A program made the position numbers and the translations under genes. The notes under the pieces are model-generated. The model searched no databases and was not told the DNA's origin. It worked only from the letters and a program-made list of their open reading frames with translations. From the IMG/VR virus record IMGVR_UViG_2974621456_000001, positions 4,870 through 68,869 of that record: a stretch of DNA of 64,000 nt. One strand, written 5' to 3'. Positions 1-64,000 of the stretch are shown one piece after another (the first letter of the stretch is position 1; every line of letters begins with the position of its first letter). This stretch comes from a virus (lineage: Duplodnaviria; Caudoviricetes).

Positions 1-93
1 TTTGAAAAGCGTTTAATTACAGGGCAATACGACGATTACATTCGTTCTGTGATGGCAAAGGGTCGTGCCGAGTACGCAGCGCGCCACCGATAG
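1..93 (+). CDS. 3' end of an upstream head gene (partial; possibly a minor capsid/maturation protein)
   Basis: Frame 1 is open from the window edge (FEKRLITGQYDDYIRSVMAKGRAEYAARHR) to TAG at 91-93. Function is guessed only from its position before the scaffold gene. Confidence 0.4.
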   Translation, partial: FEKRLITGQYDDYIRSVMAKGRAEYAARHR

Positions 94-233
94 GCACGGC
101 GGGGCATGGCCAGCCAGACCGATTGCGACACGCCGGGATTGACCCTCGTTCAAGCTTGCCGTTTGGGTCGGGCCACGCCTATTATGTGCTTAGCGGTCGT
201 GCCCCGATTTCGAGTGAAAAGGCAAGTAACACA

Positions 234-1004
234 ATGACTTCCACAAATCCCCTGATTCTGTGGCCGATCCTCCCATTTGGTGGCGAAGATCAGCAAGGTG
301 GTTCAAACAATGCTGATGGCAATGCTTCGGGACAATCTGGACAACAGTCGAATGGTCAAGGGAATCAAGGCAATTCGCAACAGCAAGGGAATCAATCGAA
401 TAACCAAGGAAATCAAGGTAATTCGGGCGATTCTGACGATGATGACCCTTACGCTGGTTTGTCTGCGAAGGAATTGAAACGTCTACTTGCTGACTCCGAA
501 TCAAAGCGCGAAAGTGCTGAGACAGAACGGGATTCGACCAAGCAAACGCTCACTCAGAAAGAGCGTGAAAAGCTTGATGAGACAGAACGTCTCAAGGTTG
601 AGAAGCAAGAAGATGCTTCTACCATTGAACAGCTTCGTGCCACGAACGCAAAGTTGGCCATTGTCAACGCAATTGGCAACGATGACCGATTCTCTTGGCA
701 CAACACGGATTTGGTCGCTGACCAATTGAATCGTGATGCCGTCAAGGTTGATGACAAAGGCAACGTTACCGGGCTTGCAAAAGAGCTTGGACGTGTTGCC
801 AAGGATCATCCGTACTTGCTGAAAAGTGATGGACAGCAAGACAATTCGCAACAACAGAACAACCAACAGCAACAGAGCAACAACAATGCTGGTGGTGGCC
901 AAACAGGCTTTCAGCCCGGACAGGGCGGTTCCAACTCCGGCAATCTCGATCAGAACGCAGCCGAGTTGGCGAAAAAGTACCCGGCTCTTGCAAATCGGTT
1001 GTGA
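234..1004 (+). CDS. capsid scaffolding protein
   Basis: ATG at 234 after AAAAGG. Q/N/G-rich low-complexity ends, central coiled coil, position upstream of decoration and capsid genes. Confidence 0.75.
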   Translation: MTSTNPLILWPILPFGGEDQQGGSNNADGNASGQSGQQSNGQGNQGNSQQQGNQSNNQGNQGNSGDSDDDDPYAGLSAKELKRLLADSESKRESAETERDSTKQTLTQKEREKLDETERLKVEKQEDASTIEQLRATNAKLAIVNAIGNDDRFSWHNTDLVADQLNRDAVKVDDKGNVTGLAKELGRVAKDHPYLLKSDGQQDNSQQQNNQQQQSNNNAGGGQTGFQPGQGGSNSGNLDQNAAELAKKYPALANRL

Positions 1005-1042
1005 GACAAGGTATTTCCCGACGGGAATCTGGAAGGTAGGAA

Positions 1043-1471
1043 ATGGCTAGATACGACAAGTACGATCCTAAGAACGGTGGGTATCGCGGTACCCTTGCCG
1101 CTGATTGGGATTCGGACGATGTAGAGCAAGCGGTGGCTGTTGGCCACGATGCAAATGGTCGAGTTGTCAAGGGAGCTGGCGTTTCTGGCGTAAAGGGTGT
1201 CTTGGTTCTTACCAAGGCATACAAGGCCGGTGAGCGAATCGACGTCATGACTTCCGGCGATATCGTGGAGTTTGGTCCGAATGATGGAACTTCGGTTCCT
1301 GGAACGGATTTCGCTGGTCCCAGCGAAAACTACTACGGTCACGCTGATGGCACCGTTACCGAAACCCAAGGAACCGATGGGGTTTACATCGGTCACACCG
1401 TGGACAATGGCCAACGGCTTGTTGTTCGCGTTGTCCCTGTTGCCGCCATTCCGGCAGTGGAAGCGCCGTAA
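1043..1471 (+). CDS. head decoration / minor capsid protein
   Basis: 142 aa, G/V-rich beta-type protein between scaffold and major capsid; GGTAGGAA RBS. Confidence 0.6.
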   Translation: MARYDKYDPKNGGYRGTLAADWDSDDVEQAVAVGHDANGRVVKGAGVSGVKGVLVLTKAYKAGERIDVMTSGDIVEFGPNDGTSVPGTDFAGPSENYYGHADGTVTETQGTDGVYIGHTVDNGQRLVVRVVPVAAIPAVEAP

Positions 1472-1489
1472 GGGAAGGATTGAAATAAC

Positions 1490-2722
1490 ATGAAAACCCT
1501 TATGACGAAACGGGATTCGGAAATGAATTTTGAGCACATGCTGGCGCGTGCTGGTCTGCTCTCTCTGCCCTACGGCGGGGAAGATGATCCATCCGGTGGT
1601 TACGGTACTGCCGGTGACATTGTTTACACCACGAACGATGGCGTAGACCTGAACCAACTTTGGACCGAAGCTCAAGCGGCACTTGCTGTTTGGAATGCGG
1701 GTCGTTCAAAGTTGGTCAATCTCATGACGTTTGACGTTGAAAATGAGATTGAATCGGTGCCGCAAGTTGGTGAAGCAACCTTTGAGCTGGCCTCTGAATT
1801 CGGTGAGCCGGAAGGTGAGCGAATCAAGCTTGGTTACTTCCAATTGGGTTACGACTTCAAGGATTACGACCGGGCGACTCGTTTCACCTACCGTTTCCTT
1901 CGTGACGCTGATGCCCGCCAAGTTCAGGCCATCAACAACGCGATGCTTCAAGCGGATGAGCGACTTGTTTTCAAGCAAGTCATGGCAGCGATTTTCGATA
2001 ACCGCAATCGTGTTGCGGACATTCGGAATAACCCCTATAACGTGTATGCGTTGTACAACGGTGACGCTACCGTTCCCCCGCCGTACCGTGGCACGACTTT
2101 CACTGCGCCACATAGCCATTACTTGGTTTCTGGTGGCGCAAAGATTGACTCTGGTGATCTGGAAGATGCCTATGAGCACATTGCAGAGCACGGCTATTCG
2201 ATCGAGAACGGTACGCAGATCGTTTGCTTGCTGAATCGTCAAGAGCTGAAAGAGATTCGGAAGTTCCGACAGGGCCAGGAAAACAACAACGGCAAGATTG
2301 CCGAGTACGATTTCATCCCCGGTCGTGGTCAGCCGACTCAAATCATTGATACGCCACTGGGATTGCTTGGTTCTCTCCCGCCGGATACGTGGAATGGCTT
2401 GCGCGTCTACGGTTCTTATGGCGATATCCTGCTGATTGAAGAGCCTTTCATTCCAGCTGGATACTTCCTGATGTTCGGTACTGGTGGAGCTGGCAACCTT
2501 CAAAACCTCGTTGGTTTCCGGCAACACAAGAATGCTGTGTACCGTGGTCTTCGGATCATGCCGGGACGGGATCAGCGTTACCCGCTGATTGAGTCCTACT
2601 ACACCAGGGCATTCGGTACCGGTATTCGTCAGCGCGCCGGTGGTGTTGTCATGCAGATCAAGGCATCTGGAAACTACACGATTCCGGACGCTTTCAATCG
2701 TGACATGGCATTGATTGCCTAA
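1490..2722 (+). CDS. major capsid protein
   Basis: 410 aa; synteny (scaffold-decoration-capsid-adaptor); strong RBS; size typical of HK97-fold capsid proteins. Confidence 0.85.
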   Translation: MKTLMTKRDSEMNFEHMLARAGLLSLPYGGEDDPSGGYGTAGDIVYTTNDGVDLNQLWTEAQAALAVWNAGRSKLVNLMTFDVENEIESVPQVGEATFELASEFGEPEGERIKLGYFQLGYDFKDYDRATRFTYRFLRDADARQVQAINNAMLQADERLVFKQVMAAIFDNRNRVADIRNNPYNVYALYNGDATVPPPYRGTTFTAPHSHYLVSGGAKIDSGDLEDAYEHIAEHGYSIENGTQIVCLLNRQELKEIRKFRQGQENNNGKIAEYDFIPGRGQPTQIIDTPLGLLGSLPPDTWNGLRVYGSYGDILLIEEPFIPAGYFLMFGTGGAGNLQNLVGFRQHKNAVYRGLRIMPGRDQRYPLIESYYTRAFGTGIRQRAGGVVMQIKASGNYTIPDAFNRDMALIA

Positions 2723-2727
2723 GTGAT

Positions 2728-2774
2728 TGGGGGACAAGGGTTTTGATGATTCTTCTCAATTCCCTTGTCCCCCA
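2728..2774 (+). terminator. hairpin after capsid gene (terminator or stabiliser)
   Basis: Perfect 13-bp inverted repeat TGGGGGACAAGGG (2728-2740) / CCCTTGTCCCCCA (2762-2774); no long U-tract. Confidence 0.5.
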
Positions 2775-2801
2775 CCACCTTTCAACCAACTAGGAGGATT
2801 T

Positions 2802-3116
2802 ATGTCCAGGGTCATTGAGAACGACCATCCGTTTACGGATGATGAAATCGAGTACGTACTTTCTCGTTCCGGTGGTGCGTCCATCGTTGCAGCGAACAAG
2901 CGTGATTTTCCGCAAGATGAATCAAAGTCCAAGAGCGACAAGAAAACTGGCGCTGTTGAGCTTGACCCCGAAATCGTGGAGTTCGTCAAGGGTCTCGATT
3001 CCGATGGCGTTGATGCAAAGTTCAAGGAACTTGGAATCGAGTGCAGCGCAACGGAATCCAAGGAAAAGAAGCTCGAACTGGCAAAGGCTCTGCAAGCCAA
3101 GAAAGACACTGAATAA
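2802..3116 (+). CDS. hypothetical head-region protein
   Basis: ATG at 2802 with TAGGAGG RBS; 104 aa, charged. Confidence 0.6.
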   Translation: MSRVIENDHPFTDDEIEYVLSRSGGASIVAANKRDFPQDESKSKSDKKTGAVELDPEIVEFVKGLDSDGVDAKFKELGIECSATESKEKKLELAKALQAKKDTE

Positions 3117-3118
3117 CA

Positions 3119-3463
3119 GTGGTCACGCCAGAACAAATCGCATTGGTCAAGATGCTGTTGCCTACGGCGGCAATATCTGATTATGAGTGGACTGATGAGT
3201 TCATCGAAACCCTAATGACCACAAGGGGTTTCAGTCCCACTCAAGCCGTGCGATTTTTCTGGCTACAGCGAGTCAACGAGACCGCAGAGTACCTAGATAT
3301 CAACGAAAAGCCACTTACCCAAATCCATAAGCAGGCAAAGGAAATGCTTGATTATTGGGACTTGGTTCTTAAGGGTGGCCCTGACGCGATAGAGCCAAAT
3401 ACACGCTCTCCCATCAGCTTTGGGGAAATCGAAAGGCCAGAAGGATATGTCCGCTCCCGTTAG
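3119..3463 (+). CDS. head-to-tail adaptor
   Basis: 114 aa helical protein, first of the connector genes by synteny. Confidence 0.55.
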   Translation: MVTPEQIALVKMLLPTAAISDYEWTDEFIETLMTTRGFSPTQAVRFFWLQRVNETAEYLDINEKPLTQIHKQAKEMLDYWDLVLKGGPDAIEPNTRSPISFGEIERPEGYVRSR

Positions 3464-3875
3464 CAATAGCGAGTTGCGGGTTTTGCCTGCCCTGAAAAAG
3501 GCTACTGATCTTTCGATCCGATTTGACCCTCGCACAATCGAATTGGTGCCAAATACCAGGGTCCAGAAGCCAGGCGGGGTATACGACAACGAAGCTCAAA
3601 CCCCAAGGGCACCACAGACTTTCAACGTCATTCCAATCTCATCCACGTTGGGTGGTCGTTCTGGCTCTGTTGATCGAACCGTGGAAAGCGATGGGGTTAA
3701 AGGACATTCGTGGTTCTTCTACCTTGTGGGTCGTCATGATGCCGAAATGGCCATCGGTGACACTTGGAAAGACGGAACGACTGACTACCGGATCATTAGC
3801 CTCATGCCTAAGAACGATTACGAAAGACGTGCCGTAGTAGAGGCTTTCGGGAAAGACCCCAACTATGGCAACTAA
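3447..3875 (+). CDS. head-to-tail stopper
   Basis: ATG at 3447 with AGAAGGA RBS; the C-terminal ...GDTWKDGTTDYRIISL... pattern resembles stopper proteins; synteny. Confidence 0.55.
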   Translation: MSAPVSNSELRVLPALKKATDLSIRFDPRTIELVPNTRVQKPGGVYDNEAQTPRAPQTFNVIPISSTLGGRSGSVDRTVESDGVKGHSWFFYLVGRHDAEMAIGDTWKDGTTDYRIISLMPKNDYERRAVVEAFGKDPNYGN

Positions 3876-4245
3876 GGTCCAGATGACGTGGACGAACGTT
3901 AAGAACTTAGAGAAAGAAATCTCTACGTTCGATGAGCGCATGAAGATGGACATAACGGGAATCTTCTTGCGCAACAAGCCACTTGCTGAAAAGTACATGC
4001 GCGAAAATGCGCCTTGGCAGGATCAAACAACCAATGCGCGCAACGGTCTTCACGCAGAGGTTGAGTCAGACTTTGATACTTTTTGGGAATTGCTTTGTGC
4101 CCATTCGGTTTTCTATGGCATCTACCTTGAGACCAGGTTTTCTGGCAAGTACGCAATCATCATGCCGACGGTAATTCACTTCGGAAATCAGATGATTCAA
4201 CAAATGTCCCGCATCATGGCTAAGCGGGGAGGTCAAGAGCTATGA
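3865..4245 (+). CDS. HK97 gp10-like neck/tail completion protein
   Basis: APWQDQTTNARNGL and YGIYLE motifs resemble this family; synteny. Confidence 0.55.
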   Translation: MATKVQMTWTNVKNLEKEISTFDERMKMDITGIFLRNKPLAEKYMRENAPWQDQTTNARNGLHAEVESDFDTFWELLCAHSVFYGIYLETRFSGKYAIIMPTVIHFGNQMIQQMSRIMAKRGGQEL

Positions 4246-4655
4246 GCCGTGCGGCTGTTTTTGATGCTCTGATTTCAGACCCGCAACTGAACGGGTATGG
4301 ACTGAATGACGCTACGGTCTTTCACAACTGGTCAACAGAGGAAAGACCAACCAACAGTGGACCTTTTGCAATCTTGAAGTGGGGAGCAACCAATGCCCCG
4401 TACTGGCAAAAGGTGAAAGCTCCCTTGCCCCTTCAAGTTTGGATTCACTACCCCGAAGTTTTGACGAATGATTATGGCAAGATTGACAACGTGCTTGACC
4501 GTATTGATGAGGTTCTTTCGGCACAACGCGATGTTGTCGGAAGTGATGGGCGCACACTGAGTTTCGTTCGTTTGGGTGGTCGCTCTGGTGACCTTCCCGA
4601 TGACGGATTTGCAACCATCACCAAAAACGCTAACTACGAAGTGTTTTACCGTTAA
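4242..4655 (+). CDS. tail terminator
   Basis: 137 aa, ATGA-coupled, upstream of the major tail gene. Confidence 0.55.
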   Translation: MSRAAVFDALISDPQLNGYGLNDATVFHNWSTEERPTNSGPFAILKWGATNAPYWQKVKAPLPLQVWIHYPEVLTNDYGKIDNVLDRIDEVLSAQRDVVGSDGRTLSFVRLGGRSGDLPDDGFATITKNANYEVFYR

Positions 4656-4672
4656 GAGAAAGGGTCACCCAA

Positions 4673-5035
4673 ATGTCCGATGATTCAAGTGTTTTCGATC
4701 CAGAGTCACCAGCGGTTGCGTCTTCTCCCGCTGATGAAAAAGACCCGTTGAAGGGCTTGCCCCCAACCGTGAAGGTTGAAGAAGCAAGGGCACCAATGGC
4801 TTTGAAGCAACCGGATAAGTCAGCACATGGTCCGTGGGTCCAGTACAACGGAGTTGCAACCGTTCGCATCATGCAAGCGAAGGACTGGAAAGAGGTTGGC
4901 GTTGATTCCACGAAGTATTGTGAGTGGAACTACCTGAACAAAAAGCGTTTGCCCGTAACGTCTTTCACGGATGAAGAGCTGCAATACCTGCTTCGTATCG
5001 ATGGCCGATTCTCGGTCGTTGAGGACGAAAACTGA
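4673..5035 (+). CDS. hypothetical protein
   Basis: 120 aa ORF with GAAAGGG RBS. Confidence 0.6.
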   Translation: MSDDSSVFDPESPAVASSPADEKDPLKGLPPTVKVEEARAPMALKQPDKSAHGPWVQYNGVATVRIMQAKDWKEVGVDSTKYCEWNYLNKKRLPVTSFTDEELQYLLRIDGRFSVVEDEN

Positions 5036-5038
5036 ATC

Positions 5039-5275
5039 ATGACAACAGCACTCGCTATCCAACTTCGTTGCAGAAGTAAGCTACAAGGGATCATCAAGAA
5101 ATACTCAGATGACAAGGTACTCTTGGAGATTCGTTGCAAGGATAAGTGGTGCGCAGATCGAAGCGCGGGAGTTGTTGTCCTGCACTACTTTAACGTCGAA
5201 ACAGGCGAGTTAGATCATACAAAGAAGTTCCGTGACCCAAAGCGTCCGGTTCGACGAAAGGTGAAGAAACAATGA
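5039..5275 (+). CDS. small basic hypothetical protein (possible Zn-binding)
   Basis: 78 aa with RC...RCKDKWC cysteines; ATGA overlap with the major tail gene. Confidence 0.5.
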   Translation: MTTALAIQLRCRSKLQGIIKKYSDDKVLLEIRCKDKWCADRSAGVVVLHYFNVETGELDHTKKFRDPKRPVRRKVKKQ

Positions 5276-6120
5276 GTTCTCCTGTGCCCGTTGCACTTCC
5301 GTTTGGTATGCGGGACTGCAAGATTTACCCCTACCTTGATCAACAGGGGACGATTCTTGCGGAATCCGGTTTTGATCTTCCCAACTCGCAAACGTTCAGC
5401 TTTGCTGACTCCGAAGACTTTACTGATCTTCGTGGTGATGATGAACTAGTTGCCACGCATGGCAATGGCGCGCAAGTGAATTGGACCCTTGAGGCAGGCG
5501 GCATTGCGCTTCAAATTTGGGCGATCTTCACTGGTGGTCAAATCATCGAAACTGGTACTGCCCCGAATCGTGTTATCACGCTTCGTAAGTGCTCTGATGA
5601 TGCCCGGCCTTACTTCCAGGTCAAGGGTCAGATCATGTCTGATTCTGGTGGTGACGTTACCGCCGTGGTTTACCGTGCAAAGTGCAACGGTGACATTTCC
5701 GGTCAGTTCGCAGATGGTCAGTTCTTCGTGACTTCTGCTGACGGCATTGGTCTTCCGATTCCCGGAACCAAGTTGCTTTACGATATCGCGCAACATGAAA
5801 CCCGTACGTTCCTTTCGGTCACGCCTGATCCTCTGCCGGTCATGCCGCCGAAAAACGTTATGGTGGGCAATGTTTCGGATACCGGAGCTACGGTCATCTG
5901 GGAGCCGGTTACCGGAGTCACCGGATACGTTGTTGAGTCTTCCGCTGATGATGGAACCACTTGGGTTGCTTTGACTCCCGCGCCAACTGGCGCAACCGCA
6001 ACCCTTTCCACTCTGACAGAGGACACGGATTACCTGGTCCGTGTTGCGTCGAAGATTGGTACCGACGTGAGTTACTTCTCCACTCCGGTTCCCTTCCACA
6101 CGCTGGAAACCACTCCGTAA
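5272..6120 (+). CDS. major tail protein with C-terminal fibronectin type III domain
   Basis: N-terminal ~185 aa tail-tube-like. The C-terminus (PPKNVMVGNVSDTGATVIWEP...Y.V...L...TDYLVRV) has the FN3 pattern. Upstream of chaperone and tape measure. Confidence 0.85.
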   Translation: MSSPVPVALPFGMRDCKIYPYLDQQGTILAESGFDLPNSQTFSFADSEDFTDLRGDDELVATHGNGAQVNWTLEAGGIALQIWAIFTGGQIIETGTAPNRVITLRKCSDDARPYFQVKGQIMSDSGGDVTAVVYRAKCNGDISGQFADGQFFVTSADGIGLPIPGTKLLYDIAQHETRTFLSVTPDPLPVMPPKNVMVGNVSDTGATVIWEPVTGVTGYVVESSADDGTTWVALTPAPTGATATLSTLTEDTDYLVRVASKIGTDVSYFSTPVPFHTLETTP

Positions 6121-6126
6121 GTTGTT

Positions 6127-6143
6127 GAAAGCCAAAGGCTTTC
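6127..6143 (+). terminator. short hairpin after major tail gene
   Basis: GAAAGCC-AAA-GGCTTTC followed by GTT. Confidence 0.35.
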
Positions 6144-6174
6144 GTTAAACCTAGATTCCGAAAGAGGAACGTAA

Positions 6175-7008
6175 ATGTCCTATCCTGGTGTTGACCCCGC
6201 CGTACTTGAAAAGCTGAATCCTGTTGGGACACAGGAGAGTTCGGCGGGGAATCCCAAGGTTGCTCGGTCCATCGTTGAAGATGAGATTGCAGAAGCAACC
6301 CAATTCAAAGCTTCAAATCCGTTGCTGGCCAGTGCATCTGAGACGATGCATGAAAGCGCTTTGCGTGACCCAATTGCAAGCAACGATCAAATCAAGGCAG
6401 CCGTTGCGGATATGTTTGCGCTGCAACCTAGTTGGCAACCACGTGGTGTTACCAAGTTCGTGATTGATTGCCCTAGTGGGCAAAAGATTCTGGCGCGTCA
6501 CTTGGATACGATGGCATTGCTTGAGGCCGATCTAATCGAAGAGATCGATTTCTTCACAAAGCGTTTGTTTCCAAGTGAATTGGACGCTGGTGGCAACATC
6601 GTTGAAAAGCCAGAAGAAGAGGCCGAAGCATCGATTTGGTCAGTGCTTCGTGATCCTGAAAAGCGTTGCCGTTTCTTCCGATTGCTCAATGGTTTGATGG
6701 CTACGGCAGTAGAGCAACCGAAGATCGTTGATGATGGCGTTGAAATCCTAACGGACACAGAGGGAAAGAAGCACGTCGTTACTGGCGCGGAACTTTCCCC
6801 CGAAGATCATCTAGTGGTTTTCAAAAAGCCTTTGCGTGAACTTGGGCCAAACGAAACCTACGCTAGCGCAGTCGATTTCGCTGACAAGATGGCGATCTTT
6901 GGAGAACTAAACAAACCATTGGCGTTGATCACACCCTTTCGCAACGAACAGGCAGTTAGCCTGGCGCGTATGGCATCAAGCGAAAGCGTTGGGCATTCGC
7001 CCGAGTGA
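6175..7008 (+). CDS. tail assembly chaperone (G-like)
   Basis: 277 aa between major tail and tape measure genes. Confidence 0.8.
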   Translation: MSYPGVDPAVLEKLNPVGTQESSAGNPKVARSIVEDEIAEATQFKASNPLLASASETMHESALRDPIASNDQIKAAVADMFALQPSWQPRGVTKFVIDCPSGQKILARHLDTMALLEADLIEEIDFFTKRLFPSELDAGGNIVEKPEEEAEASIWSVLRDPEKRCRFFRLLNGLMATAVEQPKIVDDGVEILTDTEGKKHVVTGAELSPEDHLVVFKKPLRELGPNETYASAVDFADKMAIFGELNKPLALITPFRNEQAVSLARMASSESVGHSPE

Positions 7009-7312
7009 ATTGTATGGTGTCACTTGGCCTTTGGCAGCGTTTTACCTTGATAGAGGTTTGTATTGGTGGGCTAGTTTCGTAGAGGGCCGAATGAACGAAG
7101 TGGAGGCAACCGTGCGCAACCAAATGAAAAACAAAAGGGGCGCAGACGCTTTCGTTCATTCAGCACGGACAGCGGCATACAACAAACTCATGGGTCTAAG
7201 TGTTGCTTCTGCATACCGTCAACCTCACAACTTCAATGCGGCGAAACCAAAAGGTGCGAAACCTGTTGCAGCACAAGGGAAGTCCTTTGACCAGAATCTA
7301 TTTGGTGGGTAG
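6938..7312 (+). CDS. tail assembly chaperone frameshift extension (T-like), reached by a +1 shift
   Basis: The +1 frame is open from 6929 (ATNRQLAWRVWHQAKALGIRPSELYGV...) with no convincing start or RBS of its own. The -1 frame stops within a few codons. Confidence 0.7.
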   Translation, partial: FATNRQLAWRVWHQAKALGIRPSELYGVTWPLAAFYLDRGLYWWASFVEGRMNEVEATVRNQMKNKRGADAFVHSARTAAYNKLMGLSVASAYRQPHNFNAAKPKGAKPVAAQGKSFDQNLFGG

Positions 7313-7318
7313 CGCACA

Positions 7319-10300
7319 ATGTCAATGATTGATATCGGTACTGCAACCGGCAAGGTTCGGATCGAGTACGAATCGGCGGGAGCTGCCAAGGTAACTAAAG
7401 AGTTTGAGTCGATCAAAAAGCAATCCCAAGGTAGCGTAAGCTCTTTCGCCACTTGGGCCGAAAAGATCGGCATGAACTCTGGTGCCCTCAAGCAATACAA
7501 CGATATTCAGAAGCAAGTCAACGAAGCAACAAAGGCTGCAAAGACTTTCGAGCAAAACCTAGCGAATGTTCGTCAACGGTCTAACTCGACCTTCAAGCAA
7601 AATTTCAACGCCAACATGTTGCAGATTGCTTCGCAAAAATCGTTGGCCGATATCAAAAAGATTGCTGCACAAGCTGAAAAAGAACTACCGATGGCTTTGG
7701 CCCAAGCCGGTTCTAAGTCTGCCAGTGAGTTCTCGAAAACCTTTGAGCGCCAAGGGATTCTAGGTGTTCAAAAATCAAGCTCAAAGATCGGTCAAATTGC
7801 CGGTTCTGCAATGGGTGTTGCCCTTAAGGGTGGTGCTCTTGCTGCCGCTGGTGTTGCTGCCGCTGCGGTAGCTGGTGTGGGTTATACACTCACACAAGGC
7901 TTTTCACGTCTTGAACGAATCGATTCCGCTAACTTCAAGCTAAAAGCCTTGGGGCACAGTGGTAAAGAAGTTCAGACGATCATGAAGTCTGCCAACGAAG
8001 CTGTTGACAAAACGGCTTACTCGTTGGATTCAGCCGCAACCATTGCGGCACAAGCGGTTGCCGCTGGTATCAAACCGGGAAAGCAACTGACGCAATACAT
8101 TTCAAACGTTGCGGATAGTGCTGCGATTGCGAACGTTTCGCTTGACCAAATGGGCGGCATCTTCAACGGTATCGTTGCAACGAATCGTGTTTATATTGGC
8201 GATCTTTCGGCACTTGGCAACCTTGGTATTCCGATCATTCAAGCCTTGGCCAAAGAGTATGGCGTAACAGAGGCCAAGCTCTCTGACATGGTTACGAAGG
8301 GTGAAGTTGATTCGGCACATTTCCTAAGTGCCATCAACAACAACTTCTCTGGTGCTGCGAAGAAGATGGGCGAATCCATCAGTGGCGCAGCGGCAAACAT
8401 GAAAACAGCCATTGCCCGCCTTGGCGCGAATTTCCTTGCGCCACTGTTCGGTCAAGTGGGTTCCGGTGATCAGGGCAACGCAATTGCCTTGGCAATAGCC
8501 AAGATTCAGCAAGGTATCGATGGCCTGTCGAACTTCTTGAAGTCTCATCAAAAGGGACTCATCGATTTTTGGGCAGGAATCGGCAAGGCTGCATTGATCG
8601 TTGGTCGTGTAATCCTTGATGTAGCAAGCTTTATCAGTGATGCCGTCGTCAAAATCACGGAAGTCTTTGGGGACGTTGTTGGTTGGGGTGCTCAAGCTGC
8701 GGCCGCAATTGCTGACACCTTTGGTGGGGATGGCGTTGCGAAGAACATTCGTGAGTTTGCCGACAACATGCACAACCTTGGTACGGGTCTACGTGAAAAC
8801 CGAGATAAGAACTTGCCCAAGTTCTTTCAGAAGCTTGATGACGGTTGGGCAGCAATCAACAATTGGTCTGATGCCACTAAGAAAGCTGCCGATGAAACCG
8901 CTGATATGGGCGACGATGCTGGTAGCGCAGCGCCAAAGGTTCAGACCTTCACGGAAGCCCTTGAGGCACTTGGGGTTACGGTTGACGCTACCCGTAAGGG
9001 TATCGAAGGATCGAACGAAGATTTTGAAGAGTTTCTAAAGACGTTGGCAGACAAGAAAGCTCCGCAAGACCTAATTGATACGGTCAAGAATCTTCGGAAG
9101 TCTTTCGATGAAAGTGGGCGTGGCGCAAAGCAATTCGCCGATGCAGTCCAAAAGCTAAGTGACAAAACAGTTTCCGCAGACGACAAGGCCAACAGTCTTA
9201 TTGAGGCTTTGCGGACTCTTGGCGTTATCCCGGCTGGCAGTGCTCTAGAGGACTACAACAAGACGCTTGGTGAAATCACTGATGCACAAGCGAATTTGGT
9301 TGACGTGCTTGATGCCACCGGCGGGGCACTGATCAATCAGAATGGTGAAATCAACACCAGCACTAAGAACGGTCAGAGCCTCTTTGAGACCATCGAAAAA
9401 GCCCAAAAGGCTCTGTTCACCTTGGCGGCATCTGGTGAAGCAAACCCGCAAGAGACTTGGCAACGTACGCATGACGGTCTTTTGTTGGTACTCAACGACT
9501 TTGGCATTTTTGGCGATCAAGCCGAAGAGCTGATTAAAAAGTACCTTAGTGACCCGCATGACTTTGAAGTTGTCTATGGCGCAAAGAACTATGGTCCCGT
9601 TCAGCAACAGATGGAATCTCTGTTTTTGCAGGTTGAAGCTGCAAAGAAGAACGGAGACAACAAGATTGAGTTTGGTCTGAACATTGACCAAGCCAATGCC
9701 GAAGACCTCAAAAAGCAAGTTGAGGACTTGGGTGGTATCTGGAAACAGTACGATCCCATTACCGGTACTGCCATCGTGGATATCCCGTCGAACGTGGATA
9801 TCACTGCGAAACGTGAAGCGTACGAAAAGATTTGGAACAAAGACCCTGCCAAGCTTGATTCAGAGCTGAATGTCACAACCAAGGCAAACGATATTGTCAA
9901 CGAGGTTACCGGTGGTCCTGGTAATTCTTTGCATATCCCAACGGTTTTGGATGTTCAGAACCCCGAAGTTGTTCCCGGTGGAAAGCCAGGGCCAGCGAAT
10001 GATGCTGCGCCACAAGGGCCACCGTTATTTCAGGGTCCAGGGCTTGACCCGAAAACCGGTAAGCCATACCCGTTGCCACCAGGGCCATTTAATCCGAAGA
10101 GCCAAACACCAAGTGACGCTTTGGTTCCCGATGATTTGGGTGGCTTGTTAGGTGGGGATGGTTCCTACACTCTTTCGGAAGATCAGAAGAAACAACTAAT
10201 CGATCTTGCGAACAACAAGGATGCACTCAACAAGGCTTTGAGTGAAAACCCTGCCATCGCAGAGCAATTGCAAGGTTTGGTTGACCAAGCTAACGCGCAA

Positions 10301-12811
10301 GGCGAAAACATGGGCACGGCTTTTGCTCATGGCATTTTGCAGAGTGACGAAGAAATCAAGCGTGCCTTGCTCCAATTGGCAACAATGGCAGGCGATTATC
10401 TTGGAAACTCACCCGCCAAGTATGGACCCCTTGCCGGTAAGGGATGGACTCTTGAACGAGGTAAAACGTTCACAAAGGCTTGGGCACAAGGCATTTCGTC
10501 GCAAGCTGGTGTAGCCAAGAGCGCAACAGCTGGAATGGTTCAGTCGTCGGTCATGCCGTTCGATGATCAGTTTGCCCAATTCGTAAAGGACATGCAGGAA
10601 TTCAGCGATTTCGGCAAGCACATTCTCGACTTCGTTTCGCAAATTGGTGACATTGCTTTCAGCTCTTTGACTTTGGCCAACGATCTTAGTGGTGGCAGGC
10701 TCTTCCCGAAATCATACGTAAACGATCCTGACGCAAAAAAGCAGGGCGGGCGACTTCCCGCGTGGAATCCCCAAGGGACACAAGGCAAACCGTCCACTGG
10801 TGGACAGAAAGGCGCAGCACCAGGGGCGTTGCCGCCAAACGCTAATCAGCAACAAATCGCTGATTACATCACCAAAAAGGCTATGTCCCTTGGGTATTCG
10901 CGCAAGCAAGCCGATGACTTTGTGATCCAAGCGTTTGGTGAAAGTCATTTGGACCCAACAGCTTCCAACCCTGCCGGTTGGGAGGGCATCTTTCAGTTTG
11001 ACAAGCCTACTTGGCAATCTGCCGGTGGTGGCGATATGCACGATGCCCAAAAGAACATTGACAACTACTTCAACCTGGCCAGTCAACGTGGTCTTACTCC
11101 CGAAAACTTCACTGCCGGTTCACAATTGGGAACTCAAGTTTCAATCGGTGGACCTTGGCATCCTGAAAATGCTGCAAAGGGTCATCTTGATGCAGCTAAA
11201 AAGGGAGCACAGAAATACATTGACGGTTATGCCGAAAGTGTTGTTACCGCAACGCAAGACGCTGCCGTTAGTGCTGCCGCGCAAGCTGTTCAAAACCCCG
11301 GTTCGTATGGCATTCCAGACGTAGCTGTTGGAAAGAACACGGACGTTGTGGTCCCCTACGGCGGGCAAGGTTTCCCTTCGTGGGTCTATGACGTTGCGAA
11401 TGCTTTTGGTATTGAAGCAAGTACGTACTTGGGCCATCAAACAAACGGTGCCAATGGCAAGATTGCCTCTGGTCCTGTTGCTCCAAACCCACAAGGTCTA
11501 AATCGTGGAATTGATTGGCGCCCAAAGGGTTTGGCTGTTAACAGCAAAGAGGGTGCTGCACGCCTTGATGCTTTCGCCAAATTCTTGCAGGGTTCGGGAA
11601 TGGCAGAGCAAGTAATCTGGCAAAACCCGGTCAGTGGTGAAAAGTTCGGATATCCGTTCAATGCAGACTTTTCGCAGAATTACCCTGGTCACCAGGACCA
11701 CCTTCACTCCCGTTTCTCTGCCCCCGTCGCACTGCCCCCTGGCTTCGCCGCTGACGGACAAACTCGCACGGCAGGCACCAACACTCCTGTCCCCGTTACC
11801 ATTTCGCCTACGGGGCAACAGGGCACCATACCTGTTGAGCCTACGGGAGCCTTTACCCAAGGTTTCGGCCTTGGTCTTCCAGATGCTCTAAATCAATTGG
11901 CGCAGAACGATTCTCAATTTGCGCAAGCGGTATTGGCTTCACGTGGTGTTGGTGGTGGATTCACTCAAGACCAAGTGGTTCCGCTTCTGCAACACCTTGA
12001 TTCGATGATTGCGGACCAAAACAACCTAAACACACCAACTTCCAAGCAAACGGTTTCTGCGCTTGACACGATCCGTGGTGGCCTGATGAGCAACTACGGA
12101 CTCAAAGAGGGCGAAAGTCCTTTGGACACAGCACAAACCGTGGCCAATGGTGTTTCGTCCATCGCATCAGATGTTTTCGGAGTCTTTGACTCAACGCTGA
12201 AATCCATTGAGAGCGCTAAGAATATCGGCGATACGTTGGTTCGTGGCATTGGCAACACAGAGGACATTTACAACATCGTTGACAACGTTCAGAGCTTCAT
12301 TGAGCTTGGATCAAAGATTGCCCAAACCGTAAGTGACGTAGCAGGTTTCGCTTCATCGCTAGTTGGTGCGGCTGGATCGGGAGACCCTTCGGGCGGGTCA
12401 TCTGGTGTTGCAATGGCTTTGGGTGCAATCTCTGGTATCTCTGGAATCGTTTCGCAAGCCTTGAGCGCGGTTAATGCTGGTATCGATCTAGCCCAAGAGG
12501 GTTACCGCTTGGTCACGAAATATGTTGGTAGGGCACTAACTTCGTGGCTTGGATTCCCTGGTGCAAGCGATATGAAATTCTTGCTTGATGAAGTGACCGG
12601 ACAGCTACAGGCATACACTTCCGAAAACCCGCAAATGAAGCACACTTTCAACACTCTTGGTCGAGAGTTGGGTGGTAGTTACGGAACTCGTGTTGGTGCT
12701 CAAAACTCGTTCTACATCTATCAGGGACCAGGCCAAGACCCAAGGGACACAATGACGGACGCAATGTTTGCAGTGAAATCTTCGGGACAGGGAGCCTTGG
12801 GATATGGTTAA
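7319..12811 (+). CDS. tape measure protein with putative lytic transglycosylase and peptidase-like domains
   Basis: 1830 aa, Ala/Gly-rich helical; tape-measure-type N-terminal domain; GES...GIFQF motif near 10.9 kb; GID...H.DHLH motif near 11.5-11.7 kb. Confidence 0.95.
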   Translation: MSMIDIGTATGKVRIEYESAGAAKVTKEFESIKKQSQGSVSSFATWAEKIGMNSGALKQYNDIQKQVNEATKAAKTFEQNLANVRQRSNSTFKQNFNANMLQIASQKSLADIKKIAAQAEKELPMALAQAGSKSASEFSKTFERQGILGVQKSSSKIGQIAGSAMGVALKGGALAAAGVAAAAVAGVGYTLTQGFSRLERIDSANFKLKALGHSGKEVQTIMKSANEAVDKTAYSLDSAATIAAQAVAAGIKPGKQLTQYISNVADSAAIANVSLDQMGGIFNGIVATNRVYIGDLSALGNLGIPIIQALAKEYGVTEAKLSDMVTKGEVDSAHFLSAINNNFSGAAKKMGESISGAAANMKTAIARLGANFLAPLFGQVGSGDQGNAIALAIAKIQQGIDGLSNFLKSHQKGLIDFWAGIGKAALIVGRVILDVASFISDAVVKITEVFGDVVGWGAQAAAAIADTFGGDGVAKNIREFADNMHNLGTGLRENRDKNLPKFFQKLDDGWAAINNWSDATKKAADETADMGDDAGSAAPKVQTFTEALEALGVTVDATRKGIEGSNEDFEEFLKTLADKKAPQDLIDTVKNLRKSFDESGRGAKQFADAVQKLSDKTVSADDKANSLIEALRTLGVIPAGSALEDYNKTLGEITDAQANLVDVLDATGGALINQNGEINTSTKNGQSLFETIEKAQKALFTLAASGEANPQETWQRTHDGLLLVLNDFGIFGDQAEELIKKYLSDPHDFEVVYGAKNYGPVQQQMESLFLQVEAAKKNGDNKIEFGLNIDQANAEDLKKQVEDLGGIWKQYDPITGTAIVDIPSNVDITAKREAYEKIWNKDPAKLDSELNVTTKANDIVNEVTGGPGNSLHIPTVLDVQNPEVVPGGKPGPANDAAPQGPPLFQGPGLDPKTGKPYPLPPGPFNPKSQTPSDALVPDDLGGLLGGDGSYTLSEDQKKQLIDLANNKDALNKALSENPAIAEQLQGLVDQANAQGENMGTAFAHGILQSDEEIKRALLQLATMAGDYLGNSPAKYGPLAGKGWTLERGKTFTKAWAQGISSQAGVAKSATAGMVQSSVMPFDDQFAQFVKDMQEFSDFGKHILDFVSQIGDIAFSSLTLANDLSGGRLFPKSYVNDPDAKKQGGRLPAWNPQGTQGKPSTGGQKGAAPGALPPNANQQQIADYITKKAMSLGYSRKQADDFVIQAFGESHLDPTASNPAGWEGIFQFDKPTWQSAGGGDMHDAQKNIDNYFNLASQRGLTPENFTAGSQLGTQVSIGGPWHPENAAKGHLDAAKKGAQKYIDGYAESVVTATQDAAVSAAAQAVQNPGSYGIPDVAVGKNTDVVVPYGGQGFPSWVYDVANAFGIEASTYLGHQTNGANGKIASGPVAPNPQGLNRGIDWRPKGLAVNSKEGAARLDAFAKFLQGSGMAEQVIWQNPVSGEKFGYPFNADFSQNYPGHQDHLHSRFSAPVALPPGFAADGQTRTAGTNTPVPVTISPTGQQGTIPVEPTGAFTQGFGLGLPDALNQLAQNDSQFAQAVLASRGVGGGFTQDQVVPLLQHLDSMIADQNNLNTPTSKQTVSALDTIRGGLMSNYGLKEGESPLDTAQTVANGVSSIASDVFGVFDSTLKSIESAKNIGDTLVRGIGNTEDIYNIVDNVQSFIELGSKIAQTVSDVAGFASSLVGAAGSGDPSGGSSGVAMALGAISGISGIVSQALSAVNAGIDLAQEGYRLVTKYVGRALTSWLGFPGASDMKFLLDEVTGQLQAYTSENPQMKHTFNTLGRELGGSYGTRVGAQNSFYIYQGPGQDPRDTMTDAMFAVKSSGQGALGYG

Positions 12812-14378
12812 TAAAAACCTTGAACCTGGTCAGTATCAGTTGGGAGACTTCGTTTTTGGCTTTGGAACTCTGTTCACGGTCGAAAATTTTGACCCAATGG
12901 GTTATGACGTCAATGTTCAGGATTACCAATCTCAGTTGTCGAGTGAGATTCGTTTCGGGTCAGACTCGTTGAAGCCCTTGCCAATTCAGATCGAACTCAA
13001 TGCCTTTACCAACAAGTTGATGGGCAATATTGCTTCGTTGGTCGGAGACACTAGAGAGCTGAATTTTGAAAACGATAGGCAGATAGGGCAATTCACGCGG
13101 GAGTGGAGAGCCGATGAGATTAGGGACAAGTGGGGAGAGCTGAAACCTCTTCTAATTTGCCGTAAATCAGATGGTCGGGTCGTTCAGGCTTTTGGTCGTC
13201 CTGGCAAGCTTGCAGTCAGTAAGCCTGACCATGAAGGTATGCGCAAAGTCGTCGGAGAGTTTCGACGTTCAGATACGTTGTACTACAACGATTTTGAATG
13301 GTTCCTACAGGTTCGTGCTGGTGAAGTTGCAACGGTCTATCGTCCCTATGCAATGAAGATGGGGGATGGAGATAGTTGGTTGCGCTTCATCCTTGTTGGA
13401 CCGATGAAAAACCCGATTATCCAATTAGGTTCCATCACAATCAATTTGGATCATGAGCTTGAGGCAGGCGAAGTAGTCGAAATCAGTTCGTACCCCTGGG
13501 CAAGGCGGGCCATCCGGCTTAACGATGGACTTTCGTTGAACGCCAAGGTAACTCAACCGTACCTAGAGAAATTGAACTTCCCACCTAACACGCCTATTCA
13601 AGTCTCTTGGAATGCAACGGACACCAACACTCAAGTTGAAGAGGTTGACTTTTCAGACGAGACCAACACGTCAGATGGTCTGAACTTAACTGATTGGACT
13701 GCCACCAATTACGTTGGGACAGATGGCCATTGGGAAATCTTCAACGGTGTCATTCGTTGGGTTGATTCTGGCAACGGAAACCGTTTGGCCACAAGCATTT
13801 ACAAGTCTCCTACCATCACGCCTTACCAAAAGGTTGGGATGACTTTGGCTACTCCCGCCGAAGGTTCGTTGCTTGGTTCAGAAGAGTGCTCTAATCGAAT
13901 CATTGGACGTAGCAACGCAACCGGGACCGAGTACCTGTATTGGGATATCACCTATACCCGTTGTTGGTTTGGCCATCACAAAGATGGCGTTGATACCATC
14001 TTGAGTGAAATCTATTCTCTCAGAGACACAATGGACATTATTGCCCAAATGATCAGCGCAGCCTTTGCCCCGATTTTCGGTTACGGGGTGCCACAAAACG
14101 ATTGGGTTTACGATGCCGAATTCGGTACTGGCGCAGGAGAACTCACGTCCACACTCAAGATCAACGACCATCAAGCCGTGACCTTTGAAGGCGTGTCTGA
14201 CCTGGTGCTACCTAGCACGAACCTCTACACTGGGACCGGAATGCGTTCCACCACAAGGGCTTTGGGCCAATCAACACCAGGATCAGTATCGGAGTGGCAC
14301 ATGAGGGACAATTCGCCAGTCCCCCAAGACATTTCGGCTGTTTATATGTTCTGGCGTGACGCTTGGCAGAACATATGA
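12804..14378 (+). CDS. minor tail protein (distal tail, Dit-like, with insertion)
   Basis: First gene after tape measure; ends in WRDAW; central ~230-aa beta-rich insertion. Confidence 0.75.
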   Translation: MVNKNLEPGQYQLGDFVFGFGTLFTVENFDPMGYDVNVQDYQSQLSSEIRFGSDSLKPLPIQIELNAFTNKLMGNIASLVGDTRELNFENDRQIGQFTREWRADEIRDKWGELKPLLICRKSDGRVVQAFGRPGKLAVSKPDHEGMRKVVGEFRRSDTLYYNDFEWFLQVRAGEVATVYRPYAMKMGDGDSWLRFILVGPMKNPIIQLGSITINLDHELEAGEVVEISSYPWARRAIRLNDGLSLNAKVTQPYLEKLNFPPNTPIQVSWNATDTNTQVEEVDFSDETNTSDGLNLTDWTATNYVGTDGHWEIFNGVIRWVDSGNGNRLATSIYKSPTITPYQKVGMTLATPAEGSLLGSEECSNRIIGRSNATGTEYLYWDITYTRCWFGHHKDGVDTILSEIYSLRDTMDIIAQMISAAFAPIFGYGVPQNDWVYDAEFGTGAGELTSTLKINDHQAVTFEGVSDLVLPSTNLYTGTGMRSTTRALGQSTPGSVSEWHMRDNSPVPQDISAVYMFWRDAWQNI

Positions 14379-15553
14379 GTTACGACGGAAAGTTTCGATT
14401 TGTGGTCGAAGATGTGCATGGCAACATCTTGACCAGAGACGCCATTGTTCAAGGCGCACAAGTGGTTAGGCAACTTTCTGGTCCATGTCAGATTGAGTTT
14501 GCGGTTCATCCAAAAGAGCCAAGCATTCAGTTGCCGGATGGCTCTGGACCCATTCAGTTCAAGCCTTGGGGTCACTGGATTCATGCGGTCAGAGATGGCC
14601 TTGATGGCAACGAAATCGTTTGGGCCAGTGGACTTATGCAACCATCTGACATTGACCCGCAAACGGGTATCTTGCAGCTCAAGGCAGAGGGATTCAGCAA
14701 CTATCCCAAAGGCATTCCGTGGCTACAGAATTGGAACCCGATTGCTGTTGACCCGTTTGAAATCGTCACGCGCATATGGACTCACATTCAGGCGCAAGAG
14801 AACGGTAACCTTGGGGTTACGGTTTACCCCACTTCCAGTGGTACACAGATGCTTCCGGGCTTTTCGTTCAACAATGAGCAACTGATTCAGGATTTCTTTG
14901 CCATCTTCATCAGATCAGTTGACCGCAACGATTGCGGCGATTACATCGCAAAGTTGGCTAGGGACATACCTTTTGACTACCTCGAAGAGTGTTCATGGAA
15001 CGAGGGTCGAACCGGCATTACAAAGAAGATTCACCTTGGATACCCGAAAGTTGGTGTCTACCAAGACGATTTGACGTTTCGGTTGGGTGAGAACGTAAAC
15101 GCTTGCACGCCAAAGCAAGAGAGCGAAATTGAGTGGACTTCTGGCTTCACCTATAAGGGGTATTTTCCTGGCAAGGAATACTATGCCAGTTTTGAAAATG
15201 CCGACCCTGACCGCTACCGGCGGGTTATGGACGAAGAAGACCTGAACATTGACTCAAACGAACGTGCAAAGGCTTGGGCCAGAAGAAAACTCACCCGCCG
15301 ACAAGTACCGCACTATTTCGAGTCAATCGTCATTGACCCGTACCACCCCAATGCTCCATTTGGTTCTTTCGACGTTGGCGATTCGATTCGGGTTCAGGGA
15401 CCAATGCCTTGGGTTGGTGACGTTGATCAAGAGCACAAGGTAATGATGCACATCTGGGATGAAACCAAAGGTGTTGTGGAGCTTAAGCTTATGGCCGAAG
15501 GTGCCTTTAACTATGACCCGATTGAGTACATTCCTCCCGGTGGTACACCATGA
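14375..15553 (+). CDS. minor tail protein (baseplate hub-like)
   Basis: ATG at 14375 in ATGA overlap; second gene after tape measure; 392 aa. Confidence 0.75.
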   Translation: MSYDGKFRFVVEDVHGNILTRDAIVQGAQVVRQLSGPCQIEFAVHPKEPSIQLPDGSGPIQFKPWGHWIHAVRDGLDGNEIVWASGLMQPSDIDPQTGILQLKAEGFSNYPKGIPWLQNWNPIAVDPFEIVTRIWTHIQAQENGNLGVTVYPTSSGTQMLPGFSFNNEQLIQDFFAIFIRSVDRNDCGDYIAKLARDIPFDYLEECSWNEGRTGITKKIHLGYPKVGVYQDDLTFRLGENVNACTPKQESEIEWTSGFTYKGYFPGKEYYASFENADPDRYRRVMDEEDLNIDSNERAKAWARRKLTRRQVPHYFESIVIDPYHPNAPFGSFDVGDSIRVQGPMPWVGDVDQEHKVMMHIWDETKGVVELKLMAEGAFNYDPIEYIPPGGTP

Positions 15554-18500
15554 CTAGTTTTCTGAGTATTGGTGGTGGTGGCCAAGGTGGCTCTGTTGAG
15601 TCAAGGGCATTGCGCGGAATCGATTCTCGCACAAAGAGTTTCGCCAACAAGGATTTCGTCAAGAACATTGCGTGGCTTAATCAATCGGTCGATACGTTGT
15701 CTGCCTACACTCAGAAGCTCCAAAAGGGTGTTGATAGCGCGAATCAGAATGCCATTGAACAGATTATGGGCTTTGCCGCCGATCTGTTTGTGCTCTTCGG
15801 TGGTGGTGAACCAACCGGTATTGACATTGGAGACCTTAAGTACGTAATCCAAGGTATTGGTGCTCTTTTGGGCATCAATCCCGCAACACCGTTCCCGCTC
15901 AACCTCTTTGATGCAGCGTGGAACATGTTCTCGAATTACGTTGTCCCGCTTGAACAATTCACTGATGTCATCTTTGATGCAATCTTGGCTTGGGCCGAAG
16001 ACTTTGGTTTGTCACCAGAGTTGATCGATAGCTTGCAAGACCTCAAAGATGCCATAGAGGCTTTGGGCACAACGTTTTCCGATTTCTTCAATTCGATTCA
16101 CGATCTGCTAGAGGTCTTCGGTACTAACTTCCCAGTGCTGGGAGAGTTCTGGGATGCTCTCGTGGATTTGCTTACAGGCATTGACTTTTCGGGTCTCAAG
16201 CCGGTCATTGCTATGTTGGCTGATCTTGGCATTCCCTTCATTCGAGCACTTACCGCAATCGTCAACGCGGGCACGGCTTTTCTAAATCCGTTCTCGATGA
16301 TCAGTGCCGGACAGATTGCCACGCTTAGCGATAACGTCTTGCCACCGGTCAGTAACAACACCACGATTTGGACTGTTGGCATTGACTCAACTAACACTTG
16401 GGTCTATGACGAACCAACGGATTCCTTTACCACCTTGGGCACTGGTGTTGCGAAAAGCGTTGTCACGCAAAGAAGTTCACCATGTAACCCTGGTCAGAAG
16501 TTTGTTGTTTCATCAAAGCTTCGTTGGTCCGGTATCCCTAGTGCCGCCAATGACTTTGGCTTTCAACTGATTTGGTACTTGGGAAACACAGAGGTTTCAC
16601 GCAACACGGTCAACATTGCTTCTGGTCACGGATCGTCAAGTCCCGGAACAGCTTTCGTTCAGTTGGCCAATGCGACGATTACTGTTCCTGCCAACGTAGA
16701 CAACTTCAAGGTTGCCGCATACAACGGTACCGGTATCAATACCGGTCAGGTTTGGATCAGGGACATTAGCGTTCGCATCTCCGGAAGTATGGGGATGGGT
16801 CTAGTTGATGGCCTACTTGATTCTCTCGCAAACCTGTTGCCGTTCAGCTTCTTTGACGACCTGCTAGGGATACCGGGAGCGAACCCGTCACAGATTTTCA
16901 CGTGGTTCACGAAGCTTCTCAATGATCTATCCCCATTGAATGCTTTGAATGTTGTTGGGACACTTCTTAGTTCGGTCATTCCAGGGCTGGACGCTAGCAA
17001 GATTACCAGCGGGTCAGTAGACAAGCTTCGGTTGCCTGACATCACTAGGGATATGTCTAGTGATCTTCAAAGTGCAATAGATGCAGCACTTAACGGATTG
17101 AAGGGAACGACAGGGGTAACCGGTCAGTCTCCACTTGATTGGGAATCTGTATTTAACTATCTCCCAACAAAATTGGCTAATGTGTTCGGCGGCAACAACT
17201 TTGGATCAGCGTCTCAAGAAAAGGTCAACGAAGCGCTGATTAAGATTGCCGACACGATCAATAAGCAGGGCATTGCCATCAGCACGTTGCAAAACATGCT
17301 TGAGGGAGCTAACGGATTCTCTGACTCTCATACGTTCCGACCAACTGAGACAAGCACTTTCACGACACAGGTTTTGGGTTCTTATCCCTATACGTTGCCA
17401 TCATGGTTTGTTCTGGGAACCGATTGGCTTGATGTGGTTTTGGCCGGTGGTGGTGGTGGTGGCGACGGAACCGGTGACGTTGTTACACAGGGTGAAGGTG
17501 TCCAAGGTTCTCCATCAAGGGTTACCGTCAATGGCGTAGATCATTATGCGGCAGCGGGTTCCGGTGGGGATTACGGACTTTGGACCGGGCAAGCTCTTGC
17601 TGACCTTATGTACCTTGACATCATTTATCAGGGTGCAACGTCAGGTCAGCAACCGGGAGCCGGTGGTAATGCTGGCAACGCTTCTCCCGCTGGTGATCGT
17701 CAAGGCGGTAAGGCTGGAAGTTGGGACTATTTCAGCGTAATCCCAACTAGCGCAACGATTAACTTCTCTGTTGGCCAGGGTGGCGCTGGTGGCAATGCTG
17801 GCTTCTTTGGCTTCGCTGGTAAAAAGGGTGGGGATGGCATAGTCCACATTCGGGCCAGAAAGGCTATGCCGTCAAAGTTTACGTCAATGGGAACATTGAT
17901 TCTCCCGACGTACAAATTGAATACTGGTGTCGCACTTACGGATTCGATGACCGCAGCGGCATCATGGGTTAGGAATCCACCAAACGGAGCATCCGGTGGC
18001 CATATCCTAATCATCCGTGCTGATTCCGGTTTCCAGAACTACGTCTACCTTCGTGTGTGGTATGCAGGTGGAACTACGAATTATGAAGTGGGACGGGTTA
18101 ATTCGGGAACTGCAACTGTGTTCCCCGGCATGAGTGGGACTCTCCTAGAGGCAATCCCCTTCAATGCGTTCTCTCTGACTTCCGATGACGCATATACCTT
18201 TACGGTTGCAATCAATGGCGCTGGCTTTGCCTCATACAACGACACGGCACATAATTCGTTGAAGGGCAACCTTTATCGTAACGGTGGTTGGGGGTCGTCA
18301 GATTCAGCTCTACCAGGGTCGATTTCGCAATTTGCGTTCCTTGATACCGGTACCCCGGCAAGGATCACAAGCAATGTCATCGCAACGTCACAGACAACCT
18401 CAAGCACGTCATACGCAAACCTTTCTACGGTTGGTCCATCTGTTACCCTGAATGTTCCATCGAGTGGTGAAGTGCGAGTTGACTTTTCGGCATTTCTTAA

Positions 18501-18756
18501 CCACAGTGCCGCTGGCCAAACTAGCTATGTCAGCCTTGTAATGTCAGGCTCAAATACGTTGGCTGCCAATGACTCTAATGCTGCATTGATGCGACAGATG
18601 GCAATCTCGGCCGGTATAGCGATTGGAACCATTGGGCGATCTTTGCACTTGAAGAACTTGACCCCTGGCACTACTACATTTTCGTTGCAGTACAAGACAA
18701 CTGCCGCAACGGCAACGTTCGCAGATCGATCACTAATTGTCACGCCAATGCCATAG
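15550..18756 (+). CDS. large minor tail / receptor-binding protein
   Basis: 1068 aa; Gly-rich GGGG/GAGG repeats; a carbohydrate-binding-like central segment; typical actinophage minor tail layout. Confidence 0.8.
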   Translation: MTSFLSIGGGGQGGSVESRALRGIDSRTKSFANKDFVKNIAWLNQSVDTLSAYTQKLQKGVDSANQNAIEQIMGFAADLFVLFGGGEPTGIDIGDLKYVIQGIGALLGINPATPFPLNLFDAAWNMFSNYVVPLEQFTDVIFDAILAWAEDFGLSPELIDSLQDLKDAIEALGTTFSDFFNSIHDLLEVFGTNFPVLGEFWDALVDLLTGIDFSGLKPVIAMLADLGIPFIRALTAIVNAGTAFLNPFSMISAGQIATLSDNVLPPVSNNTTIWTVGIDSTNTWVYDEPTDSFTTLGTGVAKSVVTQRSSPCNPGQKFVVSSKLRWSGIPSAANDFGFQLIWYLGNTEVSRNTVNIASGHGSSSPGTAFVQLANATITVPANVDNFKVAAYNGTGINTGQVWIRDISVRISGSMGMGLVDGLLDSLANLLPFSFFDDLLGIPGANPSQIFTWFTKLLNDLSPLNALNVVGTLLSSVIPGLDASKITSGSVDKLRLPDITRDMSSDLQSAIDAALNGLKGTTGVTGQSPLDWESVFNYLPTKLANVFGGNNFGSASQEKVNEALIKIADTINKQGIAISTLQNMLEGANGFSDSHTFRPTETSTFTTQVLGSYPYTLPSWFVLGTDWLDVVLAGGGGGGDGTGDVVTQGEGVQGSPSRVTVNGVDHYAAAGSGGDYGLWTGQALADLMYLDIIYQGATSGQQPGAGGNAGNASPAGDRQGGKAGSWDYFSVIPTSATINFSVGQGGAGGNAGFFGFAGKKGGDGIVHIRARKAMPSKFTSMGTLILPTYKLNTGVALTDSMTAAASWVRNPPNGASGGHILIIRADSGFQNYVYLRVWYAGGTTNYEVGRVNSGTATVFPGMSGTLLEAIPFNAFSLTSDDAYTFTVAINGAGFASYNDTAHNSLKGNLYRNGGWGSSDSALPGSISQFAFLDTGTPARITSNVIATSQTTSSTSYANLSTVGPSVTLNVPSSGEVRVDFSAFLNHSAAGQTSYVSLVMSGSNTLAANDSNAALMRQMAISAGIAIGTIGRSLHLKNLTPGTTTFSLQYKTTAATATFADRSLIVTPMP

Positions 18757-18765
18757 GAGAACCAA

Positions 18766-19101
18766 ATGTCTTTAACACCAGCGGAACCCATCGCATACCC
18801 CACGTATGACACCATGCTTTTTGATGGAACCATCACGGGCGCAGCGGATTTGATCTATGCACTTGATGCTGGCCTTGCTCAAAAAATGCTGATTAGAGCC
18901 GAAGTTATTGGGACTCAAGAGGGTGACAGTCCACAGGCTTGGAAGGTCTCAATTCAACCGGGAGTCAACGGTATTCCCTATGGCCCGCCATTGAATATTG
19001 ATGGTGGGGCATGGGTTGTCGTTGCATCAAGTGGGATTAACCGTATTCGTGTCCTAAATCAGGCTGAATACAACGCAGAGTTCAAACCCAAGGCACAGTA
19101 A
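18766..19101 (+). CDS. hypothetical tail-region protein
   Basis: 111 aa, TAGGAGA RBS. Confidence 0.6.
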   Translation: MSLTPAEPIAYPTYDTMLFDGTITGAADLIYALDAGLAQKMLIRAEVIGTQEGDSPQAWKVSIQPGVNGIPYGPPLNIDGGAWVVVASSGINRIRVLNQAEYNAEFKPKAQ

Positions 19102-19113
19102 AGGAATTGATCG

Positions 19114-19293
19114 ATGGAACCACTACCAGAGGTATTACAGAACAACATTGAGGGGTCGAACCTCTTTGGTGCCGTTGCCGTCAAGCAATCTGAAAACCGT
19201 TGGGCTTACACCCATCCCGAACTTGGGGGAGGTTGGGCCACTCTGATTCAAGTGCAAGGGTGGACCCCGATGCAGTTAGTGAGTGAGACATGA
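19114..19293 (+). CDS. small hypothetical protein (59 aa, below ORF-track cutoff)
   Basis: AAAGGA RBS; ATG at 19114; TGA overlaps the lysA ATG (ATGA). Confidence 0.55.
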   Translation: MEPLPEVLQNNIEGSNLFGAVAVKQSENRWAYTHPELGGGWATLIQVQGWTPMQLVSET

Positions 19294-20849
19294 GCTTTCG
19301 CGTTGTAAACGGCAATACGCACACTGAAAACGGTTGGCGTTGCTGCAATCGTGATGAGTGCGGAATTGTTGATATTGCCGATCTGTTCCTGACAGAGACG
19401 GCACCGTTGCGCAATGGCGCTCCCCTGATAATCCTTGGGGCATGGCTCTTTTGGTATGACCGCAACGTTGAAGAGATCGTTTCGTCCGTTTGGGGATGGT
19501 CCCTCAACAACGACGTTCTAGGTCAGCCAGGACGAAACAACGGCTCAAATCACTTGAGCGGCACGGCAGTTGATGTAAACGCTCCAAAATATCCTTGGGG
19601 TCTCTATCGGATGACCGATGACAAAATCGCCAAAGTTCGTGAAGGACTTGAGCTTTTCCAAGGGTCGATCTTTTGGGGTCGTCGTTGGGGTGAGCTTGGG
19701 GTGAGCAAAGCCGATGAAATGCATTACCAAATGGCTTGGCCCGAAGGTGATCCCAGAAACGAAGCTTTCGCAGAAAAGTTGCGTAATGGATACCTTGGTA
19801 TCTATGGCACGGATACTGGAACTGAAACCCCAAGTAGCCCAAGGAAACCGGTGGTTCCTGGCCAGGGCGGGACATTCTGGAATGACGTAAGTCAGTATCA
19901 GGTCAAGCCGATTGACGAAAGCTATCCGCATAAGGTGTTTAGTTTCCGCACTAACTCTGGTGATGTGACCGATACCTTGGCCCTCCAAAACGCAAGGGCT
20001 GCAAAGACTTTGCTTGATTCAGGCCAGCTAGAGATTGTGATCCCGTATTACTTCTTTAGACCAGGGCAGGCGAATTGCGATCTTCATCGTGAAATCCTTG
20101 AAACGGCAGGGCTTTTCAATCATCCTCGTACCGTCTCGATGGTTGACGTTGAGGGTGACAAGGGAAGTGTTAAGGGCGACAACAGTATTGAAATCAATGA
20201 CGAAGTTACTCGTATGCGTGGATGGTACGGCAGTAATGATCGAGTCATCGGATACTTGAATTCTAATGCCGATCCGAATCTCTGGCCTACTCGCAACGGC
20301 ATCAATCTTGTTGTGCCGCAATACGGTAGGACTCCCGGCGATATCTCATCAATCAAAGATGCCACGGTGCGAACGGATGCCATTGCGCACCAATACACTT
20401 CAACAGCCACAGATCAAAGCCCTTGGATAGGTAGGTCTGTTGATGCTAACTGGTCACCCTATGACCTGTCAGAGTTGTTGGCGCTCTTCGGAATTCAGAA
20501 AGCAGAGGGATTATTTATGTACCTGACCAAGGATGAAGAATTTGCCATCCGTGACAAAATTCTTGGTTACAAGAGCATGGGTAACAAGTGGCCCGCCAGA
20601 GGTATTTTCGCGGATTCGCTTGAGGGAGTAGACGATACGGTTGGAATGTTGCTGAATTCTGATGGCAACATTTGGGACGTACTCGTTATCCTTGGCGCGC
20701 TTTCTGGTGTCTCTGAACACATTTCGCGCATCGAACGCTTGGCGAATGGCCAGGGTCCACGTGGTAAGGAAGAAAGGTTTGTGAAAATTGCCCAAGAACT
20801 TTTACGATTTATTCAAGCGAAAGATGAAGGGACAGAAGACAATGCCTAA
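19290..20849 (+). CDS. lysA: lysin A (M15-like peptidase plus GH25-like muramidase)
   Basis: SNHLSGTAVDVNA...DEMHY peptidase motif; DVSQYQ...YFFRP...VDVEG GH25-like motifs; first gene of the lysis cassette. Confidence 0.9.
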   Translation: MSFRVVNGNTHTENGWRCCNRDECGIVDIADLFLTETAPLRNGAPLIILGAWLFWYDRNVEEIVSSVWGWSLNNDVLGQPGRNNGSNHLSGTAVDVNAPKYPWGLYRMTDDKIAKVREGLELFQGSIFWGRRWGELGVSKADEMHYQMAWPEGDPRNEAFAEKLRNGYLGIYGTDTGTETPSSPRKPVVPGQGGTFWNDVSQYQVKPIDESYPHKVFSFRTNSGDVTDTLALQNARAAKTLLDSGQLEIVIPYYFFRPGQANCDLHREILETAGLFNHPRTVSMVDVEGDKGSVKGDNSIEINDEVTRMRGWYGSNDRVIGYLNSNADPNLWPTRNGINLVVPQYGRTPGDISSIKDATVRTDAIAHQYTSTATDQSPWIGRSVDANWSPYDLSELLALFGIQKAEGLFMYLTKDEEFAIRDKILGYKSMGNKWPARGIFADSLEGVDDTVGMLLNSDGNIWDVLVILGALSGVSEHISRIERLANGQGPRGKEERFVKIAQELLRFIQAKDEGTEDNA

Positions 20850-21255
20850 CTTGGTGGTACCTACCAACGGAATCATGCCCCTCAAAACGCTTGATGACTG
20901 GCGGGCTATGTTCCACCAAATCGTGCCGATCATCGTTACAGCTTTGGTTACTGCGAATGTTGTCACGGATTCTCAAGTGACGCTTTGGCTTCCGTTTGTT
21001 TTTGCTATTGCTGATAACCTCTTGTCAGTTGGCAATGCGAAAGATCGGATACGCAAGGCCATCTATGGACTCTTTGCGCTCTTGCAGGGAAGTTCAGCTG
21101 TAGCAACAGTTCTCGTCAATCATCAAGAGTTGACCCCGATAGCAACCGCTGGAATCGCCATCCTGTCAGGCATTTTCAGCAACTTCTACACTCCAACGTC
21201 CACTATGCAACCAGCAATGCGTGTTGGTGCTGATGTGAAAGATGTTGAGGGATAG
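20842..21255 (+). CDS. holin (putative)
   Basis: About four hydrophobic helices, directly after lysA. Confidence 0.65.
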   Translation: MPNLVVPTNGIMPLKTLDDWRAMFHQIVPIIVTALVTANVVTDSQVTLWLPFVFAIADNLLSVGNAKDRIRKAIYGLFALLQGSSAVATVLVNHQELTPIATAGIAILSGIFSNFYTPTSTMQPAMRVGADVKDVEG

Positions 21256-21519
21256 GTGTTTACGCGGATAGCAAGGGCAACGGTGATGGTCATAATTTTC
21301 TTGAGCCTCACCGTTGCCTCTGCATCTGCACAGCCGACAACTACTCAAGAGCCAAGCCCAATGATTAAGTGTCGCAATAATTCTCATGTTTGGAATCCTG
21401 AACAATGTGATAGGCCAGCACCTTTCACTATTGGCGGTGGGGGATCGGGGCAAGGTCGTGGTGGGCTACTCGGAACAATCGGCGGGATCATTGACCGCGT
21501 GACAGGGGGCATTTTGTGA
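21256..21519 (+). CDS. small secreted protein in lysis cassette
   Basis: Signal-peptide-like N-terminus ending ASASA-Q; Gly-rich C-terminus. Confidence 0.5.
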   Translation: MFTRIARATVMVIIFLSLTVASASAQPTTTQEPSPMIKCRNNSHVWNPEQCDRPAPFTIGGGGSGQGRGGLLGTIGGIIDRVTGGIL

Positions 21520-22013
21520 TACGTCGAATTTTGCGAAAGTTCTTGCCTGACAAGGCTTTCCAAAAGCCGAATCGACTGGACCACGGACGCATGTATATGT
21601 GCGTTACGGTAGGGTTGTTTTTGACCTCATTGTCCATGATTATGCTTGGGCCACTGCCTAATTCGACTATCTCTAGACTCAGTGAATTTACGCAAACGTC
21701 AATGGCCTATGTTCTTTCCCTATGCTCTGCAACGTGCCTTGTTGGAATCTTTAGGGGCACAAGGTTTTTCATGCCAAGGGCTGATCTTCGGGACTCTTAC
21801 CTGATGGCTAAGTGGTCTATCCCTGGTATCGGGGCAAGCCTAGGAACGTATGTGGTTGCGATCTTCGTTAATTATGGGTCTATCTGGCTTTCTACGGTTT
21901 CAGGCAGCATTGGGGCATCGATCTTAATTGGAAGTCTTTGGAACGGTTGGGATTTCGCAAACGAGATTGATCGGCTTGATGCTGAATTAAAGAATGAGGT
22001 CAAGTCGGAATGA
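21516..22013 (+). CDS. membrane protein (about 4 TM)
   Basis: Four hydrophobic segments; overlaps both neighbours. Confidence 0.65.
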   Translation: MIRRILRKFLPDKAFQKPNRLDHGRMYMCVTVGLFLTSLSMIMLGPLPNSTISRLSEFTQTSMAYVLSLCSATCLVGIFRGTRFFMPRADLRDSYLMAKWSIPGIGASLGTYVVAIFVNYGSIWLSTVSGSIGASILIGSLWNGWDFANEIDRLDAELKNEVKSE

Positions 22014-22477
22014 ACAGTTGGCTAGAAGGTGTTGGGATCATCGTCGCAGCGGTGGTTTCCCTTGCTGGCCTTGCCCTTTCAATACGTAACCGCAAAAGAG
22101 ACACGAAAGCTGTTGAGGCCAAGACGAATCTAGATGAAGCGCAACAAGCTTCAATCGTCAAACAACTAGCGGACTCTACAGAACAGATGTACTTAAAGCG
22201 TTTAGAGAGCTTCAAAGACGACGTTCGTTTGATGAGAAGCGAATTGGATGCTTCCCGAACGGATTCCGAATCGTCAAGACAAGAGGCCAGAAGAGCACGA
22301 GACGAAGCACGTAAAGCACGTGAAGAATCCTCGTTGTTTGAAGACTTCTTTTTCAATCATCACTCTAAGTGGGATCGATCTTTGATGATGATTGCACGCG
22401 AAAATGGTTGGGAAATACCCGATCCTCCAAGCTGGCTGATGTTCCTAAAATCGAAAGGGCATAACGAACATGAGTGA
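22010..22477 (+). CDS. membrane-anchored coiled-coil protein
   Basis: N-terminal TM helix followed by a coiled coil. Confidence 0.65.
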   Translation: MNSWLEGVGIIVAAVVSLAGLALSIRNRKRDTKAVEAKTNLDEAQQASIVKQLADSTEQMYLKRLESFKDDVRLMRSELDASRTDSESSRQEARRARDEARKAREESSLFEDFFFNHHSKWDRSLMMIARENGWEIPDPPSWLMFLKSKGHNEHE

Positions 22478-23396
22478 CCGAATCTTTTTCTTGTGGCTAC
22501 CCGGTACGTGGGAAGTTGATTCATTGAAGGCTGAAAACCCAAGTGCTACAAACTTTGTCGGTTTGGGCAAGTGGTTGGTTGATGACCGATTCCCAGATCG
22601 ATTGCCGCTCAACATCTTTGAGCCAATCATGCTTTGCCCGCCGGATTACATGGCCAGCTTTGGACCTATCCCGGCAGCGGGTTCATCGATCTTTTCAGCG
22701 TGGAATCACTTGAGCTACAAGGAATCTGTGCTTGATGCTGTAGAGCACTCGGTTGATGTGATCCTGAAACTTCCAACCGATAGGCCGATCATCATTGGTG
22801 GTTACTCCCAAGGTGCAGAGGTTGCCGAACGTCTCAAGGCAGAATTTTTGCCCGGTGGTCGTTTGTCTAGCTATTTTCTTTTGGCGCACTACACCTTTGG
22901 GAATCCTGGTAGGCCACAAGGGGTTACGTTCCCGAACGGAAACACGTTGCCTTGGGGTGGTATCTCAAACCTGAATATCCCTACGCCACAAGGGACTTTC
23001 TACCGTTCGTATGCGTTCTATGATGACATGTACGCCAATGCAAACCCGAAGAGCTACCTGTTTGAGTTCTACGACGGTCTGACTGACCTACAGTTTCACG
23101 ATCCTTTTAAGGCAGTGAAAGATGTTGTGGGAGTTGTCACTAAGTCTGATCTGATGATCCTTGCAGGGGCACAACCAACTAACCCGTTTTGGGTTGTCAC
23201 CCACATTCCACAGTTCATCGATATCAGCACTAAGGCAGTCAATTCCCTTGATGCCCTTGCCCGTTTCGCATCTTCTGGTGCTCATGGCCACTATGGCGAT
23301 TGGGAAATCATTCCTGGTTTTACTCCGATTTTCCACTGCATCCGTTCAGCGAAGTACGCAGCGAAAGGAATTGGCTATGCGGTCCCGGGAATCTAA
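22470..23396 (+). CDS. lysB: lysin B (cutinase-like mycolylarabinogalactan esterase)
   Basis: GGYSQGA nucleophile elbow, FGNPGR motif, D and H triad candidates. Confidence 0.9.
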   Translation: MSDRIFFLWLPGTWEVDSLKAENPSATNFVGLGKWLVDDRFPDRLPLNIFEPIMLCPPDYMASFGPIPAAGSSIFSAWNHLSYKESVLDAVEHSVDVILKLPTDRPIIIGGYSQGAEVAERLKAEFLPGGRLSSYFLLAHYTFGNPGRPQGVTFPNGNTLPWGGISNLNIPTPQGTFYRSYAFYDDMYANANPKSYLFEFYDGLTDLQFHDPFKAVKDVVGVVTKSDLMILAGAQPTNPFWVVTHIPQFIDISTKAVNSLDALARFASSGAHGHYGDWEIIPGFTPIFHCIRSAKYAAKGIGYAVPGI

Positions 23397-23544
23397 AGAA
23401 CAACTGACAGAACAACTTTCGTTGTTTGGGCTCAAACCAACCAAGTCCATAGCGAAGCAAAAGCCAGGCGGGGTAGTCATCGAACTACTCGAAATCGCAG
23501 AGCCACCAAAGCAATTCATTAACTATGGTAGGGGTGAACGATGA
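23377..23544 (+). CDS. small hypothetical protein
   Basis: ATG at 23377 with GAAAGGA RBS; ATGA overlap with the next gene. Confidence 0.45.
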   Translation: MRSRESKEQLTEQLSLFGLKPTKSIAKQKPGGVVIELLEIAEPPKQFINYGRGER

Positions 23545-24011
23545 GTGACGAAGAGGTTGGAGTGCCGACGAACGTTGTTGATGTTGGTCTGAACATGGAC
23601 CCTGAAACAGCGCTTTACGTTGGGGTACTTGAAGGTACGATTGCGGCACTGGTCATCAATGAGTGCAAGTATCGGGCTTTCCTAGAGCTTCTGACCGATG
23701 AATCTTGGGAGGATACAAAGCTTGATATTGACGGAAACCAGTTGATGGCTATAGCTGTAACAGCTTTGGTCAAACAAACCGGTATGGATCGAGTCAGGGC
23801 ACAAGTTCTAGTTGCTCAAAGATGGCAAAAACGGAACCTTCCAACGGAAACTGTTCTCCCGCAAGCGGTTCCGGTTGAGGCAATGACAACTGACCAAAAC
23901 CGTCCACAGGTTGCCAGTTTCGCCAAACCTGATATGTCCCAACGGGTTAAGGCATGGAAAGAACGTCAAAAGGCAGATGCTGCAAGCATTCCCGATGACC
24001 AGATTGGTTAG
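23541..24011 (+). CDS. hypothetical protein
   Basis: 156 aa, last gene before the 24.0 kb hairpin. Confidence 0.65.
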   Translation: MSDEEVGVPTNVVDVGLNMDPETALYVGVLEGTIAALVINECKYRAFLELLTDESWEDTKLDIDGNQLMAIAVTALVKQTGMDRVRAQVLVAQRWQKRNLPTETVLPQAVPVEAMTTDQNRPQVASFAKPDMSQRVKAWKERQKADAASIPDDQIG

Positions 24012-24022
24012 CTGGACCTTCA

Positions 24023-24079
24023 ACGAAAGCCCTTGTCTAGCAAGCGATTTTAATTGTCTTGTGGGACAAGGGCTTTCGT
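24023..24079 (+). terminator. terminator-like hairpin ending the structural/lysis unit
   Basis: Perfect 15-bp inverted repeat ACGAAAGCCCTTGTC / GACAAGGGCTTTCGT with a 27-nt loop. Confidence 0.6.
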
Positions 24080-24265
24080 GTGTCCAAGTGCCCCAAAAGT
24101 GGCCCGAATCATAGGTAACTGAAACTAAATCTGTGATTTGTGTCACGTTGCTAGAAAAAGCAAAAATGAACCCTGACCAGCACAAATAGACAATGCCGGC
24201 CGTTTGCTGATTAACCTAGCTGATCTAATCATGGGTTTGCTAGAGGCCATTTTGGCTTGACAGGA

Positions 24266-24274
24266 TGCTAGGAT
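24266..24274 (+). promoter_or_regulatory. candidate extended -10 promoter (TGC-TAGGAT)
   Basis: TGn-TANNNT match just before the structured leader; no properly spaced -35. Confidence 0.3.
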
Positions 24275-24280
24275 GGTCGA

Positions 24281-24912
24281 AGACCACCCCGGTTCGCCAG
24301 GGGGGTTAGCCGGAAAGCCCACCGTCGGGAGACAGGGGATGTCGCTACCGGTAGGGCACTCGCAGCACACCAGCGCTGAACGAGGTTCCGGTTTGAAACC
24401 CGGCACCGTGAGACCAAAGCCTGAATCAAGGGAGAGAAAACCCGCAAGTTCTGTCGCAAAAGTGTTGAACCACAACGGTTCTCCGGCGATTCGTCACTGA
24501 TGAACTAAACGAATTGAGCTTGCTTATATAGGCCAGAACGAAATCCAAAGAGTAACAAGGGAATTCAACTAGCGATAACGGATCGTCGGGAGACGTACCG
24601 GAGTCATCCAACCGGATGCCCGCTAAAGCCAGACATGGTGTGACTGACTGAACCTTGGGATGGTATGGAAGACGGACGAAGGCTGAAATACGTTGTGGCA
24701 GTTAAGGTTTAATGCCCTAAGAGATAGAATCCCCCAAAAGCTCAAGCGCGATGGAATGGCGCTATCCGCTCCAAACCCTCTGTGGCACAACGTTTTCCAT
24801 CCATCCTCGGTGCAACTTCGGTTGCACCTTTAAGGTATCCAATTGAAAGCTTGGGTGCCTCAATGGTGCAATTTGAAAGTGGTTGTGTCACAACCTGATC
24901 CCCACACTTTCA
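24281..24912 (+). ncRNA. large structured non-coding leader / ncRNA candidate
   Basis: Two UUCG tetraloop hairpins, two GTC-GGGA-GAC GNRA hairpins, a 16-bp long-range helix, and stems whose imperfect pairs are G-U on the + strand; no credible CDS. Confidence 0.6.
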
Positions 24913-24928
24913 CTAGGAGGATGAACGA

Positions 24929-25147
24929 ATGATGAAGAGCAAGCGCATTCAGGCCGGTCTTTACCGTGTCACCCTTGAAAATGGGGATGAGTACACGGTA
25001 AACCAAATTCGTACTGATGCAGCAGGTTACGGCATTGAAAATCTTTGGTGGGTCTCACCTTCCGGAGAATTTACCCCGCCGTGCTACTTCGACCCTTTCT
25101 ATACGAAAGGTGAAGCGCTCCACCAACTTTCGCTTCTGGAAGCCTGA
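24929..25147 (+). CDS. accessory hypothetical protein (first gene of the array)
   Basis: GGAGGATG RBS; 72 aa. Confidence 0.7.
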   Translation: MMKSKRIQAGLYRVTLENGDEYTVNQIRTDAAGYGIENLWWVSPSGEFTPPCYFDPFYTKGEALHQLSLLEA

Positions 25148-25184
25148 ACGGTTCTACCGGGGTTCGATTCCCCGGCAGGCACGA
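25142..25184 (+). ncRNA. tRNA-like mini-module M1
   Basis: GCCTG-aacggttcta-CCGGGG-ttcgatt-CCCCGG-CAGGC-acga. Confidence 0.8.
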
Positions 25185-25231
25185 AAGTCCTTGACTCCCA
25201 AGGGCTTAACAATAAAACAAAGGATGGAATC

Positions 25232-25465
25232 ATGGAGATTACCTCAAATCGGAAGGCCATTGCGGAAGCTGCCGAAAAAGCAGGATTCCAAAGGGTTTTC
25301 ACTCCCCACTTTGATGTTTATCGCAAGGGAGACAACGAGATTGAGATTTTCTACTTCTCTACCGGCAGGCTCAAGGGAACATTTATTGAGTACATGCAAA
25401 AAGAGAAGATCACCAAGGTTGGCCCGATTCTAGATTACTTCCGAATCATGGCCAATCAGAGCTGA
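25232..25465 (+). CDS. accessory hypothetical protein
   Basis: AGGATGGAA leader; 77 aa. Confidence 0.75.
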   Translation: MEITSNRKAIAEAAEKAGFQRVFTPHFDVYRKGDNEIEIFYFSTGRLKGTFIEYMQKEKITKVGPILDYFRIMANQS

Positions 25466-25472
25466 ATCGAAC

Positions 25473-25508
25473 TTGGCCACTCTCGAAAGAGAGTGTGCCA
25501 CTGGTCAA
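25473..25508 (+). other. non-T-loop structured spacer (GAAA tetraloop)
   Basis: CACTCTC-GAAA-GAGAGTG inside an outer TTGGCC/GGTCAA helix; followed by the A/C tract and AGGATGGAA. Confidence 0.65.
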
Positions 25509-25544
25509 TTCAGACCGACCCAAAACAATACAAAGGATGGAATC

Positions 25545-25814
25545 ATGGCTACGATCACGGGAAAGCTGCACTGCTGCGACGATTGCGCGATGGCAATTGC
25601 CAACGGTGACACTTCTGGCCTTGACTACCACGGTGACGAATACCGTGCCAAGTGGGAAGCTGGTGTAGAAGCAAGCAAAGATGAACTGCCGGAAGGCTAT
25701 CCGGTCATTGCTTGCCCCGAAGATTGCGACGGTTCAGACAAGCGAGAGTTCATGTGTGACTATTGCAGCCGCAACGTCTACTCTCACAAGTTTGACCTTG
25801 TATTTCTGAACTAA
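25545..25814 (+). CDS. accessory Cys-rich (Zn-binding) protein
   Basis: AGGATGGAA leader; HCCDDC...CPEDC...CDYC. Confidence 0.75.
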   Translation: MATITGKLHCCDDCAMAIANGDTSGLDYHGDEYRAKWEAGVEASKDELPEGYPVIACPEDCDGSDKREFMCDYCSRNVYSHKFDLVFLN

Positions 25815-25823
25815 TCACCAACA

Positions 25824-25867
25824 GCCGCAACGGTTTACGTATGGGTTCGATTCCCATAGCGGCACGT
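25824..25867 (+). ncRNA. tRNA-like mini-module M2
   Basis: GCCGC-aacggtttacg-TATGGG-ttcgatt-CCCATA-GCGGC-acgt. Confidence 0.8.
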
Positions 25868-25912
25868 CGTACTGACCAAAAAGGTTGGTACAAAACAAAA
25901 TAGGATGGAAAG

Positions 25913-26200
25913 ATGAGCAAGGTACTTTCTCCCGGTGAAGCAATGCGTATCGGTGATTTGCTGAATTCCATTGCGACAAAAGCGAAAATCACCTGGGTTC
26001 GGGAAGATGGCCAAATCTGCAAGGGTGAGCTTCGTTGCTTGATTCAAAGCAAGGACAGTTTCGCTCAATTGCCTTGGGGCACAGACGTTCGTGATGCTTG
26101 GGTGTGGATCACTTCCGGTGATTTTGAATACACAGAAAGCGTTGAACGTCTCGTGAAACTCATGGACGAAGGTGGTTTCGTGACGGATAATCCGCGCTAA
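25913..26200 (+). CDS. accessory hypothetical protein
   Basis: AGGATGGAA leader; 95 aa. Confidence 0.75.
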   Translation: MSKVLSPGEAMRIGDLLNSIATKAKITWVREDGQICKGELRCLIQSKDSFAQLPWGTDVRDAWVWITSGDFEYTESVERLVKLMDEGGFVTDNPR

Positions 26201-26209
26201 TCACCAACA

Positions 26210-26253
26210 GGGACAACGGTTTTCGGGTAGGTTCGATTCCTACCGTCCCACGA
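26210..26253 (+). ncRNA. tRNA-like mini-module M3
   Basis: GGGAC-aacggttttcg-GGTAGG-ttcgatt-CCTACC-GTCCC-acga. Confidence 0.8.
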
Positions 26254-26300
26254 AGTCAACCAATTCGGTTGGCTAACAATGAAATACAAAGGATGGAATC

Positions 26301-26585
26301 ATGGCTGACGTTACCTCTGTGTTCTTTTGCGGCATGGGTTGCGGCAAGGTTGAGGTTGAACACTTCAACGATTGTGAGGGTCGAACCCTTTACGGTCGTG
26401 AATGGAAGTGCAAGTGTGGCAAGACAATTGACACTATCGGCGGCAGAGACGTTGAGTGCGATTGTGGAGCTTGCTACAACGGCTTTGGTCAACGGTTACG
26501 TAGCGGCTGGCGGGGCAACCCTTCAAACTACGATGACGAAATCGGAGACCTTGAAGGCTACGAAATGCAACACGCCAATGGCTAA
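26301..26585 (+). CDS. accessory Cys-rich (Zn-ribbon-like) protein
   Basis: AGGATGGAA leader; CGMGC, CKC and CDCGAC motifs. Confidence 0.75.
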   Translation: MADVTSVFFCGMGCGKVEVEHFNDCEGRTLYGREWKCKCGKTIDTIGGRDVECDCGACYNGFGQRLRSGWRGNPSNYDDEIGDLEGYEMQHANG

Positions 26586-26712
26586 GGTACTCAAGCTAAT
26601 TGAATGCCGTTACTGTCATCGGTTCGGGTTCAACGGGTTTGAGCCTGATCACCTTTTGGGTGGCTATCGATGCAAAGCCCGCAAGGCTTGCCAGAAGCGC
26701 ATAGGCAAGTAA
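26578..26712 (+). CDS. small basic Cys-rich protein (44 aa)
   Basis: ATG at 26578 overlapping the previous gene; CRYC...C...C. Confidence 0.5.
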   Translation: MAKVLKLIECRYCHRFGFNGFEPDHLLGGYRCKARKACQKRIGK

Positions 26713-26720
26713 ACCGAAAA

Positions 26721-26767
26721 GCCCTGAACTTAGCGACAATTCGAGTGCGAGTCTCGACAGGGCACGA
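26721..26767 (+). ncRNA. tRNA-like mini-module M4 (variant loop)
   Basis: GCCCTG-aacttagcgacaat-TCGAG-tgcgagt-CTCGA-CAGGGC-acga. Confidence 0.7.
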
Positions 26768-26811
26768 AAGTTGTTGATCCCCAACAGCTTACAAATTAAA
26801 AGGATGGAATC

Positions 26812-27168
26812 ATGATTCGTAACGATGCACTTCGTGAGTATTCAAACCTGTTGGAAGCCAACGGGTTTGCGATCTACGAATCGAAAGACCCGACATTTGA
26901 CTACTTCGTGTATTCACGAATGGTTGATGGTCGGGAATGCTTCGGGAGTGTTTCGTATGACCGGTTTGAGGGGTTCAACCACTCGATGCCGATCAAGCCA
27001 TCGCGGGAGCATGGTTCGTCCATGTTCATTGAGGGCATACGTCACCTAGAGGCAACGGTAGAGGCAGCAAAGAAGACTGCTAGCCCAACCAACAGCAACA
27101 AAGTTGTTGGGAGACACGAGAACTACCGCGATGAGTATTGGATTGAACGCTTGTACCTAAAGCGTTAA
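26812..27168 (+). CDS. accessory hypothetical protein
   Basis: AGGATGGAA leader; 118 aa. Confidence 0.75.
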   Translation: MIRNDALREYSNLLEANGFAIYESKDPTFDYFVYSRMVDGRECFGSVSYDRFEGFNHSMPIKPSREHGSSMFIEGIRHLEATVEAAKKTASPTNSNKVVGRHENYRDEYWIERLYLKR

Positions 27169-27212
27169 GCCCGAATGGTTTTCGGTCAGGTTCGATTCCT
27201 GACCGGGCACGA
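27169..27212 (+). ncRNA. tRNA-like mini-module M5
   Basis: GCCCG-aatggttttcg-GTCAGG-ttcgatt-CCTGAC-CGGGC-acga. Confidence 0.8.
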
Positions 27213-27256
27213 AACCTGTTGATCCCCAATAGGTTACAAATAAAAAGGATGGAATC

Positions 27257-27556
27257 ATGGCTGAGTATTCATTCCGTATTGAATCCGTTGATACTGAAGT
27301 GGCTTTCGATTGCGAAGCAGACCGGGCAGAACGTGAGGGATTTACCAACGTGGCAAAACGTCAGCGGGACAACGCTTTACATGTTCGCAATGCGGTTCAT
27401 CACATGCAAAAGATTTGCCCCGAAGGTTACCGTGTCGAGACGAAAATCGTTGTGTCACATGTGCCTAACGTCATTCCTGGTCTGAGAGACGACATTCGTA
27501 ACGGCACAAACCCTTGGTCAAAGGTCAATCATGATGCAATAATTCGTGGTGAGTGA
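27257..27556 (+). CDS. accessory hypothetical protein
   Basis: AGGATGGAA leader; 99 aa. Confidence 0.75.
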   Translation: MAEYSFRIESVDTEVAFDCEADRAEREGFTNVAKRQRDNALHVRNAVHHMQKICPEGYRVETKIVVSHVPNVIPGLRDDIRNGTNPWSKVNHDAIIRGE

Positions 27557-27566
27557 ATCATGGTTA

Positions 27567-27610
27567 GGGTGAACGGTTTTCGCTCCGGTTCGATTCCGGG
27601 GCACCCACGA
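27567..27610 (+). ncRNA. tRNA-like mini-module M6
   Basis: GGGTG-aacggttttcg-CTCCGG-ttcgatt-CCGGGG-CACCC-acga (one G-U pair). Confidence 0.8.
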
Positions 27611-27658
27611 GGCTGGACCGAATTCGGTTGGGCCACAACAGAAAAGGATGGAAGAGCG

Positions 27659-27841
27659 ATGGACAAAATTGTGGACCTTTCCACCAGTGAAGCAACCGCA
27701 CTCTTGCGGGAACTGGAACTGGCAAAGGCTCAATATGGCTTGCATAAGCTGGCAGTGTGCATCGATGGACCACATGTGAAATTCAAGGTGAATGAACACA
27801 CGTGGTCTCCCCCAATGGGAACACTCCGAGAATCGGAGTAA
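27659..27841 (+). CDS. accessory hypothetical protein (60 aa)
   Basis: ATG at 27659 after AGGATGGAA. Confidence 0.7.
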   Translation: MDKIVDLSTSEATALLRELELAKAQYGLHKLAVCIDGPHVKFKVNEHTWSPPMGTLRESE

Positions 27842-27849
27842 CCCAAAGA

Positions 27850-27893
27850 GCGCCAACGGTTTTCGTGATGGTTCGATTCCATCAGGCGCACGG
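27850..27893 (+). ncRNA. tRNA-like mini-module M7
   Basis: GCGCC-aacggttttcg-TGATGG-ttcgatt-CCATCA-GGCGC-acgg. Confidence 0.8.
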
Positions 27894-27938
27894 TACGTGA
27901 CGAATTTCGTTGCGTCACAACAGAAAGAGGATGGAACA

Positions 27939-28124
27939 ATGTTCACACTTGAAATCCGCACTACCGGAGACGCTTTCGTTGGTTTCACTGAACAAGAGGT
28001 TGCGAAACTTCTTCACGAAGTGGCCCGCGAGTTGCCACTAAAGGGAGCCTCTAACAACACTCGTTCGATCATTGATGCGAACGGAAACCGTTGTGGCTCT
28101 TGGAAGTTGACCAACGATGAGTAA
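27939..28124 (+). CDS. accessory hypothetical protein (61 aa)
   Basis: ATG at 27939 after AGGATGGAA. Confidence 0.7.
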   Translation: MFTLEIRTTGDAFVGFTEQEVAKLLHEVARELPLKGASNNTRSIIDANGNRCGSWKLTNDE

Positions 28125-28329
28125 CTATGCTGAACGGATCAAGCAAGAGACCGAACGTCTAAAGCCATTGTGGCCGAAAGGTATTCGTGTCTTTTGGGAT
28201 CACTTCGGACACAAGCGTTATGGTTCAACGATGGACGTTGATGGTTGCTTTATCAGGGTCAAGCCTGACGACAACCCCAACGATCCAATTTGGTTGGACT
28301 ACCGAAAACTCGAAAAGGTAAGTGCATGA
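28117..28329 (+). CDS. accessory hypothetical protein
   Basis: Overlaps the previous gene; 70 aa. Confidence 0.65.
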   Translation: MSNYAERIKQETERLKPLWPKGIRVFWDHFGHKRYGSTMDVDGCFIRVKPDDNPNDPIWLDYRKLEKVSA

Positions 28330-28586
28330 GGAACATTCAGCTAGACATGAATCAAGTCAGACAAGTACGCAAAGCGGTTGCGGCAATTGACCGTTGCTTG
28401 CTGGAAGCTCAAAGACCTGGTGCCACAATGGCTCTCAGAGACAGGGCAGTAAAGAAAGCACGTTACACGCTGGTCTGTCTTGAGGATATGGTGGACAACA
28501 TTGGTAGCGGCAAGCCTAATCCGTGGTCTGACTACGAACCAATGATTTCCGAAGAGTTCGACCCACCGGTTCCCGCTACCGGATGA
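28326..28586 (+). CDS. accessory hypothetical protein
   Basis: ATG at 28326, ATGA coupling. Confidence 0.65.
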   Translation: MRNIQLDMNQVRQVRKAVAAIDRCLLEAQRPGATMALRDRAVKKARYTLVCLEDMVDNIGSGKPNPWSDYEPMISEEFDPPVPATG

Positions 28587-28595
28587 AAAGCGGTA

Positions 28596-28641
28596 GCTCA
28601 CAACGGTTTTCGCCAAGGTTCGATTCCTTGGGTGAGCACGT
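28596..28641 (+). ncRNA. tRNA-like mini-module M8
   Basis: GCTCAC-aacggttttcg-CCAAGG-ttcgatt-CCTTGG-GTGAGC-acgt. Confidence 0.8.
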
Positions 28642-28687
28642 ACCCCATTGATCCCCAATGGGACCACAATAGAAAGAGGATGGAAAC

Positions 28688-29119
28688 ATGAGCGCACCAA
28701 TCGTTTTGACGGTTCCCGGTTTCTTCGCACCGTCAAACAAGTATTCGTCTTCTGTCGCAATGGTTTTGGACCAAACCGACGGATACAGCGATGAATACGG
28801 AGACGTTAACGAGTATGGCTCTTACGCAATCTCGTTTTACGGCATAGGGATTGAAGAGGCTTACAATCTTGTGGCTGAATTCATTGCTGACACAGTGCAA
28901 TCCTTCAACCCTGGTGTTTGGTGGTCAGAGGTTCGTCAACTCATCGATATTTTGGGTGAGGGTCGAAACTGGATCATCACAACAGACAGTCAGGGTTTCG
29001 TTGGGGCAGAAGCCTTTACGGACGAAGAAGAAGCACGAAAGGTCTTTGAAGAACGCCAGACTGACTATCACGTTTGGTCAAGTCAACGGGAAATCCCCAA
29101 GATTGGGGATGATCTGTGA
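28688..29119 (+). CDS. accessory hypothetical protein
   Basis: AGGATGGAA leader; 143 aa. Confidence 0.75.
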   Translation: MSAPIVLTVPGFFAPSNKYSSSVAMVLDQTDGYSDEYGDVNEYGSYAISFYGIGIEEAYNLVAEFIADTVQSFNPGVWWSEVRQLIDILGEGRNWIITTDSQGFVGAEAFTDEEEARKVFEERQTDYHVWSSQREIPKIGDDL

Positions 29120-29355
29120 AACCATTGCATGTGGTTATGGTCCTATTCCGTTATGTCGCAAAGACTTACGTTGACAATGACGGTCAAGACACGATTGAGG
29201 TTCAGCTTTACGAAACGGAAGGCAACGTTTTTGTTGTCGGAGAAGATGCCGTTGAGTTTGGCCCTGCCTTAAGTCCTTTGATACCAACCAATTTCGGTTG
29301 TTATCAGATGATGGTCTGGTCTCATGATTGCGAAAAAGTCCACGGCTCAAGCTGA
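29116..29355 (+). CDS. accessory hypothetical protein
   Basis: GTGA coupling; 79 aa. Confidence 0.6.
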   Translation: MKPLHVVMVLFRYVAKTYVDNDGQDTIEVQLYETEGNVFVVGEDAVEFGPALSPLIPTNFGCYQMMVWSHDCEKVHGSS

Positions 29356-29364
29356 TTCGTGGCA

Positions 29365-29409
29365 GTCCCGAAGGGTATAACCGTGGTTCAACTCCACGGC
29401 GGGACACGT
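29365..29409 (+). ncRNA. tRNA-like mini-module M9
   Basis: GTCCCG-aagggtataa-CCGTGG-ttcaact-CCACGG-CGGGAC-acgt. Confidence 0.8.
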
Positions 29410-29447
29410 AGCAACGAAAACCGTTGCAACACTGAAAGGATGGAAAG

Positions 29448-29657
29448 ATGATGGATACCAAACAAAGTACCTACGTCAGAATGTTGACCATAGGCCAAGT
29501 GTTTTGGGACGAAGAGCAACTATGGGAAGTTACACGAGAACCCTTGATAGAGAACGATTCTCGTGTGCTTATCTACATTCGTCCTCATCCACATCAAGAG
29601 GGCGAAAGGTCACGTGCTTTTTACTACGCAAACGATAAGCGCGTGAATCTGGCCTGA
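29448..29657 (+). CDS. accessory hypothetical protein
   Basis: AGGATGGAA leader; 69 aa. Confidence 0.7.
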   Translation: MMDTKQSTYVRMLTIGQVFWDEEQLWEVTREPLIENDSRVLIYIRPHPHQEGERSRAFYYANDKRVNLA

Positions 29658-29691
29658 TCAAATGCCGATAGACACCTTATGTCTGTCGGTA

Positions 29692-29790
29692 GACCGTAAT
29701 GGTTTGTCTCACAGAACAATTGACTCTAGACATGGGTATATACGAAAGCTATTGTGAGACAGTCGAGTTCGATTCTCGATACGGTCACCA
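29692..29790 (+). ncRNA. tRNA-like module M10 with inserted arm and ACCA 3' end
   Basis: GACCGT-aatggtt-[TGTCTCACA 39 nt TGTGAGACA]-GTCGAG-ttcgatt-CTCGAT-ACGGTC-acca. Confidence 0.75.
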
Positions 29791-29854
29791 TAGGTGATCC
29801 CCCACCTAGTGAGAACGAAACACGTTCTCTGGCAACAGAAATGAGGATGGAAAA

Positions 29855-30997
29855 ATGAGTCGAGAAACCCGTGCATGGCTGCAAGAGTTCATCCTGGTAG
29901 GCAACTGCAAGGAACGTCCTATGGCGTGGCATTATGACCGTGAACTACAGAAGTCAATGGGTTTGGCAGACAACCACTTTCAAGACCCGATTCCTTATCA
30001 GGTTGTGGTTGATCGTCTTTTCTCGTGGGAACCGAAATCCGTCCCAAAGGCGAATTTGGTTCCGTGTGCCAAGCGTGACGCGAATTTCTTTGGCCCTCAA
30101 GGTCAACCGTATAAAGTCATGCCTACCGGTGTCTGGCAGGAAAACGATGGCCGATTCACCTATGAAGGTGAACAGGGCATTATCCGGTCAGATACCAAGG
30201 CGCACATGGCAACTCATGGATCGGGTTACAAGATTCATGACTACAAAAAGTGGCTCTTGCAGCTACAGTCAAACATCTTGGGTGATTCCCTTACGATCCT
30301 TGGAGCTGGCTTGCTACGCAACGCTTTACAGGCTTACGTGCAAGTGGCTATGCCTACCCCTGAAACTGATGATCTGACCGGATTGAAGTTCGTGCCGTAC
30401 ATCACTGCATCAACTTCGCTAGATGGTTCTCTCCCAACAACTTTCAGTTCTGGCTCTCTCTTGGTTGTTTGTGACAACACGAGAGAGATGGCACTACGTC
30501 AGTCTGAAAGGGCAGGGACCATTTACAAGGCAAAGCACACATCAAAGTCTTTGGAACAGAACAGGATCAAAGACGTTCGTGAAGCTCTTGGAATCGTTCA
30601 TCAGCAAGCCGAAGGGTTTGTTGCTGAAATGCAAGAGCTGGCAAGCATTCCCGTTACCCGCCGGAATTGGGTAAAGGTTCTGGATATCATCTTGCCCTTG
30701 CCTGACCCAACTGACCCGAAGACCAGCAAGCGTGGCATCACAATTGCTGAAAACAAAAGGGAGGTAATGAATCACACGTACTGGAAAGACCCGATGATGA
30801 ACAACATGCAAGGCACTGCCCTAGGTGTGGTTCAAGCGGTCAACACGTACGCGACCCATTACGCGCAAATCAAGGGAAATCGCTTGGAGCGCAACATGGA
30901 AAAGATGGTTAAGGGTGACTTTGGAGACATTGACCGTCGTACAGTCTTGGCTCTGTCAGAAGTCCTGAACCGTCCAGAGTTGGTCTCTGCCAAGTAA
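29855..30997 (+). CDS. DUF932/DUF945-like phage/plasmid protein
   Basis: S.DGS...VVCDNT motif and C-terminal GT..GVVQAVN.Y..H pattern; 380 aa. Confidence 0.7.
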   Translation: MSRETRAWLQEFILVGNCKERPMAWHYDRELQKSMGLADNHFQDPIPYQVVVDRLFSWEPKSVPKANLVPCAKRDANFFGPQGQPYKVMPTGVWQENDGRFTYEGEQGIIRSDTKAHMATHGSGYKIHDYKKWLLQLQSNILGDSLTILGAGLLRNALQAYVQVAMPTPETDDLTGLKFVPYITASTSLDGSLPTTFSSGSLLVVCDNTREMALRQSERAGTIYKAKHTSKSLEQNRIKDVREALGIVHQQAEGFVAEMQELASIPVTRRNWVKVLDIILPLPDPTDPKTSKRGITIAENKREVMNHTYWKDPMMNNMQGTALGVVQAVNTYATHYAQIKGNRLERNMEKMVKGDFGDIDRRTVLALSEVLNRPELVSAK

Positions 30998-31023
30998 TTT
31001 CGAGACAAGAAAGAGAGAAAGCT

Positions 31024-31164
31024 ATGCGTCCTGGTACGTTTCACGCTCCCGGTTTGGGAGAGCCTTTGACCGGCGAAACGAAGAGAATTCTTCGTAGCTG
31101 GAAGAAGAAAGCAGAGTCAAACCGGAAGTGGTACGAAGCTTCAAAAACCAAGAGCGACAAGTAG
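31024..31164 (+). CDS. small basic hypothetical protein (46 aa)
   Basis: Hand-translated MRPGTFHAPGLGEPLTGETKRILRSWKKKAESNRKWYEASKTKSDK; purine-rich upstream tract. Confidence 0.45.
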   Translation: MRPGTFHAPGLGEPLTGETKRILRSWKKKAESNRKWYEASKTKSDK

Positions 31165-31175
31165 TTTCAGAGGTA

Positions 31176-31224
31176 GGGTAGTCACTGGTGTGATTTGTCG
31201 GGTTCGATCCCCGACTACCCACGA
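31176..31224 (+). ncRNA. tRNA-like mini-module M11 (linker may form a small D-arm-like hairpin)
   Basis: GGGTA-gtcac tggt gtgat tt-GTCGGG-ttcgatc-CCCGAC-TACCC-acga. Confidence 0.75.
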
Positions 31225-31263
31225 AGGGCAAAACCATTGCCCTACAACAGAAATGAGGATGGA

Positions 31264-31647
31264 ATGACCAAGACCAAGGTGAAAGAGTGCTTCATTGCCT
31301 TTGTCATCACCATGTCAATTGTGTTCAGCCTCTTTGCAATTGGCAAAATGGCAACAGCCAAGGCCGATTACAACATGGGTTGTGAACGGATAGGTTGGGG
31401 TTTTCTCATGAGCGGTTACAGAACGATCTGCGATGGTCCGAAACGTCCTGATGGAAGTTGGGACAGAACCCGCCGTGAATGGACACCAGCCGGTTGGGTA
31501 AGTGGTTGGTGCTCTCGCTACTCATGCACGGCGGGTTACTACCGTCAGGAATCGACACAGAGGCTAGAAACCTATCCGGTCAATGATGGCAACGTGCTTC
31601 CGAATGAACCCGGTTGGTTGCCACCAGGCACCGTGCTGATTCACTGA
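31264..31647 (+). CDS. secreted CDGP-motif protein
   Basis: N-terminal hydrophobic signal; ICDGPKRPDGSWDRTR motif. Confidence 0.65.
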   Translation: MTKTKVKECFIAFVITMSIVFSLFAIGKMATAKADYNMGCERIGWGFLMSGYRTICDGPKRPDGSWDRTRREWTPAGWVSGWCSRYSCTAGYYRQESTQRLETYPVNDGNVLPNEPGWLPPGTVLIH

Positions 31648-31669
31648 AAGATGAAGGGACAGAGCACAA

Positions 31670-31852
31670 ATGAGGTCTTGCAGTGAGCATGGGGATAACA
31701 GCAACGTCTGTGATTGTTTCCCCAAACCCGCTACAGTTCATAGCCTTTCAGATGTTTATTTTGAAATGGCTTGTGAGCTAGAGAAACAAAGCCGGTTTCA
31801 GTTGGCCAAGCTCTATCTAGCAAGGGCATTGTCCAAGATTCGTTACAGCTGA
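31670..31852 (+). CDS. accessory hypothetical protein
   Basis: 60 aa; CSEH...CDC. Confidence 0.55.
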   Translation: MRSCSEHGDNSNVCDCFPKPATVHSLSDVYFEMACELEKQSRFQLAKLYLARALSKIRYS

Positions 31853-31861
31853 ACCACAACT

Positions 31862-31905
31862 GCCGCAACGGCATACATGCAAGTTCGAGTCTTGCAGCGG
31901 CACGA
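31862..31905 (+). ncRNA. tRNA-like mini-module M12
   Basis: GCCGC-aacggcataca-TGCAAG-ttcgagt-CTTGCA-GCGGC-acga. Confidence 0.8.
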
Positions 31906-31945
31906 AAATCGTTGATCCCCAACGGTTTACAGAAAGGATGGAAAA

Positions 31946-32473
31946 ATGAAGTTTGTTGACCTTTCCACTGGTGAACCCAAAGAGGTTGAGGTCTTTAATC
32001 TTCGGGAGGTTGTGGGCAAAATGTCCGTTGGCCCGGTTCAATACAGCCGTGTTCGGACATTGACTGAATGGATCAAAGAACCCGAAATCTCAACCCCTAC
32101 ACCAGCATTCACCTTCCAAGAGATTGACTACTGGAAGCCTGAACAGGTGAAAGATTGGGATGCACTGTGGGAGAAGCAAATTGAGCTTGAGGCCGAACGG
32201 CAATGGTTGAAACTCAAGTGTGAGACGTTCTCAAAGGCTTATCTGATTGATGAGCTTTTGGATCAAGCCAGAGACCTTGAGAGCCGAAATTCACGGTGCT
32301 ACAACAAGAATCGGGGTAACTCGATGAGTGACGGTCGTCGTCGCGTTGTGGCATTTGAAGGGGTTGAGGCTTTTGTGCGAATGTTGTTGGGGGACACTGG
32401 AATTCCTACCGACAAGAGTCGAGAACTTGCGGAACATATTCGCAAGGCCAAGGCTCATGTAAACATGCAATGA
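31946..32473 (+). CDS. accessory hypothetical protein
   Basis: AGGATGGAA leader; 175 aa. Confidence 0.75.
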   Translation: MKFVDLSTGEPKEVEVFNLREVVGKMSVGPVQYSRVRTLTEWIKEPEISTPTPAFTFQEIDYWKPEQVKDWDALWEKQIELEAERQWLKLKCETFSKAYLIDELLDQARDLESRNSRCYNKNRGNSMSDGRRRVVAFEGVEAFVRMLLGDTGIPTDKSRELAEHIRKAKAHVNMQ

Positions 32474-32481
32474 GCATGGGA

Positions 32482-32526
32482 GACCAGAGTGGTTGTAAGA
32501 CGGTTCGATTCCGTCTCTGGTCACGT
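32482..32526 (+). ncRNA. tRNA-like mini-module M13
   Basis: GACCAG-agtggttgta-AGACGG-ttcgatt-CCGTCT-CTGGTC-acgt. Confidence 0.8.
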
Positions 32527-32564
32527 GATCTGTTGATTACCAACGGATTTGAAAGGATGGAAAA

Positions 32565-32738
32565 ATGAATACACCAACACTCATCGAACCCGACACCTAC
32601 AAGGCCAGGGAGGAAATCTCCAAAATGGCCGAAGAGCAAGGGTTTTCGTCGTTCCACATTCACGGTACGCATGTGATCGGATACCACGATTACAACGATT
32701 GTGGTGGACACGAAATCTGCCGGTGGTGGTCCTCATGA
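32565..32738 (+). CDS. accessory hypothetical protein (57 aa, not in ORF track)
   Basis: ATG at 32565 after AGGATGGAA; MNTPTLIEPDTYKAREE...; TGA overlaps the next ATG. Confidence 0.7.
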   Translation: MNTPTLIEPDTYKAREEISKMAEEQGFSSFHIHGTHVIGYHDYNDCGGHEICRWWSS

Positions 32739-32956
32739 AGACATTTCTTGTCGTTCTGATGGCAATGGCCTTGTCTATCTTGGGGATTCACAACGCATAC
32801 GCTGAACCAAGTTCCCCATGTGGTTACACCAGTAACCTCCCTTGGTCACCGTGTGCTGAAATCTCCCCATTCCAAACGTATCCCGGTTACTACGACCCGC
32901 AAGGGAAGACACCAGGGGCAATGGGTCCGTGGGGTTACGTTCCGAAGGTAGGTTGA
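32735..32956 (+). CDS. small secreted protein
   Basis: MKTFLVVLMAMALSILGIHNAYA-E signal peptide; two Cys. Confidence 0.65.
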   Translation: MKTFLVVLMAMALSILGIHNAYAEPSSPCGYTSNLPWSPCAEISPFQTYPGYYDPQGKTPGAMGPWGYVPKVG

Positions 32957-32957
32957 A

Positions 32958-33104
32958 ATGATCCGAAATGAATGCCCCTGCAAGGGTTTTGGCAATTGGG
33001 AGTCTGATTGCCCCATTCATGGTGTCAATGGCCGGATTTGGCCTAGCGAATCGTATCTGAATCAGATACGGGGAGAAGTCAAGTCAGCAATGAACGGACA
33101 CTGA
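32958..33104 (+). CDS. small hypothetical protein (48 aa)
   Basis: Hand-translated MIRNECPCKGFGNWESDCPIHG...; fills the gap before module M14. Confidence 0.5.
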   Translation: MIRNECPCKGFGNWESDCPIHGVNGRIWPSESYLNQIRGEVKSAMNGH

Positions 33105-33114
33105 CACCACAACA

Positions 33115-33183
33115 GCCCACGTTGGGACTAGTGCAATATGGGGATCTTGCACTACGGAAGTTCGATTCTTCCGGTGGGCACTG
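33115..33183 (+). ncRNA. tRNA-like module M14 with inserted 8-bp arm
   Basis: GCCCAC-gttgggac-[TAGTGCAA tatggggatc TTGCACTA]-CGGAAG-ttcgatt-CTTCCG-GTGGGC-actg. Confidence 0.8.
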
Positions 33184-33225
33184 GAACCGTTGAATACCAA
33201 CGGTTTTGAGTAGAAGAGGATGGAA

Positions 33226-33450
33226 ATGGCACCAACCACACAACAACTCAACAACACTCGTTTTGCCGATGCTGTTCGTGATGGGGTTGAGCACATGCTG
33301 AACTTCTTTGCCACAGAAGACCTTTCGGAGCTATCAAGGGCTGAAAGCATTCTGATGACTGCAAGAGTTCAGACTCAAACCAATCAGGAACGATTGTATG
33401 TGCAACGGTTGATCACCTTGAACACACGGACAGGGATGGTTAAGCGATGA
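33226..33450 (+). CDS. accessory hypothetical protein
   Basis: ATG at 33226 after AGGATGGAA. Confidence 0.7.
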   Translation: MAPTTQQLNNTRFADAVRDGVEHMLNFFATEDLSELSRAESILMTARVQTQTNQERLYVQRLITLNTRTGMVKR

Positions 33451-33662
33451 GCGTACAAATCCGAAATGCCTTGCTAGTTGAGGCAATTCACGATAGGTCA
33501 GGCGAAGTTGTTGGGAAGGCTGTTCGTGGCACAACTGAAAGCACTTGGTACATAGGCCGAATCATCAAAGGCAAGATGACCCAAGTTGCAACAGTTGAGC
33601 CACACTTACCAGAAGTGATGCAGCGCAAGATAATTCTTGCCATCATGAAGGAGATAGGATGA
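33447..33662 (+). CDS. accessory hypothetical protein
   Basis: ATGA coupling; 71 aa. Confidence 0.65.
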   Translation: MSVQIRNALLVEAIHDRSGEVVGKAVRGTTESTWYIGRIIKGKMTQVATVEPHLPEVMQRKIILAIMKEIG

Positions 33663-34000
33663 GTGCGAGAAAAGTTCGTAACTTGTTGTTGCTCTTGCTC
33701 TTTGGTGGAATGATTGCCGCAACAGTGGCTTTCAGTCCAAAAGCAAGCGCTGACCCTGATGAGTTTTGGGCATCGTATGCCATTGACTATGGCAAAACTG
33801 TTGTATGCCAACAGTTTTCATCTGACGGAATAAATCAAGAGACATTCAATCACCTTGGTCGATTCCTGATGTACGGGGAGGGATATTCACCAGAAGAGGC
33901 AGGGAAGATCACCATACTGTCAGCACAAATGTACTGCCCTGAATATATCCCTCGAATCACATTGGTAGCCAAGCAATTTGGTAAGACCACCAGGGCATGA
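33659..34000 (+). CDS. secreted DUF732-like protein
   Basis: Signal peptide ending ASA-DP; C...YCP cysteine pair typical of the family. Confidence 0.6.
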   Translation: MSARKVRNLLLLLLFGGMIAATVAFSPKASADPDEFWASYAIDYGKTVVCQQFSSDGINQETFNHLGRFLMYGEGYSPEEAGKITILSAQMYCPEYIPRITLVAKQFGKTTRA

Positions 34001-34007
34001 TCGAAAG

Positions 34008-34059
34008 GCCAGACTCCGTGAAGGCGGGGCATCGAGATTCAAGCTCTCGACTGGCACGA
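34008..34059 (+). ncRNA. tRNA-like mini-module M15 (hairpin in linker)
   Basis: GCCAG-a[CTCCG tgaagg CGGGG]ca-TCGAGA-ttcaagc-TCTCGA-CTGGC-acga. Confidence 0.75.
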
Positions 34060-34100
34060 GACCTATTGAAAGACATAGGTTTTCAGAAAGGATGGAACAA

Positions 34101-34274
34101 ATGAAGGTCAGAATTGATCTCACCTTACAGGTTGACCCTGATAGGTGGAGAGTGGTTCGTGGCTTGCCAGAGGATACGAATTCCACTGTGCGCCATGATG
34201 TTAAGTCTTGGGCTGAATCCCAAATTGTCATGGCACTTGCAGATGAAAGGATTTTGATCACCGATGGCAGCTAA
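34101..34274 (+). CDS. accessory hypothetical protein (57 aa)
   Basis: ATG at 34101 after AGGATGGAA. Confidence 0.7.
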   Translation: MKVRIDLTLQVDPDRWRVVRGLPEDTNSTVRHDVKSWAESQIVMALADERILITDGS

Positions 34275-34533
34275 GCGAACCAAATCGATTCAAGCGGAAC
34301 GTGTTTCAAGCACGTCGAAACTTCAACAGAAGACCCTTCAAAACGCTTATCGTCATGGCATGACGTGGGACGATTCCGAAGTTTCGTTGCTAGTCAACGG
34401 AATTCAAAAAGATCAGACTACGTTTGATATGGCCATGAACCTTGGACGTTCGTACTACTCAGTACAAGGTGCAAGGGCACACGTTCGTTTCGCAATGGAT
34501 CACATTGCAGTGCTTCGGAAGGCTGCAAAGTAA
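34264..34533 (+). CDS. small Myb/HTH-like DNA-binding protein (putative)
   Basis: W.DSE..LL...MAMNLGRSYYSV pattern. Confidence 0.5.
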   Translation: MAAKRTKSIQAERVSSTSKLQQKTLQNAYRHGMTWDDSEVSLLVNGIQKDQTTFDMAMNLGRSYYSVQGARAHVRFAMDHIAVLRKAAK

Positions 34534-34674
34534 ATGGGTTACGGACTTGGAATCGCTTGCGGGACTGCAATTCTCGGTCTAGCTATCACGACACATCAAG
34601 TGCCTGTGTTCTGGATCGTGGTGGCAGTCCTAACCATCATTGGCTCTCTGTTTGGATTGTGGGTAGATGCATGA
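34534..34674 (+). CDS. small membrane protein (46 aa)
   Basis: Hand-translated; two hydrophobic helices; starts immediately after the preceding TAA. Confidence 0.55.
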   Translation: MGYGLGIACGTAILGLAITTHQVPVFWIVVAVLTIIGSLFGLWVDA

Positions 34675-34808
34675 TGCAAATGATTCGGAAAAGGTTGCGG
34701 GCCAATAGGTTTCGCAAACTACAAAATCGTGCCAACGATGAGCGTTTGGTCAAGTTTCATAGTGACTTGGCCAAACAAACACATGATGAAAGGAAACAGA
34801 AGAGATAA
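34671..34808 (+). CDS. small basic protein (45 aa)
   Basis: ATGA coupling; Arg/Lys-rich. Confidence 0.5.
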   Translation: MMQMIRKRLRANRFRKLQNRANDERLVKFHSDLAKQTHDERKQKR

Positions 34809-34813
34809 CCGTG

Positions 34814-34870
34814 AAAAGCCCGGCTCTTGAATCATTTTGCCTCACAGCATGATTCGAGGGTCGGGCTTTT
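34814..34870 (+). terminator. terminator closing the accessory array
   Basis: 22-bp stem (3 G-U pairs) AAAAGCCCGGCTCTTGAATCAT / ATGATTCGAGGGTCGGGCTTTT ending in TTTT. Confidence 0.75.
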
Positions 34871-35296
34871 CTGCGTCCTAGGGGTGTCAACCCCTGTCAT
34901 CGCGTGTCGTGGCTCTGGTGGCCAGCCAGGGCTATGCTAGGGTGCCCCTAGATGGCACTGGGAAGGGTCGAGAACGTGCTTGAAACAGTTGAAATTTCGC
35001 AGTGTGATCACTGTATCTCCATTGCTCAATCAGACTCCAAAGGTGTTGTTATAAGCCAAGTTTCAGTTCCTACAAAAGAGTGGGATCAACTCTTGGCAAG
35101 CACAACAGAACAGCTCAAACACAAAGCCGATTTCCTAGACCTCATGTGCTTAATCACTGCGCAAAGGGTTCTATTGGAAACTAGCTAAGAGTCGTTGTTT
35201 CGTTGTTTAACAACAAGATTGAGGTTGTCGGGATACCCCGCCGTGGGTATCCTTGCAGTAGCAACAAGAGGCTACGGTCTCAGATGGGAGATACAA

Positions 35297-36091
35297 ATGG
35301 CACAACGAAAACCAGCCGTTGAGTTGGTAGAAGAACCCGAAACGAAAGAATCAACAAACTGGATTGAAGATGCCAACGAATTTGGACGGCATTTCAAGCA
35401 AGGTGGTTGGCGTTTGGGTCTTCTGGTAGCACGGAACTGCCTACCGTCGGTAGGTGGCAGGCCAACGAATGAGAGTCAAAACCGTCCACCAGTGGACAGT
35501 TTCACTGAAAAGACTTCCATTCGTGAATTCGCTGAAATTGCAGGGGTTTCCAAGTCAACGGTTGCGTACTACTTCAAAGCTTGGGAACTTGCTGCTGATG
35601 CTGGTCTGGTGCTTCATTCAAGCGATTTGAACCCTGGTGATGATGATTCAGGGGTCAGTGAGCTTGAAGAGGGCAACGAAGACGACGAAGAGCGACGGGA
35701 GAAGTGGAAGGTTTTCTATCGTCAAGCTCGAAACGGAGAGAAGAAACAAGCCGAGACCAAGGTAGAGGCAAAGCCCAAGGCGAATGAAAAGAAGCCAGAA
35801 CGCTTGCCGGTTTCGGATGACTCAGAAGATGAAAGCGATTCGGAGACAGACGAATTCGATGCCATCACGGCAGAGGAAATCGCTGAACTTGATTCGGCCA
35901 ATCGCAAAGCCGAAATCTTGGACCGACTCGAAACTCTGCGATCTGTTGATGAGTGGCTGAAATCCTTTGGGGGAGCACTGAACTCAGAGGAAACCCGCCT
36001 CATCGGTGAAATCGGTTTCATTGCACTTGATTTGAACACGATGGCCAAAGTTGCTATCGCAGAAGACGAATCAGTGTCAGTGGACCAGTAA
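35297..36091 (+). CDS. HTH DNA-binding protein with acidic regions
   Basis: ATG at 35297 after GGGAG; SIREFAEIAGVSKSTVAYY helix-turn-helix. Confidence 0.65.
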   Translation: MAQRKPAVELVEEPETKESTNWIEDANEFGRHFKQGGWRLGLLVARNCLPSVGGRPTNESQNRPPVDSFTEKTSIREFAEIAGVSKSTVAYYFKAWELAADAGLVLHSSDLNPGDDDSGVSELEEGNEDDEERREKWKVFYRQARNGEKKQAETKVEAKPKANEKKPERLPVSDDSEDESDSETDEFDAITAEEIAELDSANRKAEILDRLETLRSVDEWLKSFGGALNSEETRLIGEIGFIALDLNTMAKVAIAEDESVSVDQ

Positions 36092-36152
36092 GGGCCGGTT
36101 TGGTGGATATCTACGCTCTAGCCAAGTGGGAGCGCAAATCCACCAAACCCCT

Positions 36153-36224
36153 TGTCTCGTAGTGTAATTGGCAGCACAAGTGGTTTTGGTCCACTTAGTT
36201 TAGGTTCGAGTCCTAGCGAGACAG
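36153..36224 (+). tRNA. trnQ: tRNA-Gln (anticodon TTG), CCA not encoded
   Basis: Acceptor TGTCTCG/CGAGACA; D-arm; anticodon arm AGTGG-TTTTGGT-CCACT; T-loop TTCGAGT. Confidence 0.92.
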
Positions 36225-36332
36225 CTTAGATGCCAGTATCTATCTCTGTGGTGGAGAGAAAACTGGATCAATTCGCTTGGTAGCTCTAGGGACTCATAAT
36301 CCCGGGGAGCACACCACTACCAAGCGATGCGA

Positions 36333-36405
36333 GCTGCGCTAGCTCATTTGGTAGAGCAACGGACTTTTAATCCGTGGGTACAGGGTTCGATCCCCTGGCG
36401 CAGTA
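36333..36405 (+). tRNA. trnK: tRNA-Lys (anticodon TTT), CCA not encoded
   Basis: Acceptor GCTGCGC/GCGCAGT; D-arm GCTC/GAGC; ACGGA-CTTTTAA-TCCGT; CAGGG-TTCGATC-CCCTG. Confidence 0.95.
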
Positions 36406-36596
36406 CGGTTATCCATATAACCCGCATTAATGACTCTCTGAGTGCGTCAATAGCTGTAGAAGCGATATGCCCCAAGCGTATTGGGGGAAGGGCAGCTATC
36501 GGAGGGTTAGGTTGGCAACCTCAACAGCCACAAAGTCTCTTGCAGGACAACAGGTTTGATCGCTCACCTTCAAGTAGCGATTTTGAAAGGGTCGAA

Positions 36597-37444
36597 ATGG
36601 ATTGGCAATTTGAGACATTCAAAGCATGGGCCAGAATCATGGGCCATGACTGGATGAAAGACTTTGACCGCATAGATGAAAGCTCTTGGCAGTCAAAGCA
36701 ATCCGGTTATGTCTTCACAGTGAGCTATGGCTGATGCCCGCTGACTGGCTAAGTTGCTCAAAGCAGACCCGTAAGGCAATGGTTGACGTGATTAATGCCG
36801 CCAACCTGGTCCGAAACTCCAACCTTGAAAATTTTGATGACCGGATGGAAATCCTTTACGACATAACGGATTTGGTCGAAAAGATGCAGGACGATTGGGA
36901 AGCCAATCGGGGACGCAATTGGTCCGAGTATCGAGACGAATACCAGGACAAAAAGGGTATCTATCTAGGAACCCCGAAATGACCACTGAGACAACAGATT
37001 TCGTTACATTGACTCATGGCCAATACGAACGACTGATGGCAGATCACCGCAAGCTCAAGGCAATTCGTGAAGCCGTGGAAGAGTACATGTTGACGAAAAA
37101 GCTTGTGGCAGCGAAGGTTTCAGCTGGTCACCTACATCGGTTGCGGCGCAAGACATTAAGCAAAATCACGTTGTTGTTACAGAGCAAGGTTTGAAATGAT
37201 GAAAATAAAGGTTCGTACGTTCATCGCTTGTGAACAATGTGACAAAGAATTTGGTGGTCCCGATGCTGGTGACTACTCCGATTGGAACCCTATTGCCAAC
37301 GGAATGTCTTTGCCGGAATTCCTTGCAGGGGAAGCACTTTCGTTTGGGTGGTTCAGGGTCGTTTGGATGACAGAGGATGTGTTGCTGTGCTGCCAGCAAT
37401 GCGTGACTAAATGGATGAAAGAGGTTATGTCGCATGGCAACTGA
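36597..37444 (+). other. four small coupled hypothetical CDSs (36597-36734, 36734-36982, 36979-37194, 37196-37444)
   Basis: Stop/start overlaps and RBSs; the last has CEQC...CCQQC. Confidence 0.6.
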
Positions 37445-39287
37445 GACCGCAAAGCTACGGCGGGTCAGCAAGACAGAGCTTGAACTTACAGCGCCAAACG
37501 GCAAAACGAAGCTATACCCGTTCAGCTATGAAAATGCCTTAGCTGCAAGGGAATTGGCTAAAGGCAAGGGCTGGAAGGTTTCAGTAGAACCGAAGCTCAA
37601 AGAGTGGATCAAAAACGAGATAGCCAAACGTGATTGGCCACTTGAAATGATCCCACATGATTCAAATCTCGGAAAAGCGTTGGCAGGCAGATCATTTCAG
37701 CGTGAAGGTGTTGAGTTTTGCGTAGAGCATCGAAGTGTTCTCATTGCTGACGAACCTGGTCTAGGTAAGACCTTGCAGTCAATGAGCGCAGTGATTGAAA
37801 GTGGTTGCACTGGAACGATTTTGGTGGTTGCACCAAAGACCGCTGCATACGTTACGTGGCCACACGAATTACAGACTTGGGTGAATGAGGTTGCGCCATA
37901 TGATGAATGGGTCATCATGGGTGGCAAGATGACCAAGCTAGAGCGGATTCGCGCTATGAAGCGAATCATCCAGTGGGACATGGGAAAAGGCCGAATCGGC
38001 CCGCGACAGTGGGTTATCGTGTCTCCCAACTACTTACGTCTCAAAGCCAAATTAGACAAGAATCAAAACTTTGTGTACGACGATGACCGAAGCAAAATCA
38101 TTGTGCCAGTTCGTGAAGCAATGCCAGCATTATTGGCCATTGATTACGCTGCCGTAATCGTTGATGAAGCGCACCAAACCCTTTCTGGCGCAACAGGAAA
38201 CATCAAGAAACAGTCAGCGCAACGCCAGGGTCTTGGTCTACTTGAGGTCAAGGAAAATGGGTTACGAATTGCTGTGTCTGGCACGCCTTTTCGTGGAAAG
38301 CACGAAAACCTTTGGGGCACACTGAATTGGCTATACCCTGACAAATACACTGCCTATTGGTCATGGGTTCAAAAGCACTTCGCTACGTACGTTGACCCAA
38401 TGACGAACGCCACAACAGTTGGTGAGCTTAAGGACGAAACCAAGCTGGCAAAAGAGTTGCAGCACATCATGATTCGTCGCACCAAACAAGAGGTTGCAAA
38501 AGAGCTACCGCGCAAACGCTACGGCGGGACACCACTATTCAAGGGTGGCCCGATTGCCGTATGGCTGGATATGGAAGGTCAACAGAAGAAAGCCTATAAG
38601 GCTATGGTTGATAGCGCTATGGTTGAACTTGAAGGTGGCCGATTGATGGCCAATGGTGTTCTCGCAGAAATGATTCGGCTCAAGCAATTTGCGAACTCTT
38701 ACGGGTTCATGGGTGGGGATGACGAATTTTTCCCGACGTTCCCTAGCAACAAGTTTGATTGGATTATTGATTTCCTTGCTGATCGTGGCATTGATGGCAA
38801 GGGACCGGGAGAGTCGAAAGTCATTATTGCAAGCCAGTTTACTAAGCACATTGACCTCTTCGCCAAACGTCTTACAGAGCAACACAAAATCCCTGTTTTC
38901 ACTTTGACAGGAAAGACCAACGAAGATCAACGAATCATCCTGCAACGTGACTTTCAAAGGGGCACAACAGATTCCGGTGAATTTAGCCCTGACGTGTTTT
39001 TGCTCAACACAAAAGCTGGTGGAGTCTCGTTGACCCTTGATGCTGCCGATGATGTTGTCATCATTGACTCAACTTTCAACCCCGAAGACCAAGAGCAAGT
39101 AGAGGATCGTGCTCACCGGCTTTCACGATTGGACCACAACGTAACTATCTGGAATCTAGCCTCTACCAACAGCATTGACGAATCGATCTTGCGACACACT
39201 TACAAGATGGATACCTCATTGAAGAAAATTCTTGATGGAGAGCGTGGCGTAGACTTTGCCAAGATGCTATTGGCCGATGCTCTGTGA
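37434..39287 (+). CDS. SNF2-family DNA helicase
   Basis: ADEPGLGKT (Walker A), VDEAH (motif II), SGTP, and EDRAHR motif VI. Confidence 0.92.
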   Translation: MATETAKLRRVSKTELELTAPNGKTKLYPFSYENALAARELAKGKGWKVSVEPKLKEWIKNEIAKRDWPLEMIPHDSNLGKALAGRSFQREGVEFCVEHRSVLIADEPGLGKTLQSMSAVIESGCTGTILVVAPKTAAYVTWPHELQTWVNEVAPYDEWVIMGGKMTKLERIRAMKRIIQWDMGKGRIGPRQWVIVSPNYLRLKAKLDKNQNFVYDDDRSKIIVPVREAMPALLAIDYAAVIVDEAHQTLSGATGNIKKQSAQRQGLGLLEVKENGLRIAVSGTPFRGKHENLWGTLNWLYPDKYTAYWSWVQKHFATYVDPMTNATTVGELKDETKLAKELQHIMIRRTKQEVAKELPRKRYGGTPLFKGGPIAVWLDMEGQQKKAYKAMVDSAMVELEGGRLMANGVLAEMIRLKQFANSYGFMGGDDEFFPTFPSNKFDWIIDFLADRGIDGKGPGESKVIIASQFTKHIDLFAKRLTEQHKIPVFTLTGKTNEDQRIILQRDFQRGTTDSGEFSPDVFLLNTKAGGVSLTLDAADDVVIIDSTFNPEDQEQVEDRAHRLSRLDHNVTIWNLASTNSIDESILRHTYKMDTSLKKILDGERGVDFAKMLLADAL

Positions 39288-39613
39288 TTGAAATCGGTTC
39301 TCTTGCAATAGGTTTCAGCGTTGGTTTGATCACATCATCAATCTTGTTGATTGGGGTTCAAAGACGTTTGACCGCAAGGGTTCTCCGTCATGCCAAAATG
39401 GAAGCTACTGCCGATGACCTCGAAAAGCGCAGGTTAGCAACAGATTTCGGGATTGACGAACTGCCCCGCCTTGGTACTGGTCCAATCGCTGACGAAAGCA
39501 ACCTGTTTGAAGTCAGGCCAGGCCGGATGCATCTTGCTCACTTAGCTACAAAAAGAGGAAAAAAGTTGCCGGAATCGGTTGACCAGCAACAGAATCCGAC
39601 TACACTGGACTAG
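39284..39613 (+). CDS. membrane-anchored hypothetical protein
   Basis: N-terminal TM; GTGA overlap. Confidence 0.55.
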   Translation: MIEIGSLAIGFSVGLITSSILLIGVQRRLTARVLRHAKMEATADDLEKRRLATDFGIDELPRLGTGPIADESNLFEVRPGRMHLAHLATKRGKKLPESVDQQQNPTTLD

Positions 39614-39669
39614 GCAGGGGTCGAGAGACCAAGATCGAATAAGTCGAAAGATCAAGGGAGACAAAGCAA

Positions 39670-40122
39670 ATGACCGCAGACGTGGCAGACGCCAAGACCG
39701 ACGAAGGCTCGAAGAAGCGCGGTGGCCAGCGCGGGGAGCGTCCGTGGCGCGACAAGCCCACTGCCCGCGAGCGCGTGATGAATCAGAACCTTGCCGAATA
39801 CGTGAAAGAGGTTACGGGCAAGGATGTTTCGCCTGAGACCATCCGTGCGGTTCGATTCGGTCTGCCCAAGTGGAGCAACGCTGATTCCACAAAGGCACTC
39901 CGTGAGAACATGGACAAGAAGCTCGAAAAGGCCAAGCTGCAAGACAAGCGCGAAAAGGCTTTGGCCATGCTCAAAGAGGCCGAAAGCGAACTGTCCAAGT
40001 ACGATTCGGCCGGAGACCTCGAAGATGAGGACGAAGACGAAGACGACGAAGACGAGTCGTTTGATGAGTCCGATTCGGATGATTCCGATGAGTCTGACGA
40101 CGACGACGTTTTCGGTGACTAA
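39670..40122 (+). CDS. hypothetical protein with basic N-terminus and long D/E tail
   Basis: 150 aa; GGGAG RBS; the last ~35 residues are mostly D/E/S. Confidence 0.75.
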   Translation: MTADVADAKTDEGSKKRGGQRGERPWRDKPTARERVMNQNLAEYVKEVTGKDVSPETIRAVRFGLPKWSNADSTKALRENMDKKLEKAKLQDKREKALAMLKEAESELSKYDSAGDLEDEDEDEDDEDESFDESDSDDSDESDDDDVFGD

Positions 40123-40161
40123 CTGTCCACTTGTGGCCAGTAACAACTAAATAGGGGAAGC

Positions 40162-40330
40162 GCTACCGGGTAGGGATCGATACGGGTTTTCTTCCATCCT
40201 CCCCAAATCTCCCTATCCGGTAGCTCAAAAGGGTTGTGGGACAACTTGATTCCACAAGTCACTGGCGTAATCCGATGTGCTTGCACTACGTAGCCACACT
40301 AGATTGGAACATTTTTCCCACAACCCCTTT
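40162..40330 (+). ncRNA. two-domain structured sRNA candidate with an anti-AGGATGGAA apical loop
   Basis: 15-bp stem 40162-40176/40210-40224 capped by loop TTTTCTTCCATCCTC; second domain closed by an 11-bp stem 40231-40241/40316-40326. Confidence 0.6.
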
Positions 40331-40371
40331 GTGCAGCAACGCTTTCCATTCAGGGTCGATTTTAGAAACAG

Positions 40372-41412
40372 GTGGTTTCTGTGAATGATGTTCCATTGCT
40401 TCGCAATTCGGAACGTGTGGATTTCCGACGTTGCCCGCAACGCTGGCATTGGCGCTGGAACGAACATCTTGTACCAATTGACTTCTCTACTGGCCCTTTG
40501 GTTTTCGGCACGTTTGGTCATCTGGCCCTTGCTGAGTGGTATATCCCTGGCGCGGAACGTGGTCGTCACCCTGCCGAAACTTGGGATGAAATCACCAAAG
40601 ACTACATGGATGCCGTACGTAGTGACATAACGGGATACCTTGACGAAGAGACCGAAATGACGTGGGAAGATGCACGCGCACTTGGTCATTCGCTCTTGGT
40701 TGATTACGTGGAAGAATATGGCAAAGATGAGCAATGGGAAGTCCTTTGGGTGGAACACCCTGGTAATCAACTGATTCCGCATCCACGCAACAAAAACAAG
40801 GCCATCGTTGATTATGCCTTTACCCTTGACTTGATCGTTCGGGATCATGAGCACGGCGGGCGAATCCGCTACATCGATCATAAGTTCATGAAAGTTGTTC
40901 AAACCAACCATCTTTGGATTGATTCGCAAAACGGTGGTTACTTGGCCATTGGTACGCATCAGCTTCGTAAGGCTGGCGTGATTGGCCCGAAAGAGTCTGT
41001 CAGGGATTTGATTTACAACTTTGTTCGCAAGGCCAAACGAGATGAGCGAGAGCGCAACAGGTTTGGTGAGTACCTGAACAAAGATGGCTCTGTGAGCGCA
41101 CGGCAACCAACACCCCGATTTGTTCGGTATCCGGTGACAAAGACTGCCGCTGAACGCAATTCGCAGATTGACCACATTGGCAATGAAGCTCTTCACATGA
41201 AAGCCTTTCGGGATGGCAAGCTTTCGTTGCACAAGAATCCAACACGCGATTGCACTTGGGACTGTTCATTTTTCGCTCTCTGCCAAGTTCACGAATCAGG
41301 TGGAGACGTTGAAGAGACTAAGAAAATGCTCTATCGCAAAGAAGACCCGTACCAGGAATACAAGGATCACAGTAAGTCCATGAAGACCCTTGAAAGGCGA
41401 CTGAACGAATGA
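40372..41412 (+). CDS. Cas4/RecB-like PD-(D/E)XK exonuclease
   Basis: N-terminal RRCP plus C-terminal C..C.....C (1+3 Fe-S Cys layout); D-L...IDHK nuclease motif. Confidence 0.85.
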   Translation: MVSVNDVPLLRNSERVDFRRCPQRWHWRWNEHLVPIDFSTGPLVFGTFGHLALAEWYIPGAERGRHPAETWDEITKDYMDAVRSDITGYLDEETEMTWEDARALGHSLLVDYVEEYGKDEQWEVLWVEHPGNQLIPHPRNKNKAIVDYAFTLDLIVRDHEHGGRIRYIDHKFMKVVQTNHLWIDSQNGGYLAIGTHQLRKAGVIGPKESVRDLIYNFVRKAKRDERERNRFGEYLNKDGSVSARQPTPRFVRYPVTKTAAERNSQIDHIGNEALHMKAFRDGKLSLHKNPTRDCTWDCSFFALCQVHESGGDVEETKKMLYRKEDPYQEYKDHSKSMKTLERRLNE

Positions 41413-42233
41413 GCACAGATATGCCAGAGGACTTGTTGCCCGCTGAAATCGTTGGGCTGGAAGAGATTTCGCCTTATCCAAATATTCTGATCTTCTCAAA
41501 GTCAGGCGCGGGTAAAACCGTGTGGGGTTGCTCTGATGACCGTGTGCTAGTTCTGAATTGTGAACCAGAGGGCACGCTTTCGGCAAAGATGTTGGGCAGC
41601 AAGGCAAAACAGTGGACGATCCGCAACTACAAAGATTGGACCAAAGCAACCGATTGGCTGAAAAGGCTTGTGGAGCAAGGCAAGCCGATTCCTTTTGATG
41701 TTGTCTTTGTGGACTCCCTGACGTTCCTTCAAAAGATTCTCATGCGTGACATTCTTGATGATGTGGTGGCCAAAAAACCATCACGAGACCCTGACGTTCC
41801 AGACCGTCCCGAATACCTCAAGAATCAACTTGTGCTTATGCGTCAAGTTCGTGAACTGAATGCCCTTCCGGTAGTCATGGTTTGGTCAGCTTTGGTCAAG
41901 AAAGAATCTGACCCCGAAGGCAACGAGTTTCTGTTCCCTGACATTCAAGGCAGGGGTTACGGTCTGGCACAAGAGGTTTTGGCCGATATGACCTGCTTTG
42001 GCTACATGTACGTCAAGCCACGTCGCAACGCACAAGGCAAGCGCTTGGTTGATGCTGAAACTCGAAAGCCGTTGTCTGACAGGATCATTCAATGGGAAGA
42101 TATGGGAGCGATGCAGGGCAAAGACCGCTCCACTGTGCTTGGTGCTTCAACCAAGAATAAAACACTCAAGGAGGTACGGGAAAGGATGCAAAAGGCCATA
42201 GAAGAAGCGCGACAAAGCAATCCAGCAACTTAG
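41409..42233 (+). CDS. AAA_24/Sak4-like ATPase (putative recombinase)
   Basis: SKSGAGKT Walker A; VFVDSLT Walker B; lies between exonuclease and SSB-like gene. Confidence 0.8.
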   Translation: MSTDMPEDLLPAEIVGLEEISPYPNILIFSKSGAGKTVWGCSDDRVLVLNCEPEGTLSAKMLGSKAKQWTIRNYKDWTKATDWLKRLVEQGKPIPFDVVFVDSLTFLQKILMRDILDDVVAKKPSRDPDVPDRPEYLKNQLVLMRQVRELNALPVVMVWSALVKKESDPEGNEFLFPDIQGRGYGLAQEVLADMTCFGYMYVKPRRNAQGKRLVDAETRKPLSDRIIQWEDMGAMQGKDRSTVLGASTKNKTLKEVRERMQKAIEEARQSNPAT

Positions 42234-42259
42234 CAACTCAGCAAGTAAGGAAACTAGCA

Positions 42260-42916
42260 ATGCCAGTAATCAAGCCGAAGTTCGACGGTTCGGAAATGAC
42301 GTCAGGGTTTTACGATGGCCCTCCCCCGTCCCCTGGTCCCTATCGTGGTCGTCTAAAGAAGATGGGACTGGCCAAGATTGGCAGTGGAGACAACAAGGGA
42401 GAAGATCGAATTGCCCTCGTTGTTGAGATCACAAGCGGAAAGTTCAAGGGAGCGGGCATCGTTCACTCTCTGAACCTCATTACCTCTTCCGCTTGGGCAG
42501 TCAATCAGTTTCTTGACGCTCTCACCGACGGTTCGGAAAAGCAGAAGCTTGCTCTGCGAAAGTTGTTCTGGCAGAAGGGTTATGCCGTTGAGGACAACGA
42601 AGATGGAAAGATGGGTCGTCAATTCACGTCCATTGGTGGGAAGTTCAAGCCGATTGGTAAGCCGATCGCTTTCGTTACCAAGATGGATACCTCAACCAAG
42701 ACCGACGAACCGATTGCAGTAATCGATAAGTTCGTGGTTCCCCTTGAGGACTCGAAAGATGATGCAGGGGAAGAGGATTCGCTTGAATCCGTCTCGTCTG
42801 ATTCCGATGACTCCGATGATGATGTTGCGCTTGCTGATGATTCAGCAAGCGATGATGATTCGTCGGAAGCTGTTGCATCGGATGATGACGACGATGACCC
42901 GTGGGGCGACGATTAA
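42260..42916 (+). CDS. single-stranded DNA-binding protein-like (DUF669-type)
   Basis: Follows exonuclease and ATPase; very acidic C-terminal tail ending DPWGDD. Confidence 0.65.
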   Translation: MPVIKPKFDGSEMTSGFYDGPPPSPGPYRGRLKKMGLAKIGSGDNKGEDRIALVVEITSGKFKGAGIVHSLNLITSSAWAVNQFLDALTDGSEKQKLALRKLFWQKGYAVEDNEDGKMGRQFTSIGGKFKPIGKPIAFVTKMDTSTKTDEPIAVIDKFVVPLEDSKDDAGEEDSLESVSSDSDDSDDDVALADDSASDDDSSEAVASDDDDDDPWGDD

Positions 42917-42949
42917 CAACTGAATAGGCCAGGCACGGCCAATTGAATT

Positions 42950-42991
42950 GGGCAGTGCCGTAGTCCAAAACGATTGCGGCACTGCCCTTTT
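42950..42991 (+). terminator. rho-independent terminator
   Basis: 13-bp stem GGGCAGTGCCGTA / TGCGGCACTGCCC followed by TTTT. Confidence 0.8.
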
Positions 42992-43038
42992 CAAGACCTA
43001 CCACTATGAGACTTTATGAGGATGTGTGAGGGAATCAA

Positions 43039-43669
43039 ATGGCTAAAATTATTCTAGAGGTCACCTATCCCGTAGACCTCAAGCACTACCCGAAAGAAGT
43101 CAAAAACGAAACAGAGGCAATGCTTTTCGATTGTCGGGTCATCGAGTCTGGCGAAGGTGACATTGGCTTGATCATCGAGAATGACCTGAAAATCGTTGGG
43201 GTACAAGATGAATCGGGGTTACATAAGCTATGATCGGCGAAATCTCGGTTAACAAGCGCAATGCACTAAGCCACGCAATGCATTTGGCAGATATTCAAGC
43301 AACACACTGTGGCGCATCAGTTGAATCCGGCAAGATCGTTGAAGATGCTAAGTGCTTCTTTGACTTTCTAGAAGGCAAGGAAAAATGAGTAGCGGCATTC
43401 AGGTCATCATTCCAATTGAGGTTTTCGGGGAAGCGGAAAGCCTTACGCCACAAGCGATTTCGGAAGCTCTGACCAAAGCAAAGAGCAACACGGAAGAGAT
43501 TGCCAAGGCCAAGTCAACGGTCAATCTCTTGCTACGAATCATCAAGGAACAGGGTAACCGTTTGGAGCAAATCGTTGAAGGTGGTCATGATCCAATGACC
43601 CAAGCAAGAGAAGTACGCAAGATGATTGCGGACCTGAAAAGCTTTGACATTAGGGAGGATTTGAAGTGA
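43039..43669 (+). other. three small hypothetical CDSs (43039-43233, 43230-43388, 43385-43669)
   Basis: ATGA-coupled ORFs with RBS on the first. Confidence 0.6.
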
Positions 43670-44133
43670 ACAACCCTGAATACATGAACGATAAAGGGGC
43701 ACTGTCCACCAGTGGACAGTTAACCGTGATGAATGGCCTTGCCGTTCTGAAAGAAGCTGTGACACTGAACAATTACGAAAAAGGTTGGCGCTCACCGGAT
43801 TCCACAAAGAGACCAGTGGGAGAGCTTGCGGCACTTCTGCATTCAGAGGTTACAGAAGCCTTTGAGTCATACCGGGACAACGAACCACAACTTGCCTATG
43901 AGTACAACTTTGATGGTCGCAAGGAAATCATGGTTACCCCTACGTACTTGGTTCCCGGTCACTCAGAGCCGTTGATAGGCAAGCCAATTGGAATGGCAAG
44001 TGAGTTGGCCGATGTGATCATTCGCGTGCTTGATTGGGCCGATGAGCACGATGTGCCAGTGATTCAGGCAGTGCTCGAAAAGCACGCATACAATCAGACC
44101 AGAGCTTTCAGGCACGGCGGGAAACTGGTCTAG
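43666..44133 (+). CDS. MazG-like nucleotide pyrophosphohydrolase
   Basis: LLHSEVTEAFE...ELADVIIRVLD motif pair. Confidence 0.8.
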   Translation: MNNPEYMNDKGALSTSGQLTVMNGLAVLKEAVTLNNYEKGWRSPDSTKRPVGELAALLHSEVTEAFESYRDNEPQLAYEYNFDGRKEIMVTPTYLVPGHSEPLIGKPIGMASELADVIIRVLDWADEHDVPVIQAVLEKHAYNQTRAFRHGGKLV

Positions 44134-44138
44134 TTCCA

Positions 44139-44817
44139 ATGTCAGGGAATTCGGTTGCAGCGCATAAAGGTTGGATGACCCGCCGTAATAATGGCTTGCC
44201 ACTGACAACCTTTGACATGGTGATTTTGGCTCAATTCTTCGGTTTTGCAACGGTTGAAGAGTTTGAGGCTTTCGCAGTACATCAAGAGGCAAAGGCAAGG
44301 GTCGAATGAAAAAGCGCATAAAGACCTTCCGATTCACTTGTGACGGTTGGTATTACGACGAATACAACGAAACCGAATATTGCCGTGCAACCGTAACCCT
44401 GACAGGCACGAAAGATGAAATAGAAGATGAGCTTTCGGCTCTTGGTTGGGAAACCACGTATGCATATGGGAGTGAATACCAAAACATCTGTCCCAGACAG
44501 CATTTCATGGACACATACCGAAAAGAGCCGAAAGTTCATCACACTGAACGTGTTTCGTTTCGACCAACTATCGCGCCAAACAAACCACCAGAAATCCCCC
44601 TGACCGATGACCAGAAACTAGATAGGTTCTTTGAGCAATGAAACCCTATATAGGACAAGCCATCTGCAACGATCAAGGGAGGATCATGGGGTCCATTGTC
44701 CGTATCGTTCATTCGGCAAGTGGTGACACTCTTTTCTACGTACCGCTCTTTACCCCGGTCTATTTTGGTGATGCAAAGTTCTATCGCAGTGAAGATGGGA
44801 AGAAGTTAGATGGATAG
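44139..44817 (+). other. three small CDSs (44139-44309, 44306-44641, 44638-44817)
   Basis: Hand-translated 56-aa and 59-aa ORFs joined by ATGA overlaps to the 111-aa ORF. Confidence 0.55.
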
Positions 44818-46615
44818 CAAAAAGCCGATGAGATATGTTGACCTTCATGCACATACGACGTTTTCGTATGGTGATGGTTATGCACCTGTTGCGGAGCACG
44901 TGAAAAGACTTGCGGCACTTGGACGTTCACACGCTTGCACTAGCGAACACGGCAACGTCTCATCATGGGTACAGCTTGAGAAAGAGGCCGAAAAGCATGG
45001 ATTGACACCACTTTTCGCAATCGAGATTTACATTGCTCCCCCTGACGAACGACGTAAAAACCACATGATTCTCTTGGCCATGAACGAGGTTGGCCTACAG
45101 AACATCAATCGCATTGTTACCCAAAGCTGGAAACAGTTCTACCAATTCCCAACTGTCCATTGGAAAGACCTGGTGAAATGGAATGAAGGGATCATTGCCC
45201 TTAGCGGATGCGCAGATTCCCAACTCTCTTGTATCTTGTTGGGTGGCAAGTCTTTCGGTGAAAAGAGACTGGAATGCCGTGACGGGGACATGGAACGTGC
45301 CATTAGGGGAGTACAACGGTTCGCAGATGTATTTGGTGACCGATACTTTCTGGAAGTTCAGCGATTTCCTAGGCTTGACCGTACTTGCGCTCTCAATCCG
45401 TTATTGGCCCAAATCTCAAGGGAGACAGGCGTTTCCCTTGCTGCAACAAGCGATAGTCATTATCCCTACCCTGACCAAAATGCGATGCAGAGGATTCTTC
45501 ATGCGTCGCATCGCGGGGGCACTGTCGAAAGTGCCGATGCCTCATGGGAATACGACATTTTGTTGACCTATCCCGAATCTGACCTTGAGATTTACAAAGA
45601 CCTCAAAGGTACGGGTTTGACTGGCGCAGAAGCAAAGACGGCAATCGAAAATACCCAAGCAATCGCAAACCGTTGTGACGTAAGACTTCCCAAGGCCAAA
45701 CTTCCAAAGTTCATGATAGATGGGAAGATTCCAGAACGTAGCGCGGAAAGTCTTCTGAGAGAAGCGATTACACTTGGCTACAACTATCGGTTGAAGTTCA
45801 ACAAGCACATGCAAGAGCACAAGGCCGATTACAAGAAACGAATCAAGCATGAGTACGAAGTCATTTGCGCCACAGAGGGTTTCGCCGATTACTTTCTGAT
45901 GGTTGCCGATATCATCACTTGGGCCAAGGGTCAGGGCATCGCAGTAGGACCGGGGCGGGGTAGCTCTGCCGGTTCGTTGGTCTGCTATCTCTTGGCCATC
46001 ACAGAGATTGATTCTTTGCAATTCCCAATGCTTTTCGAGCGATTCCTTGACCCAACACGAACTGATCCACCAGACATTGATATTGATTTTGAAGATGACC
46101 GGAGAGACGAAGTTTTCGAGTATGCCGCTGCCAAGTACGGTGCGAGTCATGTTGCAAACATTGGTACTTTCACGCGATACCGTGGCAAAAACTCGCTAGA
46201 CGATATCGCACGTGTCTACCGCATACCTTCATGGAAGGTTGATGCGGTTAAGGCCAAGCTGATTGAACGTGCCGAAGGTCATCCAAGATTCTTCAAAACC
46301 CTTGAGGATACCTTTGATTCGTTCGCTGATATTCGTGAGTTGGTCAACGAGACTCCCGAATTGGCTTATGCCGCAAGGCTTGAGGGTAACATTCGTGGGT
46401 TCGGGGTCCATGCTGCCGGTATGGTAATTTCATCAGTTCCACTTGATGATGTATCAGCTACATATCAGCGTGAAATCGGTGGAAGGCTAGGCAGCGCAAT
46501 AGCTTTCGATAAAAAGGATGCTGCGTACCTTGGCCTGTTGAAGATCGATGCTTTGAGTCTTCAAACGATGGGCATGATTTCCAAGGTGTGCGAATTGACA
46601 AGGCAGGCATCATGA
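44810..46615 (+). CDS. dnaE: DNA polymerase III alpha, N-terminal part (PHP plus catalytic core)
   Basis: LHAHTTFS.GDG PHP motif; GPGRGSSAGSLV; PDIDIDF; GVHAAG; KIDALSL. Confidence 0.95.
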   Translation: MDSKKPMRYVDLHAHTTFSYGDGYAPVAEHVKRLAALGRSHACTSEHGNVSSWVQLEKEAEKHGLTPLFAIEIYIAPPDERRKNHMILLAMNEVGLQNINRIVTQSWKQFYQFPTVHWKDLVKWNEGIIALSGCADSQLSCILLGGKSFGEKRLECRDGDMERAIRGVQRFADVFGDRYFLEVQRFPRLDRTCALNPLLAQISRETGVSLAATSDSHYPYPDQNAMQRILHASHRGGTVESADASWEYDILLTYPESDLEIYKDLKGTGLTGAEAKTAIENTQAIANRCDVRLPKAKLPKFMIDGKIPERSAESLLREAITLGYNYRLKFNKHMQEHKADYKKRIKHEYEVICATEGFADYFLMVADIITWAKGQGIAVGPGRGSSAGSLVCYLLAITEIDSLQFPMLFERFLDPTRTDPPDIDIDFEDDRRDEVFEYAAAKYGASHVANIGTFTRYRGKNSLDDIARVYRIPSWKVDAVKAKLIERAEGHPRFFKTLEDTFDSFADIRELVNETPELAYAARLEGNIRGFGVHAAGMVISSVPLDDVSATYQREIGGRLGSAIAFDKKDAAYLGLLKIDALSLQTMGMISKVCELTRQAS

Positions 46616-48045
46616 CTGGCATTACTCTTGAAGAGCTATACCGGATTCCGTTGGATGATGAACCGGTCTTTGAGGCTTTCCGTGAAGGTGATGTTTTGGG
46701 TATCTTCCAGTTTGAGGGAGCAACTACCCGAAGAATCCTAAAGAAAGTCCAGCCAACAACTTTCATGCATCTTGCTGACGTAAACGCACTGTCCCGCCCT
46801 GGCGCGGATGACAAGGCTTACATCACCAACAAGACTGATGGACTAGAGCCAGAGTATCCGCATGAGCTTATGCGGGAACATCTTTCGTGGACCTATGGCG
46901 TTGTGGTCTACGAAGAACAGATTTTGATGATCCTTCGGGACTTGGGTGGCTTTGCGCCAAGCGAACTTAACCGTATGCGAAAGATCATCCACGATAAGTT
47001 AGGTGGTACGGCATTCAATGAGAATTTCAAGCGCTTTGTGGAAGGTGCTGCCGCACATGGACTTTCAGAAGATGCCGCCGAATCGGTATGGAACGGTCTT
47101 GTTAGTGCGAGTGGTTACGCATTCAACATTGCTCACTCCGTCTCTTACGCTCACATTGGCTATTGGCAAATGTGGCTTAAAATCCATTACCCGGCAGAGT
47201 TTTTCGCCGGACAGTTGCTCAAGTGTTCCGACGACGTACGGCGGGGCAAGCTGATTCAAGAGGCCGAACGTCACGGTATTGATGTGATGCCGCCGAATCT
47301 TGAACTCTCCCAACGGAATTGGTCTCTTCATCGTGAAAACGATGGGAGTGGTGAAAGGGCAATCAGGCCAATGATTTTGGCAGGCTTTGAGGCTATCCCT
47401 GGCATTGGTCCGAAAACCTCTGAGAACATTGTGAATTGGCGTGATGATGTTTTGATGGAAGACCCTAGGCCAGAAGCTATCGCAGAGCTAGGGCTTGATT
47501 GGCCAGACCTTAAGCAGGTCAAGGGAATTGGGCCAAAGACCATCAAGACCATCATTGACTTCTGCCAGAAAGAAGACCCGTTTGAAGTTCATGAGGTTCA
47601 GCGAATCTTGAGCGGATACCGCCAAAGCTTCAAAACCGGTGAGCTGCAAGGGATTCCGATCCCTACCCATATCAGTCTCGATATCCCACCGGAACGAGAG
47701 TTGGTCTCTTACATGGGAATTGCGAGATACAAGAAATACTATGATGCAGTGGAACAGTTGCAGAAACGAACCTCTGGCGATCTGAGTTACGAAGATGCCC
47801 TAGCGCAATTGGATGACCCACACTTGATCAAGTACGTTGCAATTGACGTTGAAGATGAGTACGGGGAAACCGTTCGGGTTCGTGTAAGTCGTTGGAAATA
47901 CCCACAATTCCAACAGTTGATCAGTTCCATCAAGGTCAATCGTGACGTGGTTGTGGTCAGTGGGTTCTCTAGCGATTTCGGTGGAATCTCCATTCAGGCA
48001 AAGGATTTGGCAGTTCTCAACCCTCAAGTAGAAAGTGAAAAGTAA
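46612..48045 (+). CDS. dnaE: DNA polymerase III alpha, C-terminal part (fingers/HhH/OB)
   Basis: GIFQFE, RPG, VYEEQI, YAFNIAHS.SY, K.HYP.EF motifs; ATGA overlap with the N-terminal part. Confidence 0.93.
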   Translation: MTGITLEELYRIPLDDEPVFEAFREGDVLGIFQFEGATTRRILKKVQPTTFMHLADVNALSRPGADDKAYITNKTDGLEPEYPHELMREHLSWTYGVVVYEEQILMILRDLGGFAPSELNRMRKIIHDKLGGTAFNENFKRFVEGAAAHGLSEDAAESVWNGLVSASGYAFNIAHSVSYAHIGYWQMWLKIHYPAEFFAGQLLKCSDDVRRGKLIQEAERHGIDVMPPNLELSQRNWSLHRENDGSGERAIRPMILAGFEAIPGIGPKTSENIVNWRDDVLMEDPRPEAIAELGLDWPDLKQVKGIGPKTIKTIIDFCQKEDPFEVHEVQRILSGYRQSFKTGELQGIPIPTHISLDIPPERELVSYMGIARYKKYYDAVEQLQKRTSGDLSYEDALAQLDDPHLIKYVAIDVEDEYGETVRVRVSRWKYPQFQQLISSIKVNRDVVVVSGFSSDFGGISIQAKDLAVLNPQVESEK

Positions 48046-49723
48046 TGGGAAAGAAAAAGAAACCGCAACAGCATCGTCCGAAAGTTCAAGCGCCACAAGG
48101 GGTTGAGTCGAAAGACTTGATCAAACAACAAGAGGCAGTAAAGCGACTGGCCACGATCATGCAAGCCATGAGTGCCCCGCCTGAACCTCTATTGAGTTTG
48201 TTTGAGCGTCTTGGGATTCCATTTGAAATCGTTGAAAACGTACCGGGTGACCCATCTTTCGATACGGTAGTAATCAAGGTTACTGATTTGGTGGCTGGTG
48301 AAGAGCGCAACCAAGCTCAAGGCTCAACTCTGGCAAGGCTTTACGGCAAGGGTGATCCCGCTGCGATGCTTTCAAAAGTGGCCACTGGTGGACAGTTGCC
48401 GCCGAATACCCATAACCCACAGACCGGGGTCAAACTGCCCACGAAAACGTCTGTCTCAGAGAGCCTTTCGGGGCACGCTGGTATAGAGGGCAGGGGTCAA
48501 CAGGCACAGAGGCCAAGTTTCGCTGATCTTTTGAATCAAGCTCAAGAGAGAGCAACCGAAATGAAGGGAGCAACGCAGTATTCGCCCAAGGAACCACCTA
48601 TCGAGACCAAACCCTTTGTGGCACAACCGGTTTCAGATGATGAAGATGATGACTACTTGAAGGGAATTCAGGGATAATGTACAAGTGCAGTGAATGCGCG
48701 CATGATATCGGGGCAATGCTGGACAGTCGTGGAGTCCCACGTATGTTCATCTGCCATCGAACCGGAAACGCAGCAATGCAAGTGCCTTTGAGGTTGCCAG
48801 CGCGAAAGGTACCCAAGCCAAATCGTGAGTTCATTGATGAGGCAAGAGGATTGCGCGCAAAGAAGCGGGAACGATGACCAAAGATGTGCGAGTTCTATTG
48901 GGACTCTTGTTCATTGGATTGCTGATTTGGTTGGCGTTCGTCAACTGGAAAGCTGCAATCTTCGTGGAACTCTTCATGATTCAAGTTACGCTTGGCCGAA
49001 CCTTCAATTGGTTTACCGGAAGAGACAAGTAATGGAACCTGGTTTGATAACGAACGGTTGGGAATCGACTAATGAGCAACGATGACTTTGAAATCATCGA
49101 TTTTGATGATCTTCCCGAAAGTAATTCTAAGACAAAGATTTTGGCCAATGTTGACCAACTTGCCGCCGACGTAAGAGAGATGTTGGAAGAACAAGTAATG
49201 GAACCTGGTTTGATTTTGACTGTCACACAAGACAATCCATTGTTCAAGCAAGTTTTGTCGGCAATCGGGAATCTGTCAGAGGATGAAAACGGTCATCTGA
49301 TTTTCACGAAACCCGTTGCCGCACCACGGATTCAGCGTGCCAAGCTCAAGGTTCAAATTGAAGATGGGGAGCCGGTCACCTACGTGTTCAATCTTCAAAA
49401 GGGATCAACGATAGATGCCAACCGTGGGCTAATGCTCGAAACATATTGGGAGACAAGCGATGCCATCCATCGGAAACTCTAAGACCCTCAAGAATTCGCA
49501 TCCTGGTGGCCAGGGCAAAACCTTGATCGAACGGATACAGATTCAGATGGACAAGCGTCGAAAGAAGATGGAAGAGACGTTTGTAGAGTATGGCCCGGAA
49601 TCCAAACAGTACCTATTGAATCGGGGTAGGTACGAAGGGTTTGCGGCAACACTGGCCATCTTGCGAACCTCTTCTGTGGACCACGAAATCCAGTGCAGCA
49701 ACGAGAGATTGGGAATCGAATGA
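48045..49723 (+). other. hypothetical CDSs (48045-48677, 48677-48877 Zn-finger-like, 48874-49032 membrane, 49072-49482, 49460-49723)
   Basis: Coupled ORFs on the + strand. Confidence 0.6.
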
Positions 49724-50328
49724 AAGAGGGAAGGTTTGCACCTAGGCCGATTGAGTTGACCTGTGACTTGCCAAAGATGCCTATTTTCAAGGTATCTCAA
49801 GACAACCTATCGATCATTGCTCTTGACCCGGGCGGGGTAACCGGTTGGTCACGCATGGTGTTTCCAGCGAAAATCGATGGGGTGGATATCTTTTCGCTTC
49901 CCATTGAAACCTTGCTAGAGCGTCGGATTGAATGGGTTCATGGACAGGTGGATTGCCACGACGAAGATATGGGTGTGTTGACCTTGCGGAAGTGCTTGTT
50001 TAGTCACAAAGAGCATATTGCCATTGTGGTTGAAGGTTTCCAATTGCGAACTCTTGCAGCGGATTTGAGTCCTGTCACAATAACCGCCAAGCTTGAGCAT
50101 CACCTTTGGTTGCAGGGTCGAAAGATCAATTACAAGCAAATGCCCGCAATGGCAAAGAGATTGAGCAATGACCGTCTAGAGCTTCTAGAGGTCTATACAT
50201 CGAAAGGTGGTATGCAGCACGCAAGAGACGCAGATCGGCACGTGCTCATGACAATTCGCCGATGCATGGAAGGTGGGGGCAAGGGTCGAGAAATGAGAAA
50301 GAAGCTGTGGCCTAGTGTCTACAAATAA
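49720..50328 (+). CDS. RuvC-like Holliday junction resolvase
   Basis: IIALDPGGVTGWS, VVEGF and HARDA motifs. Confidence 0.8.
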   Translation: MKEGRFAPRPIELTCDLPKMPIFKVSQDNLSIIALDPGGVTGWSRMVFPAKIDGVDIFSLPIETLLERRIEWVHGQVDCHDEDMGVLTLRKCLFSHKEHIAIVVEGFQLRTLAADLSPVTITAKLEHHLWLQGRKINYKQMPAMAKRLSNDRLELLEVYTSKGGMQHARDADRHVLMTIRRCMEGGGKGREMRKKLWPSVYK

Positions 50329-50471
50329 CCATGAAGAAATCGTTACTCGAATCAGCTTGGGAGGCAACGATTTTGAACTCGCTGAAACGCCAAAGGGTTT
50401 ACTCATCCCAAGGATCAACGGGATGGACTTAACCACAAGAGAGACAAAGGAACTGAAAGAGGCTTTGGAAT

Positions 50472-51209
50472 ATGTCATACCCGATTAACCAAGGGCCGAA
50501 AGATGAGGCAATTCGTGTTGGTTGCGAAAAAGGTTTTAAGGACTTCATTGAGGACTACAAGAACCAAATGGGTTTAACCTCAATGTCTTCCGCGCTACGT
50601 CGTTTGGCCCTGATCGGGGCATACTGCGAAGCAACACACGGAACCGCAACTATGCCAGCAAGTTACGACGGCTTAACGATCCCTGGTGGCCGAAAGACCA
50701 AGGGAGACACTGGAAATCCGAACGAATTCAATTGGGGAGAAGATAGCAATGTGGATTAGCCGAAAGAAGTTGGGTGACCTACTTCAAGCACAGTACGAAC
50801 GCGACACGTACAAGGCAAAGCTTGAACGTGAGCAAGAGGACAGGCAACACTTGCTCGAAGAGTTAAGAGACGCTTTGGGTTTCATTCAAAATCAATCGTT
50901 ACTTGGGGCAAAGTTCGTCAAGGGTGACTTTGAGGTCATCGAACGGAACGGCACAAGACAGCTCCGAATCAGCACGGACGCAATCAATTTCAAACTAAAT
51001 ACGAAAGAAGAGGCATAAGCATGGCCATTCAAGTTGTGTGCGATGACTGCAAGCGTGTTCTACGCGATAGCGATGACGCAACAGGTGCAGAGCCGGAACC
51101 GCAAGGGACGCTTCAACTTACGTTCGATGGCAAGACCCTGTTCCATATGGACCTTTGCCCTCGTTGCGCACGGAAGTACCTTAAAAAGCTCAAGGAACCC
51201 CACGAGTAG
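50472..51209 (+). other. three small CDSs (50472-50759, 50749-51018, 51021-51209 with CDDC...CPRC)
   Basis: ORF track plus overlaps and RBSs. Confidence 0.55.
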
Positions 51210-51221
51210 AAAGGTTGAATC

Positions 51222-51719
51222 ATGCACGTAATCATCACTGGCTCAAGGGATTTCACGATGGGAAATCTTGTGTCAGATGAGCTGTTCATCCTGTATCACT
51301 TACTGAACTGGAAAGACCACACTCTGACTGTTGTGGTTGGTGATTGTCCAACTGGCGCAGACCTTTTCACGAAACGATGGTCTGAGTACATGAACAGCCA
51401 TTGGACCCCTGGCCAAACTGGAAGGGTTGTCTTCAAGGAATTCAAGGCTGATTGGTCTAGGGCTTGCGATGAAAAGTGTTACCACCCAAAGCGTTATAGG
51501 TTGGAACAGGTCAACGGTCAAGATATCCATGTGCCGTTCTGTCCGGTGGCTGGCCATATGCGCAATCAGGCAATGGTGGATTACGTTGAACAACAGGATG
51601 ATTCGGCTTGCTATCGGGCTTTCTACAAACAAGGTGCAAAGAACCGTGGTACCGCAGATTGCCGAAGGCGTTGTGAGGCAGCGAATATCAAAGGCTTGAA
51701 GATCGTTGAGCCAAAATGA
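51222..51719 (+). CDS. stand-alone SLOG-family (DUF2493/YspA-like) protein
   Basis: IITGSRDF, VVGDCPTGAD, AGH.RNQ.M and RGT..C motifs. Confidence 0.75.
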   Translation: MHVIITGSRDFTMGNLVSDELFILYHLLNWKDHTLTVVVGDCPTGADLFTKRWSEYMNSHWTPGQTGRVVFKEFKADWSRACDEKCYHPKRYRLEQVNGQDIHVPFCPVAGHMRNQAMVDYVEQQDDSACYRAFYKQGAKNRGTADCRRRCEAANIKGLKIVEPK

Positions 51720-51731
51720 CGGAATCGATAT

Positions 51732-54030
51732 GTGGGTGTCTCTGTGACAAGTGTAAGCACACGACAGAATGTTGTCTCGGAATCTATTGCAGCTCAAAGG
51801 AATACGGTGATGACCAAGGTATCTAAAAGCTTTGAGGCCAAATACGATGGCGTATGCAGAATTCCATCGTGTGGCAGGCCGATACACAAAGGCGATATGG
51901 TCCATTTCGTAGAGGACAAGATTGCTCACGAAGGTTGTTATGACATAAGTAAATTGGGAGCTTTCCAGTCAACACCAGACCAACCGGGAGACTGGCACGG
52001 TGAAGAAGATTGGGAGCTAACAAGGGTCGAAGGGAACTATTTGGTAACGGGTCGTCGGAATCACGAAAAACCTTGCAAGCATTGCTTTTTGACACATTCG
52101 GGAGAGTGCCCATAATGATCTTCTATGCGTTTCATCGGTCCATGCAAGAGGTCAAAACCGTTGCAAGCCTTGGCATTAAGCAGATTCAGCGCTTTAAGTG
52201 GGAATGGGCTGTTGTGCTTGATGTTGTTGATAGCGAAGGTGATTCATGGGTTGAACGCCAAATCTTCCAAACCCGAAGGGGTGCAAGGCAATACAAATCG
52301 AACCTGTTACTTGATGCTGACCCGTTCCTATCCAAGACTGATGTAAAGAACGTCAAGCTTCAACGTCGGTTGGTTTCTGTTGACTGGCAAGACTATTCGG
52401 ATTCGTTCAGCTACAACGCGAAGGGCAATGGCAATGGCCGGTGAAAAGTGGGTAATTGGCAAAAGGTCTTACAAGACAACGTATTACAACCTTGATGCCA
52501 TCGAGTACATCACCGATGACCAAGAGCGTTCAATCATCGGATTACGTTCTGGCAAAGAGGTTTCCATAGACGAGACCTCAACCAACATCTTGGCTGCAAT
52601 CGGTGGTCCTGAAAACCATGATCGCCATGACGATTTGGTGTCGTTCCTGCAATTCATCGCGTACCACGGCGGGGAAGCTGAGATTTACGTTGACGGCAAC
52701 CCTATCTCTTTAGATCAAGCTCACACATTGGTTAGTGCTTACGAAAGGATTGCGCAACGATGACGAAACCTGATGTGGCACAAGGTTATTTGAACGCTGC
52801 GATGGAAGCTCTCAAGCGTGCTAACCATGAGTTGGGCGGAAACGTGTTGTGCATCAAGCTGATTCACGATCTAGAGGACTTGATGAATCCTCAAGCAAGA
52901 GAAGAACTTTTGCATGTTGGTTCACTAACGGTTCTACGGAACTTTGTTAAGTGGTTCAATGACACAGCACAAGGCCATATTGAGCCGTTCAACGCGAAGG
53001 GTTCTTTTGATCGTGACCAAGCAATTGATGAGTTAATCCTTGAGTTTGTAAGGGAGTTCGGACGATGAAGGTTAGCTATCGATGCAACGAGTGCCCCAAA
53101 GACAAGGCACCAGAACCAACTACTGACCTTGATGAGTTCAAGGGGCACATGTATTGCGTTCATGGGCTTAGCTCGAATGACATTGAGGTTCAAGACATTC
53201 TGATTCGGAAGGTGAAACGTGGCCAGGATTGATGTACCTACGTTGCAGTGTGACCGTTGCAAGTGGACCACTCAAGATCAACAAGAAATGTCCAAGTTCA
53301 ACACGATCACTGGCCAATGGGACGGGTACCAAAGCTCAAAAGAAAAGTGGGACTTGTGTGAATCATGTTGGAAGTCTTTGGTAGAAGAGTTCCTAGGAAA
53401 CCATCCGGTCAAAGCTCTTGTGAGACTTACCAATGGCTAGCCTTGAAAAACGGCTTGACGCAATACTTTACATTATGGGTCTTGCCGAAGGGGTTGCCGG
53501 TGAAGTTTGCTCGAATGATCAATGCTACGAACGGTATCGGGAAGAGTGCCTAGAAGCATTGCGAGACTTGGGCATTGGTGATGATGACGTAAAACAAGCC
53601 ATTGCCTACCGCAAGTCCTACATGCGTCATTGGCGCAAGGTTCGGAAAAACAAAAGATGAATGTTGTTGTGGTGTCCCGATTTTCGCATCAGCGGAACAT
53701 GTTGGGGTCGGCATGACGGGGCACCACAACACCTATTGCGCCCGCCTGTCGCGCTGGTCAGGGCACGTTTGCGAGCGTAGGGTGGCCAAGGTCACCCCGG
53801 CAGAAGTCTTGGCGCACAGAGGCTTTCAGAGCCGAAATGAAGGGTCGAATTGAATGCCAGAATCGGAAAACCTTGGCGCGCAATCAATTGTGATGATTGT
53901 GGTGGTTCCGATGGACTGCGAAGAGTGTGGAAATCTTATGCCCGCTGGAAGTGAATGCCAGATTTCAGGGCCAAGTGATATCAGGATGGTTTGTATGGGT
54001 TGCTTTGAAGGGCAGGCAAATTCGTGACTT
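51732..54030 (+). other. run of small hypothetical CDSs (e.g. 52115-52444, 52428-52763, 52760-53068, 53219-53440, 53433-53660)
   Basis: Tightly packed + strand ORFs, several Cys-rich. Confidence 0.55.
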
Positions 54031-56756
54031 CCCCAAGGTCTATCAACAGTGGAAACCCGTTCGTATCAACGGCACGTGATTACGTTGATAAAGGTTGGGG
54101 AGTCCTACCACTGCCAGAACGTCGAAAAGAGTTCCCACCAACTGGTTTCACCGGTAGGGCGGGAAAGTTCGCTGATGATGAAGACTTGACCCGTTGGCTA
54201 GCTGACCCCAAATTTTCCAAGGGCAACATAGCAATTCGTGTTGGCAATCAGATTGAAATCTCTGGTGATCGTTTTGAAGTCATCGGGATTGACGTTGATG
54301 CTCACTCGAAAAAGAAAGGCGCACAAGAGCTTTCGCGTCTTGAAAAGAAGTACGGCACATTACCCGAAACATGGATTTCGTCATCCAGAAACGATGGCGA
54401 TTCTGGTATCCGGTTTTTCCTAGTGCCGTATGGCTATGGGTTCAAAGGCCAAGCGTCAGAATCGATTGACATTGTTCAGCGCGTCCACCGGTATGCCGTG
54501 GTCTATCCATCTTGGCACCCTGACACCAAAGCTCAATACTTCTGGTATGAACCGGGTAACCCGCCTGATGGGGAGCACATCACAACGGAAATCCCCAATG
54601 CCTATACGCTTCCGTTGTTGCCGGACAAGTGGATTGATTACCTAACTCTAAATCGCACGGCAGACAATGACTTTGGTGATGGTCGCTACGGTATTGATCT
54701 GGATATCTCTGGTGATGAACTAGCGGACTGGATCAAAGAGAAGTTCATCGGCCCCTTGCCAAATGAACCGGGCGGCATGTGTGAGCACATGAAAAAGACT
54801 GTGGCGCAATGGATTACGAAGATCGAAGAGTCACCCACAAACCACAACATCATCACCAGTGCTCACTGGAATTTAGTTCGTACGGCAAGTGAAGGCCATA
54901 GCGGTTATGAATCTGCAATGGCAGAGGTTGAAGCCGTTTGGTTCAAAGACATTATGGCCAAAGGGAAAAGACCGGCTCACGTCGTAGAACGTGAAATGAA
55001 ACGCTCCCGCGATGGTCAGTTCCGAAAGCTCAAGGCCAAAGCGGATTCGTATGAGTCCCAAGGTCTTTCGCTATTCGCTGGTGATGAACTCTGTATGTCC
55101 GAAGATGACCTAAAGCCTGATGATGGGGATACATCAGGTGATGATGGCCATTGGATTCACTCAGTCCCGTTGTTGTTCAAAGACTTTGACCCCAAGAGCT
55201 ATGACAAGAATGATGTTGGTCAAGCGCAGCACTTCTATGACCGTGTGCAAGACAACGTTCGATATCTGTCCGATTTCAATGGGTGGGTCATCTATGACGG
55301 AATGCGTTGGCACATAGACGATTTCAGTCATGTTCGTGACTTGTTCCATCGTGCTGTTGTTGTGCCATCGAAGAAACGCGCTAGGGGTTTGTGGAAGGCA
55401 AGCGTTAAGGCCATCGAGTCTGGACGGCTTGTGAAGACTGACCCTGAATACCTCGAATTGGTAAGGGACGCAAAGAAACTCGATTGGGTGGCAGAGCACT
55501 ACGGCAATGACAACAAGATTCGTGCCGCACTTTCGTGCATGAAAGCTATTCCTGGTGTAGGTATGCGTTATGGCGATTTGAACTGGGACACAACGGTTTT
55601 GGCTATGCCCAACGGTAAGGTCTTGAAGCTTGATGAACCCAAGACCAAAGCACTTCCGCAAGCTTTGGGCTTTAGGATCATGGACAACGAGAAACGGTTT
55701 TTGACCACCTACACCACGGCAGTTGAATACTTACCTAGCAAGGCAATTACTGACCACGAACGAAAGCTATGGGCGGGGTACTTGAAGCTGTTTCTACCTG
55801 ACCTTGCGTACCGGCGGTTTGTGCAAAAAGCATTGGGGTACATGCTCATTGGTGGCAACCCTGAAAAGCTGGCGATTTTCCTTGTGGGGCAAAGCAATAC
55901 GGGTAAGTCCACAATGCTGCAAGCGATTCAAGGCGTGATGAATGATTACGGGGCAACGTTCCAGCCAAACGCAATCTTCAAAGATTCTGGCAATGGCAAT
56001 AATCCAGAGCTTGGCAACCTGTTGCACAAACGAGGGATTTTTAGCTCTGAGTCAGGGTCACAACGCATCCATGCAAACCCGTTGAAACGCAACACTGGTG
56101 GAGACAAGATCAGCGTTACGCGCAAGTATGCGAATGATCAAATCATCGGCATACCTCATTTCACGGCAGTGGTGGCCACAAACCAAGCGCCAACAATTGA
56201 TGATGCCGACGAAGCTCTTGTTAAACGAATCATGGTGTTGCCCTTTACAACTCGCGTGCCAGAGCTTCAAAATGACAAACGTGCTGACGTTGAGCTAGAA
56301 CGTGATGCCAGACATGCTGTGCTGAATTGGTTGGTGCAGGGTTACAAGCTCTATGTGAGAGAAGGTCTTTCGCATGAAAGCTGGCATCCTTGGTCTATTG
56401 CAGCAACTTTGGACTTCGCTAGTGAATTGTCTGATGTGGCAACGTTTCTCAGTGAGATGTGTATAGCTGCCGATGATGACCAAAAGGCTTATCTCACAAG
56501 CGATATCATCAGTGAAACACATAGCAATTCAAGGCGTGATTGGTCCAAGGTTACTGTCTCTGGTCTCTACATGAAATATCAGCATGAGTGCGCAGAAAGT
56601 GGCCAAAATGCTATGCCACCAAGGCTTTTCGCTAAGAAAGTACGGCAAGTGTTTGGTGTGACGGTGATTTCAACGAGGGTTGATGGGAAGGTCTCAAAGA
56701 GTTATTTGGGGTTGAAGTACATGAATGAATCAGCGATGAATCAGGTTCAGGGATAA
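54024..56756 (+). CDS. bifunctional primase/polymerase fused to a D5-like SF3 helicase
   Basis: GWGVLPL...GNIAIR...IDVD Prim-Pol motifs; D5_N-like middle region; GQSNTGKST Walker A; ATNQAP motif C. Confidence 0.9.
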   Translation: MTSPRSINSGNPFVSTARDYVDKGWGVLPLPERRKEFPPTGFTGRAGKFADDEDLTRWLADPKFSKGNIAIRVGNQIEISGDRFEVIGIDVDAHSKKKGAQELSRLEKKYGTLPETWISSSRNDGDSGIRFFLVPYGYGFKGQASESIDIVQRVHRYAVVYPSWHPDTKAQYFWYEPGNPPDGEHITTEIPNAYTLPLLPDKWIDYLTLNRTADNDFGDGRYGIDLDISGDELADWIKEKFIGPLPNEPGGMCEHMKKTVAQWITKIEESPTNHNIITSAHWNLVRTASEGHSGYESAMAEVEAVWFKDIMAKGKRPAHVVEREMKRSRDGQFRKLKAKADSYESQGLSLFAGDELCMSEDDLKPDDGDTSGDDGHWIHSVPLLFKDFDPKSYDKNDVGQAQHFYDRVQDNVRYLSDFNGWVIYDGMRWHIDDFSHVRDLFHRAVVVPSKKRARGLWKASVKAIESGRLVKTDPEYLELVRDAKKLDWVAEHYGNDNKIRAALSCMKAIPGVGMRYGDLNWDTTVLAMPNGKVLKLDEPKTKALPQALGFRIMDNEKRFLTTYTTAVEYLPSKAITDHERKLWAGYLKLFLPDLAYRRFVQKALGYMLIGGNPEKLAIFLVGQSNTGKSTMLQAIQGVMNDYGATFQPNAIFKDSGNGNNPELGNLLHKRGIFSSESGSQRIHANPLKRNTGGDKISVTRKYANDQIIGIPHFTAVVATNQAPTIDDADEALVKRIMVLPFTTRVPELQNDKRADVELERDARHAVLNWLVQGYKLYVREGLSHESWHPWSIAATLDFASELSDVATFLSEMCIAADDDQKAYLTSDIISETHSNSRRDWSKVTVSGLYMKYQHECAESGQNAMPPRLFAKKVRQVFGVTVISTRVDGKVSKSYLGLKYMNESAMNQVQG

Positions 56757-56758
56757 GC

Positions 56759-57046
56759 GTAACCGAAATTCAAATGCTCGGTTACAGTAAAAGCGCAGGT
56801 CAGAGGGGTGAGGTAACTGTTGAGTAACCCAAACGGAAGTGCTCGGTTACAGGGTTTGTGCAGGTCAGACCATTTAAGTAACTATAATTTCTCTACTACT
56901 ACTTTACTAATATGTGTGAAAAAATAAGTCTCATAAAGCATGTCGTGGACGTTCGTATAGAGGGTTGCAATTTAAGTTCGGTTACAGTCACTCAAAGGCG
57001 TTGACCTGCAAGGATATTGGTAACCGAAATGTTAATGCAGGTCAGA
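56759..57046. repeat. putative replication origin: GTAACC(GA)/TCGGTTAC and GCAGGTCA repeats around an AT-rich core
   Basis: Unit 56759-56804 recurs at 56824-56869 (65-bp period); AT-rich 56872-56935; further copies at 56978, 57001 (inverted), 57020 and 57037. Confidence 0.6.
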
Positions 57047-57096
57047 GCACGTTTTTGCCAGAAGCCAAATTGATTGCAGGACAAGGGGATTGAAAG

Positions 57097-60000
57097 ATGT
57101 TGGATGCCAACGAGATTCAAAAGGAGGAAATGAAAACTGTGACCTGCACTTTCTCTAGAGACACCAATGAATCAGGGCAATCATCTGATGAAAAACCTTG
57201 TGCCGCTTGTGATTACACGGATAATGGTTGGTGCTCTTGCAAGTGTCACAAACGAACAGGTTTGAAGATGAGTGGTCTAGATGTGGCTATCTGCAAAGAT
57301 GTTCCAATGGGTGGTGTAGGAATCCCTATGCCCCACAACAAGATTGGAGAATGAAATGACACAACCAATGGACCCGAATGATTATGGGGATGATTCAAGC
57401 GAATACTCTTGGGGACCAGGGCTTTTCCCTCCTGGTATCGCAGACAATGAAGGTCAACGATTGAGGCAAGATGATTTCGGCGAAAAGCTACCGACACCAA
57501 CGGAACATGTAGGAGATTTCAGTGACAATTACGCTAGAGCTGTGGCAGATCGTAGGACTGATAGCACTGATCCTACTAGCGGTAGGGATTTTGAAACACT
57601 CGGTAATCCAGACCGTTTTGGCCCGAATCCTGCACTGGTGCAAGCGAATCCAGAACGGAACAAATCGCAAAGGACCAGAGTCGAACAAGACCGTCTCAAG
57701 CGTAAAGGCTAGTGCCACATGGTCACCCGCCGAAGACGATCCAGAGTTTGCACAGATGTATCCGAATCTCGTTGGCAATATGGGGGATTCAGGACAAGTT
57801 CAGGCTACCGGGATAGTGCCCGGCGGGGTAAGCTGGACCTTGGACGGGAGTAGAAAACTGTCCACCAAAAATCAAGGCGCACAACGAATCTGGAAGCGAA
57901 AGAAAGGGTCGAAATGAAGTTCGCAGAAGCAAGAGAGACGTTCTTTAAAGGAACCGAAGAAGAGAAGAACGCTAGAGGGGAGATCGCTACACCACGTCGT
58001 GTTAGTCCTCGAATCCATTCCGGCTCAATGGATTTGAAAAAGGAATTCAAGGATGCCGGATTCACGAACGCTGATTTGATGCAGGGCACGTATAACCGTG
58101 AATCACGTCGTGCAGCTCGAAAGCCGTTCGGACGCAACCGTTTACGTCATCAGTTGAAGACGAACCCGCATTGGTTCAAGCGTCATATGATTGAGGTCAA
58201 TATGCGAAAGGCATTGGAAGCAGACCGAATTGCACGCGGTCTGCCCTCATTCGATGAAGCTTACGAACGGATGCAGTAAACGAAAGTTGTTGTGGCACAA
58301 GGTAATTCGGCCTTGTGCCTTTGATCGGGAGGTTTTCAAATGAGGGTCGAAATAGAGTTTGAGTCCAACGAATCGGGTCGAATTCGTGTGGACCTTGAGA
58401 GCGAAAAGGCAAGCAATGCAACGGTTTTCATGCAGACAGCATTTATGACCATTGAGAATGAACTGAATTCGCTTCATGCTCAAAGTTACGGTGGCTGAAA
58501 TGAAGGTCTCATTGCATCGAACTATCTTGAAGGGGTTCAACGCTGAATTCATGCGTTGGAGACCAGGCAACGAAGTTGGTGGAATTCTGTTGCGTGGCTT
58601 TGGTTTTCGTTTCATGGTGTATCGGCTCAAGCCATGATGGAAATCAAAGCGAAAGACACTGCCGTGCAACGTGATTGCGAACGTGCCTCGTGTAAAGCGT
58701 TGGGAATCAAGTGCATTGAACGCAGATCGGGGAAGGAATGCAAGAAAGCATGATTGACAAGAGCCATCCTCGAAAGATTGTGTCTCGCAAGGGAAATGCA
58801 ACGGTTTCATACTTCAAGCAATCGGGTCGAATCATTGCTGTGTGTGACAACAAGTGCATTCACCATTTGCAAAGTGCCCTAATCGATTTGGAAAAGGAAC
58901 TACAGAATGTCTGATTTTGATGAATTCGAGAAAGAGCTTGCAAGTCTGATCAATCGTCACTCGATGGAAAATGGTTCTGGCACACCAGATTTCATTGTTG
59001 CGGCATACCTTACACATTGCTTGAAATCGTGGAATGCAATGGTTCGGTCACGTGAATCTTGGTATGGCAGAGAGCAAGACCAGTTCGGTATGCCAGTCCC
59101 CAAAGCTGTTGATACACAAGAGGATTCAAAGATCGTGGCTTTCAAGGTGATTACTGCCGATTTCGGAACAAACGTGAAAACCGTGGGCTTGCTTGATCAT
59201 TCGACTGATGAGGTTGCATGGATGAATCATTGGTTGATGAAGCGCGATGCTATGCCAAGGCCATTCTCGATGAACGTTACTGAATTCGATGGTTTCGGTA
59301 CTCCCAACCTCTTTAGCGCAATGACCTACCTTGTGCAATCGGGGAAGGTGAATCGTGATGTCTGAAATCCGTTGTGTAGGTGGCTATCTCGATAATGTGA
59401 TGGTTGTGGATCATGGGCCAGAATTCACGGTTTTGGATTATGACCACTACAAAGATGTTGCAGAGCAACGGTTGCCAAAAGGTCATCCTGATTTGGATAA
59501 GCCGATGAAGTACCACGACTACACCAAAAGCCAGGGTGTCTATATCCACAACGAAAGCTGTTGCAAGACAAGGCAATTGAAAGAGTTCCGATGAGTGCCC
59601 TTCCATTCGTTCCGTGGTGGCATCACCCGAATCATCGCTATGTCGGAAAGCATAGGGGCACATACCAATTCGCTCTTGGGTTCCGAAAGATCGAACTAAC
59701 CCCATCGGTTGCAAAGCCGTTGCCATATGGCTTACGCGATATAAAGCTGACTCCCTACGTTGGCTTGAGTGGCTTTGGTTTGAACGAAAGTGGTTTCAAG
59801 CCAGTAGGTTTCGTGATGCCAGGATCACAGGTCTTTGAGTTCTCGAATGAAGAGGCATATCTAGACGATTCGTCAATCGTGTTGCGCGGCAAGCGAGATT
59901 GGAATATCTCGATGACCGTGGAAAGTGTTGACCCTCAAGTTCTTTCGATTCTGTTTGGAGAAGATCAATGTTCGCAGCAATCACGGTGCAAGGTCCGGCT

Positions 60001-62038
60001 TTTGAATGCGGTAGGTCGTGCGAAACGGTTCTGGCGAAAGGTGATACGGCATTCATCGCAAAGGGTGGTCAAGTGATCTGCCCTGATTGCGCGAAAGCTG
60101 AACTGAAACAAGCCATGAGAACATCGAATACATGGGGCAATGATGACAATCAATAGCCATACGGAAAAGGCATTCTGTGGCCAGCACCCTACAGCCGGTT
60201 GGATTGAACCGGGCAAGGAATGCAAGCGCTGTAAGTGGTTGAAGGACAACGGTTATTCGGAATCAGCAAAACTGGCCACATGTGGACGGTTTACAGGGTT
60301 GCGGTGGCAATGGGGTTTGCATCCTGAACCGTGGCGAATCTGCCAAGTATGTTGGTCACCCAAAGCTCAACACGATGATCGGCGGGTTACCGAATACCTT
60401 CCCGAACCATCCGAAATCCGTTATGCCACAACGCATAAGAACATGGTTCAAGCACTCGATGAGGTAATGGGCGAATTTGCTTGGAGCGCAACGATTCCTA
60501 GAGCACGAATCCAACTGATATTGGAGACATACCGCAATGTCTAATCCAGAGGTTTACCAACTGATTGACGAATTGTCTTGGAAGATAGAAGAACTCAAGG
60601 CCAAGGCGCAACGTGCCGCTAGTGGTGTTCCGTACGTGCTATCTGACATTGCAAAGATCAACATTCGACAGGCTCACAAGATTTTGGCCAGTGTTGATGC
60701 AGAGCTTGAAATCGCTTGGCATAGAGAAGAATTGCAGAAAGCACGTGACAAGGCAGAAGCTCATCAATGCGCCATTGAGAGATACAACGAAAAGTCAAAG
60801 CAGAGAACAGCTTTCGATGTGGTCTCAGAACGGTTTGAGGCCAAGACATTTGGTCAAGAGGAACCCATTGCAGAGTACGAAGGCCATCACCGAATCCCGA
60901 AAGGTCAATAGTGGGAACCATTTTCGCACGATTCCATCGCTTGGCATCAGAGGCACTGATTGATGCCGTGGAGTCAAAGAGCAAGGATGAGACCATCCAA
61001 AAGTGTGAATTAGCAATTGAATACGCTCATAGCGCGCTTGGTTGTTCATCCAACCTCAAAGAAGAAGCTTTGTGCCGTGGTCTCATGGATACAACCGGGA
61101 AAGTAAAGGCATTGGCCATTGCCTAGTCAAATGTTCATTGTAAAGTCTGACCCTGTAGGTAATGGGTGGGACGTATGGTTTCGGGTTTATCTCTATGACA
61201 CGGATGCTGAATTGCAAAGAGCTGCAAAGCGATACAGCATCTACAAGGAAATAAACTGGGACGGTTGCCAAGGTTGTTTTCACCCTAGAACGGTCTTTGG
61301 TGTGGACAAACATGGCCATTACTACCACTCGAAGAACTCCAAATACATTGGGGTTATGCGTCTTTCGAGAGAGTCGATTACGAAGAATCACGTAATCCAT
61401 GAATGTGCCCATGCTGCAATCAATTACGTATCTGTGCTGACTCTCAAGAATGGTTACATGGTGGGACGGTCGAATCTTCATAGCGAAGAGGCACTGTGTT
61501 ACGGAGTCGGCGAATTCAGTACGGCTATATTGAATCACCTGAAAGATGTTGTGCCGCAATGATTTACGATCATGGACCAATACCGGGACCGCTCTACTGG
61601 GACTTCAAATGCCGGGTATGTAGCCAGCGAGTTGACTTGCACGCCAACATCTTTGCGCGGATACTCTGGCGTATACGGAAGGGGCAAAAGCATGTGCGGT
61701 AAGTCGCCTATGGGTGGGATGGAGATTCTTTCTCTCCCAATTCATTCCGAGTACCTAGAGCGATATAAGCAACTTGAGCGTGAACGAATTGCCAACGCAG
61801 AGTTGCAGTTTCGGAAAGACCTTGTTGCAGGTCATGTTTGGAATTGGAGCGTGTTTTGATGGATCAAAATGGTTTGGACGCAATGTTTTACGAATTCATT
61901 TACTTGATGAATGGCAAAGCTAAGCACTGGGAGCAAATCGAACCTGGCGTGTGGCAAGTGAAAGAGTGCTACTCGAAAGACAAAAACAACCGGGCCAAGT
62001 TGACCATCAAGCTTGAGGGAGAGGAATACCACGGATAA
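57097..62038 (+). other. run of about 15 small hypothetical CDSs
   Basis: E.g. 57097-57354, 57344-57712, 57914-58279, 58907-59365, 59355-59594, 60140-60544, 60537-60911, 61119-61562, 61838-62038; no recognisable motifs. Confidence 0.55.
58294..58322 (+). terminator. rho-independent terminator
   Basis: GGCACAAGG / CCTTGTGCC stem followed by TTT. Confidence 0.6.
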
Positions 62039-62185
62039 TGCCAGCACCACCATGTAAGCCAGATTGCAAGTGCGGCAAGCATATTCGCACGAACGAACAT
62101 AATCGTCTGATTGGCCAAGGTGTTAAAGAGCGACAGCTACGAAACATCAAAGAGGGCAAGCCAATTAACCATGTAAGGGTGAATC

Positions 62186-63454
62186 ATGAGCGCACCAGTT
62201 AAGTTCGTTGGTGTCCCTGATGGACCAGCGCGCTTTATTGCCGAATTAGGTTGTGAGGTAGGCACTTTCGTAAGCCACTCTGAGAAAGAGTTGGATTACC
62301 ATGTGCCCCTTGAGTTTCGGGGAGACTATCGACCACGAGAGTTGGCCAACTACGATCCCCAAAAGGATTACCGCACAAACGCTTTCGGTAAGTGCCTTTG
62401 TGGTGCCAAGACCAAGCAAGACCTTTTGTGCGAACGGAAAGCCGTAAACCGTTGTGGTCTATGCCAGTTGCACGGCGGGCAACTCAATCGTCTTGATCGC
62501 ATTGCTACCGATAAAGAGACTGCATCGAATGCCGCTGAGTCACAAGGGCTTTCGCGCTATCGGCAGTTTCAAAACGGTACACTTACGGTTGATGATCTAG
62601 ACGACGATGAGCTAGCGCAATGTGGTTTCAAGGCTAGTAATGGTGTCATCTATCGGCCGAAGAACGTACCGCGTGAACTCGCAAATGCGTTCCAGAAAGC
62701 CATCTTTGAACGTGCCAATTCAGAGCTACGGGGCATGGTTGTTGATGCCGCTAGGACTGTTGGCGAAATCATGAAGAACAAAACTAATGAGCCTGATATC
62801 AGACTCAAGGCAGCTCTTTCATTGATTGAACGTGGTCTAGGTAAGACTCCGAATGTTGTTGCTATAACTCAAGATAAGCCGTTTGAGGTGGTTTTCGATG
62901 CCATACTACACACTTCCAGTAATGAACCGGGATCAGCTCAAACAGTCCAAAACAGCCCTCTACCAATCGAATCCGCAATTGATGCAGAATCTTTTGAGAT
63001 TGAGCAATCAGTATCATTGGGCGATACCGGGCAGTCCGCACCAAATCCGTTGCAAGAGAGCAATTCTCGAGATTCAGATTCAATTGCTAACGGGGACAAT
63101 GGAACCGGCTTTGAGACGCTTATCGATGAGCTTTCAAATGATGGGGTCCGCAATTCAAGACTTCACGAACGAAATCCAGCAATCCTTGCTCAAACTATAG
63201 AAATCAAACCGTTTGAGTATGACCTTTCTGATCAACGTGAAGCAATCGACAAAGCGATCAAAAAGCGTTATGCCTCAAGGGCTTTGGGGATTGACCTAAC
63301 AACTGAAAGCGTGCCGTTGGTTCGTGTTGAAACGACGGATGAAAACGGGATCACCTGGATTCGACACGTTGACCCAAACAAGCTAAAAACCAAGGTGCCC
63401 AATCAATCTCAAGCGAAGAAACGAAAGTCATTCACGCTCAACGACTTTGAGTGA
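62186..63454 (+). CDS. terminase small subunit-like protein (putative)
   Basis: C.C...C...C.LHGG motif and DDLDDDEL..G segment resemble actinophage small terminases; lies before the genes missing from this window (large terminase, portal). Confidence 0.5.
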   Translation: MSAPVKFVGVPDGPARFIAELGCEVGTFVSHSEKELDYHVPLEFRGDYRPRELANYDPQKDYRTNAFGKCLCGAKTKQDLLCERKAVNRCGLCQLHGGQLNRLDRIATDKETASNAAESQGLSRYRQFQNGTLTVDDLDDDELAQCGFKASNGVIYRPKNVPRELANAFQKAIFERANSELRGMVVDAARTVGEIMKNKTNEPDIRLKAALSLIERGLGKTPNVVAITQDKPFEVVFDAILHTSSNEPGSAQTVQNSPLPIESAIDAESFEIEQSVSLGDTGQSAPNPLQESNSRDSDSIANGDNGTGFETLIDELSNDGVRNSRLHERNPAILAQTIEIKPFEYDLSDQREAIDKAIKKRYASRALGIDLTTESVPLVRVETTDENGITWIRHVDPNKLKTKVPNQSQAKKRKSFTLNDFE

Positions 63455-63782
63455 AACAGGCTGGCGTGTCGCTTGCCGTCCTCCCCGGTCACCGCGTAAA
63501 CTCGCGGTCAGTGAGGGCAAACCATGCCCTCTATGGGGTCCGTACCGAAAGCCGAAAAGGCTTGTTGTTGAAGGGAATTGGAAAATGCCGAGTTCGCAAG
63601 TTCGGCCTTTCGGTAAGGCAAAGAAGATCAACCCAATCGAACGAGAGAAAGACAACACGTCTGATCTCGAATTGGCAGAAATGAAGGCACGCGCCAAGTT
63701 TGCTCACATCAAGCAGGGCGATAACCTCAATCCTGCCAACAATGGCAAGACCACGACTGCCCCGCATGGTGGCACCACGTAG
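63447..63782 (+). CDS. basic hypothetical protein
   Basis: 111 aa, overlaps the previous stop. Confidence 0.5.
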   Translation: MSETGWRVACRPPRSPRKLAVSEGKPCPLWGPYRKPKRLVVEGNWKMPSSQVRPFGKAKKINPIEREKDNTSDLELAEMKARAKFAHIKQGDNLNPANNGKTTTAPHGGTT

Positions 63783-63809
63783 GGCGAAATATGAAGGGAG
63801 GCAACCCAA

Positions 63810-63995
63810 TTGAGCGCCAAGGGCGATATCCACGCTATCGCGCGAAAGGCTGCCGTTGGGGATGGGAACCCGCCGATCCTCGACCCGTCGGCGGGTTTTC
63901 CCAATCATCCGTTCTTCGATAGGAAGCTACGGTTTGTCTCCGCATCGGATACCAAGGGACGAATTCGCTTGTGTGCCTTGACCGTTGACGAGTAA
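63810..63995 (+). CDS. small hypothetical protein
   Basis: TTG start with GGGAGG upstream. Confidence 0.4.
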   Translation: MSAKGDIHAIARKAAVGDGNPPILDPSAGFPNHPFFDRKLRFVSASDTKGRIRLCALTVDE

Positions 63996-64000
63996 GGGAA

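Follow-up and report, generated by a model that had tools for sequence, protein, structure and literature searches.

Why does a hairpin in the replication module of this phage carry, in its apical loop, the exact reverse complement of the motif that stands before the start codons of a whole array of genes? The window examined here is a stretch of 64,000 nucleotides, corresponding to positions 4870-68869 of a 68,869-bp phage genome (G+C 49%). Within it the 9-mer AGGATGGAA is present in 17 copies, against 0.77 expected on both strands together from shuffled sequences. All 16 copies on the + strand (25221-34097) are leaders: each lies 0-5 nt before an ATG start codon, is preceded by a hairpin and an A-rich tract, and supplies the sole Shine-Dalgarno-like sequence at the right distance from that codon. 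The single copy on the - strand falls in the loop of the hairpin, which we term H1 (Table 1).

Table 1. Positions in the window of H1, its surroundings, the array leaders and the second anti-leader.
Feature	Position	Strand	Remarks
Second anti-leader, TTCCATCCATCCTC	24795-24808	+	In the ~900-nt non-coding region before the array
Hairpin GGTGCAAC-TTCG-GTTGCACC	24809-24828	+	8 bp, UUCG loop; immediately 3' of the second anti-leader
Proposed targets, AGGATGGAA leaders (16)	25221, 25534, 25902, 26290, 26801, 27246, 27645, 27928	+	Exact matches
Proposed targets, continued	28677, 29437, 29844, 31256, 31935, 32554, 33217, 34089	+	Exact matches
Acidic-protein gene	39670-40122	+	Upstream of the gap; 150 aa, acidic C-terminal tail; from the ORF list
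Gap holding H1	40123-40371		249 nt, between the acidic-protein and exonuclease genes
H0, small hairpin	40123-40140	+	Directly 3' of the acidic-protein stop codon; in the whole-gap fold
Box ACAACTAAATAG	40143-40154	+	7 nt 5' of H1; conserved in 7 of 8 aligned lineages
H1, long hairpin	40162-40224	+	RNAfold MFE and centroid; homologues in 8 other lineages
H1 apical loop, UUUUCUUCCAUCCUC	40187-40201	+	15 nt; candidate seed; unpaired in MFE and centroid
TTCCATCCT in the H1 loop	40192-40200	+	Exact reverse complement of the leader 9-mer AGGATGGAA
H2, second long hairpin	40226-40331	+	Arms CAAAAGGGTTGTGGGAC (40226-40242) and TCCCACAACCCCTTTG (40316-40331); interior variable
PD-(D/E)XK (Cas4/RecB-like) exonuclease gene	40372-41412	+	Downstream of the gap; Pfam PDDEXK_1, E = 9e-10

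RNAfold of positions 40150-40240 gives H1 a basal stem of 15 bp (40162-40176 paired with 40210-40224, one of the pairs being G.U), above which two inner helices, GAU/AUC and then GGG/CCC, lead in both the MFE and the centroid structure to an apical hairpin loop that displays a C/U-rich sequence. When the whole gap is folded, the result is clearly more stable than expected (z = -3.74; 0 of 200 shuffles equally stable); H1 and the second long hairpin, H2, are both present in MFE and centroid and the H1 loop stays unpaired. H1 alone, on the + strand, reaches a z of only -1.5 and is thus not more stable than its shuffles. The genes neighbouring H1 all lie on the + strand. A Pfam search placed the acidic protein in no family, and its homologues precede H1 in all lineages; relatives of the downstream gene carry an exonuclease annotation, and farther out an SNF2 helicase is encoded upstream of the gap and an AAA_24 (Sak4-like) protein downstream. 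Five public RNA runs gave weak matches; four small transcriptome runs were placed on 24500-44499, where they yielded single contigs over 39784-40103 only, i.e. inside the acidic-protein gene and uninformative on H1.

The loop can pair with all 16 leaders through 9-11 contiguous Watson-Crick pairs that end 0-5 nt before the start codon. Five leaders read GAGGATGGAA, which gives a 10-nt match, and the leader at 27645 can form 11 Watson-Crick pairs plus one G.U with the loop; the gene at 24929 has the leader GGAGGATGAA. The initial annotation had described the same fold (15-bp stem, the two inner helices and a 15-nt loop), had counted 16 leaders, and had listed the extended matches (10 nt; 12 bp with one G-U at 27645; a match to the leader of the first array gene): RNAfold reproduces the fold, exact matching on the + strand yields the same count, and the extensions are all correct on re-reading. 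Predicted duplex energies between the 15-nt loop and the 16 leaders range from -13.9 to -19.0 kcal/mol; the genome-wide mean is -5.2 (sd 2.75). The six best sites predicted genome-wide are all leaders, and leaders make up 16 of the 25 best; these energies are for the 15-nt loop alone, the version that included the closing GGG/CCC having failed to discriminate. A reverse-complement 9-mer is expected about 0.24-0.4 times per strand in 64 kb. Since such a match is not rare and the stability of H1 itself is unexceptional, the significance of the loop match comes not from the count but from its position in an intergenic apical loop and from its conservation.

The nearest public relatives of the window are Fowlmouth and MrMiyagi (79% identity over 39600-41500), followed by Indlulamithi (72%) and, at a greater distance, by cluster R phages such as Send513. 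A relation to Patience/Madruga (cluster U), considered on account of the 49% G+C, was dropped, as Patience gave no match; the genome is Fowlmouth-like. H1 is conserved in nine lineages from at least three phage genera, always right after the acidic-protein gene: the window, Fowlmouth/MrMiyagi, Indlulamithi, Send513 (cluster R) and five uncultivated relatives that were reached via the exonuclease (G001/L010, G003/L007, L011, L018 and G004/L020). Its stems have diverged yet remain paired, to the point that the Indlulamithi stem shares no sequence with that of the window. A census of 129 basal-stem pairs gave 119 Watson-Crick pairs, 10 G.U pairs on the + strand, and neither A.C nor any other mismatch; the - strand equivalent would carry ten A.C mismatches. 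Some of the ten G.U pairs are shared by descent and represent about six independent events. In all six short forms of H1 the + strand folds better, by 0.4-10.6 kcal/mol; Send513 and G003 have a large branched interior, and in these two the total energy is lower for the - strand. The loops are apical or sub-apical in 6 of the nine lineages, and in Send513 the anti-leader is not cleanly apical. While the stems diverge, CCAUCC is kept in the loop or interior of H1 in eight of the nine lineages, the exception being L011, whose loop UUUUUCCUCCUUUUCCC has lost it and whose 11-kb contig is a fragment without the array. On these comparative grounds, conservation of the loop core excludes a chance match. 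BLAST of the gap alone found matches in Fowlmouth and MrMiyagi only, and a pattern scan of genome contigs for H1 returned at least 120 matches, which we take as chance; among the matches listed, none had the H2 motif alongside.

H2 is conserved in a comparable manner. RNAalifold recovers 20 pairs for it, five with compensatory changes; several of its G.U pairs are possible on the + strand only, one column being G.U in 6 of 8 sequences, and its arms covary in Send513 too. Its interior is replaced completely between the near-identical Fowlmouth and MrMiyagi. Because H1 and H2 both covary and both have G.U pairs confined to the + strand, the gap specifies, by comparative criteria, a structured RNA of ~175 nt that is read from the + strand. 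Two smaller elements precede H1. The palindrome of H0 is kept in Fowlmouth, MrMiyagi and Indlulamithi, and its place in L018 is taken by a terminator-like hairpin plus UUUU. The box ACAACTAAATAG has a second copy with one mismatch at 42916-42927, ahead of another hairpin; it makes a poor sigma-A -10 element, not being of the form TANNNT. The box is not enriched in the window and has no promoter called at it.

The leaders can be read in seven lineages with an available array, and GGAUGG is common to all of them. Between H1 and the leaders of the same lineage, the contiguous Watson-Crick match has a mode of 8 nt in G001, 8-9 nt in Fowlmouth and in G004, 9 nt in the window and in Send513, 10 nt in Indlulamithi and 11 nt in G003. 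Beyond the shared core the flanks follow one another in part: in Indlulamithi the loop CCAUCCUCUC stands opposite the leader GAGAGGAUGG and in Send513 the loop CCAUCCUCU opposite AGAGGAUGG, in both cases with UCU facing AGA, and in the window, G003 and G004 the loop UUCCAUCC stands opposite GGAUGGAA with UU facing AA. In the Fowlmouth loop a U has become C, with the A persisting in the twelve Fowlmouth leaders, so that one pair is lost, and the G001 loop does not follow the AGAG flank of its leaders. The initial annotation had asked whether the loop is conserved or co-varies in relatives. The answer is positive for the core CCAUCC; because Fowlmouth has lost a pair and G001 pairs over 8 nt only, the co-variation of the flanks is incomplete, i.e. 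these alignments support it partly and not strictly, and the universal part is GGAUGG/CCAUCC only. This core matches a purine-rich, Shine-Dalgarno-like sequence to a C/U-rich loop, and such a combination can readily come about. The inverted array of G004 was considered as a means of separating an RNA-level from a DNA-level relationship and was set aside: it is not an independent test, since every leader has the sense orientation of its gene and the orientation of H1 relative to the exonuclease gene never changes.

A second anti-leader, with its own adjoining hairpin, is found ahead of the array. The element is conserved in six lineages (the window, Fowlmouth, Indlulamithi, G001, G003 and Send513) and is the sole block of the ~900-nt region that is common to the window and Indlulamithi. 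The hairpin beside it shows G.U pairs on the + strand only in three lineages and on the - strand only in one, and an Rfam search of this upstream non-coding region found no family. Comparison of the lineages shows the leader complement to be under selection at two unlinked places.

We propose that H1 acts on the array genes as a + strand anti-leader RNA which masks their Shine-Dalgarno sites, a reading of the comparative evidence that we hold to be about evenly poised between right and wrong. H1 would be read from the + strand, co-directionally with all neighbouring genes, and may either remain embedded in a long transcript or be freed as a stable fragment (H1 or H1 plus H2, ~65-175 nt). Its C/U-rich apical loop of 12-16 nt would pair with (A)GGAUGG(AA), the extended Shine-Dalgarno leader found 0-5 nt before the start codons of the 12-20 small array genes, and the resulting helix of 8-11 bp would cover the AGGA Shine-Dalgarno core and reach nearly to the start codon. 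Such a helix would bar access of the 30S subunit and might leave the mRNA open to RNases, and the output of all array proteins would thus fall in concert; the second anti-leader would be part of the same circuit. We infer that the H1 RNA would accumulate, pair in vivo and repress rather than activate, and its timing is put forward on the same footing. A difficulty for the proposal is one of stoichiometry, as one RNA would face 16 abundant mRNAs. If the proposal is true, L011 (loop CCUCCUUUU) should have leaders of the GGAGG type rather than the ordinary AGGAUGGAA, and L018 (loop UUUCCAUCCUUU) should have AAAGGAUGGAA leaders. The initial annotation had suggested a discrete middle-phase anti-leader sRNA of 60-180 nt, which could repress the whole set and would account for the invariance of the 9-mer, and termed it a 'master' antisense RNA. 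The comparison supports this in part: the results in its favour are conservation, the strand of the G.U pairs and the lack of a conserved - strand ORF, whereas the word 'master' is too strong given the second conserved anti-leader and the co-variation is not strict.

Among the alternatives, the one that fares best, though we think it unlikely, is that H1 and H2 are cis-acting structures of a polycistronic mRNA and that the match between loop and leaders has no function in trans. Their role might be in mRNA processing or stability, in attenuation or termination behind the acidic-protein gene, or as a folded 5'-UTR of the exonuclease gene; the loop would then owe its conservation to something else, e.g. 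contact with a protein or an RNase. The two hairpins do sit in a short gap between co-directional genes, which leaves no space for a promoter dedicated to the exonuclease gene; structured intergenic RNA modules are numerous in this phage family, and H2 resembles a terminator of the A-tract, stem and U-tract kind, as does the L018 counterpart of H0 in being terminator-like. H2 ends in UUUG, and its U's pair with the 5' A-tract. A promoter and terminator scan called nothing at H1 or H2, with no sigma-A-like promoter or canonical terminator flanking H1; for this reason, and because H2 ends only 40 nt from the exonuclease start, H1 may simply belong to the polycistronic mRNA. As an intrinsic terminator in its own right H1 does not qualify, as it is followed by UCAAAAGGG and not by the U-tract that would complete a G+C-rich stem, and it was not called as one. 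A purely cis-acting role also leaves unexplained why the loop core should be complementary to the very motif that the array leaders of every lineage have in common, why the flanks track the leaders in Indlulamithi, Send513 and G003, and why a second anti-leader is conserved.

A quite unlikely reading is that the loop is a mimic or decoy resembling the anti-Shine-Dalgarno 3' end of 16S rRNA, which would bind some factor or Shine-Dalgarno sequences in general, or that it is a site for a phage protein. All the loops are indeed C/U-rich with CCUCC-like runs, the L011 loop and the hairpin CCCACCUCCUCCC of the distant relative L025 resemble the canonical anti-Shine-Dalgarno sequence, and the cuckoo/CcsR RNAs bear CCUCCUCCC loops (PMC4615179). 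The core in eight lineages, however, is CCAUCC and not CCUCC; the private leader fits it better than the canonical Shine-Dalgarno sequence does, and the best partners predicted genome-wide are the array leaders.

That the motif is instead a DNA site (a stoperator-type operator, an origin element or another protein site), with the hairpin incidental, appears very unlikely. An asymmetric motif present 17 times is reminiscent of the stoperators found in cluster A phages (PMC3203893), and the current interpretation of the cluster K ESAS repeats is that they are promoters with operators (PMC11373665). H1 also lies in the replication module, and the arms of H1 and H2 form inverted repeats fit for a dimeric protein. 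Against this, the motif is the only Shine-Dalgarno-like sequence suitably placed at the 16 starts; the ten G.U pairs on one strand, with no A.C, are what is expected of an RNA and not of a duplex DNA site; the Indlulamithi stem has been wholly replaced in sequence with its pairing kept; and neither iterons nor an AT-rich tract were seen. The resemblance of acaAGGAUG to a CsrA site was likewise considered and dropped, because, by the G.U asymmetry, the hairpin belongs to the strand displaying CCAUCC and not GGA.

It is extremely improbable that the - strand copy is the true leader of a small - strand gene or a chance match: although the 9-mer is not rare and the 16-codon ORF that the initial annotation had named as a possible refutation is present as it stated, beginning at the motif's own ATG, this ORF differs in length and sequence between lineages (Fowlmouth and Indlulamithi being compared), no lineage has a start codon at leader distance after the - strand motif, the - strand stem would carry A.C mismatches, the neighbouring genes are all on the + strand, and the loop core is kept nearly throughout. 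The reading as a - strand ribosome-binding site is therefore removed, in favour of the earlier suggestion.

The anti-leader reading of H1 has several precedents in part. The c4 antisense RNA of phages P1 and P7 (Rfam C4, RF01695) and the CI RNA of P4 are phage-encoded structured RNAs, produced from within an operon, whose exposed loops pair at or near the ribosome-binding site of a phage mRNA and shut off downstream expression. Both serve to control immunity and have one or two target sites, within their own operon, whereas H1 would have 12-20 dispersed targets that share one leader, and it has no Rfam match. An Rfam cmscan of the whole window at gathering scores returned two tRNAs only, and a search of the 249-nt gap at E up to 10 gave one chance match to a miRNA; since the 6C, C4 and other models do not match, H1 is not a member of these Rfam families. 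RNAIII offers a works-like parallel in its anti-Shine-Dalgarno loop. Closest in host is the sRNA B11/6C of mycobacteria and other Actinobacteria, for which it has been shown in mycobacteria that its C-rich loops pair with ribosome-binding sites and repress translation (bioRxiv 10.1101/2022.10.27.514065, citing Mai et al. 2019). It resembles H1 in directing C-rich hairpin loops at the purine-rich ribosome-binding sites of several mRNAs, and in the host genus. By this analogy, an anti-leader mechanism is feasible in the host. The two differ in that 6C/B11 is host-encoded and targets G-tracts, whereas H1 is phage-encoded, is based on CCAUCC and would have a private repeated leader as its target; they have no similarity in sequence or model (Rfam, gap, E = 10). 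The cuckoo/CcsR RNAs of Alphaproteobacteria likewise combine a conserved anti-Shine-Dalgarno-like loop motif with freely variable stems (PMC4615179), but they are bacterial, are built of 2-4 hairpins in tandem, with CCUCCUCCC loops, and lack a private set of leaders, whereas H1 is a single hairpin whose CCAUCC core fits the leaders of the phage itself.

A further comparison concerns the targets. The start-associated sequences (SAS) of cluster K mycobacteriophages are asymmetric motifs that extend beyond the Shine-Dalgarno sequence, lie 3-9 nt from the starts of non-structural genes in one orientation and are often preceded by inverted repeats; K1 phages have, in addition, a single reverse-oriented copy per genome, away from gene starts, and it was left open whether RNA or protein binds the SAS (PMC3203893). 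Papers of 2024-2025 still call the role of the SAS unknown and mention no RNA partner (e.g. PMC11373665). The leaders of the window share these features: they are asymmetric, extend beyond the Shine-Dalgarno sequence, lie near starts in one orientation and are confined to non-structural genes. They do not fit the SAS consensus GGGATAGGAGCCC, the motif being AGGATGGAA, and the phage is closest to Fowlmouth, Indlulamithi and cluster R, not to cluster K. In the K1 phage Anaya we found the reverse-oriented SAS at 59870-59882, in a non-coding gap of 385 nt, where on the gene-sense strand the anti-SAS forms the 10-nt loop of a GCGCGG/CCGCGC hairpin atop a longer stem. This hairpin is conserved in Validus and Amelie, with a stem G.U on the sense strand, occurs as a variant in Ekdilam and is absent from Keshu. 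Late transcription in cluster K begins left of the right end, and the K1 anti-SAS hairpin could be part of the late leader. Our literature searches found no description of a phage RNA of this kind.

It is possible, if somewhat doubtful, that two unrelated groups of actinobacteriophages (Fowlmouth/Indlulamithi/cluster R on the one hand and cluster K on the other) each run a private translation code by means of a leader and a hairpin RNA. In such a code, a phage-specific extended leader would mark the non-structural genes, and one or two hairpin RNAs would switch the set together. Why conserved start-associated motifs of mycobacteriophages exceed the Shine-Dalgarno sequence has been a question since 2011, and H1 offers a concrete and phylogenetically supported candidate RNA partner for such a motif. 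It occurs in cultivable Mycobacterium smegmatis phages (Fowlmouth, MrMiyagi, Indlulamithi and Send513), for which engineering and reporters are routine. Its confirmation would define the first phage-encoded trans-acting RNA regulator in actinophages, with one seed controlling an accessory set of 12-20 genes, and would be of use in understanding early-gene shut-off and in constructing controllable mycobacterial expression cassettes. Should the parallel with cluster K also be true, the long-unexplained SAS motifs would gain their missing partner.

The hairpin whose apical loop is complementary to the array leaders (H1, followed by a second hairpin, H2) recurs in cluster R: in Send513 the gap between the acidic-protein and exonuclease genes spans 1.16 kb without annotation and contains both hairpins along with one or more tRNA-like T-arms. 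The exonuclease gene has an array-type leader of its own, GAGGATGG. A distant relative (58% G+C), with an exonuclease of 35% identity, has an AACTGAATAAG box 5' of that gene; next comes a hairpin of 18 bp with CCCACCUCCUCCC, a canonical anti-Shine-Dalgarno sequence, in its loop. The H2 interior is unrelated in sequence between Fowlmouth and MrMiyagi despite the near-identity of these phages, and in MrMiyagi it contains a T-arm-like GTGAGTTCGACTCTCAC; the conserved arms of H2 therefore seem to flank a site where insertions are tolerated.

A second complement of the leader, UUCCAUCCAUCCUC, lies with an adjoining hairpin 5' of the array and is kept in six lineages. Fowlmouth gp37 and gp38 are annotated across this region; their alignment to the window needs frameshifts, and both look like spurious annotations. 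In the 71-kb relative G004 the entire array is inverted, and its transcription diverges from that of the replication genes. The leaders of this array have the sequence (A/G)GGAUGGAA, every gap of the array has a terminator-like hairpin together with TTGTCCGCTAGGACA, and a search for the second leader complement 5' of this array did not find it.

In most array gaps of the window there is also a minihelix that resembles the acceptor and T arms of a tRNA and lies about 55-60 nt 5' of the leader. The exact T-loop word GGTTCGATTCC is found in eight of these gaps, invariably on the plus strand, and the same modules are found in Indlulamithi, G001, Send513 and even the distant metagenome relative L023. 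The minihelices are present in the window and conserved in relatives; ARAGORN called none of them as a tRNA.

The conserved box that precedes H1 occurs a second time in the window, as ACAACTGAATAG, where it overlaps the stop codon of a further gene whose product has an acidic C-terminus; 3' of it stands a terminator-like hairpin, GGGCAGTGCCG...CGGCACTGCCC, followed by TTTTC. Four small transcriptome runs of one 2021 study each yielded a single, 100%-identical contig, limited to part of the acidic-protein gene and ending near the GAC repeat.

Locations of the features compared, in window, locus (L) or genome coordinates
Feature	Location	Strand	Remark
Minihelices in array gaps	window 25161-32512		
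GGTTCGATTCC T-loop words	window 25161, 25844, 26230, 27189, 27587, 27870, 28617, 32502	+	exact word
Minihelix modules in relatives	L005, L014, L047, L023		
Second anti-leader and hairpin	window 24795-24828; L004 33160-33200; L005 ~1460-1500; L014; L015; L047 ~4735-4790		
Send513 gap	L047 17537-18699; Send513 50536-51698		
Box and 18-bp hairpin, distant relative	L025 1391-1480		
H2 interior	L001 3622-3745; L002 1622-1760		
Second box copy and terminator-like hairpin	window 42916-42990		
Transcriptome contigs	window 39784-40103		
Inverted G004 array	L045, G004 17796-24075; also L046	-	
Reverse SAS hairpin	Anaya 59830-59900 (L048 39830-39900)		non-coding gp96/gp97 gap; compared: L049, L050, L052

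A parallel is presented by the cluster K1 phage Anaya, where a conserved hairpin carries the sole reverse-oriented copy of the start-associated sequence (SAS) of cluster K mycobacteriophages in its 10-nt apical loop. Validus and Amelie keep this hairpin, Ekdilam has a variant of it, and Keshu (K3) lacks it. The Anaya hairpin and H1 share the same design in unrelated phage groups.
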